64,000 bases of DNA, from positions 18,981 to 82,980 of the forward strand of contig CAVTCZ010000002.1 in the NCBI GenBank assembly GCA_963733395.1, given 5' to 3'. The translations under genes and the position numbers were made by a program. The stretch is from an uncultured Actinomycetota bacterium (GTDB lineage: Bacteria; Actinomycetota; Actinomycetes; S36-B12; UBA10799). Every line of letters starts with the position of its first letter. Positions within the stretch are counted from its first letter, which is position 1. The notes under the pieces are model-generated. The model was given only the letters and a program-made list of their open reading frames with translations, did not search any database and was not told where the DNA came from. This document shows, piece after piece, positions 1 through 64,000 of this stretch.

Positions 1-380
1 AGAACGCCTTCAGCGTCGTGGCCCTGCGACACCAAACGCGTCCCAAGCAACTCGGCGGCTCCGAGCTGAGGCGTCAGCGACGCCGCGGAGCGCGCAAGCT
101 GTCGCCCGGCGCGCCGATCCCCCGCTGACCAACCCACGACGAGCCGACTCCAGCGGCGCTCTGCTGGCGAAGTCGAAGTCGCAGCCCGCGCAGTCAGCCT
201 TGCGTCGGGCTACGGCCATGGCTTACGCATCCACGGAACGCGGCAGGCCGAGCTTCCGTCAGCACGCCCTGCCAATTTCGTGCCAATTGAACCGTCGGAA
301 ACCGGGGTACGAGAGGGTATTCCGACGGATAACTGATGAAACACAGCCTGCGAGAATGTGCCTCGGATCAGGCATTTCAT

Positions 381-506
381 TGGAGCGGGTACGAGGGCCG
401 TCGCGCCCCTTCGGGACGCTCCTCCCGATTCTCGCCGTGCCTTTGAGCGGGTGACGAGAGCCGCCCGCCGCCTCCGGCGCCGGGACTCCCGATTCTCGCC
501 GTGCCT
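381..506. repeat. Short direct repeats including partial copies of the tRNA-Gly 3' end (att-like remnants)
   Basis: 441-459 (CTTTGAGCGGGTGACGAGA) is a 19/19 copy of the tRNA 3' end plus trailer at 552-570. 381-396 (TGGAGCGGGTACGAGG) is a degenerate third copy. 423-442 and 487-506 are a perfect 20-nt direct repeat (TCCCGATTCTCGCCGTGCCT). Confidence 0.7.
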
Positions 507-515
507 GCTGCAATC

Positions 516-555
516 AAAGAGAAGGACCCCCAAAGCGTTGAGGGTCCTTCTCTTT
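516..555 (-). terminator. Hairpin terminator immediately after tRNA-Gly
   Basis: Perfect 14-bp stem AAAGAGAAGGACCC (516-529) / GGGTCCTTCTCTTT (542-555) with a 12-nt loop. It starts 1 nt after the tRNA 3' end, and its 3' arm ends in a T run on the minus strand. Confidence 0.6.
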
Positions 556-556
556 G

Positions 557-627
557 AGCGGGTGACGAGAATCGAACTCGCACTGTCAGCTTGGGAAGCT
601 GATGTTCTGCCATTGAACTACACCCGC
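557..627 (-). tRNA. tRNA-Gly (anticodon CCC)
   Basis: The minus strand reads GCGGGTG TA GTTC AATGGCA GAAC A TCAGC TTCCCAA GCTGA CAGT GCGAG TTCGATT CTCGT CACCCGC T. This is a 71-nt cloverleaf with all four stems pairing. The anticodon loop is TT-CCC-AA, and CCA is not encoded. Confidence 0.92.
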
Positions 628-706
628 GTGGGGCAATCGCCCCGCAGACAGTATGCCTCATGCGGCGACGGCGTGGGCCCGGCGGTTGTGGTGAGCGGCA
701 CCGCGC

Positions 707-825
707 GAATGTTGCGTTGTTGCTGGCTCCTCCTGCCGAGTGTTGCGCCGTTGCTGGTTTGAGGCCCGCCGAACCAGCAACCGTGCAACAGTCGCGCGGG
801 ATCCACAGCAACAACGCAACACTCG
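707..825. repeat. Nested-palindrome intergenic repeat, copy A (119 bp)
   Basis: Four copies of a ~22-nt motif are present. Two are direct: GAATGTTGCGTTGTTGCTGG at 707-726 and GAGTGTTGCGCCGTTGCTGGTT at 738-759. Two are inverted: AACCAGCAACCGTGCAACAGTC at 772-793 and CCACAGCAACAACGCAACACTCG at 803-825. The same architecture recurs at 9038-9155 and 39624-39742. Confidence 0.85.
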
Positions 826-869
826 TGCGGCCGAGAGGGCCACAACCAGGCCCCGCCTACAGTGGCGCC

Positions 870-2649
870 ATGACCCGCGGCCTCATCCTGTCCCAGCGCG
901 ACCTCGAGTTCCTGCTCTACGAGTGGCTGGACGTCGAGGCCCTCACGGCGCGGGAACGGTACGCGGAGCACTCCCGGGAGACTTTCGACGCGGCGCTGGA
1001 CCTCAGCGCAACCGTGGCCGAGAGGCACTTCGCTCCGCACAACAAGCGCAATGACGCCGAGGAGCCCACGTTCGACGGCGAGCGCGTCCACCTGCATCCC
1101 GAGATCGCAGCGGCGCTCAAGGTGTTCCACGAAACGGGCCTGATGTCCGCCGGGATGCCGGCCGAGGTCGGCGGCATGCAGCTGCCGGCGGTCGTGACCA
1201 TGGCCTGCTTCGCCTGGTTCCAGGCCGCGAACGTCAGCACCTCCGGGTACCCGTTCCTGACCATCGGCAACGCGAACCTGCTGCTGGCCCACGGCAGCCA
1301 GGAGCAGATCGACACCTACGTGCGCCCCATGCTGGAGGGCCGGTTCTACGGGACCATGTGCCTGTCGGAGCCACAGGCCGGCTCCTCGCTGGCCGATGTG
1401 GCCGTGCGCGCCGAACCGCAGGCCGACGGCAGCTACCGGCTGTTCGGGAACAAGATGTGGATCTCCGGCGGCGACCACGAGTTGACCGAGAACATCATCC
1501 ATCTCGTGCTGGCGCGGGTGCCCGGTGCGCCGCCCGGGGTGAAGGGCCTGTCGCTGTTCATCGTGCCCAAGTACCTCGTCGACTCCGGCGAGCGCAACGA
1601 CGTCGTGCTGGCCGGGCTGAACCACAAGATGGGGTACCGCGGCACGACGAACACGCTGTTGAACTTCGGCGAGGGCAAGCACCTGCCCGGCGGTGATCCC
1701 GGTGCGGTCGGGTACCTGGTCGGCGAGCAGAACCGCGGACTGGCCTACATGTTCCACATGATGAACGAGGCGCGGGTGGGCGTCGGCGTGGGAGCGGTCG
1801 CGCTCGGCTACACCGGCTACCTGCACGCCCTCGACTACGCCCGCACCCGCGAGCAGGGCCGGCCGCTGCGGGACCGGGATCCCGCCGTCGCCGCAGGTGC
1901 CGATCATCCAGCACGCCGACGTCCGCCGGATGCTGCTGGCGCAGAAGGCGTACGTCGAAGGTGGCATGGCGTTGAGTCTCTACTGCGCCCGTCTGCTCGA
2001 CGAGCAGGTCTGCGCGGTCAGCGAGCAGGAACGCACCGAGGCGGGGCTGCTGCTGGACGTCCTCACCCCGATCGCCAAGAGCTGGCCCAGCCAGTGGTGC
2101 CTGGAGGCGAACTCGCTGGCCATCCAGGTGCACGGCGGCTACGGCTACACGCGCGACTACGACGTGGAGCAGTTCTACCGGGACAACCGGCTCAACCCCA
2201 TCCATGAGGGGACGAACGGCATCCAGGCGCTGGACCTGCTCGGGCGCAAGGTCATCCAGGCCGACGGCGCCGGGCTGCAGTTGCTCCTGGCGCGGATCGC
2301 GCAGACCTGCAGCCGCGCCGATGGCGACCTGGGCGAGTACGGCACGGCGCTGCAGGAGGCGGCGGGCCGGTTGGCGGCGACGACGATGAAGCTGTGGGGT
2401 CCGCGTGATCCCGAGCTCGCGCTGGCCAATGCTTCGGTCTATCTCGAGGCCTTCGGGCACACCGTCGTCGCCTGGCTCTGGCTCGAGCAGATGCTGGTGG
2501 CGCGGGTCGGCGATGGACCGTTCTACGACGGCAAGTTGGCAGCCGGCCGCTACTTCTTCGCTTTCGAACTGCCCAGGACCGGCCCGCAGTTCGATCTGCT
2601 GGACAGCCTCGACCGCACGACGTTGGACCTCGACCCAGCCGCCTTGTGA
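870..2649 (+). CDS. Long-form acyl-CoA dehydrogenase (FadE-like, ~590 aa), interrupted by one +1 frameshift near 1885
   Basis: The frame-0 part (870-~1885) contains LSEPQAGSSLADV and FGNKMWISGGDHELTENIIHLVLAR. The frame-1 part (to 2649) contains PIIQHADVRRMLLAQKAY and NPIHEGTNGIQALDLLGRK. Removing one C in GCCGTCGCCGCAGG restores ..DPAVAQVPIIQH.. Confidence 0.85.
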
Positions 2650-2717
2650 CAAACCGGCGTCCGGTGCCCGTCCTGGGTAGCGTTAAGTCGTCCGCCCAAC
2701 CTGACGAACAAGGACGT

Positions 2718-5124
2718 ATGGCTGTGGTTCGCATTCCGCCCGAGCTCTCCGCAGATCCGCACGTTCGCTACGACGCGGCCGCCGCCCGGATCCTGTACCC
2801 GGTGGCCGGTCTGATCGGGCTCCTGTACGTCGTGCTCGGAGTCCTGCACCCGTTCTTCATCGGGGGCACGACCGGGGAGGTCATGGCCGCAGTCGCGCTC
2901 ACCAGCGCCATCATCCTGCTGGTGATCGCCTGGTGGGCACGGACCAACCGCACCTCTGATCACGGCACCGGTGTCCTGTCGCTGGTCTTCCTGATCATGA
3001 TCTTCAACTCGGGTCTGCACATGTACCTCACCAAGGAGGAATGGCAGTCCACCAACATGATGCTCGTGCTCATCGGGGCGGGGATGGCGGTCCTGCTGAC
3101 CCGCTGGAATGTGGCGATCACGGTGCTGGCATGGGTGTCGTGGGTCGCGGCGATGCTGACGATTCCGGGGGCGAACTGGGCGCACTGGACCATCGCGATG
3201 GCTATGGCGACCCTCGTGGGCCAGCTGGTGCGATTCGGTCGCCGAAGCAACCTGGACACCGCAGCGGCCACGATGGACCTGCAACTCGGCCTGCTCACGG
3301 AAGCCGAGGACCTGGCCGAGAGCCGGCAGAGCCTGCTGGCCACCATCAGCCACGACGTGCGCACGCCGGTCACCGGGATCGTCGGCATGGTGGACCTGTT
3401 GTTGCAGCGCCCGTTGGACGCCCGCACCCGTGAGTTGGTCGCCGGCGTGCAGCACTCGGCCGATGGCCTGACCACCATGCTGAACAACCTGCTCGACATG
3501 GCCCGCGTCGAGGCGGGGCGGCTGGAGGTGCACAAGAGTGACGCCGACGTCTGCGAGATGATCAGCTCGGTCCTGCAGATGGTGGGCCCGATCGCCCAGC
3601 GCAAGAACGTGCCGCTGATCGGCGCATCGAGCCCGGATCTCCAGCCCTGGATCAACACCGACAGCAGCCGCCTGCAGCAGATCCTGCTCAACCTCGTGTC
3701 CAACGCCGTCAAGTTCACCGACGACGGTGTGGTCACGGTGGTCGCGCGGCCCGCCCGTATCGATCGGCGCGCGGGGGTGGAGATCACGGTCACGGACACC
3801 GGGCCTGGCATGTCGGAGCAGGCGCAGGCGGCCGCGTTCGACATGTTCGTCCAGGGCGGCCCCGGCGTTCATAAGCAACACGGCGGCTCAGGGTTGGGAC
3901 TGGCCATCGCGCAGCGGCTGACGACTGCCCTCGGCGGGTCGGTGCACGTCAGCAGCACGCTCGGCGTGGGGACGGCGTTCCGGGTTCTGCTGCCGGTGGG
4001 TCGGCTGGAAGTCGAGCCACGAGGGCACGCCGCTGCAGGTCACGGGCACCGCGGTGGTCCAGGGGCATCCGATCGCTGTGGAGGCGGTGTCGCTGGCCCT
4101 GCAGCGAATGGGCAAGGAGGTGCTGCCCGCGTGTGCCGGGGATCCCGGGACGCTGCATGTCCGGGTCGTCTCCGATACGGCGTCACCCGAGGCCACGCAG
4201 CCGTCGCCGGACGGGCACCGACTGCTCGTGATGGGCCCGACAGTGACGGTGGCGGCTGCGCCGACGGCCGGTGAGTACCTGCCGCTGCCGTGGACGGTGG
4301 ACCGGTTGTTGGAGGCACTCGGCGCCGAGGTGCCGGTCACGGTGGCCAGGGAGACGCTCGCGCTGCCACCTGGATTGCGCGTGCTGCTGGCCGAGGATGA
4401 CACGACCAACCGCAACCTGATCGCCGAGATGCTGCGCAGGATGGGAGCGTCGGTCAACACGGTCAGCGATGGTGCCGCCGCCGTCGAGGAGGTCGCCCGC
4501 GACCGGTACGACACAGTGCTGTTGGACCTCAACATGCCGGTCATGGACGGGCTGGAGGCGGTGCGGGTGATCCGGCAACGTCTCGCGGACGTGGATTCCC
4601 TGGCGGTCCTCGCGCTCAGCGCCGACCCGGGGTGGATCGACCGCTCGGTGCTGTCCGCGGCCGGATTCAACGGCTACGTCATGAAACCGACCACGATGGC
4701 CGATCTGCACATCGGGATCACCAAAGCACTCGAGCGGCTGCCGGTGGCCGCTCCCATCCCGGTCCCGCGCCAGGGTGCAGCCACAGCTGTCAGCCTGGAT
4801 ACCGCCACGTTGGCACAGCTCAGCGATGACCTCGGGGACCCGGGTCTCGTGGCCGATGCCATGGGGATCTTCCTGGAGGAACTGCCGGTGCGCCTGGTGT
4901 CCATCCACCGCAGCTTCGGGGCGGGCTCGTCCGAGGACGTGCGTGCTGCCGCCCATGCGCTCAAGGGCGCGTCGGGGATGCTCGGGGCCGATCGCCTCAG
5001 CAGCCTGTGCGCCCAGATGGAGGTCGACCCGTCGGACCTGGTGCTGTCGGAACTCACGGCGGAGGCCGAGAAGGTGGAGACGCTGATGCGCGACTACCTC
5101 GTCGGCGATGTCGTGCCGGGGTGA
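2718..5124 (+). CDS. Hybrid sensor histidine kinase (multi-pass membrane N-terminus, HisKA, HATPase_c, degenerate REC, REC, HPt), split by a +1 frameshift near 4020-4055
   Basis: H-box LLATISHDVRTPV, N-box LLNLVSNAVKFT, G1 DTGPGM and G2 GGSGLGLAIA are present. The second frame gives REC (VLLAEDDTTN.., LLDLNMPVMDG, GYVMKP) and HPt (AAHALKGASGMLGA). An ATG at 2718 follows AAGGA; an alternative GTG at 2646 overlaps the upstream stop. Confidence 0.8.
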
Positions 5125-5350
5125 CCTGGTCGGCCGGGGCTGGAAGAACGGTCGTTGTGTCGCCTGCTGGCCGGTGGCGCTGGTCCGCTCGTACCAACGG
5201 CCACAACGTCTAACGCCGCGCTGCGATCGCGCGGACGGCTGACCCCCGGACCACTGGCCGACCCAACTCCCCGCTGGAATCCGAAGGTCCGCTACGCCCA
5301 TGAATGCGTCCGACCTTGTGGAAGCAGGGTCGCGGCGGTGTCGGAGGGAT

Positions 5351-5629
5351 TCAGGTGCGGTAGACGTCCCGGCGATGGTCGATGCGCAGAACCACGACTT
5401 CGTGGCGGGCATCGTTGATCCGGTACAGCACCCGGTAGGTTCCCCGACGGGCGGCGTGAATCCCCGCGAGGTCCCCCCGCAAGGGCTTACCGACCCTCGC
5501 GGGATCGGCGAGCAGGGCTCCGGTGAGGAACTCGATCACGGCGGCAGCGACGGACTCCGGCAATCCCACCTGGATGGCACGGACCGCAGGCGGCGTAACA
5601 ACCAGGTCATATGGATCGGGACTGCTCAC
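5351..5629 (-). CDS. relE: RelE/ParE-family type II toxin
   Basis: 92-aa product ..GKPLRGDLAGIHAARRGTYRVLYRINDARHEVVVLRIDHRRDVYR. The GTG start overlaps the antitoxin stop (GTGA). Confidence 0.85.
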   Translation of the reverse strand: MSSPDPYDLVVTPPAVRAIQVGLPESVAAAVIEFLTGALLADPARVGKPLRGDLAGIHAARRGTYRVLYRINDARHEVVVLRIDHRRDVYRT

Positions 5630-5892
5630 GTCCGCAACTCGCGGACCGCATCGGCCCCTCGGACAACGTCACCGCGGCGGTATGCGGCGTCTGCTTCGCG
5701 AATGTCGGCGAGCGCGCCCGGGTCACTGAGCACGTCCAGAGTCTCTTCGAGTTCGGCCAGGTCCTCCGGGCTGAGGATGACCGCCGCGGCGCGCCCGTTT
5801 CGGGTGACGGTGACACGCTCGTGTTCCCGTTCGACGCGATCGACGACCTCGCTGAAGCTATCCCGGACCTCACGCAGCGACTGGGTACTCAT
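5626..5892 (-). CDS. Phd/YefM-family antitoxin
   Basis: 88-aa product MSTQSLREVRDSFSEVVDRVEREHERVTVTRNGRAAAVILSPEDLAELEETLDVL.., with a 4-nt overlap onto the toxin gene. Confidence 0.85.
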   Translation of the reverse strand: MSTQSLREVRDSFSEVVDRVEREHERVTVTRNGRAAAVILSPEDLAELEETLDVLSDPGALADIREADAAYRRGDVVRGADAVRELRT

Positions 5893-5984
5893 GCACACAA
5901 TTGTGGCGTCCTGCGGGTCGGCTGGCAAGGGGCCCCACGTACCCCGCAGCAGGTGACACCCTTGCGGTTGCCGGACGCGGCCGC

Positions 5985-7673
5985 TCACGCCTCCGGCAGG
6001 TACCGCCCCACCATCGTGAGCAGGGTGTCCTTGGTGAAGGGTTTCGTCAGGTAGGCGTCCAAACCCGCCAGCATCCCCGCCTCCGCGGCCCCCGGCGCGG
6101 TCTCCGCCGTCATCGCGATGATCGGTGTCTCGGTCCGGTCGGCGCCCGCTTCGCCGGCGCGGATCTGACGGGTGGCGGACAGACCGTCCAGACGCGGCAT
6201 CCGCAGATCCATCAACACCGCGCCGTACACGTTCTCGCGCAGCCGTTCGATGGCCTCGATGCCGTCGCCGGCAACGTCGACCTCGAGGCCCGCGTCGTTG
6301 AGCATCAACGTTGCCAGTTGCTGGGTGACCTGGGTGTCGTCGACGAGCAGCACCCGGCGATTCAGCCCGGTGCGGCGCAGGCGCGGCCGGGAGACCGGGA
6401 ACGTCAGCACGAACGAGCCCTCCCCACCGGTGAGTTCCCCGGAGGCCTGGTCGCAGACCCTGCGCACGACGTCGACGGTCCCGGCGTCGGGCCAGGCATC
6501 CGGCGACCGGACGTCGATCACAGCGCGGTGGCCGGGCAGGTGCACCCTGACCGACACGTGCGCATCGGTGCGCGCGAGCCGGAATCCTGCCATCAGCGTG
6601 TCGAGCGCGCTGCGCACCCGCTCATCGTCGATGAGCACCTCCTCGGCGGCGCTGGGATCCACTGACAGCGCCAGCGCGCCACCGTGCGGCTTGATCAGCG
6701 CCTCCTGGGTTGCGCACACCTGCGAGACCAGGTCGGCCAGCACACACACAGTGGGCGTACCGATCGTGCCGCGGGCGTCGTCGGCGGCCACGGTCACCAG
6801 CGCCTCGATCCGCTGTTTCAGGAGGCTCAACTGCGAACGCGCGGTTTGCAGATCCGGCGGCACGCCGTCGATCGCCGCCTGGGCCGCATGGACCGGGGTC
6901 GACAACTCATGGGTCACGGCGTTGAACAGCGCACTGCGGGCCCGGGCCAGCGCCTCCGCCCGGTCCCGGGCCTTCAACAGGTCGTCGGTGCGCTCCTTGA
7001 CGGTGCGCTCCAACTCCTCCCGGTGTCGAGCCTCGGCCTCCCGGGCCTTCGCGCGCTCGATCACTCGGCCCAACTGCTCACCCATCGGGGTGGCGAGCTC
7101 GACGAGGTCAGGGTCCACGGGCTTGGGCCCCGGCGACGTGAACTCCAGGACACCGACCAGGACGTTCTCGACCATGACTCCGAACGCGAAGATGCTGCCG
7201 GTCGACAGCAGCGGCTTGCGGGCTGCGATGACGTCCTGCGGCTGCACCTCCCACCGCGGACCGTGGAGCATCACCCTTCCAGGTACTCCGATGCCCGGGC
7301 CGAAGCGCGCCCCGACGGTGGCGGTTTGCATCGCCTCGAAGAACGGGTCGCCCTGCTTGCCGACCCAGAGCCCGCTGGACACCAGAGCCGACGGGTCATC
7401 GCGGGCCGGCACCAGTAGATGCCCGACATGCCACTCGTACTCGTCGACGATCATCGTCATGACTTCGGTGAACGCCGCCCGGTCATCCGTGGCGGCGTTG
7501 GACGCCGAGGCCGAGCGGGTGAGCAGGTCCAAGGCGCGCTGGCGGGCGTACAACCGGCGCAGGGACCGCTCGGCGACCTCTTCGGACTCCCGCCGAGCTG
7601 TGCGCTCCCGGTCGACGCGGCGGGTCAGTCGCGTGATCTGTGCCCGGGCTTCGAGCAGCTCGTGGTCGGTCAT
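5985..7673 (-). CDS. H-NOX-associated sensor kinase-like protein: coiled coil, GAF, HisKA, degenerate HATPase_c, REC
   Basis: GAF-like block (..GIGVPGRVMLHGPRWEV..VLVGVLEF..). H-box FNAVTHELSTPV. REC with LLVDD / LMDLRMPRLDG / YLTKPF. The N, G1 and G2 boxes are not recognisable. The ATG at 7673 overlaps the H-NOX stop (ATGA). Confidence 0.8.
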   Translation of the reverse strand: MTDHELLEARAQITRLTRRVDRERTARRESEEVAERSLRRLYARQRALDLLTRSASASNAATDDRAAFTEVMTMIVDEYEWHVGHLLVPARDDPSALVSSGLWVGKQGDPFFEAMQTATVGARFGPGIGVPGRVMLHGPRWEVQPQDVIAARKPLLSTGSIFAFGVMVENVLVGVLEFTSPGPKPVDPDLVELATPMGEQLGRVIERAKAREAEARHREELERTVKERTDDLLKARDRAEALARARSALFNAVTHELSTPVHAAQAAIDGVPPDLQTARSQLSLLKQRIEALVTVAADDARGTIGTPTVCVLADLVSQVCATQEALIKPHGGALALSVDPSAAEEVLIDDERVRSALDTLMAGFRLARTDAHVSVRVHLPGHRAVIDVRSPDAWPDAGTVDVVRRVCDQASGELTGGEGSFVLTFPVSRPRLRRTGLNRRVLLVDDTQVTQQLATLMLNDAGLEVDVAGDGIEAIERLRENVYGAVLMDLRMPRLDGLSATRQIRAGEAGADRTETPIIAMTAETAPGAAEAGMLAGLDAYLTKPFTKDTLLTMVGRYLPEA

Positions 7674-8206
7674 CCCACGGCGATCCGCAGGACGCAGTGA
7701 GGGTCTCCGTGCTTCGTGCATTGCGGCTGGGTGATCGTCAGATCCTCGCCGTAGTGGTCACCGGCGCCGAGCGTGAGTCCCTCGGCCAGAGGGCACATCG
7801 TGCGTTGCGAGTGGTACTCCATCAGCAGCGTGCCGTCGGCCTCCTCGCTGAAGACGAAGTGCGGCGGGGTCGCGCCGGGGTACAGCTTGCGCACCTCGGG
7901 GTGGATCACGCTGTTCAAGGTCGGCAGGAAGGTACGCACGCTGCTGTGCAACTCGAAGAAGTCCGGGAAACGGGCTGCGAGCAGCGGTGTCGAACGACGT
8001 CCGACGTGGCGCAGCACATCGTCCGGGCTGGCCCCGGTGGCCTGGCTGGCCGCGGCGACGATCGCGAGCAACTCATCGTCGGAGTAGGAGCCCACCGCCG
8101 TGTAGGCGCCATGCAGATGTGCCGCGTCGAGCAGGTCGTCCCAGGCGTCGTGGCCACTGTCCTCGGTGACGACGTCCTCGGTGAGGTTGAAGATGATCCC
8201 CTTCAC
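7670..8206 (-). CDS. H-NOX (haem NO/O2-binding, HNOB) domain protein
   Basis: 178 aa. N-terminus MKGIIFNL.. as in Vibrio/Shewanella H-NOX. Carries His102 (VIHPEVRKLYP), Pro115 and Tyr131-x-Ser133-x-Arg135 (MEYHSQR), with Leu at position 140. The GTG start is preceded by GGAAGGGAGG. Confidence 0.88.
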   Translation of the reverse strand: MKGIIFNLTEDVVTEDSGHDAWDDLLDAAHLHGAYTAVGSYSDDELLAIVAAASQATGASPDDVLRHVGRRSTPLLAARFPDFFELHSSVRTFLPTLNSVIHPEVRKLYPGATPPHFVFSEEADGTLLMEYHSQRTMCPLAEGLTLGAGDHYGEDLTITQPQCTKHGDPHCVLRIAVG

Positions 8207-8280
8207 AGCGCCTCCCTTCCTGAATGGTCCATGGTGGCGGAAGCAGGTTTCATGAATGCTTGGCTGGGGTCAAGGGTGAC

Positions 8281-8967
<687 letters not shown>

Positions 8968-9037
8968 GGCAGTGATTCTGTCAGGGATCGCGGGCGGTGG
9001 CAGGGTTTCGGTCGGGCGTGCCGGTGGCCGGGGTGCC

Positions 9038-9155
9038 GAGTGTTGCGCGGTTGCTGGTCGTGCGGCCCGAGTGTTGCGCGGTTGCTGGTTTCCAGGCCCG
9101 AAACCAGCAACGGTGCAACAGTCGGCGGGGCGGGCCCGCAACGGTGCAACAGTCG
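9038..9155. repeat. Nested-palindrome intergenic repeat, copy B (118 bp)
   Basis: GAGTGTTGCGCGGTTGCTGGTC and GAGTGTTGCGCGGTTGCTGGTT are direct. AACCAGCAACGGTGCAACAGTC and CGCAACGGTGCAACAGTCG are inverted. The copy lies between the MFS stop and the response-regulator start. Confidence 0.85.
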
Positions 9156-9185
9156 CCGACCAGCGCGGCCCACGCCCCCGCCGGC

Positions 9186-10728
9186 TCACCGTGAGGGTGT
9201 GGCCACCCGGTGCCGCGCGGGCAGCCACAGCAGCGCCAGCACCGCACCGATCGCCGTGGCCCCGGCCGCCACCAGCGACCCGGCCTGGAAGCCGGACATG
9301 AAGGCGGACTGTGCGGCCTGCAGCAGGGCGGCGCCATTCGGGACCTGCTGCGACAGCACGACCGCTGCACCCATGGACTCCTCGGACAGCGCGACCACCT
9401 GCTCCGGGAATCCGGCCAGGCCATCGACCACCTGCGGACCATACAGACTGGCGAAGACCGACCCGACCAGGGCGACGCCGAGGGTTCCCCCCAGCTCCCG
9501 GGTGGTGTCGTTCACCGCCGAACCGACGCCGGCCTTCTCCGGCGGCAGTGCGCCCATGATCGCCTCGGTCGCCGGGCTCGTGGTCAGCCCGAGCCCCGCG
9601 GCCATGACGACCATGCTGGCCAGCACCGGCCCGAAGTACGCGCTGTCGGCGGTCAGGGTCGACGCCATCACGAAGCCCAATGTCATGAGCCCGAGCCCGC
9701 CGGCCACGACGGCCTTCGTCCCGACCCGGTGCATGAACACGATCGACAACGGTGAGAGGACGCCGGTCACCACCGCGAACGGCACTGTGCGCAGGCCCGC
9801 CTGCAACGGGCTGTAGCCCTGGACCAACTGCAGGTACTGGGTGATCAGGAAGATGAAGCCGAACAGCCCGAAGAAGGCCGACGCGATGGCCGCACTGGCC
9901 GCGGAGAAGCGCGGGTTGCCGAACAACGACACGTCCAGCAGCGGATAGCGGGTGCGCAGTTCCTGCACAACGAACGCGGCGAGCAGCAGCAGGCCAGCCG
10001 TGCCGGTCAGCACCACCTCCGGGGAGGTCCAGCCGCGGTGCGGGGCCTCGATCACGGCCCAGACGATGGCCGCGATCGCCAGCACTGAACAGCACCAGTC
10101 CGAGCCGGTCGAGCCGCCCGGGACGGGGGTCGCGGGAGTCGGGGATGAGCAGGCGTCCGGCGAGCAGTGCCAGCGCGGCGATCGGGATGTTGACCAGGAA
10201 GATCGAGCCCCACCAGAAGTGCTCGAGGAGCAGGCCGCCGGTCACCGGACCCGCAGCGACCGCCAGGCCGGTCACGCCCGACCAGATGCCGATGGCCATG
10301 GCCCGCTCCCGGACGTCGGTGAAGACGTTGATGATGATCGCCAGCGTGGCCGGGAAGATCAGGGCGGCACCGACCCCCATCAGCGCCCGGGCCCCGATGA
10401 GTTGCTCGGTGGTCTGCGAAAGGGCGGCCAGGCCGGAGGTGAGCGCGAAGAGCAGCAGACCGAGCTGCAGCGCGCGGCGCCGACCGGTGCGGTCACCGAA
10501 GTAGCCGAAGGCGAGCAGAAGCGCGGAGAACACCAGGGTGTAGGCGTCCACGATCCACTGCAGGTTCGCGGTGGTCGCAGACAACTCCTCGCTGAGGGTG
10601 GGCAGCGCGACGTTCACGATCGTGTTGTCCACGACGACCATGAACAGGCTCAGGCACAGCACGGCGAGGATCCCCCACTTGTGGGTGGTCCGCGGCGGCG
10701 CGGTGGGGGCGGTTGCGACAACGGTCAT
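9186..10728 (-). CDS. MFS drug-efflux transporter (DHA2/EmrB-QacA type, 14-TMS), one +1 frameshift near 10090
   Basis: The N-terminal half contains LFMVVVDNTIVNVALPTL, FGYFGDRTGRRR and LLLEHFWWGSIFLVNIP. The C-terminal half is in another frame (VLAIAAIVWAVIEAPHRGW ... LWLPAR). Confidence 0.85.
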
Positions 10729-10746
10729 GATCTCTCCTTATGGAAC

Positions 10747-10770
10747 AACGTTCTATATATGTAGAACGTT
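10747..10770. promoter_or_regulatory. Putative TetR operator in the divergent MFS/TetR promoter region
   Basis: Perfect inverted repeat AACGTTCTA-tatatg-TAGAACGTT lying between the MFS start (10728) and the TetR start (10782). Confidence 0.6.
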
Positions 10771-10781
10771 ATACTACAGAC

Positions 10782-11360
10782 ATGGGAAGAACGCCAAGTC
10801 GCGATGTGGAAGACGGGCTGCTGGCAGCGGCCGAGCAGATCCTCACGGACGAGGGGCCATCTGCGATCACGGTGCGCAAGGTCGCGGCGTGCGCAGGGGT
10901 GGCACCGATGGGGGTCTACAACCGTTTCGACGGCAAGCACGGCCTGCTGGAGGCGCTGTTCATCCGGGGCTTCGCCGAACTGCGCCGGACCGTGGCCACT
11001 GCGACCGGACCGGATGCCCGGGCCCGACTGCGCGACAGCGGGTGCAAGTACCGCGACTTCGCGATCGCGCACCCGGAGCACTACCGGTTGATGTTCGAGC
11101 GGATGCACGAGGTGGAGCCAGGAGAATCGGCGATGCTGGAGGCGTTCGCGTCGTTCGACCAGTTGGTGCAGATGGTCGCCGCCGCCCGGCAACTCGGACC
11201 CCTGGGTGAGGGGACGGACGTGGAGGTGGCCCAGCAGTTGTGGTCGGTCCTGCACGGGGCCGTGAGCTTGGAGTTGCTCGGGATCGGGTTCTCCGAGGAT
11301 CCGCAGGTGTCCTTCGAGCGGGTGCTCGACGCGACGTTGGCGGGGATGGCAGTCGGGTGA
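10782..11360 (+). CDS. TetR/AcrR-family transcriptional regulator
   Basis: N-terminal HTH ..LLAAAEQILTDEGPSAITVRKVAACAGVAPMGVYNRFDGKHGLL.. The gene is divergent from the MFS transporter. Confidence 0.88.
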   Translation: MGRTPSRDVEDGLLAAAEQILTDEGPSAITVRKVAACAGVAPMGVYNRFDGKHGLLEALFIRGFAELRRTVATATGPDARARLRDSGCKYRDFAIAHPEHYRLMFERMHEVEPGESAMLEAFASFDQLVQMVAAARQLGPLGEGTDVEVAQQLWSVLHGAVSLELLGIGFSEDPQVSFERVLDATLAGMAVG

Positions 11361-11496
11361 ATCGTGAGTCGCCCACCGACCCCTCGTCGCCGGTGTGCCC
11401 GTGTCCTGGGGGGTGACGATGTCCTGGTGCCCCTGTGCGGCTGGGGCTTCGGATCGAGGCTGCTGTCGCCGCCACTGCCCCGTGTAGTCTCGCGAC

Positions 11497-12483
11497 GTGA
11501 GCCCCCTGCAGGCTGCGGAACTCCCGCGCCGCATCTTGGTGACCGGCGGTGCCGGTTTCATCGGCTCGCACCTGTGCGAAAGGCTGCTCCAGCAGGGCCA
11601 CGAGGTGCTGTGCGTCGACAACTTCTACTCGTCGTCGCGGGTCAACGTCGAGCACCTGATCACCAACCCGCGCTTCGAGTTGATGCGCCACGACGTCACG
11701 TTCCCGCTGTACGTCGAGGTGGATGAGATCTACCACCTGGCCTGCCCGGCCTCGCCCGATCCACTACCAGCGCGACCCGGTTCAGACGACGAAGACCAGC
11801 GTGCACGGATCGATCAACGTGTTGGGCCTGGCCAAGCGCACGAAGGCCCGCATCCTGCTCGCCTCCACCTCCGAGGTCTACGGCGACCCGACGATCCACC
11901 CGCAGAGCGAGGACTACTGGGGAAACGTGAACCCGATCGGGCCGCGTTCCTGTTATGACGAGGGCAAGCGGTGCGCCGAGACGCTGTTCATGGACTACCG
12001 CCGCCAGCACGGCATGGATACCAAGATCGTGCGGATCTTCAACACCTATGGCCCGCGGATGGCCCCCGACGACGGCCGCGTGGTCAGCAACTTCATCATG
12101 CAGGCGTTGGCCGGCGAGCCCATGACCATCTACGGCTCCGGCGAGCAGACCCGGTCGTTCTGCTACGTCGACGACCTGGTGGACGGACTGCTGGCGATGA
12201 TGAACACGCCGCCGGAGGTGGCGGGACCAGTCAATCTCGGGAATCCCGAGGAAGTGACCATGCGGGAGTTGGCGGACAGGGTGGCAGCAATCGTCGGCGT
12301 TCACCGCGAACCTCGACCGGCGACCCCTTCCCGAGGACGACCCGATGCAGAGGTGCCCGGACACGTCCCTGGCCAGGCGGATTGCTGGGGTGGTCGGCCA
12401 GCACTCCGCTGGACAAAGGGCTCGAACAGACGGTGAACTGGTTCAAGAAGCAGTACTCGACCGATCTGGCAGGTGCCCCGTGA
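11497..12483 (+). pseudogene. UDP-glucuronate decarboxylase (UDP-xylose synthase), three +1 frameshifts as assembled (~11757, ~12298, ~12378)
   Basis: Contains [28 protein letters not shown]|[47 protein letters not shown] and [10 protein letters not shown]. The tail ..[18 protein letters not shown]|[25 protein letters not shown] is spread over frames 1, 2, 0 and 1. Confidence 0.85.
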
Positions 12484-13893
12484 GCGAGCGACTCGGGACT
12501 CGCCGTCCCCGGGTTTCCACTCGCAACGAGTTCTTGCGGGACTACCAGTTGCGGGTGCGCGCGCTGGACGTTGCCGTGATCCTCGGCGCGATCGTGGTCG
12601 GGCTCCTGCTGGGTTGGGGCTACGGCGGCGAGTTCTTCGCCGACGACCGACCGCGGCAACTGTTCACGGTCGCCCTGCTCGTCATCTGGCCGATCGCGCT
12701 CTGGCAGGCCCAGTCGACGAAGGCGACGATCATCGCCAACGGTCTCGGGCGAGTACCGCCGGGTGATCCTGGCGACCATGTGGACCGCGCTGCTGGTGAT
12801 GAGCCTGGCGTACCTGACGAACACCACCTACGGCCGCTGGTTCCTGTTCGGCGTGTTGCTGTCCGGTCTGCTGATGCTGCTGGTCGAGCGCAACCTGATG
12901 CGACGCTGGCTGCATCGGCGGATGGCCGAGAGGCCAGCCTTTGCACCGCGTGTTTCTCATCGCGCCGTCTGCACGACTCGCCAAGTTGCAGGACGACCTC
13001 GCGGGTTCGCAGGGTCGCTTCGTGACGGTGGGAGTCCTGGCACTGGAGCAGGACTGGGACCCCCGGGCCGCCGTCGATGCGGCCGTGGCGCAGCAACGCC
13101 GACACCATCCTCTTCGCCCCGGGCGGCGACATGGACCCGCAGCAGACCAGGCGGCTCGGCTGGGCGATGGAGGACACCGACCTGTCGCTGATGGTCAGTG
13201 CCTCGCTGGTCGAGGTGGCCGGCCCGCGGCTGTCCGTCGAGCCGGTGGAGTCGTTGTCGTTCGTGCGCGTGGACATGCCGAACTTCAGTGGCACGGCGGT
13301 TGTGCTGAAGGCCATCACCGACGTGGTGGGTTCGAGCATCCTGCTCATCCTTCTCGGACTGCCGATGCTGCTGATCGCGTTCTTGATCCGGCGCGGTTCC
13401 CCAGGGCCGGCGATCTTCAAGCAGGAGCGGGTCGGGCCTCGATGGTCGGACGTTCATGTGCTGGAAGTTCCGCACCATGTACGTGGATGCCGATGCCCGG
13501 CGGGCGGAGTTGCGTGCGGCTCACGGCGACGACGGGGCCACGTTCAAGATGGCCGACGACCCGCGCGTGACCCGGATCGGCCGGTTCCTGCGCCGGTTCT
13601 CGATGGACGAGTTGCCGCAGTTGGTCAACGTCTGGCGCGGGGACATGTCGTTGGTGGGCCCGCGGCCGCATCCATTGGACGACGTTGAACGGTATGACGA
13701 CCTGGCGGTGCGGCGGCTGCGGGCACGGCCGGGGATGACGGGGCTGTGGCAGGTGCGCGGGCGGTCCGACCTGTCGTGGGAGGAGTCGGTGCGACTGGAT
13801 CTGTACTACGTGGAGAACTGGTCGCTGTCGATGGACTTCGTGATCATGGCGAGCACGGTGAGTGCGGTTGTTGGTGGGCGGGGGGCGTATTGA
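12480..13893 (+). pseudogene. Polyprenyl-phosphate glycosyl-1-phosphate transferase (WbaP/CpsE-type priming enzyme), four +1 frameshifts (~12747, ~12940, ~13095, ~13435)
   Basis: The C-terminal catalytic block IFKQERVG|LDGRTFMCWKFRTMYVDAD..DDPRVTRIGRFLRRFSMDELPQLVNVWRGDMSLVGPRP..PGMTGLWQV is present. N-terminal TM segments lie in frames 0, 1, 2 and 0. The GTG start overlaps the upstream stop. Confidence 0.85.
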
Positions 13894-13931
13894 ATGCGGG
13901 TTCTGCCCGCTGGGTCCCGAGCGCCACGTGA

Positions 13932-14630
13932 ATGGGGGGTTTCGTGAACGTGTTTGAGCGAGCCCAGTCCCGACTTGCGAGGATGGCACTGAGAACTCTG
14001 CTGGCACCCCGTAGGCCTGCTACATATGTGCGCCTGGGAAGCGATTACGGCGGCTGGTGGGTCCCCCGCTGGGCGTTGCTGCCGGGGAATCTCGCGTACT
14101 GCGCAGGGGTGGGTGAGGACCTCACCTTCGATGCCGAACTGATCGCGCATGGAATGAATGTCGTGGCCTTCGATCCGACACCCCGTTCAGTGAGTTTCGT
14201 CAAGGACGCGGACTTGGGGCCTGCCTTCGATTTCGAACCCGTGGGTTGGTGGGACAGCACCGGCACCCAGCGTTTCTACGCTCCTGAAGACCCCACGCAC
14301 GTCTCACACTCTGCGGTCAACCTGCAGAAGACAACGGAGTACTTCGTGGGCCGGGTCGAGACGGTCGCTTCGATCGTGAAGCGACGGGGGGACGGAATTC
14401 CCGACGTTGCAAAAATGGACATCGAGGGTGCGGAATTCCACGTTCTGCGATCCATGGTCGCTGACCGGATTCTCCCCCCCGTGCTCTGCGTCGAGTTTGA
14501 CCAACCTGCACCGCTTCGGTCGGTTCGGCTCGCCATTCGCGCGCTGCAGGCACTCGGCTATCGGGTCGAATCCGTGGAGGGATGGAATGTGACGCTCGTG
14601 AAGGGCGGCGATTCTCAGAGCTCGTCGTAG
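13932..14630 (+). CDS. FkbM-family methyltransferase
   Basis: ..NVVAFDPTP.. and the hallmark ..VAKMDIEGAEFHVLRSM.. Intact 232-aa ORF; start choice uncertain. Confidence 0.75.
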   Translation: MGGFVNVFERAQSRLARMALRTLLAPRRPATYVRLGSDYGGWWVPRWALLPGNLAYCAGVGEDLTFDAELIAHGMNVVAFDPTPRSVSFVKDADLGPAFDFEPVGWWDSTGTQRFYAPEDPTHVSHSAVNLQKTTEYFVGRVETVASIVKRRGDGIPDVAKMDIEGAEFHVLRSMVADRILPPVLCVEFDQPAPLRSVRLAIRALQALGYRVESVEGWNVTLVKGGDSQSSS

Positions 14631-15730
14631 ATGGACAGCATCCGCTCAACCCATGTCTGCTCGCGATAGCGCGCCTGGTACGCGCCGTGCGCGAGATCGC
14701 GGCCGCGTTGCCCGGATTGCGCCACTCTTGTCATCGCCGCCTGCAACGAGTCTGCGTCTTCGTACGTCCACTCAGGGGAAACCTCCGCGACGAGGTCTGC
14801 TCCTGCGCTACCTGCTCGGGCCAGTACCGGCAGTCCGCAACTGAATGCCTCGAGGATGACGAGAGGGCAATTCTCCCGATTCATGCTGGGGAAGACGAGG
14901 CCCGTGTAGCTGCTGAGGTGCGAAGCCACCCACTCCCGCGATTGACTGCCGAGCAGTGTGACGTCGGGATGGCTGAAGGCCTCCAGCTCACCGCGCACGG
15001 GGCCGTCCCCGGCGATATCCAAACCAATGCCGTGCGGCCACTGGCGGAGTAGGTGAGCGAAACCCTTTGCTTCGTCGAGGCGTCCGAGCGCGATCCAGCG
15101 CTGATGCTGCGGCTGAGGCCTGCATTCTCCCAGCGATGGCACACCATGCGGAACAACACGGAGTCGCGCTGGGTCGAGTCCGTACCCTTCGAACGTGTCG
15201 GCGGAACGGCGGCTCAACGCGACGACTCTGTCAGCCCGAGCCAGGAGCGGAGTCTTCACACCGGCGAGGTTCTTCACCGCAAGGGGCAGGGTCGCCAGCG
15301 CCGAATCCCGGTAGCACCGGTACCGTAGCGCCGCCAGCGGGTTTCCATCCGGACACAGGGTGCAATCGTTCCCATCGCGCCATAACAGGGCATTGGCGCA
15401 AAAGTGGCGAAAGTTGTGCAGCGTGGCCACGAGAGGGCCGTCCCATCGGGTGACCCAGTGTTCTCCGAAGTTCGGGAACAGGTTGTGGACGTGCACCACA
15501 TCAGGGCCGAATGCTCGCAGTTCGTCCATGGGATTCGGACCCCGACCGGTTGCGACCGTGATTGCCGACACAATTGGACTGAAGGGTCCTGAATGGTCGT
15601 CTGTGCGTCGAGCCACGATGCGCACCCCATGCCCCGCGCGCTGCAACGCTTCGGCTTGTGCCAGAACGATCTCGTTCTCGCCGCTCGGGCGCTCAGATCG
15701 GTAGAAGGAGTGGACGAAGGCTATCCGCAT
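14615..15730 (-). CDS. Glycosyltransferase family 4
   Basis: Intact 371 aa. MRIAFVHSFYRSERPSGENEIV.., VHVHNLFPNF and a GT-B C-terminal half with ..FPSMNRENCPLVILEAFSCGLPVL.. Confidence 0.85.
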   Translation of the reverse strand: MRIAFVHSFYRSERPSGENEIVLAQAEALQRAGHGVRIVARRTDDHSGPFSPIVSAITVATGRGPNPMDELRAFGPDVVHVHNLFPNFGEHWVTRWDGPLVATLHNFRHFCANALLWRDGNDCTLCPDGNPLAALRYRCYRDSALATLPLAVKNLAGVKTPLLARADRVVALSRRSADTFEGYGLDPARLRVVPHGVPSLGECRPQPQHQRWIALGRLDEAKGFAHLLRQWPHGIGLDIAGDGPVRGELEAFSHPDVTLLGSQSREWVASHLSSYTGLVFPSMNRENCPLVILEAFSCGLPVLARAGSAGADLVAEVSPEWTYEDADSLQAAMTRVAQSGQRGRDLAHGAYQARYREQTWVERMLSIYDEL

Positions 15731-15755
15731 GTGCCTCAGCCGACCCTCGGACTGA

Positions 15756-16571
15756 TCATGTCAGTGCGTCCAGTCGTGCGACGTGCACCAAACGCCCGGC
15801 GGCCCAATGACCCGCGGGTTGCTCCTGAATGGCTGCGAAGGCTGAGCCGGTGCGAGTTGCCAGGTCGGCCGTGACGGTATTCCAGGCCCCGTTCTGCACG
15901 ACCACGATCGGGAAGTCGGCGCTGGCCAAGGCCGAGGTGACCTCACGCTCGGTCTCGACCGGGTCGGGCACGGAGTCCGAGAGCAGGAACCCGACCTTCC
16001 TGCCGTGGAGCACGCTTCCCAGCACCTCGCTGCCTTTGCCGCACTCGAACTGCAGGTGCGGGGTGTGCCGTCCTACCAGTCGTCCCGCAAAGGGATCGAC
16101 ATCGATGCTCAGCAGCTCACCCGGTGCATTCTCTCCACGGTTCCTCTGCAGAGCTCGGAGTATCACCAGTGACCCGAGGCCGTGCCGTACACCGATCTCC
16201 ACTGCCAGGGCCGGCCTGCGGGAGCGGAGGCAGGCGTAGGTGATGGCGTGGCGGCCCAGCGGTGGCCGACGCTTGGATTCCGGGTGCCATCGGCTGGCCG
16301 TCCGGATCGTGGCAGCGAGACCAGTGTCGCTGCGCAGTTCCTCCAGATACTCACGGATCGTGTCCGCAGACTCTCCCAGCACGGGGCTCAACTGGCCCGC
16401 CACCCGGTCAGGGCCGGCGAGTTCATAACTGAAAGTGTCCAACTCCGGATCCCACAGCACATAGCGGATGCGTTGGCGAGGAGTCGCTGATGTGCTGGAG
16501 ATGATCTGAGACTTGCGCCACCAGCGGAGGCGATTGAGCGGGCGAAGGCCTGCCTTGAGGGACGGTTTCAC
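15756..16571 (-). CDS. Class I SAM-dependent methyltransferase (putative sugar O-methyltransferase)
   Basis: Motif I-like ..PALAVEIGVRHGLGSLVIL.. followed by ..LLSIDVDP.. The start is uncertain: GTG at 16571 was chosen, but the ORF stays open to 16721, where it would overlap the divergent gene. Confidence 0.6.
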   Translation of the reverse strand: MKPSLKAGLRPLNRLRWWRKSQIISSTSATPRQRIRYVLWDPELDTFSYELAGPDRVAGQLSPVLGESADTIREYLEELRSDTGLAATIRTASRWHPESKRRPPLGRHAITYACLRSRRPALAVEIGVRHGLGSLVILRALQRNRGENAPGELLSIDVDPFAGRLVGRHTPHLQFECGKGSEVLGSVLHGRKVGFLLSDSVPDPVETEREVTSALASADFPIVVVQNGAWNTVTADLATRTGSAFAAIQEQPAGHWAAGRLVHVARLDALT

Positions 16572-16685
16572 GGCCCCCCAACGACGCTCGGGGGCCGGTC
16601 GATGCACACCACATAGAGTAGCAACGTGCGACCGAGCGTCCGGCCGTCTTGGGAACAGGCCAAGCGTGCTGTTCGCGGCGCAATC

Positions 16686-17552
16686 ATGGAGAGGGAGTGG
16701 GCGATCTGCCTGCTCGACCAATCCCTCGACGAGTTACTCGAGGGCCAGACCCTGGCCGGCAAGACCTTCAAGCCCACAGACCAGCGCACTTACTGGGCCG
16801 ACCCTTTCGTCGTCGCTGAGCGGTCTGACACCTGGATCTTCGTCGAGGAATTCAGGCGCAGAAGAGGGCTCGGTGACATTGTGGCCCTGAAGGTCACGAA
16901 CGGCGCTGTCACGTCGCATGGCACCGTTCTCACCGGGGACCATCACATCTCCTTCCCCCAAGTCCACCGTTTCCGCTCTGGCTGGATCGCCACGGTTGAG
17001 ACATGTGATCCCGACGTACGCGTTCACCAATTCGATGAACCTGGTCAGCGATGGCGGGCCACGGAATGGCGCTTGCCCGCCGACCTCATTGACCCCCAAC
17101 TGACGCGCATGAAGGACGGCCGGTGGCGCTTAACAGCGACATCGCGATTGCACTCGGGCTACGGGCCGGTGACGACATGGATCTCGGCGGGGCAGGAACC
17201 GGTGCACTGGACCGTGATCGACGTCCGCGACCACGGGCTGATGGCTCGCGGCGGCGGCACCAGCGACGCCGAGCGCGGGCTGCGGGCCGTCCAGGACTGC
17301 ACGGAGAACTACGGCCAGGCGCTGTCCCTGCGCAACTGGCCCTCAGGGACTGCGGTGCGCGATCTGCGGGGACCTGAAGTCATCACGCGGCCAGAGGCGG
17401 GCTGGCTCGGCCTCCATACCTGCTCTTGGACCACGACCGGCTCAACGGTGGTCGTGGACCTTTGGCGGCGTCGCTTCCAGCCACTGTCCCCGCTGGATCG
17501 GTTCAGGGAGTTCCGCCGGGATCCTTGTCGCAGGGTTGGCGGCGTGGAGTGA
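16686..17552 (+). CDS. Hypothetical protein conserved in polysaccharide loci (function unknown)
   Basis: Intact ORF with a coding-like composition: MEREWAICLL..YWADPFVV..WIFVEEF..ISFPQVHRF.. I recognise no catalytic motif with confidence. Confidence 0.55.
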   Translation: MEREWAICLLDQSLDELLEGQTLAGKTFKPTDQRTYWADPFVVAERSDTWIFVEEFRRRRGLGDIVALKVTNGAVTSHGTVLTGDHHISFPQVHRFRSGWIATVETCDPDVRVHQFDEPGQRWRATEWRLPADLIDPQLTRMKDGRWRLTATSRLHSGYGPVTTWISAGQEPVHWTVIDVRDHGLMARGGGTSDAERGLRAVQDCTENYGQALSLRNWPSGTAVRDLRGPEVITRPEAGWLGLHTCSWTTTGSTVVVDLWRRRFQPLSPLDRFREFRRDPCRRVGGVE

Positions 17553-17569
17553 GACCTCGTCGACTAGCT

Positions 17570-18667
17570 ATGGTGTGGCCCTACTTGGCGGCGTATAGAT
17601 TCGCGTTCTGCGATGCCGCTCACGCCCGACTCGCCGAGGAGCGCATCGAATTCGAGTTGTGGACCGGCAAGCCGTCGGCCGCGCAGACTCAGCGCCAGGA
17701 TCGGGTCGCGGCGTCGTGGCACCGGGTCTTGCCCGAACGCCGCCTACATGTCAGCGGCAAGGAACTGCTTTTCCGTCAGCTCCCCTCCTCTGTAGATCTT
17801 CTGGTGGTCGAGCAGGCCGTGAAGAACCTGGAGAGCTATCCGGCGTTGCTGCGACAGCACTTGAGTGGCCCCAGCGTTGCCATGTGGGGTCACGGTCGCA
17901 CGTTCTCCACACCACAAGGCAAGTCACTCGGCGTGCTCAAGCAGTTCGTGACGCGGCGCGCACAATGGGCATTCATTTATACCGACGAAGGTGCCGACTA
18001 CGTGGTCGAGCACGGGTTTCCGCGCGATCGGGTGACCGTCTTGCACAACACCATCGACACGGAGACGCTCACCGAGGACTTGGCCTCGGTGACCGAGGAT
18101 GAGGTGGCAGACTTCCACAAGACCCACGGCACGCCGCCGGGTCGCACCGCACTCTTCTTGGGGGCCCTGGACCCAGCCAAGGGGACAGATTTCCTCCTGC
18201 GGTGTGTCGAGACGACACCCGGACTGACCATCGCTTTCGGGGGGGCGGGCCCGGCCGAGCCGACACTGCGCCGGGCGCAGGAGGCAGGGGCTTCCATCCG
18301 GGTTGTCGGTCGCCTCGACGGCCATGAGAAGGCTGTGGCGCTTCGCGCCGCGACAGTGCTCGCTATTCCGCAAGCCATCGGGCTTGTCGCCGTGGACTCG
18401 ATGGCGGCAGGCTTGCCGATCGTCACCACAGATGTTCCGCTGCAAGGGCCGGAAGCCGGCTACTTGAAGGATGGGGTCAACAGCCTCTGGGTGCACCGTG
18501 ACGCGGATGCGGCCCATTACGGCGCATCGCTGATGCAACTGCTGGGTGACCCAGCGCTGCTAGGACGATTGCGACAGCGCTGTCTGGCGGATGCCGCCGG
18601 GTACAGCCTCCCCGAAATGGTGGACCGTTTCGTTGGTGGTGTGCTCACCTGGAGCGGCCGCGCGTAA
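17570..18667 (+). CDS. Glycosyltransferase family 4
   Basis: GT-B C-terminal signature ..LFLGALDPAKGTDFLL.., ..AIGLVAVDSMAAGLPIVTTD.. ATG at 17570, in frame with ORF 17426..18667. Confidence 0.8.
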   Translation: MVWPYLAAYRFAFCDAAHARLAEERIEFELWTGKPSAAQTQRQDRVAASWHRVLPERRLHVSGKELLFRQLPSSVDLLVVEQAVKNLESYPALLRQHLSGPSVAMWGHGRTFSTPQGKSLGVLKQFVTRRAQWAFIYTDEGADYVVEHGFPRDRVTVLHNTIDTETLTEDLASVTEDEVADFHKTHGTPPGRTALFLGALDPAKGTDFLLRCVETTPGLTIAFGGAGPAEPTLRRAQEAGASIRVVGRLDGHEKAVALRAATVLAIPQAIGLVAVDSMAAGLPIVTTDVPLQGPEAGYLKDGVNSLWVHRDADAAHYGASLMQLLGDPALLGRLRQRCLADAAGYSLPEMVDRFVGGVLTWSGRA

Positions 18668-18734
18668 CCTGGCTTGTGAGCGCCGACTGCGCGTTGCATC
18701 GTAGGCTCAGACTGCGTGGGTAAGGTAGGTCGTC

Positions 18735-19985
18735 GTGCGAGCACCCGACAACGTTGCGGGCATGGACCCGGTGCTGGGTCGTGCGGTTGACGTGGTCCTG
18801 GTGATCGCACTGCTGGACTCCCTCGCGTATATGCAGCGAGTCTGGCCGGTGGAGTACTCCCCGACCCGGTCGGTCTTCGTCTTCTACCTCCTCGCGTTGA
18901 GTGCGCTGCTCGGTCGCTTCTGGCGCAGAGTCAGTGCACCCGTACTGGCCTCGACGCTCTTGATCGGCGTACTGGTTGTCGTCGGCCACGTGACCTGGAC
19001 AGCGAACTACTCCTGGCAGACAGCCACGAACTACTGGCAGGACTGGCGCCTGATGGTCGGCTTCCTTGCGTTCGGCGCCGCCTACGGAACGGTGCGTTGG
19101 CGCAGTTGGCGGGTAACGCTACTGGTTGCCGGACTGAGTGTCGCCGCTGTCCAGGCCTTCGGCCTCGTGACCGGCAACCTGACGCAAGGGGGGGGCGACG
19201 CGTCCTTCTATTACTACCGGCAAATCAGCGCGTCCGCCGCGCTGCTGATGATCGTGGGCATGCTCATCCTGCTCCTGGATTCGCCTGTAGAGCCCAGGCT
19301 CTCTGCGATTCTGGGGTCGCTGCTAGGTGTGAGCATCGTCGTCTGCCAGCACCGGAGCGTCTGGCTCTCGCTGAGTGTGATCCTCGTTCTCAGCTCGATG
19401 CGACTGTTCAGAGAGCGATCTCCCGCGCTGGCCTGGGCGCCCATCGCAGCGACGTTGGCGCTCTGGGTGACCACTTTGCTGCTGGCTGCGGTCGCCCGCG
19501 TGCAACTGCTACCCGGTGCCGGAAGCGATTCGGGTGCCCGTCTTCCGGAGGCCGCTGCCTCGTCGGGTTCGGTCGAATGGCGCCTCGAGATGTGGAGAAC
19601 TCGGCTAGTGGTCGCGAGGTCCCTGGACGACGTCCTTTTCGGCGGCACCTTTGGTCCGACGATGGCGCTGGGTCCGGATGCGATGGTGATGAATCCAGCG
19701 AACAGCGCCCACAATCTGATCCTCGATCAGTGGATCATGCTGGGGTTGGTCGGTCTTGTGGCGGTGTCTGTGCTCGTTGTCACCGTGTTGGTAGGCAGTC
19801 GAGATCGTCTGTCATTGGTGCCGGTTATGACCTGGGGGATGCTGGCCTTCGGTGTGTTCTACAACTGGCCGCCCTGGTTCTGGCTCCTGATCGGTGTGGG
19901 CAGTGCCGCGGCGTATTCGAGGAGCAACGTACCAAACGGGGCAACCCTACGAACTCAGCACCGGGTCGGCCACGCGAACGTGTAG
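18735..19985 (+). CDS. O-antigen polymerase/ligase-family (Wzy-like) membrane protein
   Basis: About 10 predicted hydrophobic segments and the Wzy_C-like motif ..NSAHNLILDQWIMLGLVGLVAV.. Start uncertain (18735 GTG or 18762 ATG). Confidence 0.7.
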   Translation: MRAPDNVAGMDPVLGRAVDVVLVIALLDSLAYMQRVWPVEYSPTRSVFVFYLLALSALLGRFWRRVSAPVLASTLLIGVLVVVGHVTWTANYSWQTATNYWQDWRLMVGFLAFGAAYGTVRWRSWRVTLLVAGLSVAAVQAFGLVTGNLTQGGGDASFYYYRQISASAALLMIVGMLILLLDSPVEPRLSAILGSLLGVSIVVCQHRSVWLSLSVILVLSSMRLFRERSPALAWAPIAATLALWVTTLLLAAVARVQLLPGAGSDSGARLPEAAASSGSVEWRLEMWRTRLVVARSLDDVLFGGTFGPTMALGPDAMVMNPANSAHNLILDQWIMLGLVGLVAVSVLVVTVLVGSRDRLSLVPVMTWGMLAFGVFYNWPPWFWLLIGVGSAAAYSRSNVPNGATLRTQHRVGHANV

Positions 19986-20032
19986 GGCCAGGCCGCTCGG
20001 CGTAGGTTCGTGCATGCGGAGAGGAGAGCCAG

Positions 20033-21217
20033 GTGCACATCGCTGTTGTCGGCCCGGCCTCCCCTGTGCGGCTGGCTGGCGAGCTCGATGCATCGGACCG
20101 GCGGCACGCTGAGGGGTACCTCGACCTCGGCGGAACCGCTGTTGTCGAGCTTGTCCGCAGCCTGCTTGCGAAGGGCCACCGAATCACAGTGGTCACGGCG
20201 CATCACTCCCCGGGGTTCGGGCCGGCGCGATTCGTCGGACCCAATCTGGACATCGTCGTAGCCGCGGGGCGTACGCGCGCGCGTGACTGGCTGGGGGATC
20301 TGTATCACGTCGAGAGACGGCAGATGATGCAGACCATCAGGGACGCGAAGCCCGACATCGTTCACGCGCATTGGACCTACGAGTTTGAGTTGGCCGCGCA
20401 AGACAGCGACCTGTTGCACGTCACCACAGCCCGCGACTCGCCTTTCACCATTCTGCGAAGGACGAGGGACATGTACCGGGTGGCCCGCCTGGGGGTGGCT
20501 CTGCGGGCCCGGCCCGGAATCCAACAACTGTCTGTGGTGTCGCCGTATCTGGCGACGGCATGGCGACGGCAACTGCTCTACAGACGACCGATCCGGGTAA
20601 TGCCCAATTCGATTCCGCAGGACGTTCTGACTATGAGGCGTGATCCGGCACCGCACCCGGTCGTCACCTACATCGCCGACGCCGGTCCGCTCAAGAACGT
20701 CCGCACGCTTCTGCAGGCGTTCCGCCTGGTGCGTGCGTCAATTCCTTCCGCCGAACTCCACCTCATCGGAGCGGGACTGGGTCCTGGCGAGCATGCCGCC
20801 CTATGGGCTGAGACCGGCGGACTAGCCCAGAACGTGAGGTTCCTCGGTCCCTTGGCTCGCGAACAAGTGGCCTTCGAATTGAGCATCTCCTGGCTCTACA
20901 CCCACGCTTCGCTTGAGGAGTCGTTTGGTAATGCGGTTCTCGAGGCGGCATCCGCTGGTGTTCCGGTGCTGGGGGGCCGACGCAGCGGTGGCGTCCCGTA
21001 CGTCCTGGGGTACGGTGCTGCGGGGTGGTTGACCGATGTCAGGAATCCTGCTGCGCTGTCCGAGTCGATGGTTGCCCTCCTGGATCGGCCGCATTCACCG
21101 CCGCCGACTACGAGCGCCTATCTCGCGCGGTTCGCGCCAGAACATGTTGCCGCAGATTACGTGGCCTGGTACGAGTTCACGCTGGAACACCATGCGATCG
21201 GCCATCCCACACCTTGA
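20033..21217 (+). CDS. Glycosyltransferase family 4
   Basis: GTG start preceded by GGAGAGGAGA. MHIAVVGPASP.., VHAHWTYEF and ..ASLEESFGNAVLEAASAGVPVLGG.. Confidence 0.85.
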   Translation: MHIAVVGPASPVRLAGELDASDRRHAEGYLDLGGTAVVELVRSLLAKGHRITVVTAHHSPGFGPARFVGPNLDIVVAAGRTRARDWLGDLYHVERRQMMQTIRDAKPDIVHAHWTYEFELAAQDSDLLHVTTARDSPFTILRRTRDMYRVARLGVALRARPGIQQLSVVSPYLATAWRRQLLYRRPIRVMPNSIPQDVLTMRRDPAPHPVVTYIADAGPLKNVRTLLQAFRLVRASIPSAELHLIGAGLGPGEHAALWAETGGLAQNVRFLGPLAREQVAFELSISWLYTHASLEESFGNAVLEAASAGVPVLGGRRSGGVPYVLGYGAAGWLTDVRNPAALSESMVALLDRPHSPPPTTSAYLARFAPEHVAADYVAWYEFTLEHHAIGHPTP

Positions 21218-21228
21218 GTCGACGCTTG

Positions 21229-22689
21229 TCATCCCCGCGTCAGCCCCCGCGTCGACAGCAGACGCCAGAAGGTGGTCCTGCTCCTGAGGAGCCACAGCAG
21301 GGCAACCTCAGCAGCCGCTGCGGCCGCGAGGAGAGCCAGTTCTGCGAGGCTGCTCAGCGGCAGTAAGGAGATCGGGAGAAACACGAGGCCGCAGGCAACC
21401 GCCTGGAACAGGAGCACCAGGCGGACGCCGGACCACCACTGCCGGGGTGCGAGAAGGTCGGCTCTCGCTAAGGGGAACACGTACCACATCGACGAAAGCA
21501 CCCGTCCCGCCAGCAGGCCGACGGCAGCAGGCAGGGGGGTGTGTTGCTGGAAGGTCACGAGCGCACCGAGGAGAGTGCAGATCGTGGCGATGATCCACCC
21601 GATCACCGTGACTCGAAACCTCCCGAGCGCTTCGAAAGCCGTTCCCAGTGGGACCCCGATCATTGGCATCACACCCAGTAGTACGGCGATCCCCGCCAAC
21701 GAGACGGCTTCGCTCCAGCCGGGCCCGAGCAACAACTCCAGAAAGGGTGGTGCCGCAAAGTAGCCAATGCCCCCTGCGACGATCACCGGCCACGAAATCA
21801 GAATCATGATCTCTGTGAAGGCTGACTGGTTCCGCGACACGGGTCCGTCGGGCCGCAGTTCAGGAAACAGTGCGTAGTTGAAGGACGCCTGAAGGGCGGT
21901 CAGGGGTGCGGTGATCAGCGATGTTGCCCGGTTGTAGGCGCCTAGGGCATCCGTCCCCGCGAACCGGGAGATCGACCAGCCGGAGATGTTCTGGCTGCTC
22001 ATCCGCAGGAGGTTCATGCCAGAGGCGCGGACGGCGTAGTTGATGTCCTTGCGTGCATGGCGGGGGGAGAACAGGGGGAATCGTCGATCTGAGGGAACCC
22101 TCCGAGCAGTCACGAGTATGGTCGTTGCCCCGGCCACGAGGAAACCGATAGTCAGGCTCCAAGGAGCGCGCGCGCTTACTACGGCGGCCAGACCCACCCC
22201 GATGCCCACCAACTGGCCTGTCACATTCGCGGCGGCGACCCGCGTCGTCAGACCTTGTCTACGCAGCACCCCGTTGTACACCGACTGCACAGCGACCACG
22301 GGCAGTCCCAGGCACATCAGCCGCGTGAGTGTGGTCGAATCCGGAACCGCCCACAACTGTGCCCAGGCCGGAGCAACGAGGACCCCGAAGGCCATCGCGA
22401 CGATACCCAGGGAGGCGCCCGCCCCGAGCAGCGCGCGATCGACATCAGCAGTATCCTCATCGCGGCGGGCTGCGCTGAGTTCCAAGGAGGCTCCGGCCAG
22501 CACACTCAGCAGTCCGACGCCGGCAAGAGCCACGGCGTAGGCCCCGAATGCTGGCGGTTCCAGAATGCGGGAGGAGGCGGCGGCGTAGCCCAGCTGCACC
22601 AGCATGACCACGATGGAGCCAGCCGACATTGCGACGAAACCGCGAAAGACGCGTACCGCCCCTGGCTTGGTCACTGCCTGGTGTTCCAT
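21229..22689 (-). CDS. wzx: Polysaccharide flippase (Wzx, MOP superfamily)
   Basis: About 486 aa and highly hydrophobic, with 12-14 TM-like segments. Its position in the glycan locus fits a flippase. ATG at 22689. Confidence 0.75.
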   Translation of the reverse strand: MEHQAVTKPGAVRVFRGFVAMSAGSIVVMLVQLGYAAASSRILEPPAFGAYAVALAGVGLLSVLAGASLELSAARRDEDTADVDRALLGAGASLGIVAMAFGVLVAPAWAQLWAVPDSTTLTRLMCLGLPVVAVQSVYNGVLRRQGLTTRVAAANVTGQLVGIGVGLAAVVSARAPWSLTIGFLVAGATTILVTARRVPSDRRFPLFSPRHARKDINYAVRASGMNLLRMSSQNISGWSISRFAGTDALGAYNRATSLITAPLTALQASFNYALFPELRPDGPVSRNQSAFTEIMILISWPVIVAGGIGYFAAPPFLELLLGPGWSEAVSLAGIAVLLGVMPMIGVPLGTAFEALGRFRVTVIGWIIATICTLLGALVTFQQHTPLPAAVGLLAGRVLSSMWYVFPLARADLLAPRQWWSGVRLVLLFQAVACGLVFLPISLLPLSSLAELALLAAAAAAEVALLWLLRSRTTFWRLLSTRGLTRG

Positions 22690-23288
22690 GCCTGACCACG
22701 GACGAACCAGGTGCACTGCGTGTCTTCATGCACCGCCCAGGTCCCGCCCAGTTCGGCTCGCCAGGTACGTGCGATCGCTGCCTCGCCTGACCTGTGCGTG
22801 TCATCGAGCAGAACAGCACATCGCTCAGACATGCGGTCCTTGACCAAGTGGATCGCGGGATAACGGTCGTGTGCCCATTCCGACCTGTAAGCGGTCGGTC
22901 CATCCACGAGCACCAGATCGATGGCCTCCTCGAGATCCAGGTTGTTGTCCCGAAGCGCGTACCAACGGGACACCCGTAGGGGTGAGTCCTCCGTGTAGGA
23001 AGCGAGTGGACGATGGATGATCTCCGTGTGGGCGTAGGAGAATGGTTGTAGCCGCTCGCGCAGGTAGCCCGCCCACTCCGCGTCCTCCTCGACGGCGATG
23101 ATGTTTATCGCCGTTTTCGTGTGTTCCGCCCAAGCGGCCATGATCAGAGTTGAGAGTCCAGGCCCGAATTCCACGATGCTGCGCCGACGGTTGAGTTCCA
23201 GCTCGTTGCAGATTGTCAGTGCGACCGCAGGGGAGATGGAGGATCCCGTCCAGGGCAGGAAACGGTCGATGAGGGGACTCAACTTCAT
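22671..23288 (-). CDS. Class I SAM-dependent methyltransferase
   Basis: ..RRSIVEFGPGLSTLIMAAW.. (motif I) and ..LVLVDGP.. ATG at 23288; an upstream GTG near 23370 is also possible. Confidence 0.6.
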   Translation of the reverse strand: MKLSPLIDRFLPWTGSSISPAVALTICNELELNRRRSIVEFGPGLSTLIMAAWAEHTKTAINIIAVEEDAEWAGYLRERLQPFSYAHTEIIHRPLASYTEDSPLRVSRWYALRDNNLDLEEAIDLVLVDGPTAYRSEWAHDRYPAIHLVKDRMSERCAVLLDDTHRSGEAAIARTWRAELGGTWAVHEDTQCTWFVRGQAWNTRQ

Positions 23289-23379
23289 AAGGGCGACTGC
23301 ATCCCGACGCTGTCGTGGCGATCGTCGACGATCCACTCGTGCGCGTGCCCTCCATAGGTATTTGCTCACGACGTTCGGT

Positions 23380-24492
23380 CTACCACGCCCGTGTCCGATT
23401 CCGCAGGTGACACGGAGCGGGCGGAATCCCGTAGAGGGTGCAGTAACAGCGAATCCCCCGCTCGACTGCATAGCGCTCCCGAATCTGCTGCATCGTATCG
23501 GCGCTTGGCGGTGGCATCGCCGCAGCAGCCATGATGGATGCTGCAAGACCGCTGCCGTCCGAGGGTGTCCACATGATGTGTGCCTCGGACTCCTTCCAGT
23601 CCCAAAGCCCCGGCGCATCGGCAAAGACGCACCGCACACCGCAGGCCACAGCCTCCAGTGCCGCGATACTGGCTCCCTCCCGCTCCGAGGGCATCACGAA
23701 CACATCGGTCGCTTCGAGCACCGTGGCGGAGTCCTCGTTGGGCGGGAGGAATCGAGACCGACCGGCGACCCCGAGTTCCGTGCTGAGGGCCCGTTCAGGT
23801 TCGCCGGGCTGTTGTTGACCGAGGTGCAAATATACGACGTTGCTCGGCAACTCCCGTAGTGCCTCGACGACCAAGTTGTGCCGCTTCACCGGACCGCAGT
23901 TCCCAACCGTCGAAACGACGAGTGCATCGGATGGAATGGAGAAATGGTGCCGTGCCTTCGTTCGGCGATGCGTCGAGACCGGCTTGAAGCGCTGAGGGTC
24001 GTACCAGTTCGGGATCAGTCGGGCGGGGTTGTTGAAGCGTTTGAGCTCGTTGTCGGCCACCGAGACACTGACGGCTACTGTTGTGGCACCCATCATGCGC
24101 AGGAGTCGTCGCTGCCACAGACGCTCGACCCTGAGCGCACCCCCGAACTCGAACACGTTGTGGACTGTGCGGACGATACGTTTGATTCCTGCTGCACGCC
24201 CTGCTGCTGCGATCCAGAAGTTGGCGTGCTCTGTATGCACATGCAGAACGTCTGCATCCAACCCGTTGAGCAGCCGCCTGAGTCGGATGGGGAAGCTCCA
24301 CTCCGGCTGCGGGTCGATGTACCTGACGGAGTAGCCCGACTCGCGCAGTCTCTGTGAGTACGGCCCGGGGACTGCGCACTTCGAGATGATGACCGAGTCA
24401 ACGCCGAATTCCGGCCAGAGGGGACCGGCCACCGCGAGCATGGTTTCTGCGCCGGAGGGGTTGAGTTCCTCCAGTACGTGAGCGACTCGCAT
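23380..24492 (-). CDS. Glycosyltransferase family 4
   Basis: Intact 370 aa. MRVAHVLEELNPSGAETML.., VLHVHTEHANFW and ..VFVMPSEREGASIAALEAVACGVRCV.. Confidence 0.85.
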   Translation of the reverse strand: MRVAHVLEELNPSGAETMLAVAGPLWPEFGVDSVIISKCAVPGPYSQRLRESGYSVRYIDPQPEWSFPIRLRRLLNGLDADVLHVHTEHANFWIAAAGRAAGIKRIVRTVHNVFEFGGALRVERLWQRRLLRMMGATTVAVSVSVADNELKRFNNPARLIPNWYDPQRFKPVSTHRRTKARHHFSIPSDALVVSTVGNCGPVKRHNLVVEALRELPSNVVYLHLGQQQPGEPERALSTELGVAGRSRFLPPNEDSATVLEATDVFVMPSEREGASIAALEAVACGVRCVFADAPGLWDWKESEAHIMWTPSDGSGLAASIMAAAAMPPPSADTMQQIRERYAVERGIRCYCTLYGIPPAPCHLRNRTRAW

Positions 24493-24656
24493 AGGGCCCC
24501 TTTGCGTCTGCCCTGAAGGCGTAGTGATCGGTCAAGGTTCTCTGCGGCTTCCGCCGACGATGGCAATGACTCTCCCACATGCCAGGCCGCTGTGATGCCC
24601 TCCCGCAGGCACCTTGACTCGCGCACGGGGTGGGAATCCGCTGATACGCTCCTACC

Positions 24657-25671
24657 GTGTCGACCTCCGCACAGAATCTCCCGTTGGCAGTCATCGGTGG
24701 CGGCGGTGGCTTCATCGGTGGGCACCTGGCGGCCAGGCTCTTGAATGACGGATATGCGGTTCGCTGCGTCGACATCAAGCCACTCTCGGATTGGAGCCAG
24801 TTCCACCCGAACGCTGACAATCTTGTGGCCGACCTAAGCAGGTCTGAGACCTGCGATCATGCCGTTCAGGGTGCGCAGGTGGTGTTCAACCTTGCGGCCG
24901 ACATGGGAGGCATGGGCTTCATCGAGACCCACCGGGTGGAGTGCATGCGTTCGGTCTTGATAAACACGCATCTGCTCGAGGCTGCCAACAAGGCAGGGGT
25001 CGAGCGATTCTTCTTCAGCAGTTCGGCGTGCGTGTACAACACCGACCTGCAGAAGGACCCGAACGTCAGAGCCCTGCGCGAGTCCGATGCGTACCCGGCT
25101 CTGGCCGAGCGGGGCTACGGCTGGGAGAAGCTGTTCAGCGAGATGCTCTGTGAGGAGTATTGGGCCGAGCGTGGGCTGCGCACCTTCATAGCCCGCTTCC
25201 ATAACGTGTACGGCCCGCTGGGCACATGGGAAGGTGGTCGGGAGAAGGCGCCGGCGGCCATCTGCCGGAAGGTTGCCGAGGCCGCGATCAGTGGCTCGAC
25301 AGAGATCGATGTCTGGGGCGACGGTAGTCAGACTCGTTCCTACACCTACGTCGACGACTGTGTGGAGGGCGTCATGCGACTCGTTTCCTCAGACTGGTTG
25401 ACCGCGACCCCGATCAACATCGGTTCCAGCGAACTGGTGAGTGTCGAACGACCTGGTCAGCATCATCGAGGGGATCGCAGGAGTTGACCTTCGCCGGCGG
25501 TACCAACTCGATGCCCCCAAGGGTGTTGCAGGACGCAACTCGGACAACACGTTCATCCAGGATCAATTGGGTTGGCAACCACTCACGCCGCTCGCCCATG
25601 GGTTGAAGATCAATTACGACTGGATCCGGGATCAGATCCTGGCGCGAACGGCTGGCGTTGATTCCCGCTGA
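24657..25671 (+). CDS. GDP-mannose 3,5-epimerase homologue (NAD-dependent epimerase), one +1 frameshift near 25443
   Basis: Matches the plant GME sequence as I recall it: GGGGFIGGHL, FNLAADMGGMGFI, FFSSSACVY, YGWEKL, RFHNVYGPLGTWEGGREKAPAAICRK, WGDGSQTRSYTYVDDCVEGV and GVAGRNSDNTFIQDQLGW. Confidence 0.8.
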
Positions 25672-26512
25672 GCGGGGGACACAGTCGAAACGGCCTGTGA
25701 TTGCCGTTCTCGTCGCCTGTCACAACCGGCGCGACACAACGGTCAAGTCGCTGTCGGCCTTGCTCGCCCAGCAGGACCGAGTCCGCATGCGGGTGTTTTG
25801 TGTAGACGACGGCAGCACCGACGGCACCGCCGAGGCAGTCGCGCGATTCCCCGAGGCCACGGTCATCTCCGGCGACGGGTCCCTATTCTGGGCGCGCGCC
25901 ATGTCGATAGCGGAAGCGAAGGCGCTCCAGGATGATCCGGAGTATCTGCTGTGGCTCAATGACGACACGGCGGCGCTCCCAGGTGCCATCGACACTCTGC
26001 TGGATGTGTGCTTGCAGAGCCCGAACTCAATCGCGGTTGCCGCAACACGCGATCCCGTCACAGGTGCTCTGACCTACGCTGCCCGTCGACGCCTCTCCAG
26101 TTGGCATCCCCAAAGGTTCGAGCGGTTGCCCGTCAGCGACCGTATCCAGCAGGCCGACACGTTCAACGGGAACCTCGTACTCGTCCCGCGGGCCGTGAGC
26201 GAGATCGTGGGGCCCATCGACGGTGAGTTCCCACACTCCTACGCTGACGACGACTACGGGTTGCGGGCCACAAGACTGGGGATCGTAATCCTTCAAGCAC
26301 CTGGCTTCCTGGCCGAGTGCCCGCCGAATCCGGGCTCGATGCCCCGGGCCCGGGGCACACAGGCGTGGCGGGATCTTCAATCGCCGAAGGGGCTGCCGTG
26401 GCGTGCGCAGGCTCGGTTTCTGCGCCGGCACGGCCCATCCTGGTGGCCGGCAATCCTGGCTGGGCAGTACGCCCTGCGCCTAGTTGGACGCCCTCCGCAA
26501 CGGGGTCGATGA
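25658..26512 (+). CDS. Glycosyltransferase family 2
   Basis: ..VIAVLVACHNRRDTT.., ..VFCVDDGSTDGT.., ..LWLNDDT.. Start uncertain (TTG at 25658 or a downstream GTG). Confidence 0.8.
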   Translation: MIPAERGTQSKRPVIAVLVACHNRRDTTVKSLSALLAQQDRVRMRVFCVDDGSTDGTAEAVARFPEATVISGDGSLFWARAMSIAEAKALQDDPEYLLWLNDDTAALPGAIDTLLDVCLQSPNSIAVAATRDPVTGALTYAARRRLSSWHPQRFERLPVSDRIQQADTFNGNLVLVPRAVSEIVGPIDGEFPHSYADDDYGLRATRLGIVILQAPGFLAECPPNPGSMPRARGTQAWRDLQSPKGLPWRAQARFLRRHGPSWWPAILAGQYALRLVGRPPQRGR

Positions 26513-27896
26513 GTGGTCGAGCACAGGCTCGCGGCGCAGTGAGTACCTGAGTCTGGGGTTGCTCCTGGTTGTGGTCGCGGGCTCCTATCTCTTGCTCATG
26601 CCAGGCAACCGCTCGGAGACCGACGATGGGTTCGGCTATGCCCACGCCGCGCGATCCGCGCCGATCACTTTCGACCCTGACCATGCTCTTCTCGTTCCGG
26701 TCGGCAAGGCGCTCAGCGCCATTTGGGATCCGTACACGGCCCTTGTGGGGTTCAGCCTTGCGTGCGGTCTGGCCACACTTGGGATGTTCTATGTTCTCCT
26801 GCGGTCTCTGGCGTTCCAGCACTTCTACGCCATGTGGGCCGTGGGGCTCCTTGCCGCGAGCTACGGCTTCTGGCGGTACGCGGTGGAAGCGGAGACCTAC
26901 ACGGTGGGGACCTTGCTCGCTCTGCTCGTCTGCGTCGCAGCCGTGCGGGGGTGGGCGCTGCCGGTCCTGTATCTCTTCGTGGCGGGGGCGATGCTCGGTC
27001 ACATCCTCAACCTGGCTGTGCTCTCGTTGCCGTTCCGGCTCTGCTTCTCATCGAACAGGGCCGACGGCGCTGCATCATGTTCATGCTCGGCGCCGTCCCC
27101 ATTGTCGCAGCGTTCGTCATCACCGGATTGGGCTCAGGTCCGCCAGCGGATCCACCTGGATGGCTGGATGGCGTTCGGATCCCCGCGGGGTTCGGCCAAT
27201 CAGTGGTGTCGGCCAACGGCGTGCTGGGCCTGCCGGGGGTGATGGACCTCGTGACCGGCGCCTTCGGGAATCGGGACTTGACCGGCGAGCAGGCGATCGC
27301 CTCTTCGCTGAATCCTGCCTTGGGTTGGCTATGCCTGGTCTTGACGTTGGTGCTCATCGCCGCGCTCTTGACGGCTCTTGTTCTCGTTGTGCGGGGGCGC
27401 TCACCGGTCAACCGGGCGGGCGCGGTGCTCTTTGCCGGTTGGCTGGTCGGCTACCTGCCTGCCGCACTCCTTCAGGACCGTGGCAACCCCGAGTTGTGGG
27501 TGATCGCTCTCGTGCCCTTCTGGGGTCTCATCGGGTCGCTTGCCCACCGAGTGGGGCGCCAGCCACCTGCGGCCCTCATCGCGGTGCCGATCGCCCTGGC
27601 TATGCACAGCGCGGTGGTGGGTTTCGCGCCCATTCAGAGCCCCAGCAACGACGTCAACGTGATCGCTGGGCGTTGGGTGATCCAGAACGCCGGACCGGAT
27701 GACCTCGTACTCACCGATGACAACCAGGTGTTCACTCGCTACCTTCGATATCACTCGCAGGCGCAGGTGGTGAATGTGCGTGGGAACCCTGTGCAGCCAC
27801 CGCTGAAACACACGGGCCGGGTATTCCTCACGTCGTCCGCGCAGGAGAGCCTGCGGTGGGACGTCGTGGCCGTACCGGGGGCACCTGTCCTGGAGT

Positions 27897-29157
<1,261 letters not shown>

Positions 29158-29233
29158 GGGGGTCAGGCTAGTGGCTGGCCGCCGTCTCCGGGTCCATCAG
29201 GGGTGGCCCCCGACGGGTACGGTGGAGCGTGCC

Positions 29234-30002
29234 ATGTCGGGAGCGAGTGTGAGTACGTGTCGAGTGGGATCGATCCCCTTCACCGTCCTGCCGTTCGACG
29301 CCGCCGTCGACGAGGTGATCCGATGCTCATACGTCGGCCAGCCCACAGCCGTTCACTTCGCCAATGCCTACACGATCGCCCTGGCGGACTCCGACCCCGC
29401 AGTACTCGACCCTCTTCGAGGCCTCAGAGGCGCTCAATCTCACTGATGGCATGCCCGTGGCCTGGGTCGGACGGCGCGCCTACGGCCGGACCGCCCAGCA
29501 GTGGCCGCGGGTGTACGGGCCTGACGTCATGGAGGCATTGCTGGCTCGGGACACCGGGCTTCGCCACTACCTGCTGGGCGGGTCCCCCGGAACCCTGACC
29601 CGCTTGCAGCAGGTGATTGCGGAACGGTTCCCGGCGGCACAGGTCGTAGGGGCTGAGTCGCCGCCCTTCCGCACGCTCAGCTCGGAGGACCTACTCGAGC
29701 AAGACCAGCGGATCCGCGACTCCGCCGCGCAGATCGTCTGGGTCGGCCTCGGCACACCCAAGCAGGACTGGGAGGTTGCCCGGCTGGCGGCAAAGATGCC
29801 GGTGGTGGCGATGGCGGTGGGGGCCGCATTCGACTTCATCGCCGGCACCAAGCCGCAGGCCCCGGTGTGGATGCAGCGCACCGGCACTGAGTGGGCCTAC
29901 CGTCTGGCGCGTGAACCGAGGCGCCTGTCCAAGCGCTACCTCTGGGGCAATCCGCGATTCCTGCTGGCGGCAGCCCGTAATCCGGGCCTGCGGAAGGGTT
30001 GA
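29234..30002 (+). CDS. WecB/TagA/CpsF-family glycosyltransferase, one +1 frameshift near 29397
   Basis: ..VHFANAYTIALAD.. is followed in the next frame by ..LTDGMPVAWVGRR..YLLGGSPG..VWVGLGTPKQDWE..AVGAAFDFIAG. Confidence 0.8.
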
Positions 30003-30010
30003 GGCGCTAC

Positions 30011-31345
30011 ATGTCATCCGTCGACGCTGCCCCACGAGGGTCTCAGGTGCAGAGGGCCGTAGCCCGCCCTGTGTGGTTGGAGTATCTCGGTGTCGGCTAC
30101 GTCCTGCTTGCTTTGTTCGTCACGCTCAACGTCGTCCTGGTGGCCTGGGGCCCGCCTGCTCCGCGGATCACGCAGTGGCTGGTGCAGGAGGGTCGGCTGC
30201 CCGGTGCCGGGGGGCTGGGAGTACTCGGCTGGGCCGGCGCAGTGGTCATCGGGCTTGCTGCCTGGCGAGGCCAGCTGTCACGACGACAGTGGCAGATGGT
30301 CGCGGCGGTGGCTGCGTGGATCGGCTCTGCAGCGCTCTCGATGACGGTCCACGGACTGATGCAGGACCCCCGGTTCTGGTCGGTGGCGGTCAGCAGCGTG
30401 GGCGTCGCCGTCGCGGGCGCGCTGATCTCGTTCGACGTGCTGAGACCTCTGATGGTTGGTCTCGGGTGGTTCTTCGGGTGGGGAAGCGTGCTGGCGGCGG
30501 TGAGCGATCTGGTCTTCGGCTGGCCGACTGTGCTGATCGGGGACAGCCCCCGGTACGGACGCTGGTTGTCGATGTTGGGCCTGAACGTCGGTGAAGTGCC
30601 CAGTCTGAACGGAGTCACTCCCGGTCGCGTCTACGTCGGGCTCACCTGCGCTGTGCTGCTGGTCTTCGCTGTGCGGGCCGCACCGGGGCGCTGGACCTGG
30701 ATCATGACCGCTGGCCTCGTCATGGCGACAGTCTGGAGTTTCAGCCGCACTGGGATGGTTGCGATGGTGGTCGGGGTACTCGCCACGTTCATCCCGTTCG
30801 AGCGTCTCAAGGGATTCGGCTGGACGTTGGCGGGTCTGCTGGCCTTCATACTCCTCCCGCTGTCGCTGTCCGCCTGGCTGCGGACTACCGCCATCAGCGA
30901 CGGGACGACCGTCTGGCGCTTCGACCTCTGGCAGGACTATCTCGCGAACCCGCAGGTGTGGATGCCGTTCGGTGTGGGCCCGAAGCCGGCCTCGCCCGAG
31001 TATGCCGACCACGCGCATCAGCAACTCCTCGAAGCGCTGGCTGTGGGCGGATGGCTCGGCCTCGCGGGCTGCCTCGCGTTCGTCGTGCTGGCAACGTGGG
31101 TGGCCGTGCGGGCCGCGCGTCTGGACAACCGGGCGGCGATCGGTGTCCTGTTCGTGATGGGCGCCATCTTCCAGGTCGACGTGTTCACGTACAGCGCGAA
31201 CTACACGGCCCTGAACAACGCCTACGTTCTGATCGTCGCGATCCTCGTCTCCACTGCTGGCCTGGTCGACCGCGATTCCAAGGCTGAGGTTCCTGGCAGT
31301 GACTGGCCCTGCACGGATGTGTTCGGGATCGCAGGATCTGGGTGC
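30011..31345 (+). CDS. O-antigen ligase/polymerase-family membrane protein (3' end undefined: no stop before the next gene)
   Basis: Hydrophobic multi-pass protein with a Wzy_C-like ..ADHAHQQLLEALAVGGWLGLAG.. The ORF continues in frame into the phosphoribosyltransferase start at 31346. Confidence 0.65.
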
Positions 31346-32015
31346 ATGGTCGACCGCGCCCACAATGGTTCCGTGAGGGGTTTCACCGACCGCGCCGCCG
31401 CCGGCCGCCAGTTGGCCGAGGCACTGGTCGCCCGCCACTACCCCGATCCCGTGGTCCTCGCCTTGCCCCGAGGTGGCGTGCCGGTGGCCGCTCAGATCGC
31501 CGCTGCGCTGCAGGCGCCCTTGGACCTGGTGATGGCGCGGAAGATCGGCGTACCCGGCCGGCCGGAGGTGGCCGCCGGCGCCGTCGTGAACGGGGACGAT
31601 CCGCAGATCGTGGTGAACCCCGACGTGCTCGCGGCCACGGGGCTTCGCCGCGAGGACGTGGCGGAGCTGGCGAGGTCCGAACTCGCCGTGATCCGACGGC
31701 GCCGCGAGAGGTACCTGGCGGGCAGGCCGACCGGTGCCGATCGCCGGGCGAACGGCCATCGTGGTCGACGACGGGATCGCCACCGGGGCGACGATGCGTG
31801 TGGCGCTGCGTGCGGTGGCGCGCAGGGACCCTGCGGCGATCGTGCTGGCGGTGCCGGTGGCGCCTCCGGACGCGCTGGCCTCCATGCGGGATGAGGTGGA
31901 CGAGGTGGTCTGCCTCTTGAGCCCCGCATCGTTCTACGCCGTGGGCGAGTACTACCGGGACTTCCACCAGGTCAGCGACGAGGAGGTCGTGGCTCTGCTC
32001 GGAGACGCTCCATGA
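31346..32015 (+). CDS. Phosphoribosyltransferase-family protein, one +1 frameshift near 31728
   Basis: ..FTDRAAAGRQLAEAL..VVLALPRGGVPVA.. is followed in the next frame by ..GRTAIVVDDGIATGATMRVAL.. (PRPP-binding motif). Confidence 0.75.
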
Positions 32016-32033
32016 CCCGTGGCGTTGGCGGTT

Positions 32034-32081
32034 GTTCACGGCGTGAGCGAAGCCACGCGTGCCTTCTCTCACCCGGTGAAC
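32034..32081. terminator. Bidirectional hairpin between convergent genes; shares its core with the hairpin at 35005-35070
   Basis: GTTCACGGCGTGAGCGAAG-ccACGCGTgc-CTTCTCTCACCCGGTGAAC, an imperfect ~19-bp stem around a central ACGCGT. Confidence 0.6.
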
Positions 32082-32136
32082 GTTCTCCAACCTCGTGGGA
32101 ACCGGCGGTCGTCCGCGGCTGGCCCGCAGCCCACCC

Positions 32137-33108
32137 TCACCACCGCATCTGCGCCTCTTCCGCGAATCCCTGCAGACCCTCGACCGGGTGCCCGAGGACC
32201 GTCCCGTCCCACTGGCCGAAGCACTGGTGCACCTCGGTGAAGATCACACCGACGTTGATCCGGGACTTCCGCTCGAACCGCGGCGTCAGCGTCACGTCGA
32301 GGTCGCTCCCGCGCACGGTCCACGGCGCCAGCCAGTCGTCGCGGTCGTAGGACCACTCCAGTTCCTCGCTGATCTTCGTGACCCGGCCGTCGATGCAGAT
32401 GGCGTTCTCGGTCATGCCCGTGCCTTCAGTCCACTTGCCCCCGAACTGCAGCCCGATCACGTGGTCGCCGGCGCGACCCGACCCGGAGCCCCAGTTCCAG
32501 GTCGTGCTGTACGGCCACTTGCCGCGGCCGTGGTCGAGGACGGCCCAGGTCTGGCCCGCAGGCAGCGTGCGCGCCCTGCCATCCACGACCAGCTTGCCGG
32601 TGGCCGGCAGGGTGTTCTCCTTCACCGTGTACTGGAACTGCTTGTCGCTCCACGGGATGACCACCCCCATGGACTCGTGACCCGCCGGGCGCTGAACCTG
32701 CACGTCGGCGTCGATCCGGTCGGTGTGGGCGACCAGGCGCAGCCCCTGGGTGTTCGGGATGAGGTCGATGCTCAGGTGCTTCGTGCGCGCCCGCGCCGGG
32801 CCGCCGCCGCTGCGGTCGGGCAGCACGGGACCCCGGGCCAGCGGCACGATCGCGCTGGTGTCGATCTCCTCGCCGGTCTCGAGGTCGACGAAGTACACCT
32901 GGTGCAGGGCCAGGTAGTCGATGTGGCTGACCGTCACGAACAGCACCCAGTCGGGGGTCTGAACGGACCAGTGCTCCCACCGCTTGGCGCGACCCCAACC
33001 ACGCAGGTTCGCTTGGTGCAGCGGATGTCGGCTCCAGCCCACGGCGTCAGGGTTCAGGCGGCCGTCGGGCAGGCACAGGTCCACGGGTGCGGTGATCTCG
33101 CGCTCCAT
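32137..33108 (-). CDS. DUF2804 domain-containing protein
   Basis: Intact 323 aa: ..RWEHWSVQTPDWVLFVTVSHIDYLALHQVYF.., ..WNWGSGSG.., a pattern I associate with DUF2804. Confidence 0.65.
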   Translation of the reverse strand: MEREITAPVDLCLPDGRLNPDAVGWSRHPLHQANLRGWGRAKRWEHWSVQTPDWVLFVTVSHIDYLALHQVYFVDLETGEEIDTSAIVPLARGPVLPDRSGGGPARARTKHLSIDLIPNTQGLRLVAHTDRIDADVQVQRPAGHESMGVVIPWSDKQFQYTVKENTLPATGKLVVDGRARTLPAGQTWAVLDHGRGKWPYSTTWNWGSGSGRAGDHVIGLQFGGKWTEGTGMTENAICIDGRVTKISEELEWSYDRDDWLAPWTVRGSDLDVTLTPRFERKSRINVGVIFTEVHQCFGQWDGTVLGHPVEGLQGFAEEAQMRW

Positions 33109-33180
33109 GGCTCAGAGGCTAGTCCCGACGCCTCCAGGCAGGGATCGGGATGGATACTATGCACATGCTACAGTATGTGT

Positions 33181-33441
33181 ATGTCGGTCCTGGAGCGCCG
33201 AGTACAGATCCTGGTCGATCGGGCGCGCTACGAGCGTCTGGAGCGAGCGGCCACCGCGGAATCCCGCAGCGTGGCCTCGATCATTCGTGAAGCCATTGAC
33301 ATGTATCTGCAGTCCGACGCGGGCGCCAACGCCAGAGCGCTCGCGTCCTTGCTCGACATGCCCACCGACGGCACGCCGGGTGAGGACTGGGAAGACACGA
33401 AGGAAGGCTTGCTCGAGCATGCCGTCGAGGGCTACACGTGA
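33181..33441 (+). CDS. vapB: Ribbon-helix-helix antitoxin (VapB/CopG-like)
   Basis: MSVLERRVQILVDRARYERLERAATAESRSVASIIREAIDMYL.. Its stop overlaps the GTG of the PIN gene (GTGA). Confidence 0.75.
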   Translation: MSVLERRVQILVDRARYERLERAATAESRSVASIIREAIDMYLQSDAGANARALASLLDMPTDGTPGEDWEDTKEGLLEHAVEGYT

Positions 33442-33843
33442 CACGTGCAGTTCTCGTCGACACGGCTGTGTTCGCCTACGCGCTCGGTGGGGATCATCGA
33501 TTCCGCGAGCCGTGTCGAGCGTTTCTGGACCGGGCAGTGCGGCGGGGAATTCGCTCTGCATGCCAGCGTTGAGATGGTGCAGGAGTTGACCTTCCACCGG
33601 ATGCGCAGGACGGACAGGGTGACCGCGGTGCACCAGGGCAGACTGGCCGGTCGCTCGTGCACGCTGCACACGTTCGACGAGCGCGTGCTTGAGCGTGCCC
33701 TGGAGTTGATCGCCCATTCGTCGATCCGGGGACGGGACGCGGTACACGCCGCCACTGCGGATATCGCCGGCTTGGACGTGATCGTGACGACCGACTCGGC
33801 CTTCGATGACGTGATGAAGCGCATCGATCCGGCGCAGCTGTAA
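33438..33843 (+). CDS. vapC: PIN-domain toxin (VapC), one +1 frameshift near 33545
   Basis: Frame 0 gives VTRAVLVDTAVFAYALGGDHRFREPCRAFLDRAVRRG. Frame 1 gives EFALHASVEMVQEL..GRDAVHAATA..DVIVTTDSAFD. The indel lies in the run GCGGCGGGG. Confidence 0.75.
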
Positions 33844-33923
33844 ACCCGGGGCTCGGCGGGTCGCGCTCCGACCGAAAGGCTCACCAAGCACCACCGTGGC
33901 CGCTCGCGCATTACCCTCACACC

Positions 33924-34934
33924 ATGAGATACGGCACGCAGTTCGGTCCCGACATCACCTTCCTCGGCGTCGACGCGGCTGATCTCGACGCCCCCGAGAC
34001 CTACCGCGATGCCGACGTGGTCATCCTCGGCGCCCCCTTCGACGGCGGGACCTCCTACCGTTCGGGTGCCCGGTTCGGGCCCAAGGCCCTGCGCGAGACC
34101 TGCTACCTGGCGCACGACGGATCGCGGCCCTCGCTGGCGATGCGGGTCGACGGGTTGCAGGACTTGCGGGTGGTCGACGTCGGGGATGTGGAGATGTTCT
34201 CCGGCGACGCCGCCCGGTCGTGCGCCGATCTCGAAGCCGCGGTGGAGAAGGTGGCAGCCACGGGGGCCGTCCCGCTGATCCTCGGTGGCGACCACACCGT
34301 GACCTGGCCGGATGTCACGGGGGTTGCTCGTGGTGGGGATCGCTGGGGCCGGGTCGCCGTCATCCACTTCGATGCGCACGCCGACACCGGCAACATCGAG
34401 TTCGGTTCGCTGATCGGGCACGGCCAGCCGATGCGGCGGCTCATCGAGTCCGGCGCGGCTCGCGGTGACCGCTTCCTGCAGATCGGCCTGCGGGGGTACT
34501 GGCCGCCGCCGGACATCCTGCAGTGGATGGCCGAGCAGCGGATGCGCTCCTACGAGATGACCGAGATCGTCGCCCGCGGTCTCGAGGAGTGCCTGACCGA
34601 AGCCTTCGAGATCGCCCTCGACGAGTGCGACGGGGTGTTCCTCAGCGTCGACATCGATGTCTGCGACCCCGGGCACGCCCCGGGGACCGGGACCCCCGAG
34701 CCGGGCGGCTTGAGCTCGCGGCAACTGCTGGATGCGGTGCGTCGGATCTGCTACGAGCTGCCGTTGCTGGGGATGGACGTGGTCGAGGTTTCGCCGCCGT
34801 ACGACCAGGCGGACATCACGGCGCTGCTGGGCAACCGGGTGGTGCTGGAGGCGCTGAGTGCGATGGCCCGGCGGCGCAAGGACGAGCGCGACGGGACCTC
34901 CTGGGATCCGCGGCAGCCGCTGCTGGACAGGTGA
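33924..34934 (+). CDS. speB: Agmatinase / ureohydrolase family
   Basis: Intact 336 aa with metal-binding motifs ..LILGGDHTVTWP.., ..VIHFDAHADTG.., ..LSVDIDVCDPGHAPGTGTPEPGG.. Confidence 0.88.
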   Translation: MRYGTQFGPDITFLGVDAADLDAPETYRDADVVILGAPFDGGTSYRSGARFGPKALRETCYLAHDGSRPSLAMRVDGLQDLRVVDVGDVEMFSGDAARSCADLEAAVEKVAATGAVPLILGGDHTVTWPDVTGVARGGDRWGRVAVIHFDAHADTGNIEFGSLIGHGQPMRRLIESGAARGDRFLQIGLRGYWPPPDILQWMAEQRMRSYEMTEIVARGLEECLTEAFEIALDECDGVFLSVDIDVCDPGHAPGTGTPEPGGLSSRQLLDAVRRICYELPLLGMDVVEVSPPYDQADITALLGNRVVLEALSAMARRRKDERDGTSWDPRQPLLDR

Positions 34935-35004
34935 CGGTGCCGGGTGGTTCCCCCGGTCGCGGGTCCGTCGCGGGGGCTGCCCGCGAGAGCGGTCGGGCGG
35001 TTCG

Positions 35005-35070
35005 TTAGAGGTTGTCCCGTTGGTTAGAGAAGACACGCGTGCTTTCTCTAACCAACGGGACAACCTCTAA
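35005..35070. terminator. Long near-perfect hairpin between convergent genes (second member of the ACGCGT-core family)
   Basis: TTAGAGGTTGTCCCGTTGGTTAGAGAAG-acACGCGTgc-TTTCTCTAACCAACGGGACAACCTCTAA, a ~28-bp stem. Confidence 0.7.
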
Positions 35071-35113
35071 CCAAGTGCCCGGAAGAGGCCGGGCGGGTGA
35101 CGGACCGGCGGTG

Positions 35114-36403
35114 TCACGCAGTCCCAGCCCAGGTGATCCCGAACACCGATCCGCCACCCTCCCGCGGGTGCGCGAACACCCGGCCGCCGCTGGCCTCCGC
35201 AACGTCCTTGACGATCGCCAGCCCCAGGCCCGAGCCGGGCAGGCTGCGGGAGGCCACCGGCCGGTAGAAACGGTCGAACAGGTGCGGCATGTCGTCGGCG
35301 GCAACCCCGGGCCCGCGATCCAGGACCTCGATCGTCCGGTCGGCGACGCGCAGGTCGATGGGCGCGTCGGAGGAGTCGAACTTCGCGGCGTTGTCCACGA
35401 GGTTCCAGACGGCGCGCTCCAACGATTGCCGCGTGGCAGTCACCTCGGAGTCGTCGGTGGACACGGTGACCTCACGCCCGGTCCGGCGGCGGGCGCGCTT
35501 GGCCACAGCCTCGGCCACGGCCGCCAGCCGCACCGGCTCGGCTTCGCCCTCCGTCGCCTGACCTCCGGCCAGGGCCAGTACCTCGTTGACCAGGCCGGTC
35601 AGTTCCCGGGACTCGCCCTTCAGATCGGCGAGGACCCGCTCGCGCACCGCCGGCGTCAACTCGTCGAAACGTTCCAGCAGGCTGATGTTCGTGCGTAGCG
35701 ACGTCAGCGGTGTGCGCAATTCATGACCCGCGTCCTGGACCAAGCGCTGCTGGTCCGCCTGCGATGCGGCCAGGCGGCCCAGCATGCTGTTGAAGGACCC
35801 TGCCAGCCGTCCCACCTCGTCGGTGCCTGCCCCCGGCACGGCGAGGTCCAGCTGTCCGGTGGCGCTGACCTGCTCGGCGGTGTCCGTGAGGCGGACCAGG
35901 CGCTTGGTGATCTGCCGCGCGACCAGCCACCCGATCGCTGCGGCCACGACCGCCAGCGCGAGGGCGCATACCGCCAGCACCACCGCGAGTTGTCGCAGCA
36001 CCGAGGCGCTCTGCGACCAGTCCCGCGCGAGCAGGACCGCGCCCCGGCCCTGGCCCGGAGAGACCGTCACGATCCGGTACGGGGTGCCGTTCACGTCCTG
36101 CGTGCGCGCCTCCACCGACGGCCGTTGCGAGGCTGCGGCCGCCCGGTCGGCGTCGGTCACGGGTAGTTGCACCTCGCCGTGGCTGTCCACCACCTGGCCG
36201 TCGGCGGACAGCACCAGCGACGCGTCCTGCTCGCGGTCCTCCGGGCCGTCGCGCATGGGCCGGCCACCACCGGCGAGCAGCGCCTGGTCCGTGGCCCGCT
36301 CGAGCTGGTTGGTGGTGGCGGTGTACCCGATCACGCCCATGAGCCCGGCCACCACGACGGCCAGGACCGCGAATGCCAGGGCGAGTTTCGACCGGAGGCT
36401 CAT
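35114..36403 (-). CDS. Sensor histidine kinase (TM, HAMP, HisKA, HATPase_c)
   Basis: Intact 429 aa: ..VQDAGHELRTPLTSL.., ..VWNLVDNAAKF.., ..DRGPGV.., ..GSGLGLAIVKDV.. Confidence 0.9.
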   Translation of the reverse strand: MSLRSKLALAFAVLAVVVAGLMGVIGYTATTNQLERATDQALLAGGGRPMRDGPEDREQDASLVLSADGQVVDSHGEVQLPVTDADRAAAASQRPSVEARTQDVNGTPYRIVTVSPGQGRGAVLLARDWSQSASVLRQLAVVLAVCALALAVVAAAIGWLVARQITKRLVRLTDTAEQVSATGQLDLAVPGAGTDEVGRLAGSFNSMLGRLAASQADQQRLVQDAGHELRTPLTSLRTNISLLERFDELTPAVRERVLADLKGESRELTGLVNEVLALAGGQATEGEAEPVRLAAVAEAVAKRARRRTGREVTVSTDDSEVTATRQSLERAVWNLVDNAAKFDSSDAPIDLRVADRTIEVLDRGPGVAADDMPHLFDRFYRPVASRSLPGSGLGLAIVKDVAEASGGRVFAHPREGGGSVFGITWAGTA

Positions 36404-37065
36404 GAGCGCCGCATCGTGTAGCCGACGCCGCGTACGGTCCGGATCAACTCCGGCGGTCCGAGCTTGCGGCGCAGGTAGCCGACATACACGGCCAGGTTCT
36501 TCGAATCCGGGCCGAAATCGTAGCCCCAGATGCGCTCGTAGATGACGTGGTGTTCGAGCACGATGCCGGCGTTGAGCATGAGCAGTTCCAGCAGGTCGAA
36601 TTCCGTCTTGGACAACTCGATCTCGGTGCCATCTCGCCAGACCCGGCGGGAGGTGGGTGACAAGCGCACGTCGTCGACAGTCAAGTCGTCGCCGTGCGCT
36701 GCCGGCTCGGCGCGCCGAAGCAGTGCGCGCAACCGGGCGAGCACCTCGTCGATGTCGTAGGGCTTGGGAACGTAGTCGTCGGCGCCGGCATCGAGCCCGG
36801 CCACCCGGTCGGCGGTCTCCACCCGCGCGGTGAGCATCAGGATGGGGATGGGGTCACCTTCGGCCCGCAGCACCCGGCACACCCCCAGGCCGTCGACGCC
36901 GGGCATCATCACATCGAGCACCAGGACGTCGGGCCGCTCGGTGCGGAATGCGGCCAGTGCCTCCACGCCGTCGGCGCAGGCAGTCACCTGATAGCCGTTG
37001 AGCTCCAGCGCAGTGGTCAGGGACTGCCGGATGGCGCGGTCATCGTCGGCAACTAGCACCTTCAT
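36400..37065 (-). CDS. OmpR-family response regulator
   Basis: MKVLVADDD.., VLVLDVMMPGVDG, DYVPKPY and ..IRTVRGVGYTM. Has a 4-nt overlap with the kinase gene. Confidence 0.92.
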   Translation of the reverse strand: MKVLVADDDRAIRQSLTTALELNGYQVTACADGVEALAAFRTERPDVLVLDVMMPGVDGLGVCRVLRAEGDPIPILMLTARVETADRVAGLDAGADDYVPKPYDIDEVLARLRALLRRAEPAAHGDDLTVDDVRLSPTSRRVWRDGTEIELSKTEFDLLELLMLNAGIVLEHHVIYERIWGYDFGPDSKNLAVYVGYLRRKLGPPELIRTVRGVGYTMRRS

Positions 37066-37155
37066 GTCTGTGATCCTGCCGCAGTCGGGTCAGCGCTGGG
37101 GGGACGCAGGCGCGCCGGGTACGGGGGATGTTCCGCGGCGCGCCTGTCGGGTCCA

Positions 37156-38028
37156 TCAGGCGGACGTCTTGGCCGCCGTGGGCTGCTGTTGGCCGGGCAT
37201 CCTCGGGAAGTCCATGGTCTTGGTGTCGAGGACCGTGAAGTCCGCGTCGAGCACGACCACGACCATGCTGGCGTCGGCCTTCTTGACGAAGGCGTAGTAC
37301 TTCTTGCCCTTCTTGTGGACGTCCATGACGGTTCCGCCGGGCACCTCGGCCAGGGCTGCGGCCTCAGCCTTCTTGAACGCCGGGCCGGTCACGTCGTGGC
37401 CCATCATCGCGTGGCCGCGCTTGCCGTGCGGCCCGCGGTGCTTGCGGGGGTTCTCGACCGACTGGAAGGCGTAGTTCTCGTCGAGCAGGACGACCTTCTT
37501 CTTGCCGGTGTCGGTGCGCAGCAGCACGGCGAACCCGTTGTCGTCGCGCTTGAAGACCTGCAGCACGGTGGCGTCCGGGAACTTGGTCAGCGCGGCGTCG
37601 GTGGCCTGCTGCGTCTCCTCGGCGGTTGCCGGGGTGCCAGGGCCGTGGCCGCGTCCGCCGGCCGGCATCTCCTGCTGGCCGGTGACCATGAAGTTGGCGT
37701 CGAGGGTCACCACGATCCGCTTGCCGTCGGTGGTCGTGACCATCACCAGGTAGGTGCCGTCGGGGGTCTTGTGGGCGTGGTCGGCGGTTCCGCCGGGGAC
37801 GGCGGCCAGCGCGGCGTCGATCGCCTGCTGCGCCGCCTCGCCGGTGACGAGTTCACCAGGTCCGCGCTCGCCCATCATGCCCCGTGGGCCCTGGGTGTAG
37901 CCGGACTGGTTCGAGCCGGTGGTGCTGTTGTCGTCCGCGTTGGCGATGGCGAGGCCACCGGCCAGCGTGGCGCCGACGGCGAAGGCTGCAACGCTTGCGC
38001 CGGCGACGGTTCCGATCTTCTTGATCAT
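37156..38028 (-). CDS. Secreted PepSY-repeat protein
   Basis: A signal-like N-terminus is followed by three repeats of ..A..AAL..VPGGT...H/K...G.Y.V.V...DG..V.V.LD..F.V.., upstream of the RR-HK pair. Confidence 0.75.
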   Translation of the reverse strand: MIKKIGTVAGASVAAFAVGATLAGGLAIANADDNSTTGSNQSGYTQGPRGMMGERGPGELVTGEAAQQAIDAALAAVPGGTADHAHKTPDGTYLVMVTTTDGKRIVVTLDANFMVTGQQEMPAGGRGHGPGTPATAEETQQATDAALTKFPDATVLQVFKRDDNGFAVLLRTDTGKKKVVLLDENYAFQSVENPRKHRGPHGKRGHAMMGHDVTGPAFKKAEAAALAEVPGGTVMDVHKKGKKYYAFVKKADASMVVVVLDADFTVLDTKTMDFPRMPGQQQPTAAKTSA

Positions 38029-38207
38029 GATGTTTCCTTTCGTCGGTCACTTGCACCATCGCCATCGGACATGTGAACTCAACCTGACCCGGGTAAGAGC
38101 CCGGTGAGAGACGTGACCTCGCCGGGGGCGCCGGTCCCCCGAGCTGGACCCGAACCGCTTCCCTGCTCCTGCCGGCAGGTCTAGCCTGGATGCTGGGGGA
38201 GGTCGTT

Positions 38208-39472
38208 ATGAGACTGCTACTCGCAGGGCTGGTCACGGGGGTCGTCGCCACCGGGCTCGCGCTGCCCAGCACCACAGCCGCACCTCGAGCCGCTGGGCCT
38301 GCACCGGATGCCCGGGTCACCGTCGCCACCTACAACATCTGCAAGCGCAACTGCGGCACGGGCAAGTTCGCCTGGGACAAGCGACGGGACGCGATCGTAC
38401 GTTCCATCGCGGCCTCAGATGCCGACGTGGTCGCCTTGCAGGAGGCGGCCGGGACGGTGGACGAGTTGAGTCCGTTGCTGGCGTCCAAGGGGTACACGTT
38501 GGCCAACACCTGGACCGCGGATTGCCCCGATACATCCACCCGGTGCACCTCGGATTCCTTCATCTTCTATCGCGCGGCCGCGATCGCAATGGCTCCGCTT
38601 CGCACACCCAACCCGCCGATCCCCGAACGCTGCGTGCCCTACATCGGCGCGACCGAACCGCCCTTCATCGCGCCGGAGTTCACCCAACAGCCACCGACGC
38701 CACCGGACATCGATCCGTGGGATCCCGACTCTGAGCGGTTGTGGGACCAGTACTGGGCGGCCCGTCGAGGCCTACGATCAGGCCGAGGAGGAATGGCGGG
38801 AGGCCGATCGTCGCTTCAGCGATCGGGTGAACGCATGGTGGGCTGATTACGAGTCCTGCGAGCCGTACCAGAGTTGGACCCCCTTCCATGAGACGGCTGA
38901 GGACACGCTGGGCCTCTCGCAGGTCATCAAGGCGCCCTGGCCGCGGGCCATCTGGGACCGTGGCTGGTCCTACGCGTACCTGCGTGACCGGCGCACCGGC
39001 CGCGACTTCCTGGCTGTGTCATTGCACCTGCCGAATGAGAAGACCGCCCAGGGCGAGATGGCTGCGCCGTGCCGGCGCTCGGGGTGTGGTCGCGTTCATC
39101 AAGTCCGACCTCGCGGCTCGTGGGGTTCCGGGGTTGCCGGTCGTACTGGCGGGGGACCTGAACTCGTATGCGCGCAGGCAGCCCCGAGGTGCGCAGTTCA
39201 TCCTCGGTCGCGCGGGTTTCCGGGACGCCTACCAGGCCCGCCGGAAGGTGCACGGGGACGCGGCCACGGTCAATGTCACCACCATCCACAAGGACCCGTT
39301 CCCGGATCGGCCGTTCACCGCCGCTGACCCGGCGCGGATCGACTACATCCTGGTGCGCCGGGGAAAGCCGACCCGGTACGAGGTGTTCCTGCGGCTGCGC
39401 CACGGGCGCTTCGATGATCGCTTCCGCGGCAGCGACCACAACATGGTGGTCGCCGGACTGCGGCTCGGCTAG
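38208..39472 (+). CDS. Endonuclease/exonuclease/phosphatase (EEP) family secreted protein, two +1 frameshifts (~38760, ~39060)
   Basis: Signal peptide, then ..VTVATYNICKRN.., ..DADVVALQEA.., then ..VVLAGDLNSY.. and ..IDYILVRRG..GSDHNMVVAGL. ATG at 38208 follows GGAGG. Confidence 0.75.
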
Positions 39473-39623
39473 GACATGTCCGAGAAGTGGCTGGCGCGGT
39501 GCTTGGGGCCGGCCCGACCCGGCCACGTGTGAGAGGTCCGGGAACAGCGTCTGAGCGAACGTCGCGACACTGGCCGGCGCTTCTGCGGACCTGTGTGGGG
39601 GTCTGCCGCCAGGGCTGGGGCGC

Positions 39624-39742
39624 GAGTGGTGCGCGGTTGCCGGTTGCCCGAAGCGAGTGGTGCGCGGTTGCTGGTTCTGGGGGTGCGAAACCGACAACCG
39701 TGCAACAGTGGCGGTCCGCGGATAGCAACCGCGCAACAGTCG
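39624..39742. repeat. Nested-palindrome intergenic repeat, copy C (119 bp)
   Basis: GAGTGGTGCGCGGTTGCCGGTT and GAGTGGTGCGCGGTTGCTGGTT are direct. AACCGACAACCGTGCAACAGTG and ATAGCAACCGCGCAACAGTCG are inverted. The copy lies in a 500-bp convergent gap. Confidence 0.85.
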
Positions 39743-39973
39743 CGGGCGCGGACCACACCCGGTGCTGAGCACCACGCTGGTCCGGACCTGTCCACGGGGC
39801 GGCGGCTCGCGGTGGCCAGCCACCCGTCCGCGCCCAGCCGACGCGGACGAGCCGACGACTGAGCCGACTCTGAGCGGGTCCGAGTGCCGGTCCGCGTCGC
39901 GTGCAGCACCCGGACAGAGCCGACCCTGAGACCAAGGCCGCCCTCACGCACCGTGCCGGCACTCCTCAGGCTC

Positions 39974-40915
39974 CTAGCCGCAGGTCCAGTCCGGCACCGG
40001 CAGCGGCTCGCCGTCGAGGAACGCCGAAATCACGTCGGCGCTGTGCTCTGGGTCTTGGAACAGCACCGAATGCCCCGCGGCAGGGACAGTCAACCCGCGG
40101 GCGCCGGGCAGCAGGTCCCGGAGCGCGCGACTGTTGGCCGGCGGTGTGATGACGTCGCGGGAGCCGACCATGACCAGCACGGGGGTCGCCACTGCACGCA
40201 ATTGCTCGGCGTTACTGTCCGAGCGCAGCCACGGGTCCTCCGCAGCGACCATCGCGTCGTACGTGGCCGCGGGCACCCGCGGCACCGGGTATCGCCCGGA
40301 GTCCACGGCGGCTTCCAGCCGATCCAGGAATGCACTTCCGGCCGCGCGGGCGCAGGCCGTCGGCGGGTAGTTCGTGCGCAGGTACGTGCGGTCTCCCGCC
40401 TCGGGGTCGCTGTCGGCGCGCTGCACCCAGCGGGGTCCGAGTCGTGCACGCCGGCCACCCGGGTTGGTGCCGACGAGCACGGCGCGGTTGATCCGCTGCG
40501 GGGTGCGCCGCAGCAATTCCTGGGCGATGAAACCGCCCATCGACCACCCCAGCACGTCCGCGCGGGCGACGCCGATGTCGTCGAGCAGGCCGGTGGTGGC
40601 CCTGGCCAGCCCGGCGAAGGTGCGCGGCACCGGGGCGGTCGAGTCCCCCAGCCCGGGATAGTCGAAGACGATGACCCGCCGGTCCGCGGCCAGGCCCGCG
40701 AGGAATGCCGGGTCCCACTCGCTCATCGGCGACGCGGTGCCGTTGAGCAGCAGCAGTGGCTCACCGGAACCGAGTTCCGCCCACGCGATCCCATGATCGG
40801 TCGTCCGGACGTCAAGGCGCACCTCGCCGACTCGCGGCGCGGGAGCGGCTGCCTGCGGTGCCGCACAGCCGGCCGCCAGGAGGAGCACCAACGCAACCGT
40901 CCGCACGTGGCCCAC
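39974..40915 (-). CDS. Alpha/beta hydrolase (lipoprotein)
   Basis: Lipobox ..LLLAAGCAAP.. and nucleophile elbow ..VLGWSMGGFIA.. Intact 313 aa. Confidence 0.85.
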   Translation of the reverse strand: MGHVRTVALVLLLAAGCAAPQAAAPAPRVGEVRLDVRTTDHGIAWAELGSGEPLLLLNGTASPMSEWDPAFLAGLAADRRVIVFDYPGLGDSTAPVPRTFAGLARATTGLLDDIGVARADVLGWSMGGFIAQELLRRTPQRINRAVLVGTNPGGRRARLGPRWVQRADSDPEAGDRTYLRTNYPPTACARAAGSAFLDRLEAAVDSGRYPVPRVPAATYDAMVAAEDPWLRSDSNAEQLRAVATPVLVMVGSRDVITPPANSRALRDLLPGARGLTVPAAGHSVLFQDPEHSADVISAFLDGEPLPVPDWTCG

Positions 40916-40958
40916 TGTTGCGGATGCGAGCCGGGGTTCGCGCGACGCGAGCGCCGGA

Positions 40959-42084
40959 TCAGTCGATGGAGTTGAAGAGCTCGAGCGCCTTCGGGCTGTC
41001 CCACTTGACCGCGTCCTGGCCGGCCACGTAGTAGGTGCCGTCGAGGGTGGGAACGGTGGTTGTGGTGCCGATCCCCATCGAGATCATGCCCATCGCCATC
41101 GCCAGCCGGGCGTCGTCGACGATCCCGGTGCTCTTGTCGACGGTCATGCTGTTGCCTGCCTGCGGAGGCGGCGCCGAATGCGCGCCACGGGAGCAGCCAG
41201 GTGAGCGGACTCATGGCCCGCTTCGCGACTGCGGAGATGAACTCCTGCTGCCGCTGCACCCGGCCGAGGTCGCCGCGCGGGTCGGCGTAGCGCATCCGCA
41301 CGTAGGCCAAGGACTGCTTGCCGTTCATCGTCTGGCAGCCCTTCTTGACCTTCAGGCCGCTGTTCACGTCGTTGTACCGACGGTCGGGGCACAACTTCAC
41401 GCCGCCGAGGGCGTCGGTGGTGTTGGCCACACCTGCGAAGCCGATCTCGACGTAGTTGTCGATGTGCAGTCCGGTCGCCTGCTCCACGGTGGTGACCAGC
41501 AGTTCCGGCCCGCCGTAGGCGAACGCCGAGTTGATCTTGCCTTGGCCGTAGCCGGGGATCCCCACCCAGGAGTCCCGCGGGATCGACACCAGCGTCGGGG
41601 CGCCGATCAGGGGCACATGCATGATCATGATCGTGTCGGTGCGCTGGCCCTCGGTGGATCCGGTGTGCAACCGCTTCTGGTCGGCCACGGACAACCCAAC
41701 GCGACTGTCGCTGCCCACGAGCAGGTAGTTGCGGCCCGCGGACGAGATGTCGCTGCCCGGCAGCGATGCGGTCTTCGAGACCGAGCTGGCGAACACGGCG
41801 GCCACCGCGGTGAGGTAGACGGCCATCACGGCGACGACGGTCACAACGATGCGCTTGGTGCCCCACCGGCGACGCCGCCGCCGTTTGCCGGTCGGCGGGA
41901 TCGTGCGGGGGATGGTCTGGATCGGCTGCCGTGGCGGGCTTCCCACCGGCCGCGGTGCAGCGCCGACGGGCGCACCCACGGGCTGCCGGCTTCCGGGCGC
42001 GTTGAGGCGTTGCGTCGGCTGCTCGCCTGCTTCCGGACGCATCCATGCCTCGAACTCCGGGGGCACCTCGCCACTCTTGCTCAC
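40959..42084 (-). CDS. LCP-family (LytR-CpsA-Psr) glycopolymer ligase, one +1 frameshift near 41155
   Basis: TM anchor, then ..NYLLVGSDSR..RTDTIMIMHVP..LVSIPRDSWV.., ..QSLAYVRMRY.DPRGDLGRVQRQQEF.. The tail MTVDKSTGIVDD.. lies in the adjacent frame. Confidence 0.85.
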
Positions 42085-42159
42085 TCCTACATGGTGCCCT
42101 GTGAATGGCCGTCTTGGACAGTGACCCTGCTCTCACCAGGTGTCCTACGATCGGACCTC

Positions 42160-42894
42160 ATGACGGTGAAGGTTCAGCAAGATGGCCTAACGACGGTGGT
42201 CACGATCGACCGGCCCGTGGTACGCAACGCGGTGGATCGGGCCACCGCAGAGGCTCTCGCGGAGGCGTTCCGGGCTTTCGAAGCCGATCCGGTGGCGAAG
42301 GTCGCGGTGCTCACGGGGGCGGGCGGCACCTTCTGCGCGGGTGCCGACCTGCACGCCATCGCCCGCGGGGAACCGAACCGGCTGGAGGCCGACGGCGACG
42401 CCCCGATGGGCCCTTCTCGGATGGTCCTCTCGAAGCCGGTGATCGCCGCCGTGGCCGGGTACGCCGTGGCCGGCGGCCTGGAACTGGCGTGTTGGGCGGA
42501 TCTGCGGGTCGTGGAAGCCGACGCGATCCTGGGGGTGTTCTGCCGTCGGGTCGGGGTACCGCTGATCGACGGCGGCACGGTTCGGTTGCCGCGGATCGTG
42601 GGTTTGGGCCGGGCACTGGACCTCATCCTCACCGGCCGCGAGGTCGGGGCCGAGGAGGCGCTGCGGATCGGCCTGGCCGACCGGGTGGTGGCTCCGGGCC
42701 AGTCCCTTGCGGCCGCCCTGCTGCTGGCCGAGCAGATCGCCGGGTTCCCCTCGGCCGCGATGCTCAGCGACCGGGCAAGTGTCTACCGCGGGCTGGACCT
42801 GCCGCTCGCCGATGCGCTGGCCGCCGAGTTCGCCGGCGGCTTGCCGGCTCTGTCCGAAGGCGCTGCAGGTGCCCGCCGCTTCGCGCGGGGCTGA
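42160..42894 (+). CDS. Enoyl-CoA hydratase/isomerase (crotonase) family
   Basis: ..VVTIDRPVVRNAV.., ..VLTGAGGTFCAGADL.., ..PVIAAVAGYAVAGGLELACWADLRV.. Confidence 0.9.
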   Translation: MTVKVQQDGLTTVVTIDRPVVRNAVDRATAEALAEAFRAFEADPVAKVAVLTGAGGTFCAGADLHAIARGEPNRLEADGDAPMGPSRMVLSKPVIAAVAGYAVAGGLELACWADLRVVEADAILGVFCRRVGVPLIDGGTVRLPRIVGLGRALDLILTGREVGAEEALRIGLADRVVAPGQSLAAALLLAEQIAGFPSAAMLSDRASVYRGLDLPLADALAAEFAGGLPALSEGAAGARRFARG

Positions 42895-42901
42895 GCCCGG
42901 C

Positions 42902-43819
42902 TCAGACCACTCGTTCGATCAGGTGCGGGAACTCCAACAACGTGAAGATCTGCAGGGCGCCCGCGGTGTCGAGGACGGCGCCCTCGTCGTACCGCCCGGC
43001 CTGTGTGAACCATCCGGCCTGGTCGCGACCGGTGTCGTGCAGCATGTCGGCATACTCGCGGATCGAGGCTGACTGGCCCAGCCGGAGCAGGGCCTTGACG
43101 TAGACGGCGTTGAAGCAGACCGCCTGCCGCCACAGCCGGGCGGGCGTGAAGTGGGCGGCGCCGGCCTCGGCGGCGTCCAGGGCCAGAACTGCGTCCCCGG
43201 CGCTGTAGGCCGCCGAGATCAACAGCCCCTGGTTGTACGAGTAGATGCTGGGCTCGATGCTGCCGTCGGCGCGCACGTGGTCGCGCACCAATCCGTCGGA
43301 GTCGCGCAGGGACGCGAGGAAGTCCAGGCTTTCGCGCACATCGCCGCCGAGTTCGGCGTGCAGCAGGGCCCCGGCCCCGGTGGAGCAGGCGTTGAGGGTG
43401 TCGCCGTCCTCCACCCACCGGATTGCGCCGCTGGTTTCGTCGAGACCGGTCTGCACGAACTCGTCGATGTCCGCCGCCCGCCGCCGGGAGGCCGTGCCGC
43501 CGCTGAACGCGTGCCGTTGCAGGAACGCCAGGCCGATCCAGGCGTTGTCGTCGTAGTAGCGCTTGCCGCGACCGATCGACTCCCGGTATCCGCCCTTGGG
43601 GTCGCGGTAGCCGGCCAGGCCACGGGCCAGTCCGGGGAACCGCGCAGGACCCGACACCGAGTCGGACAACGCGTAGGCGTGCATGACCTGGGAGAAGGGC
43701 CAGCAGGTCACCGCCACCGGAGAACCCGGTTCGTGCACCCACGTCACCCGCCCGCCACCGGCCAGACTGCGCCGCAGGGTGGAGCGGGTGTCCTCGTACC
43801 GGTTCACGCGTGGGTGCAT
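42902..43819 (-). CDS. Glycoside hydrolase family 76-like protein
   Basis: ..GKRYYDDNAWIGLAFLQ.., ..NACSTGAGALL.., ..SYNQGLLISAA.. Intact 305 aa. Confidence 0.7.
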   Translation of the reverse strand: MHPRVNRYEDTRSTLRRSLAGGGRVTWVHEPGSPVAVTCWPFSQVMHAYALSDSVSGPARFPGLARGLAGYRDPKGGYRESIGRGKRYYDDNAWIGLAFLQRHAFSGGTASRRRAADIDEFVQTGLDETSGAIRWVEDGDTLNACSTGAGALLHAELGGDVRESLDFLASLRDSDGLVRDHVRADGSIEPSIYSYNQGLLISAAYSAGDAVLALDAAEAGAAHFTPARLWRQAVCFNAVYVKALLRLGQSASIREYADMLHDTGRDQAGWFTQAGRYDEGAVLDTAGALQIFTLLEFPHLIERVV

Positions 43820-44108
43820 TGCCCCGCATTATTCAACCGCCGTGCCCGCCCGTGCGCGCCGGTTGTCCGCGTTGTTACTCCGATGGCGTCATCACAGTCG
43901 GGCGGCGGGACCGCCGCAGCGAGCAGTCGCGCCCAGATGTGAGTGCGGTATGTCCGTTTCGAGGTGTTTCTGGCCCCTTGATCTCGTCATGATTGGGCGC
44001 TGCCGGGTCCGCGGTCGGAGGCCGCGCCCGTCCACCCCTGTGGATGGACGGCGGCGCTGTCGGCACCCTGGGGCACGATGGGGACACCCACCAGGAAGGT
44101 TCGCCCGG

Positions 44109-44870
44109 ATGCTCGAGACCCTCAGCAAACTGCTCAACCAGGCCGAGAACGCCGCCACCGACGCCGAGGCGGAGGCGTTCTTCGCCAAAGCGCAGGAGCT
44201 CGCGACGCTGCACGCCATCTCGCTGGCGGAGGCCCGGGCCCACACGTCCAAGTCACAGCGCCGGGAGCAGCCGACCCACGAACAGATCCGGATCGGGCTG
44301 CCACGCCAACACGTGAACAGCCACCTGTGCCTGCTGTCCGTGGCCATCGGGGAGGCCAACAGCCTGCGCACGAACCTCGCATCCAACAACACCTACGTCA
44401 TCTGGTTCGGCCTGCCCAGCGACATCGAGGCCGCCACCATGCTGCTGCACTCGGTGGCCCATCAGATGGTGCGTTGCGCCGATGCGTTCGTGCGCGGCCG
44501 AACCTGGGTCAGCGAGCGCGACCATGAGAACGGTGGCACCCCGATGACCGCCCAGAAGGCCCGCAAGAGCTACTACTCCACCTACGTGCGGGTCATCGGG
44601 GAACGGCTGATGCGGGCACGCAAAGAGGCTGAGACCCAGTACGACCTCGCCGCTGACGAGGTCGGCGGGGCGGCGCTGGTGCTGCGCGGCAAGGAGGTGG
44701 AGGTGCGCGACTACTACACCCAGACGTCGACCGCCCGCGGGTCCTGGCGGGGAAGCCGGGCCAGTTTCTCGTCCTCGCAGGCGGTCCGGCGGGCCCGAGC
44801 TGACGCGGAGAAGGCCCGCCTCGAGCCCGCCCGGGAGATCGGGGGCAGCCCGCCGGCGGTGGCCTCGTGA
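44109..44870 (+). CDS. DUF2786 domain-containing protein
   Basis: N-terminal ..LSKLLNQAENAATDAEAEAFFAKAQELATLHAISL.. is typical of DUF2786. Confidence 0.7.
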   Translation: MLETLSKLLNQAENAATDAEAEAFFAKAQELATLHAISLAEARAHTSKSQRREQPTHEQIRIGLPRQHVNSHLCLLSVAIGEANSLRTNLASNNTYVIWFGLPSDIEAATMLLHSVAHQMVRCADAFVRGRTWVSERDHENGGTPMTAQKARKSYYSTYVRVIGERLMRARKEAETQYDLAADEVGGAALVLRGKEVEVRDYYTQTSTARGSWRGSRASFSSSQAVRRARADAEKARLEPAREIGGSPPAVAS

Positions 44871-45313
44871 CCGATACCCGCCGGGTCTACGCGGCCGAGA
44901 ATGCGTTGCTGTTCATGCTCGATCACGGTGGCACGGCGACTTTCATGGGCAGTTCCTTGACGCTGCCCGTGGAGCGCCGCTTCGGCGACGTGGACGGGGT
45001 GCGCCGCTACCTCGAGGAGGTCCGTCGGCGGCCGTGGGGCCACCCGCAGGTTCCGCAACCCGCCGTGCGGGTGCGCAAAGGACACACGAAGGCCCACTGG
45101 GAGGCGGGGGTGATCGCCCTGCCCGACGGGATCGGCGAGAAGGGCTGGGCCATGCGGGAGGTGGTGGTGCTGCACGAGTACGCCCATCACGTGGCCTGGT
45201 TCGCCCGGGGAGTGACCGGGCACGGTTCCGGTTTCCAGCAGGTGTACCTCGACCTTCTCGAGCACGCCATCGGTCCGGAAGCCGCGTTCGTGGTCCGCGC
45301 CGGTCTGGGCTGA
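44867..45313 (+). CDS. Putative zinc metallohydrolase (TIGR04338-like)
   Basis: HExxH motif (VVLHEYAHHV). The GTG overlaps the DUF2786 stop (GTGA). Confidence 0.65.
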   Translation: MTDTRRVYAAENALLFMLDHGGTATFMGSSLTLPVERRFGDVDGVRRYLEEVRRRPWGHPQVPQPAVRVRKGHTKAHWEAGVIALPDGIGEKGWAMREVVVLHEYAHHVAWFARGVTGHGSGFQQVYLDLLEHAIGPEAAFVVRAGLG

Positions 45314-45564
45314 CTAGCGTCGCGCGTCTGACGTTGGTTCACGGGTGGCGCCGCGGTCGGTGGTCTGGTCCGGGGCCTGTGGCAGGGGACCGGGTCGGTG
45401 GCGGACTCCTCGGGCCGGCACGGGGCGGTTTGTCACCGACGTTGCGGGCTGCCGGGCGGTTCGACCCGCGCACCTTCGTGACAAACCAGCCGGACCGGCG
45501 CGCAACGTCGTCACAAAGACCGCCCGCGGCGCCAGCTGCGTCACGGCAACAGCGACGCACGACA

Positions 45565-46596
45565 CTAGCTGACGGGATGGTCGGCGCGGGACTGCTCGGC
45601 CGGCAGGGGAAGTGCGATCACGAACGTGCAGCCGTCCCCGGTGTTCGCGACCCGCAGGCTGCCGCCGTGGGCGGCCACCACCCGCTGACTGATGGTCAGA
45701 CCGAGCCCTGCTCCCGCGTCGCCGGGAGTACGCGCGGACGTGCCGCGCCAGCCCGCGTCGAAGACCCGGTCGAGATGCTCCTGGGGGATTCCGCCGCATT
45801 GATCGCGCACCTCGATCTCGGCGGTGTGCGGGGACTGCTGCACGGTCACGCGCACGAAGCCCTCGGGCCGGGTGTGCCGCAGCGCATTGACGATGAGGTT
45901 GTTGATGGCCCGGCCGAGTTCCTTCGGGTCGCCGGTCACGACCGCACCTCTTGTGCCCGAGCCCTCGAGGGTGATGTTCAGCCGGTGCGCCAGAGGTTGG
46001 TTGCCGGCCACGACATCGGAGGTGAGGTCGTTCAGATCGACAGCCTCGACGGCCATCTGCGAGGACGGGCTCTGCAGCCGGGACATCGTGGCGATGTCCT
46101 CGATGATCAGGCTCAAACCGTCGACCTCCCGCATCATCCGGGTGGAATAGTCGTCCGGGGCCAGGCCGTCCTCGAAGGCCTCGGTCAGGGCGCGCATGCG
46201 AGCAAGCGGTGTCCGGATGTCGTGGCTGAGCCACGCGATGAGTTCGCTGCGACGCTCTTCGATGACACGATCACGTTCCCGGGCTGCGATCTGCTCGGCC
46301 GCTTCGGCCTGCATGGCTGCCACCCGGGCTCCCGCGACTGCGCCGAGAATGAGCGCGACCGGGGTGGCCACGGCCAGCACGACGCCGATGACCAACACCT
46401 GCTGGGGCTCCAGCAGCATGGTCAGGCTGGCTGCGGCCACTCCCGCCGCGATGCTGGTGACCGGGACCAGCGGTGCCAGCCGGATCGCCCAGGGCACCGA
46501 GCGCCGGGTGGTCGCGAACAGTCCCGCCAGGGTCAGGGCGCCGACCACCACGACACATCCGATGGAGATCAGCAGAGCTTCCAGATTCTGGTTCAT
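45565..46596 (-). CDS. Sensor histidine kinase
   Basis: Two TM segments, ..IAWLSHDIRTPLARM.., ..INNLIVNALRHT.., ..GAGLGLTISQRVV.. ATG at 46596; frame checked (1032 nt). Confidence 0.9.
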   Translation of the reverse strand: MNQNLEALLISIGCVVVVGALTLAGLFATTRRSVPWAIRLAPLVPVTSIAAGVAAASLTMLLEPQQVLVIGVVLAVATPVALILGAVAGARVAAMQAEAAEQIAARERDRVIEERRSELIAWLSHDIRTPLARMRALTEAFEDGLAPDDYSTRMMREVDGLSLIIEDIATMSRLQSPSSQMAVEAVDLNDLTSDVVAGNQPLAHRLNITLEGSGTRGAVVTGDPKELGRAINNLIVNALRHTRPEGFVRVTVQQSPHTAEIEVRDQCGGIPQEHLDRVFDAGWRGTSARTPGDAGAGLGLTISQRVVAAHGGSLRVANTGDGCTFVIALPLPAEQSRADHPVS

Positions 46597-47291
46597 GAGG
46601 GCGCCGCCGTGGCCGGGTCCCAGCGATACCCCACGCCCCACACGGTCCGCAGCCGCTGCGGGTCGGCCGGATCGGCCTCGACCTTCTCCCGCAGCCGTCG
46701 TACGTGGACGGTGACGGTGGACTTGTCCCCGTAGTTCCAGTCCCACACCTCGCGAAGCAGTTGCTCGCGGGTCAGGGCCTGTCCGGGGTGGCCCACGAGG
46801 TAGGCCAGCAGATCGAACTCGCGGGCGGTGAGTTGCAGGTCCCCGCCCGCGCGCGAGGCCCGCCGGGAGCGCAGATCCAGCTGCAGGTTGCCGTCCTGCA
46901 GGTCGTGGTCGGTCGCGGGGGGTCGGACCTGGGAGCGACGGAGCACCGACTGGATCCGCAGGACCAGTTCCCGGGGGCTGAAGGGCTTGACCACGTAGTC
47001 GTCGGCGCCGGCGGTGAGCCCGGCTATGCGATCGATCTCCTCCGACCGGGCGGTGAGCAAGATGACCGGGAGTTCGGGTGTGGTGCTGCGGATCTGGGCG
47101 CACAACTGCATACCGTCGGCGTCCGGCAGCATGACGTCGAGGACCAACAGATCGGGCCGCATCGCGGCGATGGTCGACAGGACCTCGCCTCCGGAGTGAA
47201 GGTGCCGGCCGGGCAGCGCTGCGCGGTCGAGGTACTTGAGCAGCACCTCGCCCACGGTGAGGTCGTCGTCGACCACCAGGATGCCGCTCAC
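46593..47291 (-). CDS. OmpR-family response regulator
   Basis: VSGILVVDDD.., LLVLDVMLPDADG, DYVVKPF and ..LRTVWGVGYRW. Has a 4-nt overlap with the kinase gene. Confidence 0.9.
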   Translation of the reverse strand: MSGILVVDDDLTVGEVLLKYLDRAALPGRHLHSGGEVLSTIAAMRPDLLVLDVMLPDADGMQLCAQIRSTTPELPVILLTARSEEIDRIAGLTAGADDYVVKPFSPRELVLRIQSVLRRSQVRPPATDHDLQDGNLQLDLRSRRASRAGGDLQLTAREFDLLAYLVGHPGQALTREQLLREVWDWNYGDKSTVTVHVRRLREKVEADPADPQRLRTVWGVGYRWDPATAAPS

Positions 47292-47386
47292 AGCCCAACC
47301 GTAGATCGATGCGACGATCGGTGCCCCGTCGGCGAAGTGCGCGTAAGACTTCCGTAATGGCCCCAGCCCTTCCCTCGCAGGACAGA

Positions 47387-47413
47387 TCTGGGTTCTGCTG
47401 GGAGGAACCCAGA
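47387..47413 (+). promoter_or_regulatory. Inverted repeat spanning the RBS of the thioredoxin-like gene
   Basis: TCTGGGTTC (47387-47395) / GAACCCAGA (47405-47413), a perfect 9-bp stem. GGAGGA at 47401-47406 sits partly in the loop and partly in the 3' arm. Confidence 0.4.
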
Positions 47414-47419
47414 GATCGG

Positions 47420-47935
47420 ATGGTCCCCATGCCCCGCCCACACCTCGTCGTAGGTTTCGCCGCCGCCGCGCTTGTGGCGCTGACAGCCTGTTCCGGGGGG
47501 GACGCCGCTTCCGAGCAGGCTCCCCCTTCCCAGGCCATCACCGAAGCGCCATCCGGTTCGGCCATGTCGGAGAAGGCCGAATCCGCGGAGACCGGCACCG
47601 CGGATTCAGCGATGACTGCGGCGACGAAGGGGGCGTTCATCGACTACGCGGACTACCAGGACGACCCGGCGATGTTCGCTGCGAACGACGTCGTGCTGTT
47701 CTTCAACGCCACGTGGTGCCCCACCTGTCAGGAAGCGACGAAGAACCTCGAGGCCGCGCAGTTGCCAGACGGCCTGACCGTGGTCAGCGTGGACTACGAC
47801 TCGAACACCGACCTGCGCCGCGACTACGGGGTCACGACACAGCACACGTTCGTGCAGGTGGACCCCGCCGGCGAGGAACTGGCCAAGTTCACCGGCGCCA
47901 CCACCGTGCAAGAGATCTCTGAGCAGCTCAGCTGA
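47420..47935 (+). CDS. Thioredoxin-fold lipoprotein
   Basis: Lipobox ..LVALTACSG.. and CxxC motif ..FFNATWCPTCQEA.. Confidence 0.85.
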   Translation: MVPMPRPHLVVGFAAAALVALTACSGGDAASEQAPPSQAITEAPSGSAMSEKAESAETGTADSAMTAATKGAFIDYADYQDDPAMFAANDVVLFFNATWCPTCQEATKNLEAAQLPDGLTVVSVDYDSNTDLRRDYGVTTQHTFVQVDPAGEELAKFTGATTVQEISEQLS

Positions 47936-48705
47936 TGCTGGCGCTGATCGGGGCCTTCGTGGCCGGCGTGCTGACCACGCTGGCCCCGTGTGTACTGCCC
48001 CTGCTGCCGATCATCGTAGGGGGCTCGGTCGCCGCTCAGGGCCCGCAGACGGCGACCGCCGGGGGCTCAGTCGCGGTGCGCACCCGCACCCGCAACCGGG
48101 CGCCATACGTGATTGCGGCGTCCTTGGGGGCCTCCATCGTGGCCTTCACGCTGCTGCTGAAGGTCACCACCGCGCTGATCGGGATTCCCCCCTCGGTGTG
48201 GGAATGGGTCTCTGGACTGCTCCTCATCGGCCTGGGGATCATCTCGGTGTTCCCACATATCTGGGAGCGCATCAGCGTCGCCCTGAACCTGCAGGCAAGG
48301 GCCGGAGCGAGGTTGAGTTCGGCGTCCCGCAGGGACGGGACCACCGGCCAGATCCTCACCGGCGCGGCCCTCGGGCCGGTGTTCACCTCCTGCAGCCCGC
48401 TGTACGGCTACGTGATCGTGACCGTCCTGCCCGCCGAGCCGGTCTACGGGATGGTCCTGTTGCTCGTCTACGTCGCGGGACTGTGCTCGACGCTGCTCGC
48501 GATCTCGCTACTGGGACAACGGGCCGTGCGCGGGGCCCGCTGGGCAGCGGACCCACAGGGCTGGTTCCGGCGCGGCCTCGGCATCGTCTTCATCGTCATC
48601 GGAGTGCTCGTGCTCACCGGCTGGATGAAGGACATCGAGACCTGGCTGGTCAGCAACAGTCCGCTGCGGCCCTGGACGCTCGACCAAGGATTCATCCCAC
48701 AATGA
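47935..48705 (+). CDS. ccdA: Cytochrome c biogenesis protein CcdA / DsbD-family thiol-disulfide transporter
   Basis: ..LTTLAPCVLPLLPIIVGG.. and ..GPVFTSCSPLYG.. (the two conserved Cys motifs), with 6 TM-like segments. Confidence 0.85.
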   Translation: MLALIGAFVAGVLTTLAPCVLPLLPIIVGGSVAAQGPQTATAGGSVAVRTRTRNRAPYVIAASLGASIVAFTLLLKVTTALIGIPPSVWEWVSGLLLIGLGIISVFPHIWERISVALNLQARAGARLSSASRRDGTTGQILTGAALGPVFTSCSPLYGYVIVTVLPAEPVYGMVLLLVYVAGLCSTLLAISLLGQRAVRGARWAADPQGWFRRGLGIVFIVIGVLVLTGWMKDIETWLVSNSPLRPWTLDQGFIPQ

Positions 48706-48716
48706 GAGGCATACAC

Positions 48717-48986
48717 ATGATGAGCAGGACTGTCGGACTCGCGCTGGCCGTCGCCGTGGGCGTCGGTGTCGGGGTGGCACCCGCACCCGCTGAAGCGATG
48801 TCACAGGCAAAGACCTGTGGTGAGCTGCGTCAGGACTACGCGGGCGGGGTCGCGAAATCGAAGGCCGCGGCCAATCGCGTCGTCGACCAGGGTTTCCGGC
48901 GCCCCATCGTCTGCAAGCGCCTCTACCGGCAGGTGCAGGCGAGCCTGGATCCCAACCGCAACGGGGTCGCCTGCGAACGGCGGTGA
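48717..48986 (+). CDS. Secreted Excalibur calcium-binding domain protein
   Basis: Signal peptide and a C-terminal ..DPNRNGVACE.. Alternative starts at 48702 and 48720. Confidence 0.7.
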   Translation: MMSRTVGLALAVAVGVGVGVAPAPAEAMSQAKTCGELRQDYAGGVAKSKAAANRVVDQGFRRPIVCKRLYRQVQASLDPNRNGVACERR

Positions 48987-49139
48987 GCGCCCGGCCCCAT
49001 GCCCCCGAGTCCCGCAGGCGTGGTGGGCATCGGGCGACTGGGACCCGCGGATCTTCCTGCTGGCCACGCCGCCCAGAGTGCCGACGCAGCTGCGGACCGC
49101 GGCTAAGGTAGGGCCAAAGACATCACCCCGGGAGGAATC

Positions 49140-49610
49140 GTGCGTCGCTCTGCCCTGATCGTCACGTCCGTCTGTGTCCTTGGTCTGCTGACCGCCGGAT
49201 GTTCATCCACTGACGAGGCCGAGCAGAAGACGGAGAATGCCAACGCGGCCGTCTGCTTGTCCCTGGAGGGCCTCGACGCCACCATCCAGGGGTTGCAGGA
49301 CGGGGTCACCGGCACCGGCGATGTCACGGTCGGCCAGGCGCAGGAGTCGGTGAACCAGATCGCAATCGGCCTACGACACCGTCCAGGCGGAGTTGGCAGA
49401 AACTCGGGGACGACGGTCGACAACCAGGTGGCCACGGCTCAGCAGGAGTTCGAGCAGGCGCAGATGCAGATCAAGGACGATCTCTCGGGGATGGACGGGG
49501 ACGCGAGCCTGTCGGACGCCGCCGAGCAGGAGAAGCAGGCAGTGCAGGACCTGCAGAGCAGTTACCAGGAGTTGAACTCCTCGCTGGGCTGTACCGATGC
49601 TTCTCAGTGA
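49140..49610 (+). CDS. Hypothetical lipoprotein (possible compensating indel pair at ~49366/~49408)
   Basis: Lipobox ..[10 protein letters not shown].. The GTG follows GGGAGGA. The protein is acidic and Q/A-rich except for an odd stretch, [15 protein letters not shown]. Confidence 0.6.
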
Positions 49611-50175
49611 CGGCGACATCCGCCGGGAGGTCGAGGGGGGTCGGGTAGGCCTCGATCCCTATGAGCCCGGCATGGTCCAGCCGTCCAGCATCGACGTGCG
49701 GCTCGACCGGTTCTTCCGGGTGTTCGAGAACCACCGGTACCCCTACATCGATCCGTCGGCGGAGCAGTCGGAGTTGACCCGCATGGTCGAGTCCGCGCCC
49801 GACGAGCCGTTCATCCTGCACCCGGGCGAGTTCGTGCTCGCCTCCACGTACGAGGTGATCACCCTGCCCGACGACGTCGCCGGCCGGCTGGAGGGGAAGT
49901 CCTCGCTGGGCCGGCTCGGCCTGCTGACCCACTCGACGGCCGGTTTCATCGACCCGGGCTTCTCCGGGCACGTGACCCTGGAGTTGTCCAACGTGGCGAC
50001 GCTGCCGATCAAGCTGTGGCCGGGGATGAAGATCGGCCAGTTGTGCCTGTTCCGGCTGGAGTCGGCCGCCGAGCACCCCTACGGTTCCGAGGTGTACGGC
50101 TCGCGCTACCAGGGTCAGCGGGGGCCGACGCCAAGCCGCTCGTACCTCAACTTCCACCGGACCGATATCTCCTGA
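49597..50175 (+). CDS. dcd: dCTP deaminase
   Basis: MLLSDGDIR.., ..[10 protein letters not shown].., ..[32 protein letters not shown].. Confidence 0.92.
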
Positions 50176-50334
50176 GCCACGGTGGCGTTCGTCACCCTTG
50201 GCCTCGATCGCGGTCGCCGCGACGGTGGTCAAGTTACACTGAAGTGGCGTTCGGCGATCATTCGCGCCGGACGCAGCAACCCGCGGTGCCCGACAGCGAT
50301 GGGCGCTGCCGACGAAGGAACTAGATTAGCCACC

Positions 50335-51250
50335 ATGTCGATCGACAACGAGACCTCCCGGGTGCTCGACGCCCTCGAGGCCGAAGCCATCTGGGTCTTC
50401 CGGGAAACCGCCGCGGCCTTCGAGCGCCCGGTGCTGCTGTACAGCATCGGCAAGGACTCGACGGTGCTGCTGCACCTGGCCCGCAAGGCTTTCCACCCCG
50501 GCCCCATCCCCTTCCCCGTGATGCACATCGACACCGGCTGGAAGTTCCGCGAGATGTACGAGTTGCGCGACCGGACCGCCAAGGAGCTCGGCCTCGACCT
50601 GCGGCTGGCGACCAACCAGGAAGCCCGTGACGCCGGGCGTGACCCCGTTCAGCCACGGAGCGCAGGAGTTCACCCGGATCATGAAGACGGTGGCCCTGCG
50701 GGCCGCCCTCGACGCCGGGCAGTACGACATCGCGGTCGGCGGCGCCCGCCGCGACGAGGAGCGCAGCCGCGCCAAGGAGCGGATCTTCTCGCTGCGTGAG
50801 GCCGGCCACCGCTGGGAGCCGCGCAACCAGCGTCCGGAGTTCTGGCACACGGTGAACAATGCGTTGACCGACGGCCAGACCATGCGGGTGTTCCCGCTGT
50901 CCAACTGGTCCGAGCTCGACATCTGGCGCTACGTCGCCCGGGAGAACCTCGAGGTGGTCCCGCTGTACTTCACGCAGGAGCGGCCCGTGGTCGAGCGGCA
51001 GGGCGCCCTGATCATGGTCGATGACGACCGGATGGAGTTCGAGCCCGGTGAGGAACCCCAGATGCGCCGGGTGCGGTTCCGGTCGCTGGGCGACTAGCCC
51101 CTGTCGGGCGCGGTCGAGGGCGAAGCAGCCGACGTCTACGACATCATCCGCGACATCGAGGTGAACCGGCAGTCCGAGCGGGCCGGCCGACTCATCGACG
51201 GCGAAGGCGCGCAGTCGATGGAGCGCAAGAAGGCGGAGGGCTACTTCTGA
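50335..51250 (+). CDS. cysD: Sulfate adenylyltransferase subunit 2 (CysD), one +1 frameshift (~50637) and an in-frame TAG at 51095-51097
   Basis: ..[31 protein letters not shown].., ..[18 protein letters not shown].., ..[34 protein letters not shown]. The stop overlaps the cysN ATG (TGATG). Confidence 0.88.
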
Positions 51251-53094
51251 TGAAGGCACTGATCCGAGTAGTCGTCTGCGGCTCCGTGGACGACGGCAAG
51301 AGCACCCTGCTGGGCCGCCTGCTCGCCGAGACCGGTTCCATCCCCGAGGACCAGCTCGAGTCTGCGCGGTTCACCCGCCGTCCGGGTTCGACGATCCCGG
51401 TCGGGGAGATCGACTACAGCCTGGTGACCGACGGCCTGGAGGCCGAACGTGAGCAGGGCATCACCATCGACGTGGCCTACCGCCACCTGATGCTGCCCAG
51501 CCGCCGCCGCGCGATCCTGGCCGACGCCCCGGGCCACGAGCAGTACACCCGCAACATGGCCGTGGCGGCCTCCACCGCCGATGTCGGCATCCTGCTCATC
51601 GACGCGATGCGCGGCACCAAGCGCCAGACCCACCGGCACCTCACCGTCTGCGGCCTCATGGGCGTGCGGCACGTGGTGCTGGCGGTGAACAAGCTCGACG
51701 GCGTCGGCTACGACCAGGGCATCTACAACGAACTCGTGGCCGAGGTCTCGGATACCGCCCGCCGCATGGAGATCAAGTCCGTGATCCCGGTGCCGGTCTC
51801 CGCGCTGGTCGGGGACAACGTGCTGGCCCACTCGCCGAACACCCCCTGGTACCACGGTCCCACCCTGCTCGACGCACTCGATGCCGCCGACATCGATGAG
51901 GATCTCTCCGGTGAGGTCCGGCTGCCGGTGCAGACGATCATCCGGGGCAAGGACTTCCGCGGCTACGGCGGCCTGGTCGCGCAGGGCGCGGTCCGGGCGG
52001 GACAGCGGATCACCGTCGCGCAATCCGGTCAGCAGGCCACGATCGTCAAACTGCACGGTCTGCAGGGCTCCGAGCCCTGCGAGCCCGAGCAGGCGATCCC
52101 GGGCGAGTCGGTCACCATCGAGCTGGACAAGGACATCGACATCGCCCGTGCGGACCTGCTGGTCACCGGCGAACCGCCGCAGCTGGCCGACCGGTTCTCG
52201 GCCGATGTGGTCTGGATGAGCGATCAGCAACTCGCGCACGGCCGCTCGTACACGTTGCGGTGCGGCCCGCTCGAGGTCCCCGCCACGGTGACCAACGTCC
52301 GGCACCGGCTCGATGTGACCAACGGCAACACCATGGCCGCCCGGCTGCTGGAGATCAACGACGTCGGCCGGGTGGAGATCGCGACCTCGCGACCCGTGAC
52401 GCTGGAGTCCTACACCGATTCCCGCGAGACCGGCGGTTTCATCCTCGTCGACCGCATGACCGGCGAGACGCTGGCGGCCGGCCTCACCCGGTTCGCCCTG
52501 CGCCGTGCCACCAACGTCGTTCCGCATCACTTCGAGGTCGACCGCGAGGCCCGCGAGGTGCTCAACGGCCACCCGGCCAAGGTGCTGTGGCTGACAGGGT
52601 TCTCCGGCTCCGGCAAGTCCACCATCGCCGATGCGGTGGAACGCCGACTGCACTCGCTGGGCATCCGCTCGTTCGTGCTCGACGGTGACAACCTGCGCAG
52701 CGGTTTGAACAAGGACCTCGGCTTCACCCCCGAGGACCGGGCGGAGAACGTGCGCCGGGTGGCCGAGGTGGCCCGCCTGATGTACGACGCGGGGCAGGTC
52801 GTGATCGTCGCGCTGGTCTCGCCGTTCCGCGCCGACCGGCAGGCCGCTCGTTCGCTGTTCGGCGACGGTGAGTTCGTCGAGGCCTGGGTGGACACCCCCA
52901 TCGAGGTGGCCATGGAGCGCGACACGAAGGGCCTCTACGCGAAGTCCAAGGCCGGCTCGCTGCCCAACCTGACCGGTGTGGGTCAGTTGTACGAAGACCC
53001 GGAGAGCGCCGAATTGCACCTGCGGGGCACCGATCCCGTCGAGCAGAACGTCGACACCGTCATCGAGAAACTGCTGCCCGGCGCGGTCGTCTAG
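51250..53094 (+). CDS. cysNC: Bifunctional sulfate adenylyltransferase subunit 1 / adenylylsulfate kinase (CysNC)
   Basis: Intact 614 aa. GTPase motifs (..VVCGSVDDGKSTL.., ..DAPGHEQY.., ..NKLD..) and a C-terminal APS kinase (..LWLTGFSGSGKSTIA..). Confidence 0.93.
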   Translation: MKALIRVVVCGSVDDGKSTLLGRLLAETGSIPEDQLESARFTRRPGSTIPVGEIDYSLVTDGLEAEREQGITIDVAYRHLMLPSRRRAILADAPGHEQYTRNMAVAASTADVGILLIDAMRGTKRQTHRHLTVCGLMGVRHVVLAVNKLDGVGYDQGIYNELVAEVSDTARRMEIKSVIPVPVSALVGDNVLAHSPNTPWYHGPTLLDALDAADIDEDLSGEVRLPVQTIIRGKDFRGYGGLVAQGAVRAGQRITVAQSGQQATIVKLHGLQGSEPCEPEQAIPGESVTIELDKDIDIARADLLVTGEPPQLADRFSADVVWMSDQQLAHGRSYTLRCGPLEVPATVTNVRHRLDVTNGNTMAARLLEINDVGRVEIATSRPVTLESYTDSRETGGFILVDRMTGETLAAGLTRFALRRATNVVPHHFEVDREAREVLNGHPAKVLWLTGFSGSGKSTIADAVERRLHSLGIRSFVLDGDNLRSGLNKDLGFTPEDRAENVRRVAEVARLMYDAGQVVIVALVSPFRADRQAARSLFGDGEFVEAWVDTPIEVAMERDTKGLYAKSKAGSLPNLTGVGQLYEDPESAELHLRGTDPVEQNVDTVIEKLLPGAVV

Positions 53095-53132
53095 ACGTAG
53101 CACCGGGCGCCGCGGTTGCCTAGCCTGGAAGG

Positions 53133-55272
53133 GTGACGCAGGCGCTGTTCTCACTGGACGGCCCCCGACCGCTGTCGACGCGGGCGCGGGTCTGGGGCGC
53201 CGTGATCATCGGTGGGTATGTCAGCGGTGGTGCTGATCGCCTTCTTCAGGGCCCCCATGACCCTGGACCAACTGCCCGCGTTCGCGTTGGCGCACGCACT
53301 GATCTCCGCCTTCATCAGTGGCGTGACCGCACTGTTGATGCTCAGCCACGCCCGCAGCACCGGTCGTCGCGGCTATCTCATGATCGGCGGGACGTTCTTG
53401 TACTTGTGCGGGGTCCTGCTGTTCTTCCCGCTCTACTTCCCGGGAGCCATCGTGGCCGGGGAGCGCATCTGGGGAGGGCCGTACAGCGCGCTCAACCTCT
53501 ACTACGCGTGGCACTTCGCCTTCCCCATCGGAGTGAGCATCTCGGCCCTGCTCATCTACTTCGACCAGCGCAGTCACCGCCGCCCGGGATTGAGCAGCAA
53601 GCAGATGTGGATGGGGGTCGGGCTCTCGCTGCTCGGGGTGGTCGTCACGCTGCTGGTGGTTTCGAGGATTCCCGGCGTGGCGCCGAACCTGGCCAACGCC
53701 GACGGGGACAAGAACCTCGGGGCACAGCACCGCCGATGCGGTGCTTGTGGCGCTGTGTCTGGGCTGCGTGGCGATCACGGGGTACTGCGCGCGCAACGGT
53801 TCGCTGATCGGCCGGTGGCTGGTCGCGCTGGCGTTGTTGATCCTCGGTGAGTCCGTCGTCAATCTGAATTCTCCGACCGGTTCACCGCGGGTTGGTACTA
53901 CAGCCGGTTGCTATGGCTGACGGCAGTCGCGGCACTGCTGGTGGCGCTGATCTGGAACCTCTCGCGCATCGATCGGGCCAACAGCGAACTGGCTTCGGTG
54001 GACTCCCTGACCGGCGCCGAGTCCCGCATCAGCCTGCTCGACACCATGCACCGCGAGATCGCCCGTGTCCGCGAGGCGGGCGGTCAGATTGCGTTGTTGT
54101 GGCTGGACCTCGACGGGTTCAAAGGGATCAACGACCAGTTGGGACACCAAGTCGGGGACGACGTCCTGCGACAGGTGGTGGAACGGCTCGCGCATCAGGT
54201 CCGTCGCGGCGATCACGTCGGACGCCTCGGCGGTGACGAGTTCGGCGTCCTGTTGTGCGACGACGTCCAGCCGGCCCGCGTCAACGCGGTCGCCGACCGA
54301 CTGCTGGCCAGCATTCGCGAGCCGATCCACAGCGGGGAGAGCACTCTGCACGTCACGGCCGCGATCGGGATCGCCGCCGCGCCCGCGGATGCCCGCCGGG
54401 CTGAGGACCTCTTGCTGTGCGCGGATCTGGCCATGTATGCCGCCAAGAACCGTGGCGGTGACCGCTATGAACCGTTCAACGCCGACATCGGTACCGAAGC
54501 CGTCGCAAAGGCGCGACTGCGCCATGACTTGGCCAGCGCGCTGCGGCAGGGGGAGTTCTGCCTGTACTACCAGCCCATCTACGAGGCCGACGGGAAGCGT
54601 ATGGCCGGGGTCGAGGTGTTGGTGCGGTGGCTGCGGGACGGGGTTGCCGTCCCGGCGGGGGAATTCATCCCCTTCGCCGAGCAGTCCGGACAGATCATCG
54701 CCCTCGGCCGCATCGTGCTGCGCCAGCTCGCCCACGAACTGCCCCGGTGGTTCGCCTCCCATGACGACGACTTCTTCGTGTGCGTCAACCTGTCGGTCAA
54801 GGAACTCGCCGATGCCCCACTGGTCGACGATCTGATCTCCGAGCCCTTCCTGCAGCGGCCGTCGCAACTCGTGGTGGAGGTCACCGAGTCGCTGGAGTTG
54901 CAGGACACGTCGGAGGCCGAGACCAACCTCGGGCGCCTGCGCGCCGCCGGCTTCCGGATCGCCATCGACGACTTCGGCGCCGGCTTCTCCAATTTCACCC
55001 GGTTGGAACACCTGAAGCCGTCGTTGTTGAAGATCGATCGCAGCCTCGTGCGCCGGGCCGGCAGCGAGCACGAAGGCGGCGTGGCCTTCCTCACCGCGGC
55101 GACCAGCGTGGCGGCCTCGCTCAACTGCGACGTCGTGGCCGAGGGGGTGGAGACGCCGGCCGAGGCGCAGGTGGTGGAACTGCTGGGCGTGCGCTACGTG
55201 CAGGGCTTCCGCTACGCCGAACCGGCCCCGATCGAGGCGTACCTCGAGACGTCAGTGGGTCCCTGGGAGTAG
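53133..55272 (+). pseudogene. Membrane-sensor GGDEF-EAL protein, two to three frameshifts as assembled (~53215?, ~53715, ~53868)
   Basis: A hydrophobic N-terminal domain is spread over three frames. It is followed by an intact GGDEF domain (..RLGGDEFGVLL..) and EAL domain (..VVEVTESLEL.., ..IAIDDFGAGFSN.., ..KIDRSLV..). The N-terminus is uncertain (53133 GTG or 53218 ATG). Confidence 0.8.
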
Positions 55273-55334
55273 CTCGGCCCCCGGGACTGCTCCTGTGACG
55301 AAGTCGCACGGACACGCCGGGCGGATCCTTGGGG

Positions 55335-55865
55335 TCAGTGCAACGGGACGAGTTGGCAGCTCGATCGTCGTACCGGATCCCCCGCGGCACCCGGGATCCA
55401 CCGGGCGAATCCGGACACGGCACCCGCCCGGCCGCAGCTACTTCGGCGCGGCCCGGGTGCGTAGATGGCGCCCGCGGTGCCCGCAGACAGGTCGTCCACG
55501 TCGACGATCTCCTTGCCCAGCGGGGCCAGGGCGATGGGGATCATCTGGAAGGAACCGATCCCCCACGGGATACCGATGATGGTGATGCACAGGATCACGC
55601 CCACGATCGCGTGCACCACAGCGATCCACAGCCCGGCGAAGATGAACCATAGGACGTTTGCGATGCAGGTGCCGGGGATCTTGTCCTGCTTGGGCACCAC
55701 CGCGCGACCGAACGGCCACAGGGCGTAGTTGGCCATCCGGAAGGCGCCGATCGCCCAGGGGATCGTGATGATGAAGATGAACATGATGATCCCGGCCACC
55801 GCGTAGATCAGGGCCAGCCAGATCCCCGCCAGAAGAAGCCACAGGATGTTGCCGATTGTGCGCAT
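55335..55865 (-). CDS. YccF-domain inner-membrane protein
   Basis: Two YccF repeats (..GNILWLLLAGIWLAL..IPWAIGAFR.. and ..NVLWFIFAGLWIAV..IPWGIGSFQ..). The ~50-aa non-hydrophobic tail may be read-through. Confidence 0.75.
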   Translation of the reverse strand: MRTIGNILWLLLAGIWLALIYAVAGIIMFIFIITIPWAIGAFRMANYALWPFGRAVVPKQDKIPGTCIANVLWFIFAGLWIAVVHAIVGVILCITIIGIPWGIGSFQMIPIALAPLGKEIVDVDDLSAGTAGAIYAPGPRRSSCGRAGAVSGFARWIPGAAGDPVRRSSCQLVPLH

Positions 55866-56014
55866 GTGCCCACACTAGGCCCGCCAGGAGCCGCATTTCT
55901 GGGCGGCTGAGTCCCCCACGGCCCGGAGCCCGAATGCCACACCGTTCTCAGGGCCGCGGACGGCACAATCGGGCGCGACGTCCGGCCTCGCGCCCGATTA
56001 TGGGGAGGATGCGG

Positions 56015-58261
56015 TCAGTGCTTGACCGCATCCAGCAGCATGATCGCCACGTCCTTGACCTGGACGTTCTCGCCGGCGGCCCCCTCGGACTGCCGTGCGG
56101 TCACGCCGTCGCTGATCATCACGTTGCAGAACGGGCAGCCCACGGCGACCGTGGTCGCGCCGGTGCCCAGCGCCTCGTCGGTGCGGTTCATGTTGACGCG
56201 GGATCCCAGCGTCTCCTCCATCCACATCCGGGCGCCACCGGCGCCGCAGCAGAAGGACCGCTCGGCACTGCGCTCCATCTCGACCAGGGTCACCCCTGGC
56301 ACGCCCGCCACGAGTTCGCGCGGCGGCACGTAGATCTGGTTGTGCCGGCCCAGGTAGCAGGGGTCGTGGTAGGTGACCTTCTCGTCCACGTGCTTGACCG
56401 GGGTGAGCCGGCCGTCGTCGACGAGCTTGGCCAGCAACTGGGTGTGGTGGACGACCTCGTACTCGCCGCCGACCTGCGGGTACTCGCGGCCGATGGTGTT
56501 GAGGCAGTGCGGGCAGGTGACGACGATCTTGCGCGCCTTGATCTCGTTGAGCATCTCGACGTTCTGCATGGCCTGCATCTGGAAGAGGAACTCGTTGCCC
56601 GCACGCCGCACCGGGTCACCGGTGCAGGTCTCGCCCTCGCCCAGGACCATGTACTTGACGCCGGCCTCGTTGAGCAGTTCGGCGACGGCCTTGGTGGTGG
56701 CCTTCGCGCGGTCCTCGTAGGCGCCGGCGCAGCCGACCCAGAACAGGTACTCGACGTCGGCGGGGATCTCGTCCTCGCCTTCCATCCCGAAGACGGGAAC
56801 CTCGAAGTCCACTTCCTCGATCCAGGCGTTGCGCAGGGAGGCGTTCATGCCCCACGGGTTGCCCTTCTGCTCCACGTTCTTGAACAGGCCGCCGAGTTCG
56901 GCCGGGAACTCCGACTCGATCATGACCTGGTTGCGGCGCATGTCGACGAAGTGGTCGATGTGCTCGATGTCGACCGGGCACTGCTCGACGCAGGCGCCGC
57001 ACGTGGTGCAGGACCACAGGGCGTCGGTGTCGATGACCGGGCCCTCGTGACTGCGGTGGCCGGCGGCGTCGTAACCGTCGGTCTCGCGGAGCTCGTCGAA
57101 ATCACGCTCGCCGACCAGCGGCCGCTGGACCTCGGCGGCGACCTTCTCGCCGACCTTGGCCAGGACCTCCTCGTTGCGCTCGCCCATCTCGTCGGGCTTG
57201 CCCGCGCCGGCGGTGGCCAGCAGGTAAGGGGTGGACGCGAACAGGTGGTCGCGCAGGTCCATGATCATGAGTTTGGGGCTCAGTGGCTTCTCGGTGTTCC
57301 AGGCGGGGCACTGGCTCTGGCAGCGGCCACATTCGGTACACGTGGCCATGTCGAGCATGCCCTTCCACGTGAAGTCCTCGATGCGCCCGCGACCGAAGAT
57401 CGCGTCCTCGGCCGGGTCCTCGAAGTCGATCTTCTCGGTGCCCGAGTACATCGGCAGCAGCGGGCCGAGGGCGTTCGGCTGCCGCTTGGCACCGACGTTG
57501 ATCGGGGCCAGGAAGATGTGCAGGTGCTTACTGTGCAGCACGAGGATCAGGAAGCCGAAGATGACCCCGAGGTTCACCAGCAGGAACACGGTCTCGATCC
57601 ACTCGTTGGCTGCCAGGCCCAAGGGGTACAGGATGCCTGCCAGCCAGTCGGTGGCGAAGGCGCCACCGGACTCGTGGAAGGGGAAGGCCTGCACGTACTC
57701 GCCCTCCTCGAGGGTGTACTCGGAGACGTTGAACTGTGCCGCCCGGGACACCCACAGCGTCCAGACGACGGTGAAGATCATGAACAGGACCAGCCAGGCG
57801 GCACCGGTGTGTGAGCCGAAGAACCGCGAGTAGCGGCCCTGCTTGGCGGGCTGGGTGCGCAGCCGGATGATCGCGAAGATCGCGAGGCCGACGATGACCA
57901 GCACGATGAAGAGGTCCTCGATGAAACCGATGATCGGCCAGCGTCCGATGAACGGGATCGCGAATTCCTGGGATATGAACACCGCGCCGAGGGTCTCGAT
58001 GATGGTCAGGATGAGGAAGATGAAGCCCCACATCGCGAACACGTGCGCAGTACCCGGCACGGTCCACTTCAGCAGTTTCTTCTGGCCGAGCACCTCGGTG
58101 GCTTGGCTCTCCAGCGCGGCCGGCCGGCTCTCGGGGCGATCGACCGTCTTCTGGCCGGACGTGATCAGTTTGAACAACGTCAGCGCCCGCTTTCCGGCGA
58201 GCACGACCACGGCGACGACGAGCAACAATCCGATGATGAGGCGGATAGTCATGTGATCCAT
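56015..58261 (-). CDS. Membrane-anchored iron-sulfur oxidoreductase (heterodisulfide-reductase/GlpC-like; Rv0338c-like)
   Basis: Intact 748 aa. N-terminal TM bundle, two 4Fe-4S motifs (..CTECGRCQSQCP.., ..CTTCGACVEQCP..) and CCG-type Cys repeats (..VTCPHC.., ..CCGAGG..). Confidence 0.85.
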   Translation of the reverse strand: MDHMTIRLIIGLLLVVAVVVLAGKRALTLFKLITSGQKTVDRPESRPAALESQATEVLGQKKLLKWTVPGTAHVFAMWGFIFLILTIIETLGAVFISQEFAIPFIGRWPIIGFIEDLFIVLVIVGLAIFAIIRLRTQPAKQGRYSRFFGSHTGAAWLVLFMIFTVVWTLWVSRAAQFNVSEYTLEEGEYVQAFPFHESGGAFATDWLAGILYPLGLAANEWIETVFLLVNLGVIFGFLILVLHSKHLHIFLAPINVGAKRQPNALGPLLPMYSGTEKIDFEDPAEDAIFGRGRIEDFTWKGMLDMATCTECGRCQSQCPAWNTEKPLSPKLMIMDLRDHLFASTPYLLATAGAGKPDEMGERNEEVLAKVGEKVAAEVQRPLVGERDFDELRETDGYDAAGHRSHEGPVIDTDALWSCTTCGACVEQCPVDIEHIDHFVDMRRNQVMIESEFPAELGGLFKNVEQKGNPWGMNASLRNAWIEEVDFEVPVFGMEGEDEIPADVEYLFWVGCAGAYEDRAKATTKAVAELLNEAGVKYMVLGEGETCTGDPVRRAGNEFLFQMQAMQNVEMLNEIKARKIVVTCPHCLNTIGREYPQVGGEYEVVHHTQLLAKLVDDGRLTPVKHVDEKVTYHDPCYLGRHNQIYVPPRELVAGVPGVTLVEMERSAERSFCCGAGGARMWMEETLGSRVNMNRTDEALGTGATTVAVGCPFCNVMISDGVTARQSEGAAGENVQVKDVAIMLLDAVKH

Positions 58262-58317
58262 ACAGACCTCCCAGCCTCATACTACTGGCGAGTAACTTGC
58301 ATGCCCTGCTGGGGCTG

Positions 58318-59353
58318 TCAGCGCCCGGCAGTGACCGAAACGGGGGTGGCTGCGGCACTGCGGGCCAGAACCGAGTGCGGTTCGGTGACCCACTCCGGTG
58401 CCGTGAACAGGGTCTTGGCGAGGGGCAGGTTGTGCAGCCCCAGCGCCAAGGCGGCGACGCCACCGGTCACGACCAGGGGGAACAGCGCCTGCACCCAGAT
58501 CGCGGTCAAGAAGCTGCCCGGGATCAGGGCGACCACGAACAACACCGGCCACTGCACCACGTAGATGGGCAGGGTGCGGGCACCGACGTAGCGGGCCCAT
58601 CCGGGTGCGCCGTCGCGGGTGATCTGCACGGCCAGGCTCACCCCGAAGGCGACCCAGAGGATGCTCAGCGGGAGGTAGCTCTGACCGATGGCTTCGGGGG
58701 TGTACAGCCAGATCCAGCCGGCCCCGGCGGACAGCACCGCCGAGCACGATCGTGTGCGGCCAGCGGGTTCGCGCGGCCACATCGCCGACGAGGTCCTTGA
58801 AGTAGGCGCCGATCAGGAAGAACCCGAGGTTCATCGTCATGGACGTGTACAGCGAGCCCGGGACGAGCCCGCCGAAGAACTCGTCGGTGAAGGGGCGCAG
58901 CAGGTTGAGCACGAGGGCCCCGGCCACCACGGCCCACGCGGGCTGGTTGCGCAGGAGGCGGGCGATGACGAAGAACAGCGCCATCGCGTAGAGGTACCAG
59001 TAGCCGGACTTGGCGAAGAGGATCGAACCGAGGGGGTCGCTGTGGCTGGCTCCGAGTAGAGCGGTGAAGCCGAAGAACACCAGCATCCACACGACGTACA
59101 GGTAGACCATGCCCAGCGTGCGGTTGGTGGTGGCCCGCCAGGGCCGATGGACGGCTGATGCGGCGAGCATGCCCGAGACGAGGAAGAACACCGGCATCCG
59201 CAGTGGCTCGACGAGGTGGTTGAAGGTCAGCAGGGCGGTGGTCACCCAGGTGGGCCCACCGAGATCCACGAGCGTGTTGGACGCGTGCATGAAGACCACC
59301 AGCAGCACGGAGGACGCCTTCACCAGGTCGATCCACTCGATGCGGCTCTTCAC
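58318..59353 (-). CDS. Acyltransferase family 3 membrane protein, one +1 frameshift near 58740
   Basis: VKSRIEWIDLVKASSVLLVVFMHA.. (typical AT3 start) and ..MPVFFLVSGML.. The C-terminal TM segments lie in the adjacent frame. Confidence 0.8.
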
Positions 59354-59411
59354 ATGCCCTGCATACCCGGTGCGGCGGCCCCGGTAAACGTGACGTCGGA
59401 CACGTCGGCGA

Positions 59412-59443
59412 AACTTCGCGCCGATTCCGGCCATCGGTGGCCG
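59412..59443. repeat. 32-nt direct repeat / hairpin element, left copy
   Basis: AACTTCGCGCCGATTCCGGCCATCGGTGGCCG is identical to 60410-60441. Partial similarity continues for ~16 more nt. The element is internally palindromic (AAACTTCG..CGAAGTTT, CCGATTCCGGCC..GGCCGATTTCGG). Confidence 0.85.
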
Positions 59444-59537
59444 ATTTCGGCCCGAAGTTTGTGGAAACTGGCGCGAGGCCGTCCACAACCTGCTTTCGCG
59501 ACGCCCGGCTGCCAATTCGGGCGACCACGGTGGACGT

Positions 59538-60407
59538 ATGGATGCGATCTTCGGGCTTGCCGGCGGACAGGACGGACTCTTCACAGTGCGGCAAGCCGTC
59601 CTGGCCGGTGTTTCGGAACGCACGCTGCGACGGTGGCGGGCACGTGGTGCCCTGGATGACCTCGGGGGCGGCGTTCTGGCACTGCCGGGCCTGTCCATGG
59701 ATCTGCGGGTCCAGTCCCGGGCGCTGGCACTTCGGCACCCCTGGGTGATCTTGACCGGTCCCAGCGCCGCCGAGTTCTTGGACATCGGACTGCTCAAGGA
59801 CGTGGACCGGGTGCCCTGGGTGGTTGCCGATCGGAAGGTCCGCGGGCATGCTGTGGTGCTGCGCCATCCCCGGCACAGCCACCTGATTCGCGAGGATCTG
59901 GCACTGGCGAGGCCGCGACAGGCATTGCTCGACTGCCTCCGGCGACTTCCCCGCAGCCAGGCCCAGGACCTGGCGGCGAGGGGTCTGCAGACCGGGCTGC
60001 TGACCCTGGAAGGGCTCAGCCGAGAGGTCGAGGCGATCAAGGGCTGTCATGGCAACGGACAACTGCGGGCACTGCTCCGCCGTTACTCGAAGGGCTCGCC
60101 GGAGGAGTCCGAACGGCGGTTCGCGGCCCTCATGCGGTCAGCGGGAATCCGTGGGTGGCGTCGCAACGTGAAGACGGTGCTGCCTGGGTACGGACCGACG
60201 GAGCTGGATGCGGTCTTCGACTGGTGCCGCTTGGTGGTGGAGGTCGACGGTTGGGAGTTCCACGTCAACAGGGAGCAGTTTCGCAAGGACCGGCGCAAAC
60301 ATAATGCGCTGATGGCACTCGGGTGGAATACCTTGCGGTTCACCTGGGAGGACCTGATCGACGACCCGCAATACGTGATCGACCAGGTCCGCGCGTACAC
60401 CGGGTGA
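59538..60407 (+). CDS. DUF559 (Vsr-like endonuclease fold) domain protein with an AbiEi-like N-terminus
   Basis: ..GLFTVRQAVLAGVSERTLRRW.. at the N-terminus. The C-terminal region is ..ESERRFAALMRSAGI..ELDAVFDWCRLVVEVDGWEFH..R..D..R.N.L...GW..LRFTW.DL.. Confidence 0.75.
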   Translation: MDAIFGLAGGQDGLFTVRQAVLAGVSERTLRRWRARGALDDLGGGVLALPGLSMDLRVQSRALALRHPWVILTGPSAAEFLDIGLLKDVDRVPWVVADRKVRGHAVVLRHPRHSHLIREDLALARPRQALLDCLRRLPRSQAQDLAARGLQTGLLTLEGLSREVEAIKGCHGNGQLRALLRRYSKGSPEESERRFAALMRSAGIRGWRRNVKTVLPGYGPTELDAVFDWCRLVVEVDGWEFHVNREQFRKDRRKHNALMALGWNTLRFTWEDLIDDPQYVIDQVRAYTG

Positions 60408-60409
60408 GG

Positions 60410-60441
60410 AACTTCGCGCCGATTCCGGCCATCGGTGGCCG
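60410..60441. repeat. 32-nt direct repeat / hairpin element, right copy
   Basis: Identical to 59412-59443. Here the inner stem is perfect: CCGATTCCGGCC-atcggt-GGCCGGAATCGG. Confidence 0.85.
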
Positions 60442-60510
60442 GAATCGGCCTGACGTTTCGTTACGTCGCCCCAGAGCAACGGCCGGTGGGCGCCCTCTAC
60501 GCTGTGCACC

Positions 60511-61323
60511 ATGGCAAAGCGCGACAAGGCACCCGCTCTGAAGAACAAGGTGTACGAGGCCGAACTGTTCCGGATGCAGGCCGAGATGGTGAAACTGCAG
60601 GAGTGGATCAAGTCCACCGGCACCCGGTTGGTCGTCATCTTCGAGGGCCGCGACGCCGCCGGGAAGGGCGGGTCGATCAAGCGCATGACCACCTACCTGA
60701 ACCCCCGCACCGCCCGGATCGTGGCCCTTCCCTCGCCGACCGAACGGGAGAAGACCCAGTGGTACTTCCAGCGCTACGTCCCACACCTGCCGGCCGCCGG
60801 CGAGATCTCCCTGTTCGACCGCTCCTGGTACAACCGCGCCGGCGTCGAGCGGGTGATGGGGTTCTGCACGCTGGAGGAGTACCGCAGGTTCCTGCACCAA
60901 GCGCCCCTTTTCGAGCGGCTGCTGGTCGAGGACGGCATCGTGTTGCGCAAGTACTGGTTCAGCGTCTCCGACGAGGAGCAACAGCGCCGGTTCGAGTCCC
61001 GGCTCAAGGACCCGATGCGGCGCTGGAAGCTCAGCCCCATGGACCTCGAGTCGATCACCCGCTGGGAGGAGTACTCCCGGGCCAAGGACGAGATGATGGT
61101 CCACACGGACATCCCGGAGGCGCCCTGGTTCGTCGTGGAGAGCGACAACAAGAAGGCCGCGCGGCTCAATGTGATCAACCACCTGCTCACCTCCATGCCG
61201 TACGAGGACGTGACGGTACCGCCGCTGAAGCTGCCGGATCGGCCGTCGTCGCGCGGCTACATGCGCCCGCCGAAGGACACCCAGACCCACGTTCCCGACT
61301 TCGCTTCCACCCTGCTCAGTTAG
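60511..61323 (+). CDS. ppk2: Polyphosphate kinase 2 (single-domain PPK2)
   Basis: ..VVIFEGRDAAGKGGSIKR.. (Walker A), ..FDRSWYNRAGVERVMGF.., ..RWKLSPMDLES.. Confidence 0.92.
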   Translation: MAKRDKAPALKNKVYEAELFRMQAEMVKLQEWIKSTGTRLVVIFEGRDAAGKGGSIKRMTTYLNPRTARIVALPSPTEREKTQWYFQRYVPHLPAAGEISLFDRSWYNRAGVERVMGFCTLEEYRRFLHQAPLFERLLVEDGIVLRKYWFSVSDEEQQRRFESRLKDPMRRWKLSPMDLESITRWEEYSRAKDEMMVHTDIPEAPWFVVESDNKKAARLNVINHLLTSMPYEDVTVPPLKLPDRPSSRGYMRPPKDTQTHVPDFASTLLS

Positions 61324-61333
61324 CCTGTGTGGT

Positions 61334-61852
61334 GTGAAACCCCCGGCATCCCCGCTGCGCTGGGTGCGCGCGTGCGCGCTGGGGGGCTCCGCCGTGGCGC
61401 TGTCGGCCGTTGGTCACGCGACCGCCGGAGGGCACACGGAACCGGTGATGCTGGTGCTGCTGACTGCGATGGCGGCCCTCGCCGCCTATGGTTGGCTGCG
61501 CACTGAACGTGGCCTCGTAGCCATCGTCGGCGCGGTGGCCGTGGTCCAGCTCGCCGCCCACCTGCTGCTTGCCGCCGGGCACGCCCATGCCGGTTCCTCA
61601 GCCATGCTCGGGGCGCACGCGGTGGCCGGACTGCTGCTGGCGGTGCTCTTGCGGCACGGGGAAGCGCGGTTGTTCGCGGCTGCCCGGCGCCGCTACCTGC
61701 AATGGCGGGTGGCGGTTCGCACGGCGCTGGCCGGGTTGCCCACTGTGCCGGCGTTCGCGCAGGCGCGGGTGGCCGGCGGCACTCCCGCATTGACGATGTG
61801 GATCCACAGCGCTGTGTACGGGCGGGCGCCGCCTGTCGCAGCCATGTGCTGA
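61334..61852 (+). CDS. Hypothetical His-rich membrane protein upstream of copC
   Basis: 172-aa ORF with 3-4 hydrophobic segments and His clusters (..GHATAGGHTEP.., ..AAHLLLAAGHAHAG..). Confidence 0.5.
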   Translation: MKPPASPLRWVRACALGGSAVALSAVGHATAGGHTEPVMLVLLTAMAALAAYGWLRTERGLVAIVGAVAVVQLAAHLLLAAGHAHAGSSAMLGAHAVAGLLLAVLLRHGEARLFAAARRRYLQWRVAVRTALAGLPTVPAFAQARVAGGTPALTMWIHSAVYGRAPPVAAMC

Positions 61853-61888
61853 TCTGTCCACATCGTCTCTTCGCCTTTGGAGTAGCCC

Positions 61889-62428
61889 ATGCCCGCGCCC
61901 ATCCGGCGCATGTGGGCGTTGCTCGCCGTGGTGTTCCTCACCGCGGCTGTCGCATCGCCTGCTGCCGCCCACACAGATCTTGTTTCCAGCAGTCCCGAGG
62001 ACGGCCAGACACTGACAGCGCCCCCCGAGCAGGTGACACTGCGCTTCGGCGAGGACCTGCTCACCGCAGGGGCCCAGATCGTCGCCAAGGACGATACGGG
62101 AGTCAAGGTTGGGCTGGGTCCCGCCGAGGTCTCGGGGACCCGCGTGTCAGCAACCTGGCCGCAGACCGCCGACGGCGGGGTCTACACCGTCTCCTGGCGT
62201 GCAGTCGCCGACGATGGCCACCCCTTGGAAGGTGCCTTCTCGTTCACCGTGAAAGCAGCACAGCCGAAGGCGGCATCGGCATCGCCGGAGCCGGTGACCG
62301 CGACGCCGAGCCCCGCAGCCGCCACCGACGATGAGTCCGGGCAGGGGATGAACCTGCTGCTCCCGGCCCTGTTCGTGGTCGCGTTGGCGGCCGTCGGCTT
62401 CTTCGTGTGGCGATCGCGTGCCGACTGA
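61889..62428 (+). CDS. copC: Copper-resistance protein CopC with C-terminal membrane anchor
   Basis: Signal peptide, then ..AAAHTDLVSSSPEDGQTL..PEQVTLRF.., ..YTVSWRAVADDGHPLEG.FSFTV.. GGAG lies upstream of the ATG. Confidence 0.9.
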   Translation: MPAPIRRMWALLAVVFLTAAVASPAAAHTDLVSSSPEDGQTLTAPPEQVTLRFGEDLLTAGAQIVAKDDTGVKVGLGPAEVSGTRVSATWPQTADGGVYTVSWRAVADDGHPLEGAFSFTVKAAQPKAASASPEPVTATPSPAAATDDESGQGMNLLLPALFVVALAAVGFFVWRSRAD

Positions 62429-64000
62429 TACCGCCGTCCGCTCCCGAGCAGGATCCCAACTCCGCTGGGCAGTGCCCGCGGGGCTGGCGCTCGTGGGCGG
62501 GCTGCTGGTCGGTCTGGTCGTCGGCGGGGGCACCGCTGAGTCCGCCGCTGAGGAGATCGTGGGCCCCGGCCCGCTTGTCAGCGCGGGTTTGCCCATCGTT
62601 CGAACGGTGGCCACGGCAGCGGCGGTGCTCACCGTCGGCCTGCTGTTGTACGCCGCGGTCCTCGGGCCGCAGGGCCGCAAGGGTGTGCTGTCGCAGGTGG
62701 GTCGCGGCGACGTCGTCCGGGCCGGCTGGGTGGCGGCCGTCTGGTCCGTGGCGAGTCTGGCCACGGCCGCCTGGTCGTTGGCCTGGGCACTCGGCCTGCC
62801 GCTGTCCCAGACACTGACCCCGGACGTGATCGGGACGTACGCGTGGGACGTGGACTCCGTCCGCGCGTTCCTGCTCGTGGCAATACTGGCCGCGGGTATC
62901 GCGGTGGCGTGCGTATTCACAGCGACCGTGACCGGGGCGGGAGCCTCGATGGTGGCGGCCATGATCGGCGTTGCGCTGCCGGCTCTGACCGGCCACGCCT
63001 CCTCCCTGGGCTCGCATGGGGTGGCGATGACCTCGGATGTCGTCCACGCCCTGTCCATGGCGGGGTGGGTCGGCGGCCTGTCGGTGATCCTGTTCCACGC
63101 CGTGCGCAACGACCCCGGGACCATGCGTAGCCTGCCGGTCTTCCGGACCGTGGCCACAGTCTCAGTGGTGTTCCTGACGATCTCCGGGCTGGGGGCGGCG
63201 TTCGCCCGGATGAATGCGGTCTCCGAGTTGTGGACGACGTCGTTCGGCATTCTCATCATGCTGAAGGTGGTCCTGTTGGCGACCCTGCTGGTCATCGCCA
63301 GGACCGTGCAGACCAAGGTCGTCGGGGCGGGCCTGGAAGCGCGGCCAACTCTGGTGCGGTTCGCGAGCATCGAGGCGCTGCTCATGGCGGCTGCCGCCGG
63401 CATCGGGGTCGCCCTGACGCAGACCCCCTATCCGCGGGTGGCGATCGAGTACCCCACCAGCGGCGAGACCCTGCTGGGATTCGCGTTCCCGCCGCCGCCC
63501 ACTGCGATGAACGTCATCTTCGGTTGGCGGACCGAACCCCTCTTCCTGGGCCTGGCGATCCTCGGGGTCGGGTTGTACTGGGCGGGTATCGTGCGGCTTC
63601 GCCGGCGCGGCGACCGATGGCCGGTGTTGCGCACCATCTCGTGGACGCTGGGCTGGTTGTTCGTCCTCTGGGCGACCAACGCCGGGGTGGCCACGTACGC
63701 CATGGTCAGCATGACCTGGCACATGCTCTCGCACATGGTGATGTCGATGGTCGCGCCCATCCTGTTGGCGATGTCGGCGCCCCTGACACTGGCTCTGCGG
63801 GCGCTGCCGGCGGCGACTGGCGGCCGCCGCGGACCGCGGGAGTGGATCGTCTGGGGGATGCACACCCCGCTGGCGCGATTCGTCACGCATCCGCTGTGGG
63901 CCTTGTTCGTGTTCACCATCGGGCTCTACGGCCTGTACTACACGCCGCTGTTCTCGTGGCTGATGTCTAGCCATGTTGGCCATGTGGCGATGCAGCTGCA
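62418..64000 (+). CDS. copD: CopD / cytochrome c oxidase assembly factor CtaG fusion protein (partial; continues beyond the window)
   Basis: Hand translation of frame 0 from the GTG at 62418 is open to the window end. The product is hydrophobic, with ..LPALTGHASSLGSHG..VVHALSMAGWVGG.. (CopD) then ..WTLGWLFVLWATNAGVATYAMVSMTWHMLSHMVMSMVAPILLAM.. (CtaG-like). This ORF is not in the supplied track because it has no stop. Confidence 0.8.
   Translation, partial: MPTDTAVRSRAGSQLRWAVPAGLALVGGLLVGLVVGGGTAESAAEEIVGPGPLVSAGLPIVRTVATAAAVLTVGLLLYAAVLGPQGRKGVLSQVGRGDVVRAGWVAAVWSVASLATAAWSLAWALGLPLSQTLTPDVIGTYAWDVDSVRAFLLVAILAAGIAVACVFTATVTGAGASMVAAMIGVALPALTGHASSLGSHGVAMTSDVVHALSMAGWVGGLSVILFHAVRNDPGTMRSLPVFRTVATVSVVFLTISGLGAAFARMNAVSELWTTSFGILIMLKVVLLATLLVIARTVQTKVVGAGLEARPTLVRFASIEALLMAAAAGIGVALTQTPYPRVAIEYPTSGETLLGFAFPPPPTAMNVIFGWRTEPLFLGLAILGVGLYWAGIVRLRRRGDRWPVLRTISWTLGWLFVLWATNAGVATYAMVSMTWHMLSHMVMSMVAPILLAMSAPLTLALRALPAATGGRRGPREWIVWGMHTPLARFVTHPLWALFVFTIGLYGLYYTPLFSWLMSSHVGHVAMQL

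Follow-up and report, generated by a model that had tools for sequence, protein, structure and literature searches.

Introduction

Much is known about the interspersed palindromic repeats of Proteobacteria, which serve in strain typing, as hot spots of IS insertion, as mRNA stabilisers and as partners of domesticated transposases; to our knowledge such repeats have scarcely been described in Actinomycetota. In the REPIN-RAYT system two inverted REPs make up one hairpin, and a single-copy RAYT, which is a Y1 transposase, is flanked by REPs in the same genome. ERIC is a continuous imperfect palindrome. Transposon ends with several repeats are represented by the IR-DR of Tc1/Sleeping Beauty and by the multi-site ends of IS21, Tn7 and Mu. 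In integrons, the attC core sites R''/L'' and L'/R' fit RYYYAAC/GTTRRRY, stand a few bp apart and go together with an integrase or a cassette array. A CRISPR array holds at least three direct repeats of 23-50 bp with spacers of 26-72 bp and usually cas genes.

By definition, a REP is a 20-40 bp unit that is itself a palindrome with a stem of 5-13 bp, and the proximity of REPs to stop codons has been described (PMC3733652). REPs are extragenic repeats of high copy number that favour co-directional or convergent gene pairs and the vicinity of 3' ends. MITEs are recognised by terminal inverted repeats of at least 10-15 bp and a target-site duplication (TSD) of 2-10 bp, and their prokaryotic size is 50-800 bp (PMC11602168). 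Neither of these two papers on palindromic repeats mentions Actinomycetota. In enterobacteria, intergenic repeat units such as ERIC/IRU are imperfect palindromes of 127 bp (PMC2759123).

Here we describe the GTTGC element, a modular palindrome found three times in the window, i.e. the whole 64-kb stretch of DNA that was analysed. It probably represents an undescribed interspersed repeat family of the REP/REPIN/ERIC kind, spread and maintained via a trans-acting protein and with RNA-hairpin consequences for those copies that are co-transcribed. The element breaks short-read assemblies and could be used as a lineage marker for an uncultured clade.

Results and Discussion

Architecture of the GTTGC element

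The three elements of the window are intergenic, about 120-123 bp long and together hold 12 copies of the 23-nt motif CGAnTGTTGCnnnGTTGCtggtt. Within each of them the order is motif, spacer, motif, loop, inverted motif, spacer, inverted motif (+ + - -), a layout that an earlier note had read from the letters and that the 12 core matches reproduce. The 22-nt consensus of that note gave 7 matches in the window at up to 3 mismatches, with 0.00 expected from 100 dinucleotide-preserving shuffles, and the core GTTGCRYNGTTGC gave 13 matches at up to 1 mismatch with 0.73 expected, 12 of the 13 lying inside the three elements. A covariance model (R1), built from 11 family members, returned exactly three matches in the window (704-827, 9035-9157 and 39621-39744) and no degenerate extra copies there, which places the coordinates reported earlier within 3 nt.

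Alignment of 51 motif instances yielded the consensus C-G-A-n-T-G-T-T-G-C-[G/A]-[C/T]-n-G-T-T-G-C-t-g-g-t-t in which about 15 positions are near-invariant and position 4 and the central triplet vary freely; its 5' end CGA(n)TG is present in 44-45 of the 51. In every two-tier arm examined, from several genomes, the period from motif start to motif start is exactly 31 bp. The inner motifs are 34-35 bp apart, giving centre spacings of 31, 34-35 and 31 bp, while spacers measure 8-10 nt and the central loop 11-12 nt. The 23-nt motif CGAnTGTTGCnnnGTTGCTGGTT contains no internal inverted repeat, and pairing occurs only between left-arm and right-arm motifs. The outer motifs form inverted repeats of 20-25 nt with 90-92% complementarity, and the palindrome runs a few bases past the motifs. 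The exact 31-bp period, the non-complementary spacers and the common polarity of the three copies go beyond what the earlier note had described.

The copies, designated A, B and C, share as lineage-specific characters a G.G mismatch in position 4 and, within the inner right arm, a T that results in a G-U/G-T pair. All four motifs of one element tend to have an identical central triplet, which suggests homogenisation within elements. Spacers of A, B and C exhibit no mutual similarity, though the motifs are about 90% identical, and the flanks are mutually unrelated as well. A recent transposition burst would not give unrelated spacers together with motifs of about 90% identity; the combination rather indicates that the copies have long resided under selection or that they serve a host function. 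Spurious ORF calls arise from the element: P0121 and the C-terminus of P0122 are translated repeat.

Genomic context in the window

Copy A (704..827, +; R1 114 bits) has its motifs at 706-728(+), 737-759(+), 772-794(-) and 805-825(-), its loop at 760-771 and its spacers at 729-736 and 795-804. The left neighbour is tRNA-Gly(CCC) at 556-627 on the - strand (ARAGORN; Rfam 70.4 bits), separated by 76 bp, with A upstream of the tRNA 5' end. On the right, an acyl-CoA dehydrogenase gene (870..2649, +; Pfam) starts 42 bp away. The context is divergent, and A lies upstream of both neighbours.

Copy B (9035..9157, +; 111 bits) consists of motifs at 9037-9059(+), 9068-9090(+), 9102-9124(-) and 9135-9155(-) with the loop at 9091-9101. 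It is located 67 bp upstream of the start of an OmpR-type response regulator (8281..8967, -; Pfam Response_reg and Trans_reg_C), the exact product of which is present in a public collection. B begins 28 bp past the stop codon (at 9186, -) of an MFS transporter gene whose C-terminal part covers 9186..10085 on the - strand (Pfam MFS_1; GC3 frame plot), and its context is co-directional. Copy C (39621..39744, +; 105 bits) has motifs at 39623-39645(+), 39654-39676(+), 39689-39711(-) and 39722-39742(-) and the loop at 39677-39688. The 3' part of an endonuclease/exonuclease/phosphatase-family gene (39086..39472, +; Pfam Exo_endo_phos, frame plot) and an alpha/beta-hydrolase gene (39974..40915, -; Pfam Abhydrolase_1, frame plot) converge on C, which lies between the gene ends 39472(+) and 39974(-). 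ARAGORN, Pfam and GC3 frame plots thus bear out the three different contexts that had been assigned to the copies.

The window has a GC content of 67.6%. Its genes, called by GC3 and ORF length and each scanned with Pfam, are ordinary chromosomal ones, including two-component systems, an H-NOX module, a polysaccharide cluster and sulfate assimilation. The closest named relatives of the neighbouring proteins come from MAGs labelled Actinomycetota or Candidatus Nanopelagicales. As a side observation, the region of about 13900-27200 shows a GC content of 62-65% versus 67-71% and holds the polysaccharide biosynthesis cluster, with genes for GT4 glycosyltransferases, a Wzy-like polymerase, a flippase, FkbM-type methyltransferases and an epimerase. 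This block was possibly acquired horizontally.

Distribution of the family

About 10 further distinct copies were found outside the window, in metagenome contigs and in one Actinomycetota MAG. A scan of genome contigs was performed with the pattern GTTGCN3GTTGC-N16-20-GTTGCN3GTTGC, which is loose and mostly matched 8-bp tandem repeats; among the matches listed, at least one true member was found in the uncultured Actinomycetota MAG (L073). A metagenome scan with an inverted-pair pattern gave 52 loci, and several true members are among those of 63-68% GC. The same architecture is present in L121/L133 and L153, and a single-tier version in L124/L145; L142/154/162/164 are one locus seen in four samples, and L176 carries two copies. 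The covariance model added a degenerate second copy in L154 as well as L135, from a subfamily in which GCGAC replaces the first GTTGC and the 31-bp period is kept. With a six-frame translation of the element as protein query, two matches were obtained, namely the window's own contig and L176. Where copy density was measured it amounts to 3 in 64 kb (window), 2 in 10.8 kb (L176) and 2 in 13 kb (L154). The host of the family is a clade of uncultured Actinomycetota with 65-69% GC.

The contigs L121, L124, L145 and L176 end inside a copy or within about 55 bp of one, as is typical of assembly breaks at a repeat. The earlier note had named a local duplication restricted to the window as an alternative. 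The small copy number is the only point in favour of this explanation, or of chance, and both can practically be dismissed: matches exceed expectation (7 and 13 versus 0.00 and 0.73), copies occur in unrelated contigs and samples, and A, B and C have unrelated flanks.

All copies are extragenic (13 of 13). A stop codon is found within 28 bp in seven of them, among which are the intercistronic copy of purH-folD and some convergent pairs with the element as the whole intergenic spacer. The neighbours (MeaB, a solute-binding protein (SBP), the enoyl-CoA hydratase ECH, a glycosyl hydrolase (GH), MFS, purH-folD, GGDEF) are mutually unrelated, which argues against a regulon.

Copy C is 85% identical to both L176 copies, including loop and right spacer. 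The two L176 copies are 95% identical to each other over about 240 bp, which takes in the spacers and about 60 bp of flank per side; they are inverted and 6.4 kb apart, and their flanks carry an inverted repeat of their own, GGATTTCAGCGGGGAGTC. The pair is the only clearly recent duplication seen.

Two minor observations were made at these loci. The sequence GGACCTTCGGATTYCAGCGGGGAGT stands solitary at 5262-5290 of the window and recurs in L116 (about 6028) and in L176 (4187, 10595 and 10790), where it occurs as inverted repeats flanking both GTTGC elements, resulting in composites of about 240 bp; it may represent a repeat family of its own or a palindrome that is preferred as a target. L133 (467-632) and L121 (33-198) have only 166 bp in common, at 97% identity. 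This part comprises the inner and right portions of the element and about 75 bp in which a gene for a protein with a Tat-like signal peptide (MGRELSRRRLLG) starts. The two contigs differ in the left outer motif and left spacer as well as in everything beyond, which suggests recombination at the element or assembly chimerism.

Comparison of strains and relatives

Orthologous intergenic regions had been proposed as a place to look for presence/absence differences, and such differences were found. L116, about 98% identical to the window, keeps A and B, and L172, likewise about 98% identical, keeps A and ends before the B site. Copy A is identical in these contigs. In copy B, 8 positions distinguish the window from L116; they all fall in the spacers, the loop or the free triplet, with 0 differences in the 60 conserved motif positions.

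The contig L170 stems from a syntenic relative with the same gene order and 80% amino acid identity in the acyl-CoA dehydrogenase. Across its 21.8 kb the GTTGC element is absent, and the spacer that separates tRNA-Gly from the acyl-CoA dehydrogenase gene lacks copy A and is shorter by about 106 bp. At the equivalent of the B site, upstream of the orthologous response regulator, L170 carries two copies (17420-17711; 88% identical) of another nested palindrome of about 110 bp; their arms consist of two or three 19-bp repeats with a 19-bp period. One intergenic site can therefore host different repeat families depending on the lineage. In six contigs with a response regulator of at least 90% identity, the element is absent upstream of this gene, and the upstream neighbour differs there. 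A clean empty site was not seen in a very close relative, and the lineage difference at the A and B sites may reflect insertion as well as loss in the relatives.

Overall, the family occupies multiple loci in several genomes, is strictly intergenic, often stands right after stop codons and is lineage-specific. The earlier suggestion of a REP/MITE-like family, putatively of high copy number, stands in the broad sense, given the copies in other contigs and genomes, their constant intergenic position, the relatives without them and the assembly breaks; under the strict definitions of REP and MITE it does not.

Further observations concern the surroundings of copy A. Directly downstream of tRNA-Gly, at 514-557, there is a hairpin with a 20-bp stem and 95% complementarity. 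It probably serves as terminator of the tRNA, and its position is shared by L170. The acyl-CoA dehydrogenase gene at 870-2649 is split between two frames near 1765-1900, one frame encoding the N and M domains and the other the C-terminal ones. In the approximately 98%-identical contigs L116 and L172 it is intact with 592 aa, and the gene call on the window's contig is a 239-aa fragment (P0125). The split is explained either by a frameshift due to assembly or sequencing or by a pseudogene specific to the strain.

Folding and the possible role as RNA

Two-tier hairpins are predicted for A, B and C on both strands, as RNA and as DNA, in line with the long two-tier hairpin proposed before, and in both forms their stability greatly exceeds that of shuffled sequences. 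For the + strand, the RNA minimum free energies are -95.0 (A), -87.5 (B) and -71.9 kcal/mol (C) with z-scores of -12.7, -5.9 and -2.6. The DNA fold energies of A, B and C are -48.5, -47.9 and -42.0 kcal/mol. All three copies have the same polarity with respect to the G-rich strand, and in each the + strand folds better. With n=3 this shared polarity is not significant on its own, and it is not consistently backed by other loci: the better-folding strand of L153 and L124 is off the GC skew, and the two L176 copies are mutually inverted. At the loci of clear transcription direction (B, L153, L124) the better-folding strand, with its G-U pairs, is antisense to the mRNA.

In an alignment of nine copies, 87.9% of the cells in the two helices of 20 and 23 pairs are paired, compared to 30-53% in a slid control with the 3' partners moved by 1-3 columns. 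Nine pairs have changed on both sides, and the observed covariation score was reached by 4 of 500 shuffles. Motif position 4 is mismatched in most copies, usually with G opposite G. Spacer columns pair at 40.5% in an 11-copy alignment, which is the level of the shuffled and slid controls. The hairpin is accordingly to be described as two helices with an internal loop of about 11x11 nt, fixed in length and free in sequence.

These folds raise the question of whether the element acts primarily as RNA, be it by terminating transcription without a U-tract, by blocking 3' exonucleases or as an RNase III processing site, and was selected for this, its dispersal being secondary. The great stability of the predicted RNA hairpins on both strands, the seven of 13 copies within 28 bp of a stop codon, including purH-folD and the tight convergent pairs, and the presence of compensatory pairs are in accordance with such a role. 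However, copy A lies upstream of both flanking genes, the mRNA at B, L153 and L124 corresponds to the strand that folds less well, and the fixed length of the spacers and their unpaired state are left unexplained. A terminator scan found no U-tract terminators at A, B or C, no sigma-70-like promoters were predicted at these copies, and no Rfam family is matched at the gathering threshold. We therefore regard a primary RNA function as unlikely. An intrinsic terminator in the usual sense is excluded by its defining test at A, B and C, where a hairpin with U-tract is lacking and copy A is upstream of both neighbours. The earlier statement that a terminator cannot explain all copies holds for A with its divergent promoter region, but is weakened for the family by the seven of 13 copies that abut a stop codon; due to these, many copies may still have a role as RNA 3'-hairpins.

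Constraint and protein recognition

Constraint falls on the motif sequence and the distance between motifs, and not on the spacer sequence. Selection of this kind implies specific recognition by a protein, which would be expected to keep motifs and distance and to leave the spacers free and unpaired. Recognition on a folded single strand and recognition on duplex DNA both fit the pattern, which cannot separate the two.

On duplex DNA, the element could be a protein-binding array with a host function, in which four phased sites are bound cooperatively, be it by a global regulator or by a protein of the architectural or nucleoid-associated kind; its palindromy would then be the symmetry of a dimer of dimers and not a matter of hairpin formation. 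A clustered binding site with four half-sites had been considered in the earlier note, and it agrees with the 31-bp phasing (about three helical turns), which is rigid across genomes while the spacers are free and non-complementary. Moreover, position 4 and the nnn triplet, which vary, alternate with invariant blocks as they would in a binding site, changes within the species avoid the conserved positions, copy A lies in a divergent promoter region, and the polarity has no consistent relation to transcription. The proposal is at odds with the neighbouring genes, which lack functional coherence, and with the many copies at gene 3' ends or in convergent intergenic regions, which are rarely places of regulator action. 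Corresponding sites in relatives are without copies, compensatory changes between the arms are not needed for duplex binding, and the L176 duplication takes in about 60 bp of flank per side. A host-function array is for these reasons doubtful.

Mobility genes, target sites and databases

None of the Pfam-scanned gene calls of the 64-kb window is a transposase, integrase, RAYT or Y1/HUH protein, in agreement with the earlier statement on transposases, and no transposase, RAYT or integrase stands beside the other copies at the loci examined. A parent IS with these ends was not seen at any locus examined. A consistent TSD was likewise not found, as had been stated: the best direct repeats of 2-7 bp vary in offset and length and overlap the random distribution.

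A scan of viral contigs gave 0 matches, and BLAST against plasmids and phages no match. The comparison with Rfam 15 that the earlier note had recommended let only the tRNA pass the gathering threshold; the best sub-threshold matches are miRNA-precursor hairpins with at most 22.6 bits, compared to thresholds of 73-124. A literature search with the motif strings retrieved 0 papers. Together with the definitions of REP, MITE and attC, these comparisons leave the element without a named family, as before.

Transposon ends of the IR-DR or multi-site type have two binding-site-like repeats per end, as in the GTTGC layout. The element might be a cut-and-paste MITE derived from a DDE transposon with two transposase-binding repeats per end, and its two direct and two inverted 23-nt sites with conserved spacing as well as its size, inside the prokaryotic MITE range of 50-800 bp (PMC11602168), would suit this origin. 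Like MITEs such as the Correia elements, it is small and non-autonomous and has inverted repeats, and its outer motifs (20-25 nt, 90-92% complementary) are terminal inverted repeats of the required length. In contrast to MITEs, it has no consistent TSD of 2-10 bp, which excludes it by definition, and direct repeats of 2-7 bp are near random expectation; a related autonomous IS, or a parent IS with these ends, was absent at the loci examined. Furthermore, the palindrome extends past the motifs, and the spacers diverge completely between copies. A DDE-derived MITE is accordingly very unlikely.

Relation to known repeat systems

The element resembles REP/REPIN/BIME in being a short, non-coding, palindromic, multi-copy and lineage-specific repeat that is strictly extragenic and often found right after stop codons or between convergent genes. 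In both cases inverted units give rise to larger hairpins (PMC3733652; for the REPIN definition PMC3337134), the length of linkers can be conserved while their sequence varies, and nesting inside other palindromes is possible, as seen here in L176 (PMC3733652). The units differ in arrangement, since those of GTTGC are in tandem within each arm (direct, direct, inverted, inverted), whereas REPs alternate or form simple doublets. The motif unit is not self-complementary and does not form a stem-loop of its own, which excludes a REP as defined (PMC3733652), and the 51 instances show no terminal GTAG or CGTC as REP tag. REP/REPIN of Proteobacteria are mobilised by RAYT transposases, whereas the host here belongs to the Actinomycetota and no RAYT was seen in the window or the loci examined. 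A REPIN-like hairpin of inverted units is present, and Y1_Tnp was not found in the 64-kb window or at the loci examined.

Like ERIC/IRU, the element is an imperfect palindrome of roughly 120 bp that is dispersed over intergenic, often transcribed sequence, and in both a transposase gene and a clear target duplication are lacking. There is no sequence similarity between them, and GTTGC is modular, with four motif repeats and unpaired spacers of fixed length.

Integron attC sites are alike in their sequence of site, spacer, site, variable centre, inverted site, spacer and inverted site, and in forming a hairpin with conserved mismatches and strand asymmetry. They are excluded by GTTGCGC and GTTGCTG, which have a pyrimidine at the R position, by a site period of 31 bp instead of about 5-8 bp, by the solitary and dispersed copies and by the lack of an integrase in the window. 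A CRISPR array is incompatible with two direct repeats per arm, spacers of only 8-10 nt, an inverted second half and the absence of cas genes in the window, and the earlier remark that CRISPR-like spacers are missing was right. Among Ter, Chi, DnaA-box, parS and CRP-like sites we know of none that fits the motif or the dispersed palindromic layout. By their defining tests, the GTTGC element is outside REP, MITE, attC, CRISPR and intrinsic terminators. Its dispersed, extragenic, lineage-specific and palindromic nature, the frequent position at gene 3' ends and the lack of a linked transposase and of a TSD assign it to the REP/REPIN/BIME/ERIC type.

Proposed mode of spread and maintenance

For a repeat family of this type that depends on a trans-acting protein, the following course can be proposed. 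As single-stranded DNA or RNA, the element would fold into a pair of 20-23-bp helices, interrupted by an unpaired internal loop of about 11x11 nt and capped by a loop of 11-12 nt; as duplex, it would present four sites on roughly one face of the helix. A motif-recognising protein acting in trans would catalyse the insertion or duplication events that give rise to copies; it may be a transposase, domesticated or encoded by an IS, with the hairpin or the four-site duplex as its substrate. Afterwards the copies would be kept under constraint. Those that are co-transcribed would give strong RNA hairpins, which could serve as 3'-end barriers or processing sites.

A more specific version, which we put forward only tentatively, sees the element as the cis-partner of a dedicated, vertically inherited protein. 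This would be a symbiosis like that of REPIN and RAYT, evolved independently in Actinomycetota and with a different repeat architecture, with siblings of 19-bp period (window 34994-35081; L170 17420-17700) as parallel systems. A domesticated transposase or a structure-specific DNA-binding protein would then read either the four phased sites or the two-helix hairpin with its conserved mismatch at position 4.

Other repeats

A second, different nested palindrome is located at 34994-35081 of the window, where an arginase-family gene (33924-34934, +) and a histidine kinase gene (35114-36403, -) converge. It contains two GTTSGTTAGAG per arm with a 19-bp period; the arms are 89% complementary without a loop, and the DNA fold energy is -40.6 kcal/mol (z -10.7). 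It resembles the palindromes of 19-bp period in L170 (17420-17700; GTTGGKTGACG...).

Numerous palindromes of another kind, in which 3-5 tandem TGTTGCNN octamers are followed by their inverse, were observed in contigs of low GC content (34-41%) from the samples Ga0208544, Ga0129327 and Ga0136655 (L165). The contigs concerned are L117, L120, L123, L131, L134, L137, L138, L141, L143, L144, L147, L148, L150, L157, L161, L163, L165 and L166. These palindromes are an abundant repeat family of an unrelated low-GC organism; the GTTGC pentamer and the 8-bp sub-period that they have in common with the GTTGC element were both selected by the search pattern. Direct repeats with GTTGC-N3-GTTGC cores were also found, namely a 30-bp tandem array (GTCGTTGCGGGGTTGCGATCGCGGCCCCAG) with at least 5 copies in Actinomadura mexicana (L103, 1256-1400) and a tandem array of about 32 bp containing GAGTTGCGTCGTTGCTGG in a Microbacteriaceae contig (L106, 1-160).

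Follow-up and report, generated by a model that had tools for sequence, protein, structure and literature searches.

A mosaic Wzx/Wzy-type envelope glycan locus with frame-split genes in an uncultured actinobacterium

Introduction

What would a surface-glycan locus make, and how did it arise, when its interior is poorer in GC than its edges and several of its genes are spread over more than one reading frame? The question is raised by about 20 kb (roughly 11.5-31.4 kb) of a 64-kb stretch of DNA, here called the window, from an uncultured high-GC actinobacterium. A sequence-only reading of this DNA had proposed a Wzx/Wzy-type glycan locus, and the Pfam, NCBIfam and PDB searches on which our gene inventory is based support that proposal. 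Our overall reading, to which we assign a probability of about 0.7, is that the locus directs the Wzx/Wzy-dependent synthesis of a branched, O-methylated heteropolysaccharide predicted to be part of the host's envelope, that it is mosaic, and that its frameshifts are mostly assembly errors.

Precursor and priming genes

The genes for nucleotide-sugar supply and priming, with a regulator assigned to the locus from its position only, are:

10740..11360, + strand: TetR-family regulator (Pfam TetR_N, TetR_C_33)
11497..12483, + strand: UDP-glucuronate decarboxylase (UDP-xylose synthase, UXS), from the stitched protein against human UXS1 (2b69)
12513..13893, + strand: large polyprenyl-phosphate hexose-1-phosphate transferase of WbaP/WcaJ type, the priming enzyme (PGT; NCBIfam TIGR03025)
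24657..25671, + strand: GDP-mannose 3,5-epimerase (GME), from the stitched protein against 8sg0 and 2c59; frameshift near 25446
27897..29157, - strand: TviB/WbpO-like nucleotide-sugar 6-dehydrogenase (NCBIfam TviB, TIGR03026; PDB matches)

The UDP-xylose synthase and the GDP-mannose 3,5-epimerase homologue named earlier were confirmed at family level: stitched UXS scored 413 bits against human UXS1 (next family 146 bits) and stitched GME 299 bits against GME structures (next family 102 bits), with conservation of the segments that presumably correspond to the catalytic Cys, Tyr-x3-Lys and Lys of plant GME. The stitched PGT passes TIGR03025 with 376.6 bits (cut-off 295.6). What had been read as a uronic-acid-forming dehydrogenase is indeed a dehydrogenase, but one of the N-acetylhexosamine (TviB/WbpO-like) type: it scores 498.8 bits against the TviB model, below the cut-off of 592, passes TIGR03026, and has N-acetyl-hexosaminuronic acid dehydrogenases as its closest solved structures. 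A classical UDP-glucose dehydrogenase was rejected, as the corresponding models gave just 28-147 bits. The product is probably an N-acetyl-hexosaminuronic acid, and the enzyme may not supply UXS. Within the 64-kb window, no gene was found for a UDP-glucose dehydrogenase, GDP-mannose supply, a chain-length regulator or a tyrosine kinase.

Transferases, flippase and polymerases

The remaining genes encode assembly and modification functions:

13932..14630, + strand: FkbM-family methyltransferase, first gene of the low-GC block (Pfam Methyltransf_21, TIGR01444; GC3 0.71)
14615..15730, - strand: GT4 glycosyltransferase GT4a (Pfam Glyco_transf_4, Glyco_trans_1_4)
15756..16625, - strand: class I methyltransferase (Methyltransf_24; weak Pfam match, 29.3 bits, cut-off 26.3)
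16686..17552, + strand: GINT1_N-like beta-propeller protein (Pfam GINT1_N, 27.3 bits)
17426..18667, + strand: GT4 glycosyltransferase GT4b (Pfam; frame switch at 17570)
18735..19985, + strand: polymerase candidate Wzy1 (Pfam Wzy_C)
20033..21217, + strand: GT4 glycosyltransferase GT4c, in a strain-specific cassette (Pfam)
21229..22716, - strand: Wzx flippase (Pfam Polysacc_synt_3, Polysacc_synt)
22671..23288, - strand: second class I methyltransferase (Methyltransf_24; weak Pfam match, 28.7 bits, cut-off 26.3)
23380..24492, - strand: GT4 glycosyltransferase GT4d (Pfam)
25658..26512, + strand: GT2 glycosyltransferase (Pfam Glycos_transf_2)
26505..27937, + strand: unclassified membrane glycosyltransferase of GT-C fold (structure model of an orthologue; frameshift near 27048)
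29234..30002, + strand: GT26 (WecG/TagA/CpsF) glycosyltransferase (Pfam Glyco_tran_WecG, TIGR00696; frameshift near 29400)
29999..31345, + strand: second Wzy_C-domain membrane protein, Wzy2 (Pfam Wzy_C)

All seven glycosyltransferases named in the sequence-only reading (PGT, four GT4, GT2, WecG/TagA) were recovered by Pfam, NCBIfam or PDB searches, as were three methyltransferases, one Wzx and two Wzy-type proteins, with the weak Methyltransf_24 matches given above. The first class I methyltransferase has a 49% identical orthologue in the related locus L083 and the second is 46% identical to a gene of L003. GT4b probably starts near 17570. GT4c reaches 53% identity with its best relative in 185,579 species genomes, and Wzy1 has no close relative in the JGI metagenomes. 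GT26 scores 74 bits against TagA structures. Wzy2 is conserved across the locus family (90% identical to L082, 49% to L083), and its frame reads without a stop into the following gene. The GT2 protein, encoded beside the GT-C gene, has no sequence match among solved structures, which sets it apart from GtrB and DPMS.

Two proteins were reassigned. The first, listed earlier as an extra multi-pass membrane protein, is a membrane protein without a match in Pfam or NCBIfam and with six to eight homologues, and a model of a 73%-identical orthologue matches ALG12, STT3, ALG9, ArnT, AftD and Pmt4. Judged by this model it is more than an extra protein, namely the eighth glycosyltransferase of the locus, of GT-C fold, with the conserved first-loop motif NRSETDDxxGYA. 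The second had been left as an unknown protein. Its AF2 model (pLDDT 92.7) has a glycosidase-like propeller fold, and in other organisms its relatives form fusions with GT4 or GT2 enzymes. We read it as a GINT1_N-type partner of glycosyltransferases, here probably of the adjacent GT4b.

The Wzy_C domain is common to WaaL ligases and PglL O-oligosaccharyltransferases. Instead of a wall-linked or free polysaccharide, the product could be a glycan passed en bloc onto proteins or lipids, with Wzy2 as a PglL/WaaL-like ligase and the GT-C enzyme, whose family extends to a DUF2723/TMEM260-like protein, as a protein glycosyltransferase. The presence of two Wzy_C proteins and the lack of an LCP gene or chain-length regulator inside the locus would fit such a role, but nothing points to a particular protein or lipid as target, the Pfam matches behind the Wzy_C calls are weak (33-40 bits), and an LCP gene does lie 9 kb away; we consider en-bloc transfer unlikely and retain an envelope polysaccharide as the product. 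Nothing ties the LCP, GH76-like and AT3 proteins, once suggested to act on the polymer, to it, their genes being 9-27 kb distant.

Integrity of the reading frames

The earlier gene list overlooked that many of its entries are frame-split. The locus contains at least 18 single-base frameshifts, and the genes for UXS, PGT, GME, the GT-C enzyme, the dehydrogenase and WecG are each spread over two or more frames. Three fall in UXS (near 11757, 12290 and 12375), four in PGT (near 12740, 12934, 13096 and 13437, splitting the Bac_transf domain over two frames) and seven in the dehydrogenase; more are found in flanking genes (acyl-CoA dehydrogenase, MFS transporter, EEP-family endonuclease/exonuclease/phosphatase, CysD and AT3). 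The seven dehydrogenase lesions are all +1 insertions at non-homopolymer sites relative to the L082 orthologue, whose DNA is 93% identical and carries an intact 428-aa open reading frame. The description of the product as a heavily decorated heteropolymer presupposed working genes, and at least six are frameshifted in this sequence.

Taken at face value, these lesions would make the locus a decaying relic, with PGT, UXS, dehydrogenase, epimerase, GT26 and GT-C genes as pseudogenes in a strain that makes no polymer; their concentration in initiation and precursor-supply genes and their departure from homopolymer-length errors are in line with this. Neutral decay, however, should affect all genes, whereas 14 frameshifts fall within the 3.7 kb of UXS, PGT and dehydrogenase, and none in the 11.5 kb of core genes at 13.9-25.4 kb (an estimated chance of about 1e-8). 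Natural indels favour repeats, yet the lesions of the dehydrogenase are seven +1 insertions, and unrelated flanking genes are broken as well. The frame-corrected proteins keep all family motifs and have no stop codons, and the broken genes keep a GC3 of 0.88-0.93 (UXS 0.92), with no sign of decay. Two other loci from long-read metagenome-assembled genomes, L002 and L082, have their own, different frameshifts. Four further assemblies carry undamaged orthologues, so an assembly artefact is probable, and the likeliest source of the frameshifts is consensus error in a long-read metagenome assembly instead of biological inactivation. This reading does not fully explain the strong clustering, 14 frameshifts in 3.7 kb against roughly 0.2 per kb elsewhere, or the position of all seven dehydrogenase insertions at non-homopolymer sites, which leaves real inactivation a small probability. 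The module of GT4d, GME, GT-C, GT26, Wzy_C and dehydrogenase is conserved in four independent lineages, and its genes are all intact in the short-read assemblies L083, L086 and L087.

Composition and origin of the low-GC block

A maximum-likelihood two-change-point search over the whole window returned 13801-27800 as the single deviant GC segment (0.642 inside, 0.686 outside; log-likelihood gain 47.6), nearly identical to the borders of 13900-27900 given earlier; when recomputed, the ten 60-nt lines spot-counted at that time have a GC of 0.53-0.65 if they lie within the core and 0.67-0.75 if they lie outside it. GC per 1-kb bin is 0.62-0.66 at 14-28 kb and 0.65-0.72 in the rest of the window (Mann-Whitney p=4e-8). 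Codon usage shifts with it, as GC3 is 0.71-0.82 (mean 0.758) in 14 core genes against 0.82-0.95 (mean 0.889) in 32 other genes (p about 1e-7). The shift is real yet modest, 4.4 points of GC and 13 of GC3, and the edges look native as first described, with UXS, PGT and dehydrogenase at GC3 0.88-0.93.

Such a dip could also arise without horizontal exchange, from weakened selection on codons and the residue make-up of membrane and glycosyltransferase genes that are expressed at a low level and have resided in the lineage throughout. Its modest size and the somewhat GC-poor state, relative to their surroundings, of related loci from other lineages are compatible with that origin, weak codon selection could by itself lower GC3, and no tRNA, IS element, integrase or flanking repeat was found at the locus. 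Against it, the related metagenomic contig_35663 is 98.4% identical to the window at 13887-19111, unrelated at 19112-24640 and 85% (84.7%) identical at 24641-30549, with the left breakpoint at about 19111, within Wzy1. Vertical descent cannot account for abutting segments of such different divergence. Furthermore, none of the cassette genes at 19.1-24.6 kb exceeds 53% identity to any relative in the 185,579 species genomes, and the conserved edge genes for Wzy2, a membrane protein, and GT26, a soluble one, exceed the core genes in GC3. An always-resident block is accordingly improbable.

On these alignments, the three-part mosaic is direct evidence for recombinational exchange. The claim of a horizontally acquired core holds as far as exchange is concerned, but not as a single recent insertion: a relative matches parts of it at 98% and 85% identity and has an equally GC-poor locus of its own, so the low GC is a property of the locus family. 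In our overall reading, the interior at 13.8-27.8 kb is the serotype-variable part, swapped between strains through homologous recombination, and not a mobile island. A swapped lower-GC middle is normal for surface-polysaccharide clusters.

Proposed pathway

From the sequence we infer the following steps. UXS would form UDP-xylose, GME GDP-L-galactose and/or GDP-L-gulose, and the TviB-like dehydrogenase a UDP-(N-acetyl)hexuronic acid. The WbaP/WcaJ-type transferase would prime polyprenyl phosphate with hexose-1-phosphate, and the repeat unit would be extended at the cytoplasmic side of the membrane by GT26, four GT4 enzymes, one of which probably cooperates with the neighbouring beta-propeller, and one GT2. 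Up to three methyltransferases may O-methylate sugars. Wzx would flip the unit over the membrane for polymerisation by a Wzy_C protein. The GT-C enzyme may add a further sugar outside the membrane from a putative polyprenyl-phosphate donor, and the second Wzy_C protein may serve as a further polymerase or as a ligase-like transferase. Sugar composition, glycosyltransferase order and methylation targets are likewise predictions.

Comparison with known systems

No glycan cluster of known structure in the literature and sequence collections compared matches the locus, which is a new example of a known cluster type without a matched glycan of known structure. Among actinobacteria, the imp cluster that Actinoplanes missouriensis uses for its sporangium-matrix polysaccharide encodes three GT4, one GT2, a flippase-like and a GT-C-like Alg6/Alg8-type protein, the latter proposed to act outside the membrane (PMC12691653). 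By description, this Wzx-type cluster shares GT4, GT2, flippase and GT-C proteins with the window, but it has seven genes and lacks GT26, UXS, GME, dehydrogenase and methyltransferases (PMC12691653). In NCBIfam, the C-terminal catalytic half of PGT has EpsZ, the priming transferase of Myxococcus xanthus EPS, as its best named model, and GT26 has EpsA, the GT26 enzyme of that pathway. Both scores are far below the equivalog cut-offs (218 bits with a cut-off of 800 for EpsZ, 125 with one of 500 for EpsA); M. xanthus belongs to another phylum, and beyond these two genes the loci are unrelated.

Bacterial GDP-mannose 3,5-epimerase homologues are known (MfGM35E in Methylacidiphilum, BlmG in the bleomycin pathway), with a proposed role in LPS or antibiotic sugars (PMC6678494). 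The window enzyme matches the Arabidopsis GME (299 bits), and unlike the characterised enzymes its gene belongs to a conserved module of an envelope-glycan locus, upstream of the GT-C gene: directly so in L083, L086 and L087, whereas in the window and in L082 a GT2 gene intervenes. For the dehydrogenase, the closest systems are Vi-antigen TviB and Pseudomonas WbpO, both UDP-N-acetylhexosamine 6-dehydrogenases (best NCBIfam model TviB, 499 bits); the window protein falls below the 592-bit equivalog cut-off, has no TviC-type 4-epimerase beside it, and its substrate is a predicted one.

The locus as a whole resembles the Wzx/Wzy O-antigen, capsule and EPS loci (enterobacterial O-antigen, colanic acid, streptococcal cps, Bifidobacterium eps), with the same priming PGT, several GT4 and GT2 enzymes, Wzx, Wzy and nucleotide-sugar genes, and the same central lower-GC serotype block exchanged by recombination in conserved flanks. 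It differs from these loci in general in its actinobacterial host and in having no Wzz/PCP or tyrosine kinase within the window, and it adds two Wzy_C proteins, a GT-C enzyme, and GME and UXS together.

Gene Content of the Locus

Judged by its predicted proteins, the locus has what defines Wzx/Wzy-dependent glycan assembly, with its Wzy polymerase as a candidate, and lacks only a chain-length regulator. The gene map is based on Pfam, NCBIfam, and PDB sequence searches, with broken proteins stitched by hand from frame translations.

Genes of the locus and its borders (window positions, strand, assignment, number of frameshifts)
10740-11360, plus, TetR regulator
11497-12483, plus, UDP-xylose synthase (UXS), 3 frameshifts
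12513-13893, plus, large priming phosphoglycosyl transferase (PGT), 4 frameshifts
13932-14630, plus, FkbM methyltransferase
14615-15730, minus, GT4a glycosyltransferase
15756-16625, minus, first Methyltransf_24 methyltransferase
16686-17552, plus, GINT1_N-like protein
about 17570-18667, plus, GT4b glycosyltransferase
18735-19985, plus, Wzy1
20033-21217, plus, GT4c glycosyltransferase
21229-22716, minus, Wzx
22671-23288, minus, second Methyltransf_24 methyltransferase
23380-24492, minus, GT4d glycosyltransferase
24657-25671, plus, GDP-mannose 3,5-epimerase (GME), 1 frameshift
25658-26512, plus, GT2 glycosyltransferase
26505-27937, plus, GT-C membrane protein, 1 frameshift
27897-29157, minus, nucleotide-sugar dehydrogenase, 7 frameshifts
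29234-30002, plus, GT26 (WecG/TagA) glycosyltransferase, 1 frameshift
29999-about 31345, plus, Wzy2
31346-32015, phosphoribosyltransferase-family gene, 1 frameshift
32137-33108, minus, DUF2804 protein

The phosphoribosyltransferase-family and DUF2804 genes probably lie outside the locus. The Wzy2 frame stays open from 29999 without a stop codon into the phosphoribosyltransferase-family gene, itself frameshifted near 31733; the run-on reflects either a further indel artefact or a fusion. No regulatory RNA was detected in the locus by an Rfam scan.

The stitched priming transferase, whose gene is frameshifted here, passes the EPS_sugtrans model TIGR03025 (376.6 bits, cut-off 295.6), and the flippase of the MOP superfamily matches Polysacc_synt_3 (97 bits) and Polysacc_synt (66 bits). 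Two multi-pass proteins contain a weakly scoring Wzy_C domain (33 bits in one and 40 bits in the other, with the cut-off at 31.7), and this domain does not distinguish polymerases from ligases. No chain-length regulator (PCP/Wzz or CpsC/D-type kinase) turned up in those ORFs of the window that were scanned with Pfam; such regulators are not universal among Gram-positive systems. Direct support exists for the families of the enzymes and for the mosaic make-up of the locus, and the steps of assembly would follow the order established for Wzx/Wzy pathways.

An earlier, sequence-only reading of this DNA as a Wzx/Wzy-type glycan locus is supported in part, with three of its gene calls (dehydrogenase, extra membrane protein, and unknown protein) corrected below. 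It had also proposed that an LCP ligase, a GH76-like protein, and an AT3 acyltransferase elsewhere in the window could act on the polymer. These genes are real (LCP, 40723-42084; GH76-like, 42902-43819, weak at 27.6 bits with the cut-off at 25.9; AT3, about 58318-59400, minus strand), but unrelated genes surround them at a distance of 9-27 kb from the locus, and no evidence connects them with it. A frame change near 58780 splits the AT3 gene, which is also shorter than its 587-aa ORF would imply, since a plus-strand gene overlaps the N-terminal portion of that ORF.

Composition of the Low-GC Core

The lower-GC core that had been placed at 13900-27900 from spot counts is borne out by computation. 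GC content in 1-kb bins is 0.62-0.66 across 14-28 kb and 0.65-0.72 in the remainder of the window, and an unbiased search of the whole window returned 13801-27800 as the most deviant single segment (log-likelihood gain 47.6; GC 0.642 within, 0.686 outside; 1-kb bins inside versus outside, p = 4e-8). Recomputed values for the ten spot-counted lines are near the original figures. The shift is plainer in codons than in overall GC: GC3 is 0.71-0.82 (mean 0.758) in the 14 genes at 13.9-27.9 kb and 0.82-0.95 (mean 0.889) in 32 other genes or gene pieces (p = 1e-7), so that the proposed check on GC and codon usage finds the shift in both. Native-looking GC3 is seen in the edge genes for UXS (0.92), PGT (0.88), and the dehydrogenase (0.93), and intermediate values (0.82-0.84) in those for WecG and Wzy2. 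Since the locus of the closest related metagenomic contig (ENA ERZ25039459 contig_35663) itself has a GC of 0.59-0.66, low GC is a trait of the whole locus family.

Relatives and Mosaic Structure

Compared with contig_35663, the window is a mosaic of three neighboring segments: 13887-19111 is 98.4% identical at the nucleotide level, 19112-24640 has no similarity, the relative having in its place an unlike 7-kb cassette with LicD and a further FkbM gene among its contents, and 24641-30549 is 84.7% identical, ranging from 74 to 92% along the segment. One breakpoint lies inside Wzy1. Neighboring segments so unlike in divergence require recombination. The window's only tRNA lies at 556-627 with none near the block, no flanking repeats above chance surround the block, and no integrase, transposase, or IS Pfam domains occur in 10.7-33 kb. 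The lack of such marks argues for cassette exchange by homologous recombination rather than island integration.

Relatives of single genes are distant. No relative of GT4c above 53% identity was found in 185,579 species genomes, the best (45-53%) being in actinobacterial MAGs and a Propionicimonas MAG, and the search of JGI metagenomes with Wzy1 returned no close relative, only a single fragment at 38% identity. A looser scaffold of PGT, UXS, GT26, several GT4, GT2, and Wzx is found at 35-60% identity in Streptomyces, Microbacteriaceae, and other phyla. In the Streptomyces genomes L019, L034, L057, L067, L069, and L071 it appears as a conserved locus with three to four GT4 genes at 35-58% identity to the window, and L071 also has GME (56% identity). 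Relatives found via the GT-C protein show that a tighter module of GT4d, GME, (GT2), GT-C, GT26, Wzy2, and the dehydrogenase is kept in four lineages. The short-read contigs L083, L086, and L087 carry every module gene intact, and L083, the most complete relative, shares with the window at 46-52% identity also GT4a, the first methyltransferase, the propeller protein, GT4b, and Wzy1.

Nucleotide-Sugar Enzymes

Two of the sugar-donor calls made by eye hold firmly. UXS is similar over its full length to human UXS1 (413 bits) and scores 146 bits against the next family (other extended SDRs), so that its family assignment is secure and UDP-GlcA decarboxylase activity is predicted. GME scores 299 bits against the plant enzyme and 102 bits against the next family, and this homology assignment is likewise secure at the level of sequence. 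The alignment shows conservation of SSSACVY, YGWEK, and GGREKAPAA, segments to which we assign the catalytic residues of Arabidopsis GME (Cys, Tyr-x3-Lys, and Lys).

The proposed uronic-acid-forming dehydrogenase is present, but it is TviB-like and not of the classical UDP-glucose type. Among NCBIfam models it fits TviB (UDP-GlcNAc 6-dehydrogenase) best, at 498.8 bits, below the equivalog cut-off of 592, a score that is lowered because the query was stitched across seven frameshifts; it passes the subfamily model TIGR03026. Models of classical UDP-glucose 6-dehydrogenase give it just 28-147 bits, against 499 with TviB. Among structures, UDP-glucose dehydrogenases score 64-101 bits and N-acetyl-hexosaminuronic acid dehydrogenases 151-188 bits, the nearest being UDP-ManNAcA and GalNAcA dehydrogenases. 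The enzyme thus probably supplies an N-acetyl-hexosaminuronic acid, in which case the UDP-GlcA for UXS would come from elsewhere; no UDP-glucose dehydrogenase gene was found in the window.

The GT-C Membrane Protein and the Propeller Protein

What had been listed as an extra multi-pass membrane protein is, according to its modeled fold and a first-loop motif, a GT-C-fold glycosyltransferase. It has no match in Pfam or NCBIfam, and searches of 5.8 billion proteins detect just six to eight homologues. The model of a 73%-identical orthologue, built from only six sequences (pLDDT 75, pTM 0.82), matches ALG12, STT3, ALG9, ArnT, AftD, and Pmt4 with a Foldseek probability of 1.0 and a TM of about 0.5. 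An acidic family motif, NRSETDDxxGYA, follows the first helix in the first external loop, and within NRSETDD the residues N32, R33, E35, and D38 (P0001 numbering) are invariant. A profile search reaches a PF11028 protein (DUF2723/TMEM260-like). No polyprenyl-phosphate-sugar donor synthase for this enzyme was identified. The adjacent GT2 (25658-26512) was considered as donor maker and rejected: it has no sequence match to the GtrB, DPMS, or ArnC structures, occurs at 44-57% identity also in loci without a GT-C gene, and in L083 is not adjacent to the GT-C gene.

The gene previously left as an unknown protein encodes a GINT1_N-family beta-propeller. Its model (pLDDT 92.7) resembles the propellers of sialidase, GH43, and GH62, and among 1196 relatives the GINT1_N domain occurs fused to GT4 or GT2 enzymes. 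Because the gene abuts that of GT4b in the window, the protein is probably a glycosyltransferase accessory.

Frameshifts and Their Probable Cause

Frameshifts, which the sequence-only reading had missed, were called with a GC-phase HMM, tblastn with intact homologues, frame translations, and DNA alignment. They include sites near 11757, 12740, 12934, 13096, and 13437 in the UXS/PGT region and the insertions at 28352, 28465, 28601, 28747, 28866, 28875, and 29036 in the dehydrogenase gene.

Split genes outside the locus
about 1880, acyl-CoA dehydrogenase
about 10086, MFS transporter
38757 and 39086, EEP-family (endonuclease/exonuclease/phosphatase) protein
about 50621, CysD
about 58780, AT3 acyltransferase

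A split is probable in the LCP gene, too. Fourteen frameshifts are packed in the 3.7 kb of the UXS, PGT, and dehydrogenase genes (11497-13893 and 27897-29157), the 11.5 kb of core genes at 13.9-25.4 kb have none, and the rest of the window has about 0.2 per kb.

These frameshifts are probably assembly artefacts. Uniform neutral decay of a dead locus cannot give 14 lesions in 3.7 kb and 0 in 11.5 kb; moreover, the frame-corrected proteins all keep their family motifs without stop codons, and GC3 of the broken genes is undecayed. The dehydrogenase gene of contig_35663 is intact (428 aa, 93% DNA identity), and all seven length differences from it are single-base (+1) insertions in the window at non-homopolymer sites, which speaks against homopolymer slippage as their source. 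An artefact is further favored because L002 and contig_35663, both long-read MAG loci, have their own, differing frameshifts, and because contig_35663 begins exactly at window position 13887, as expected of an assembly-graph repeat boundary; this position is just past the PGT stop codon, where the frameshift-rich conserved flank of the window ends. The pattern of contig_35663 is opposite to that of the window, its strain-specific middle being full of tiny ORFs and its conserved right end intact. The data suggest that both assemblies are affected by strain mixtures. Our best guess for the clustering is collapsed reads of co-occurring strains or paralogous loci, which does not fully explain why it falls in the most conserved genes. 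Since the sequence has many frame errors, gene inventories read by eye overstate the number of intact genes.

Other Genes in the Window

A sulfate-activation operon (50182-53094) consists of CysD, frameshifted near 50621, and a fused CysN/APS-kinase (51250-53094), which together yield PAPS. This could be available for sulfation of envelope molecules; no sulfotransferase was seen in the window. Within 5985-8206, the gene of an H-NOX (haem-NO-binding) protein (7670-8206, minus strand) lies immediately upstream of that of a 578-aa protein whose C-terminal domain is a receiver, and the two look like a nitric-oxide-sensing signaling pair, beside histidine kinase and Hpt genes at 2646-5124. The stretch 53212-55272 contains an ORF for a MASE4 membrane sensor and, after it, one for a GGDEF-EAL protein of c-di-GMP turnover; c-di-GMP regulators often govern exopolysaccharide production, though nothing here ties these two to the locus. 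DUF2786/DUF7168, SprT-like, and AbiEi/DUF559-like proteins, typical of mobile or defence-related DNA, are encoded at 43683-45313 and 59538-60407, the AbiEi/DUF559-like gene opposite that of the AT3 acyltransferase, and a PIN-domain toxin at 33445-33843.

Comparison with Known Systems

In the literature, the range covered by this comparison, no actinobacterial cluster was found that combines a known glycan structure with a matching gene set. Bacterial GME enzymes have already been characterized, with a proposed role in surface glycans and antibiotics (PMC6678494), and for actinobacteria a Wzx-type cluster that includes a GT-C-like protein is on record from Actinoplanes (PMC12691653). The locus is ordinary in kind and the data quality poor, and its modest value is that of a conserved, uncharacterized module. 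Two components are without described function: the GT-C family and the propeller that accompanies a glycosyltransferase. Provided that its genes work, the locus predicts an envelope polysaccharide with rare units (GME-derived L-hexose, an acidic amino sugar, xylose, and O-methylation), the carriers being uncultured soil or environmental actinobacteria. Tentatively, with a probability of about 0.3, the module shared by four uncultured lineages (GT4, GME, GT-C, GT26, Wzy_C, and the TviB-like dehydrogenase, with the propeller/GT4/methyltransferase block in the window and L083) may represent an undescribed actinobacterial envelope-glycan pathway. Its methylated polymer would contain xylose, L-galactose/L-gulose, and hexosaminuronic acid and would receive a sugar on the outer side of the membrane from a new GT-C family with only a distant relationship to TMEM260/DUF2723. 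The locus also draws attention to this GT-C glycosyltransferase family, small and unclassified, and to a propeller domain associated with glycosyltransferases. In its cassette exchange by homologous recombination it behaves like other serotype-variable glycan loci, of which it is a textbook case.
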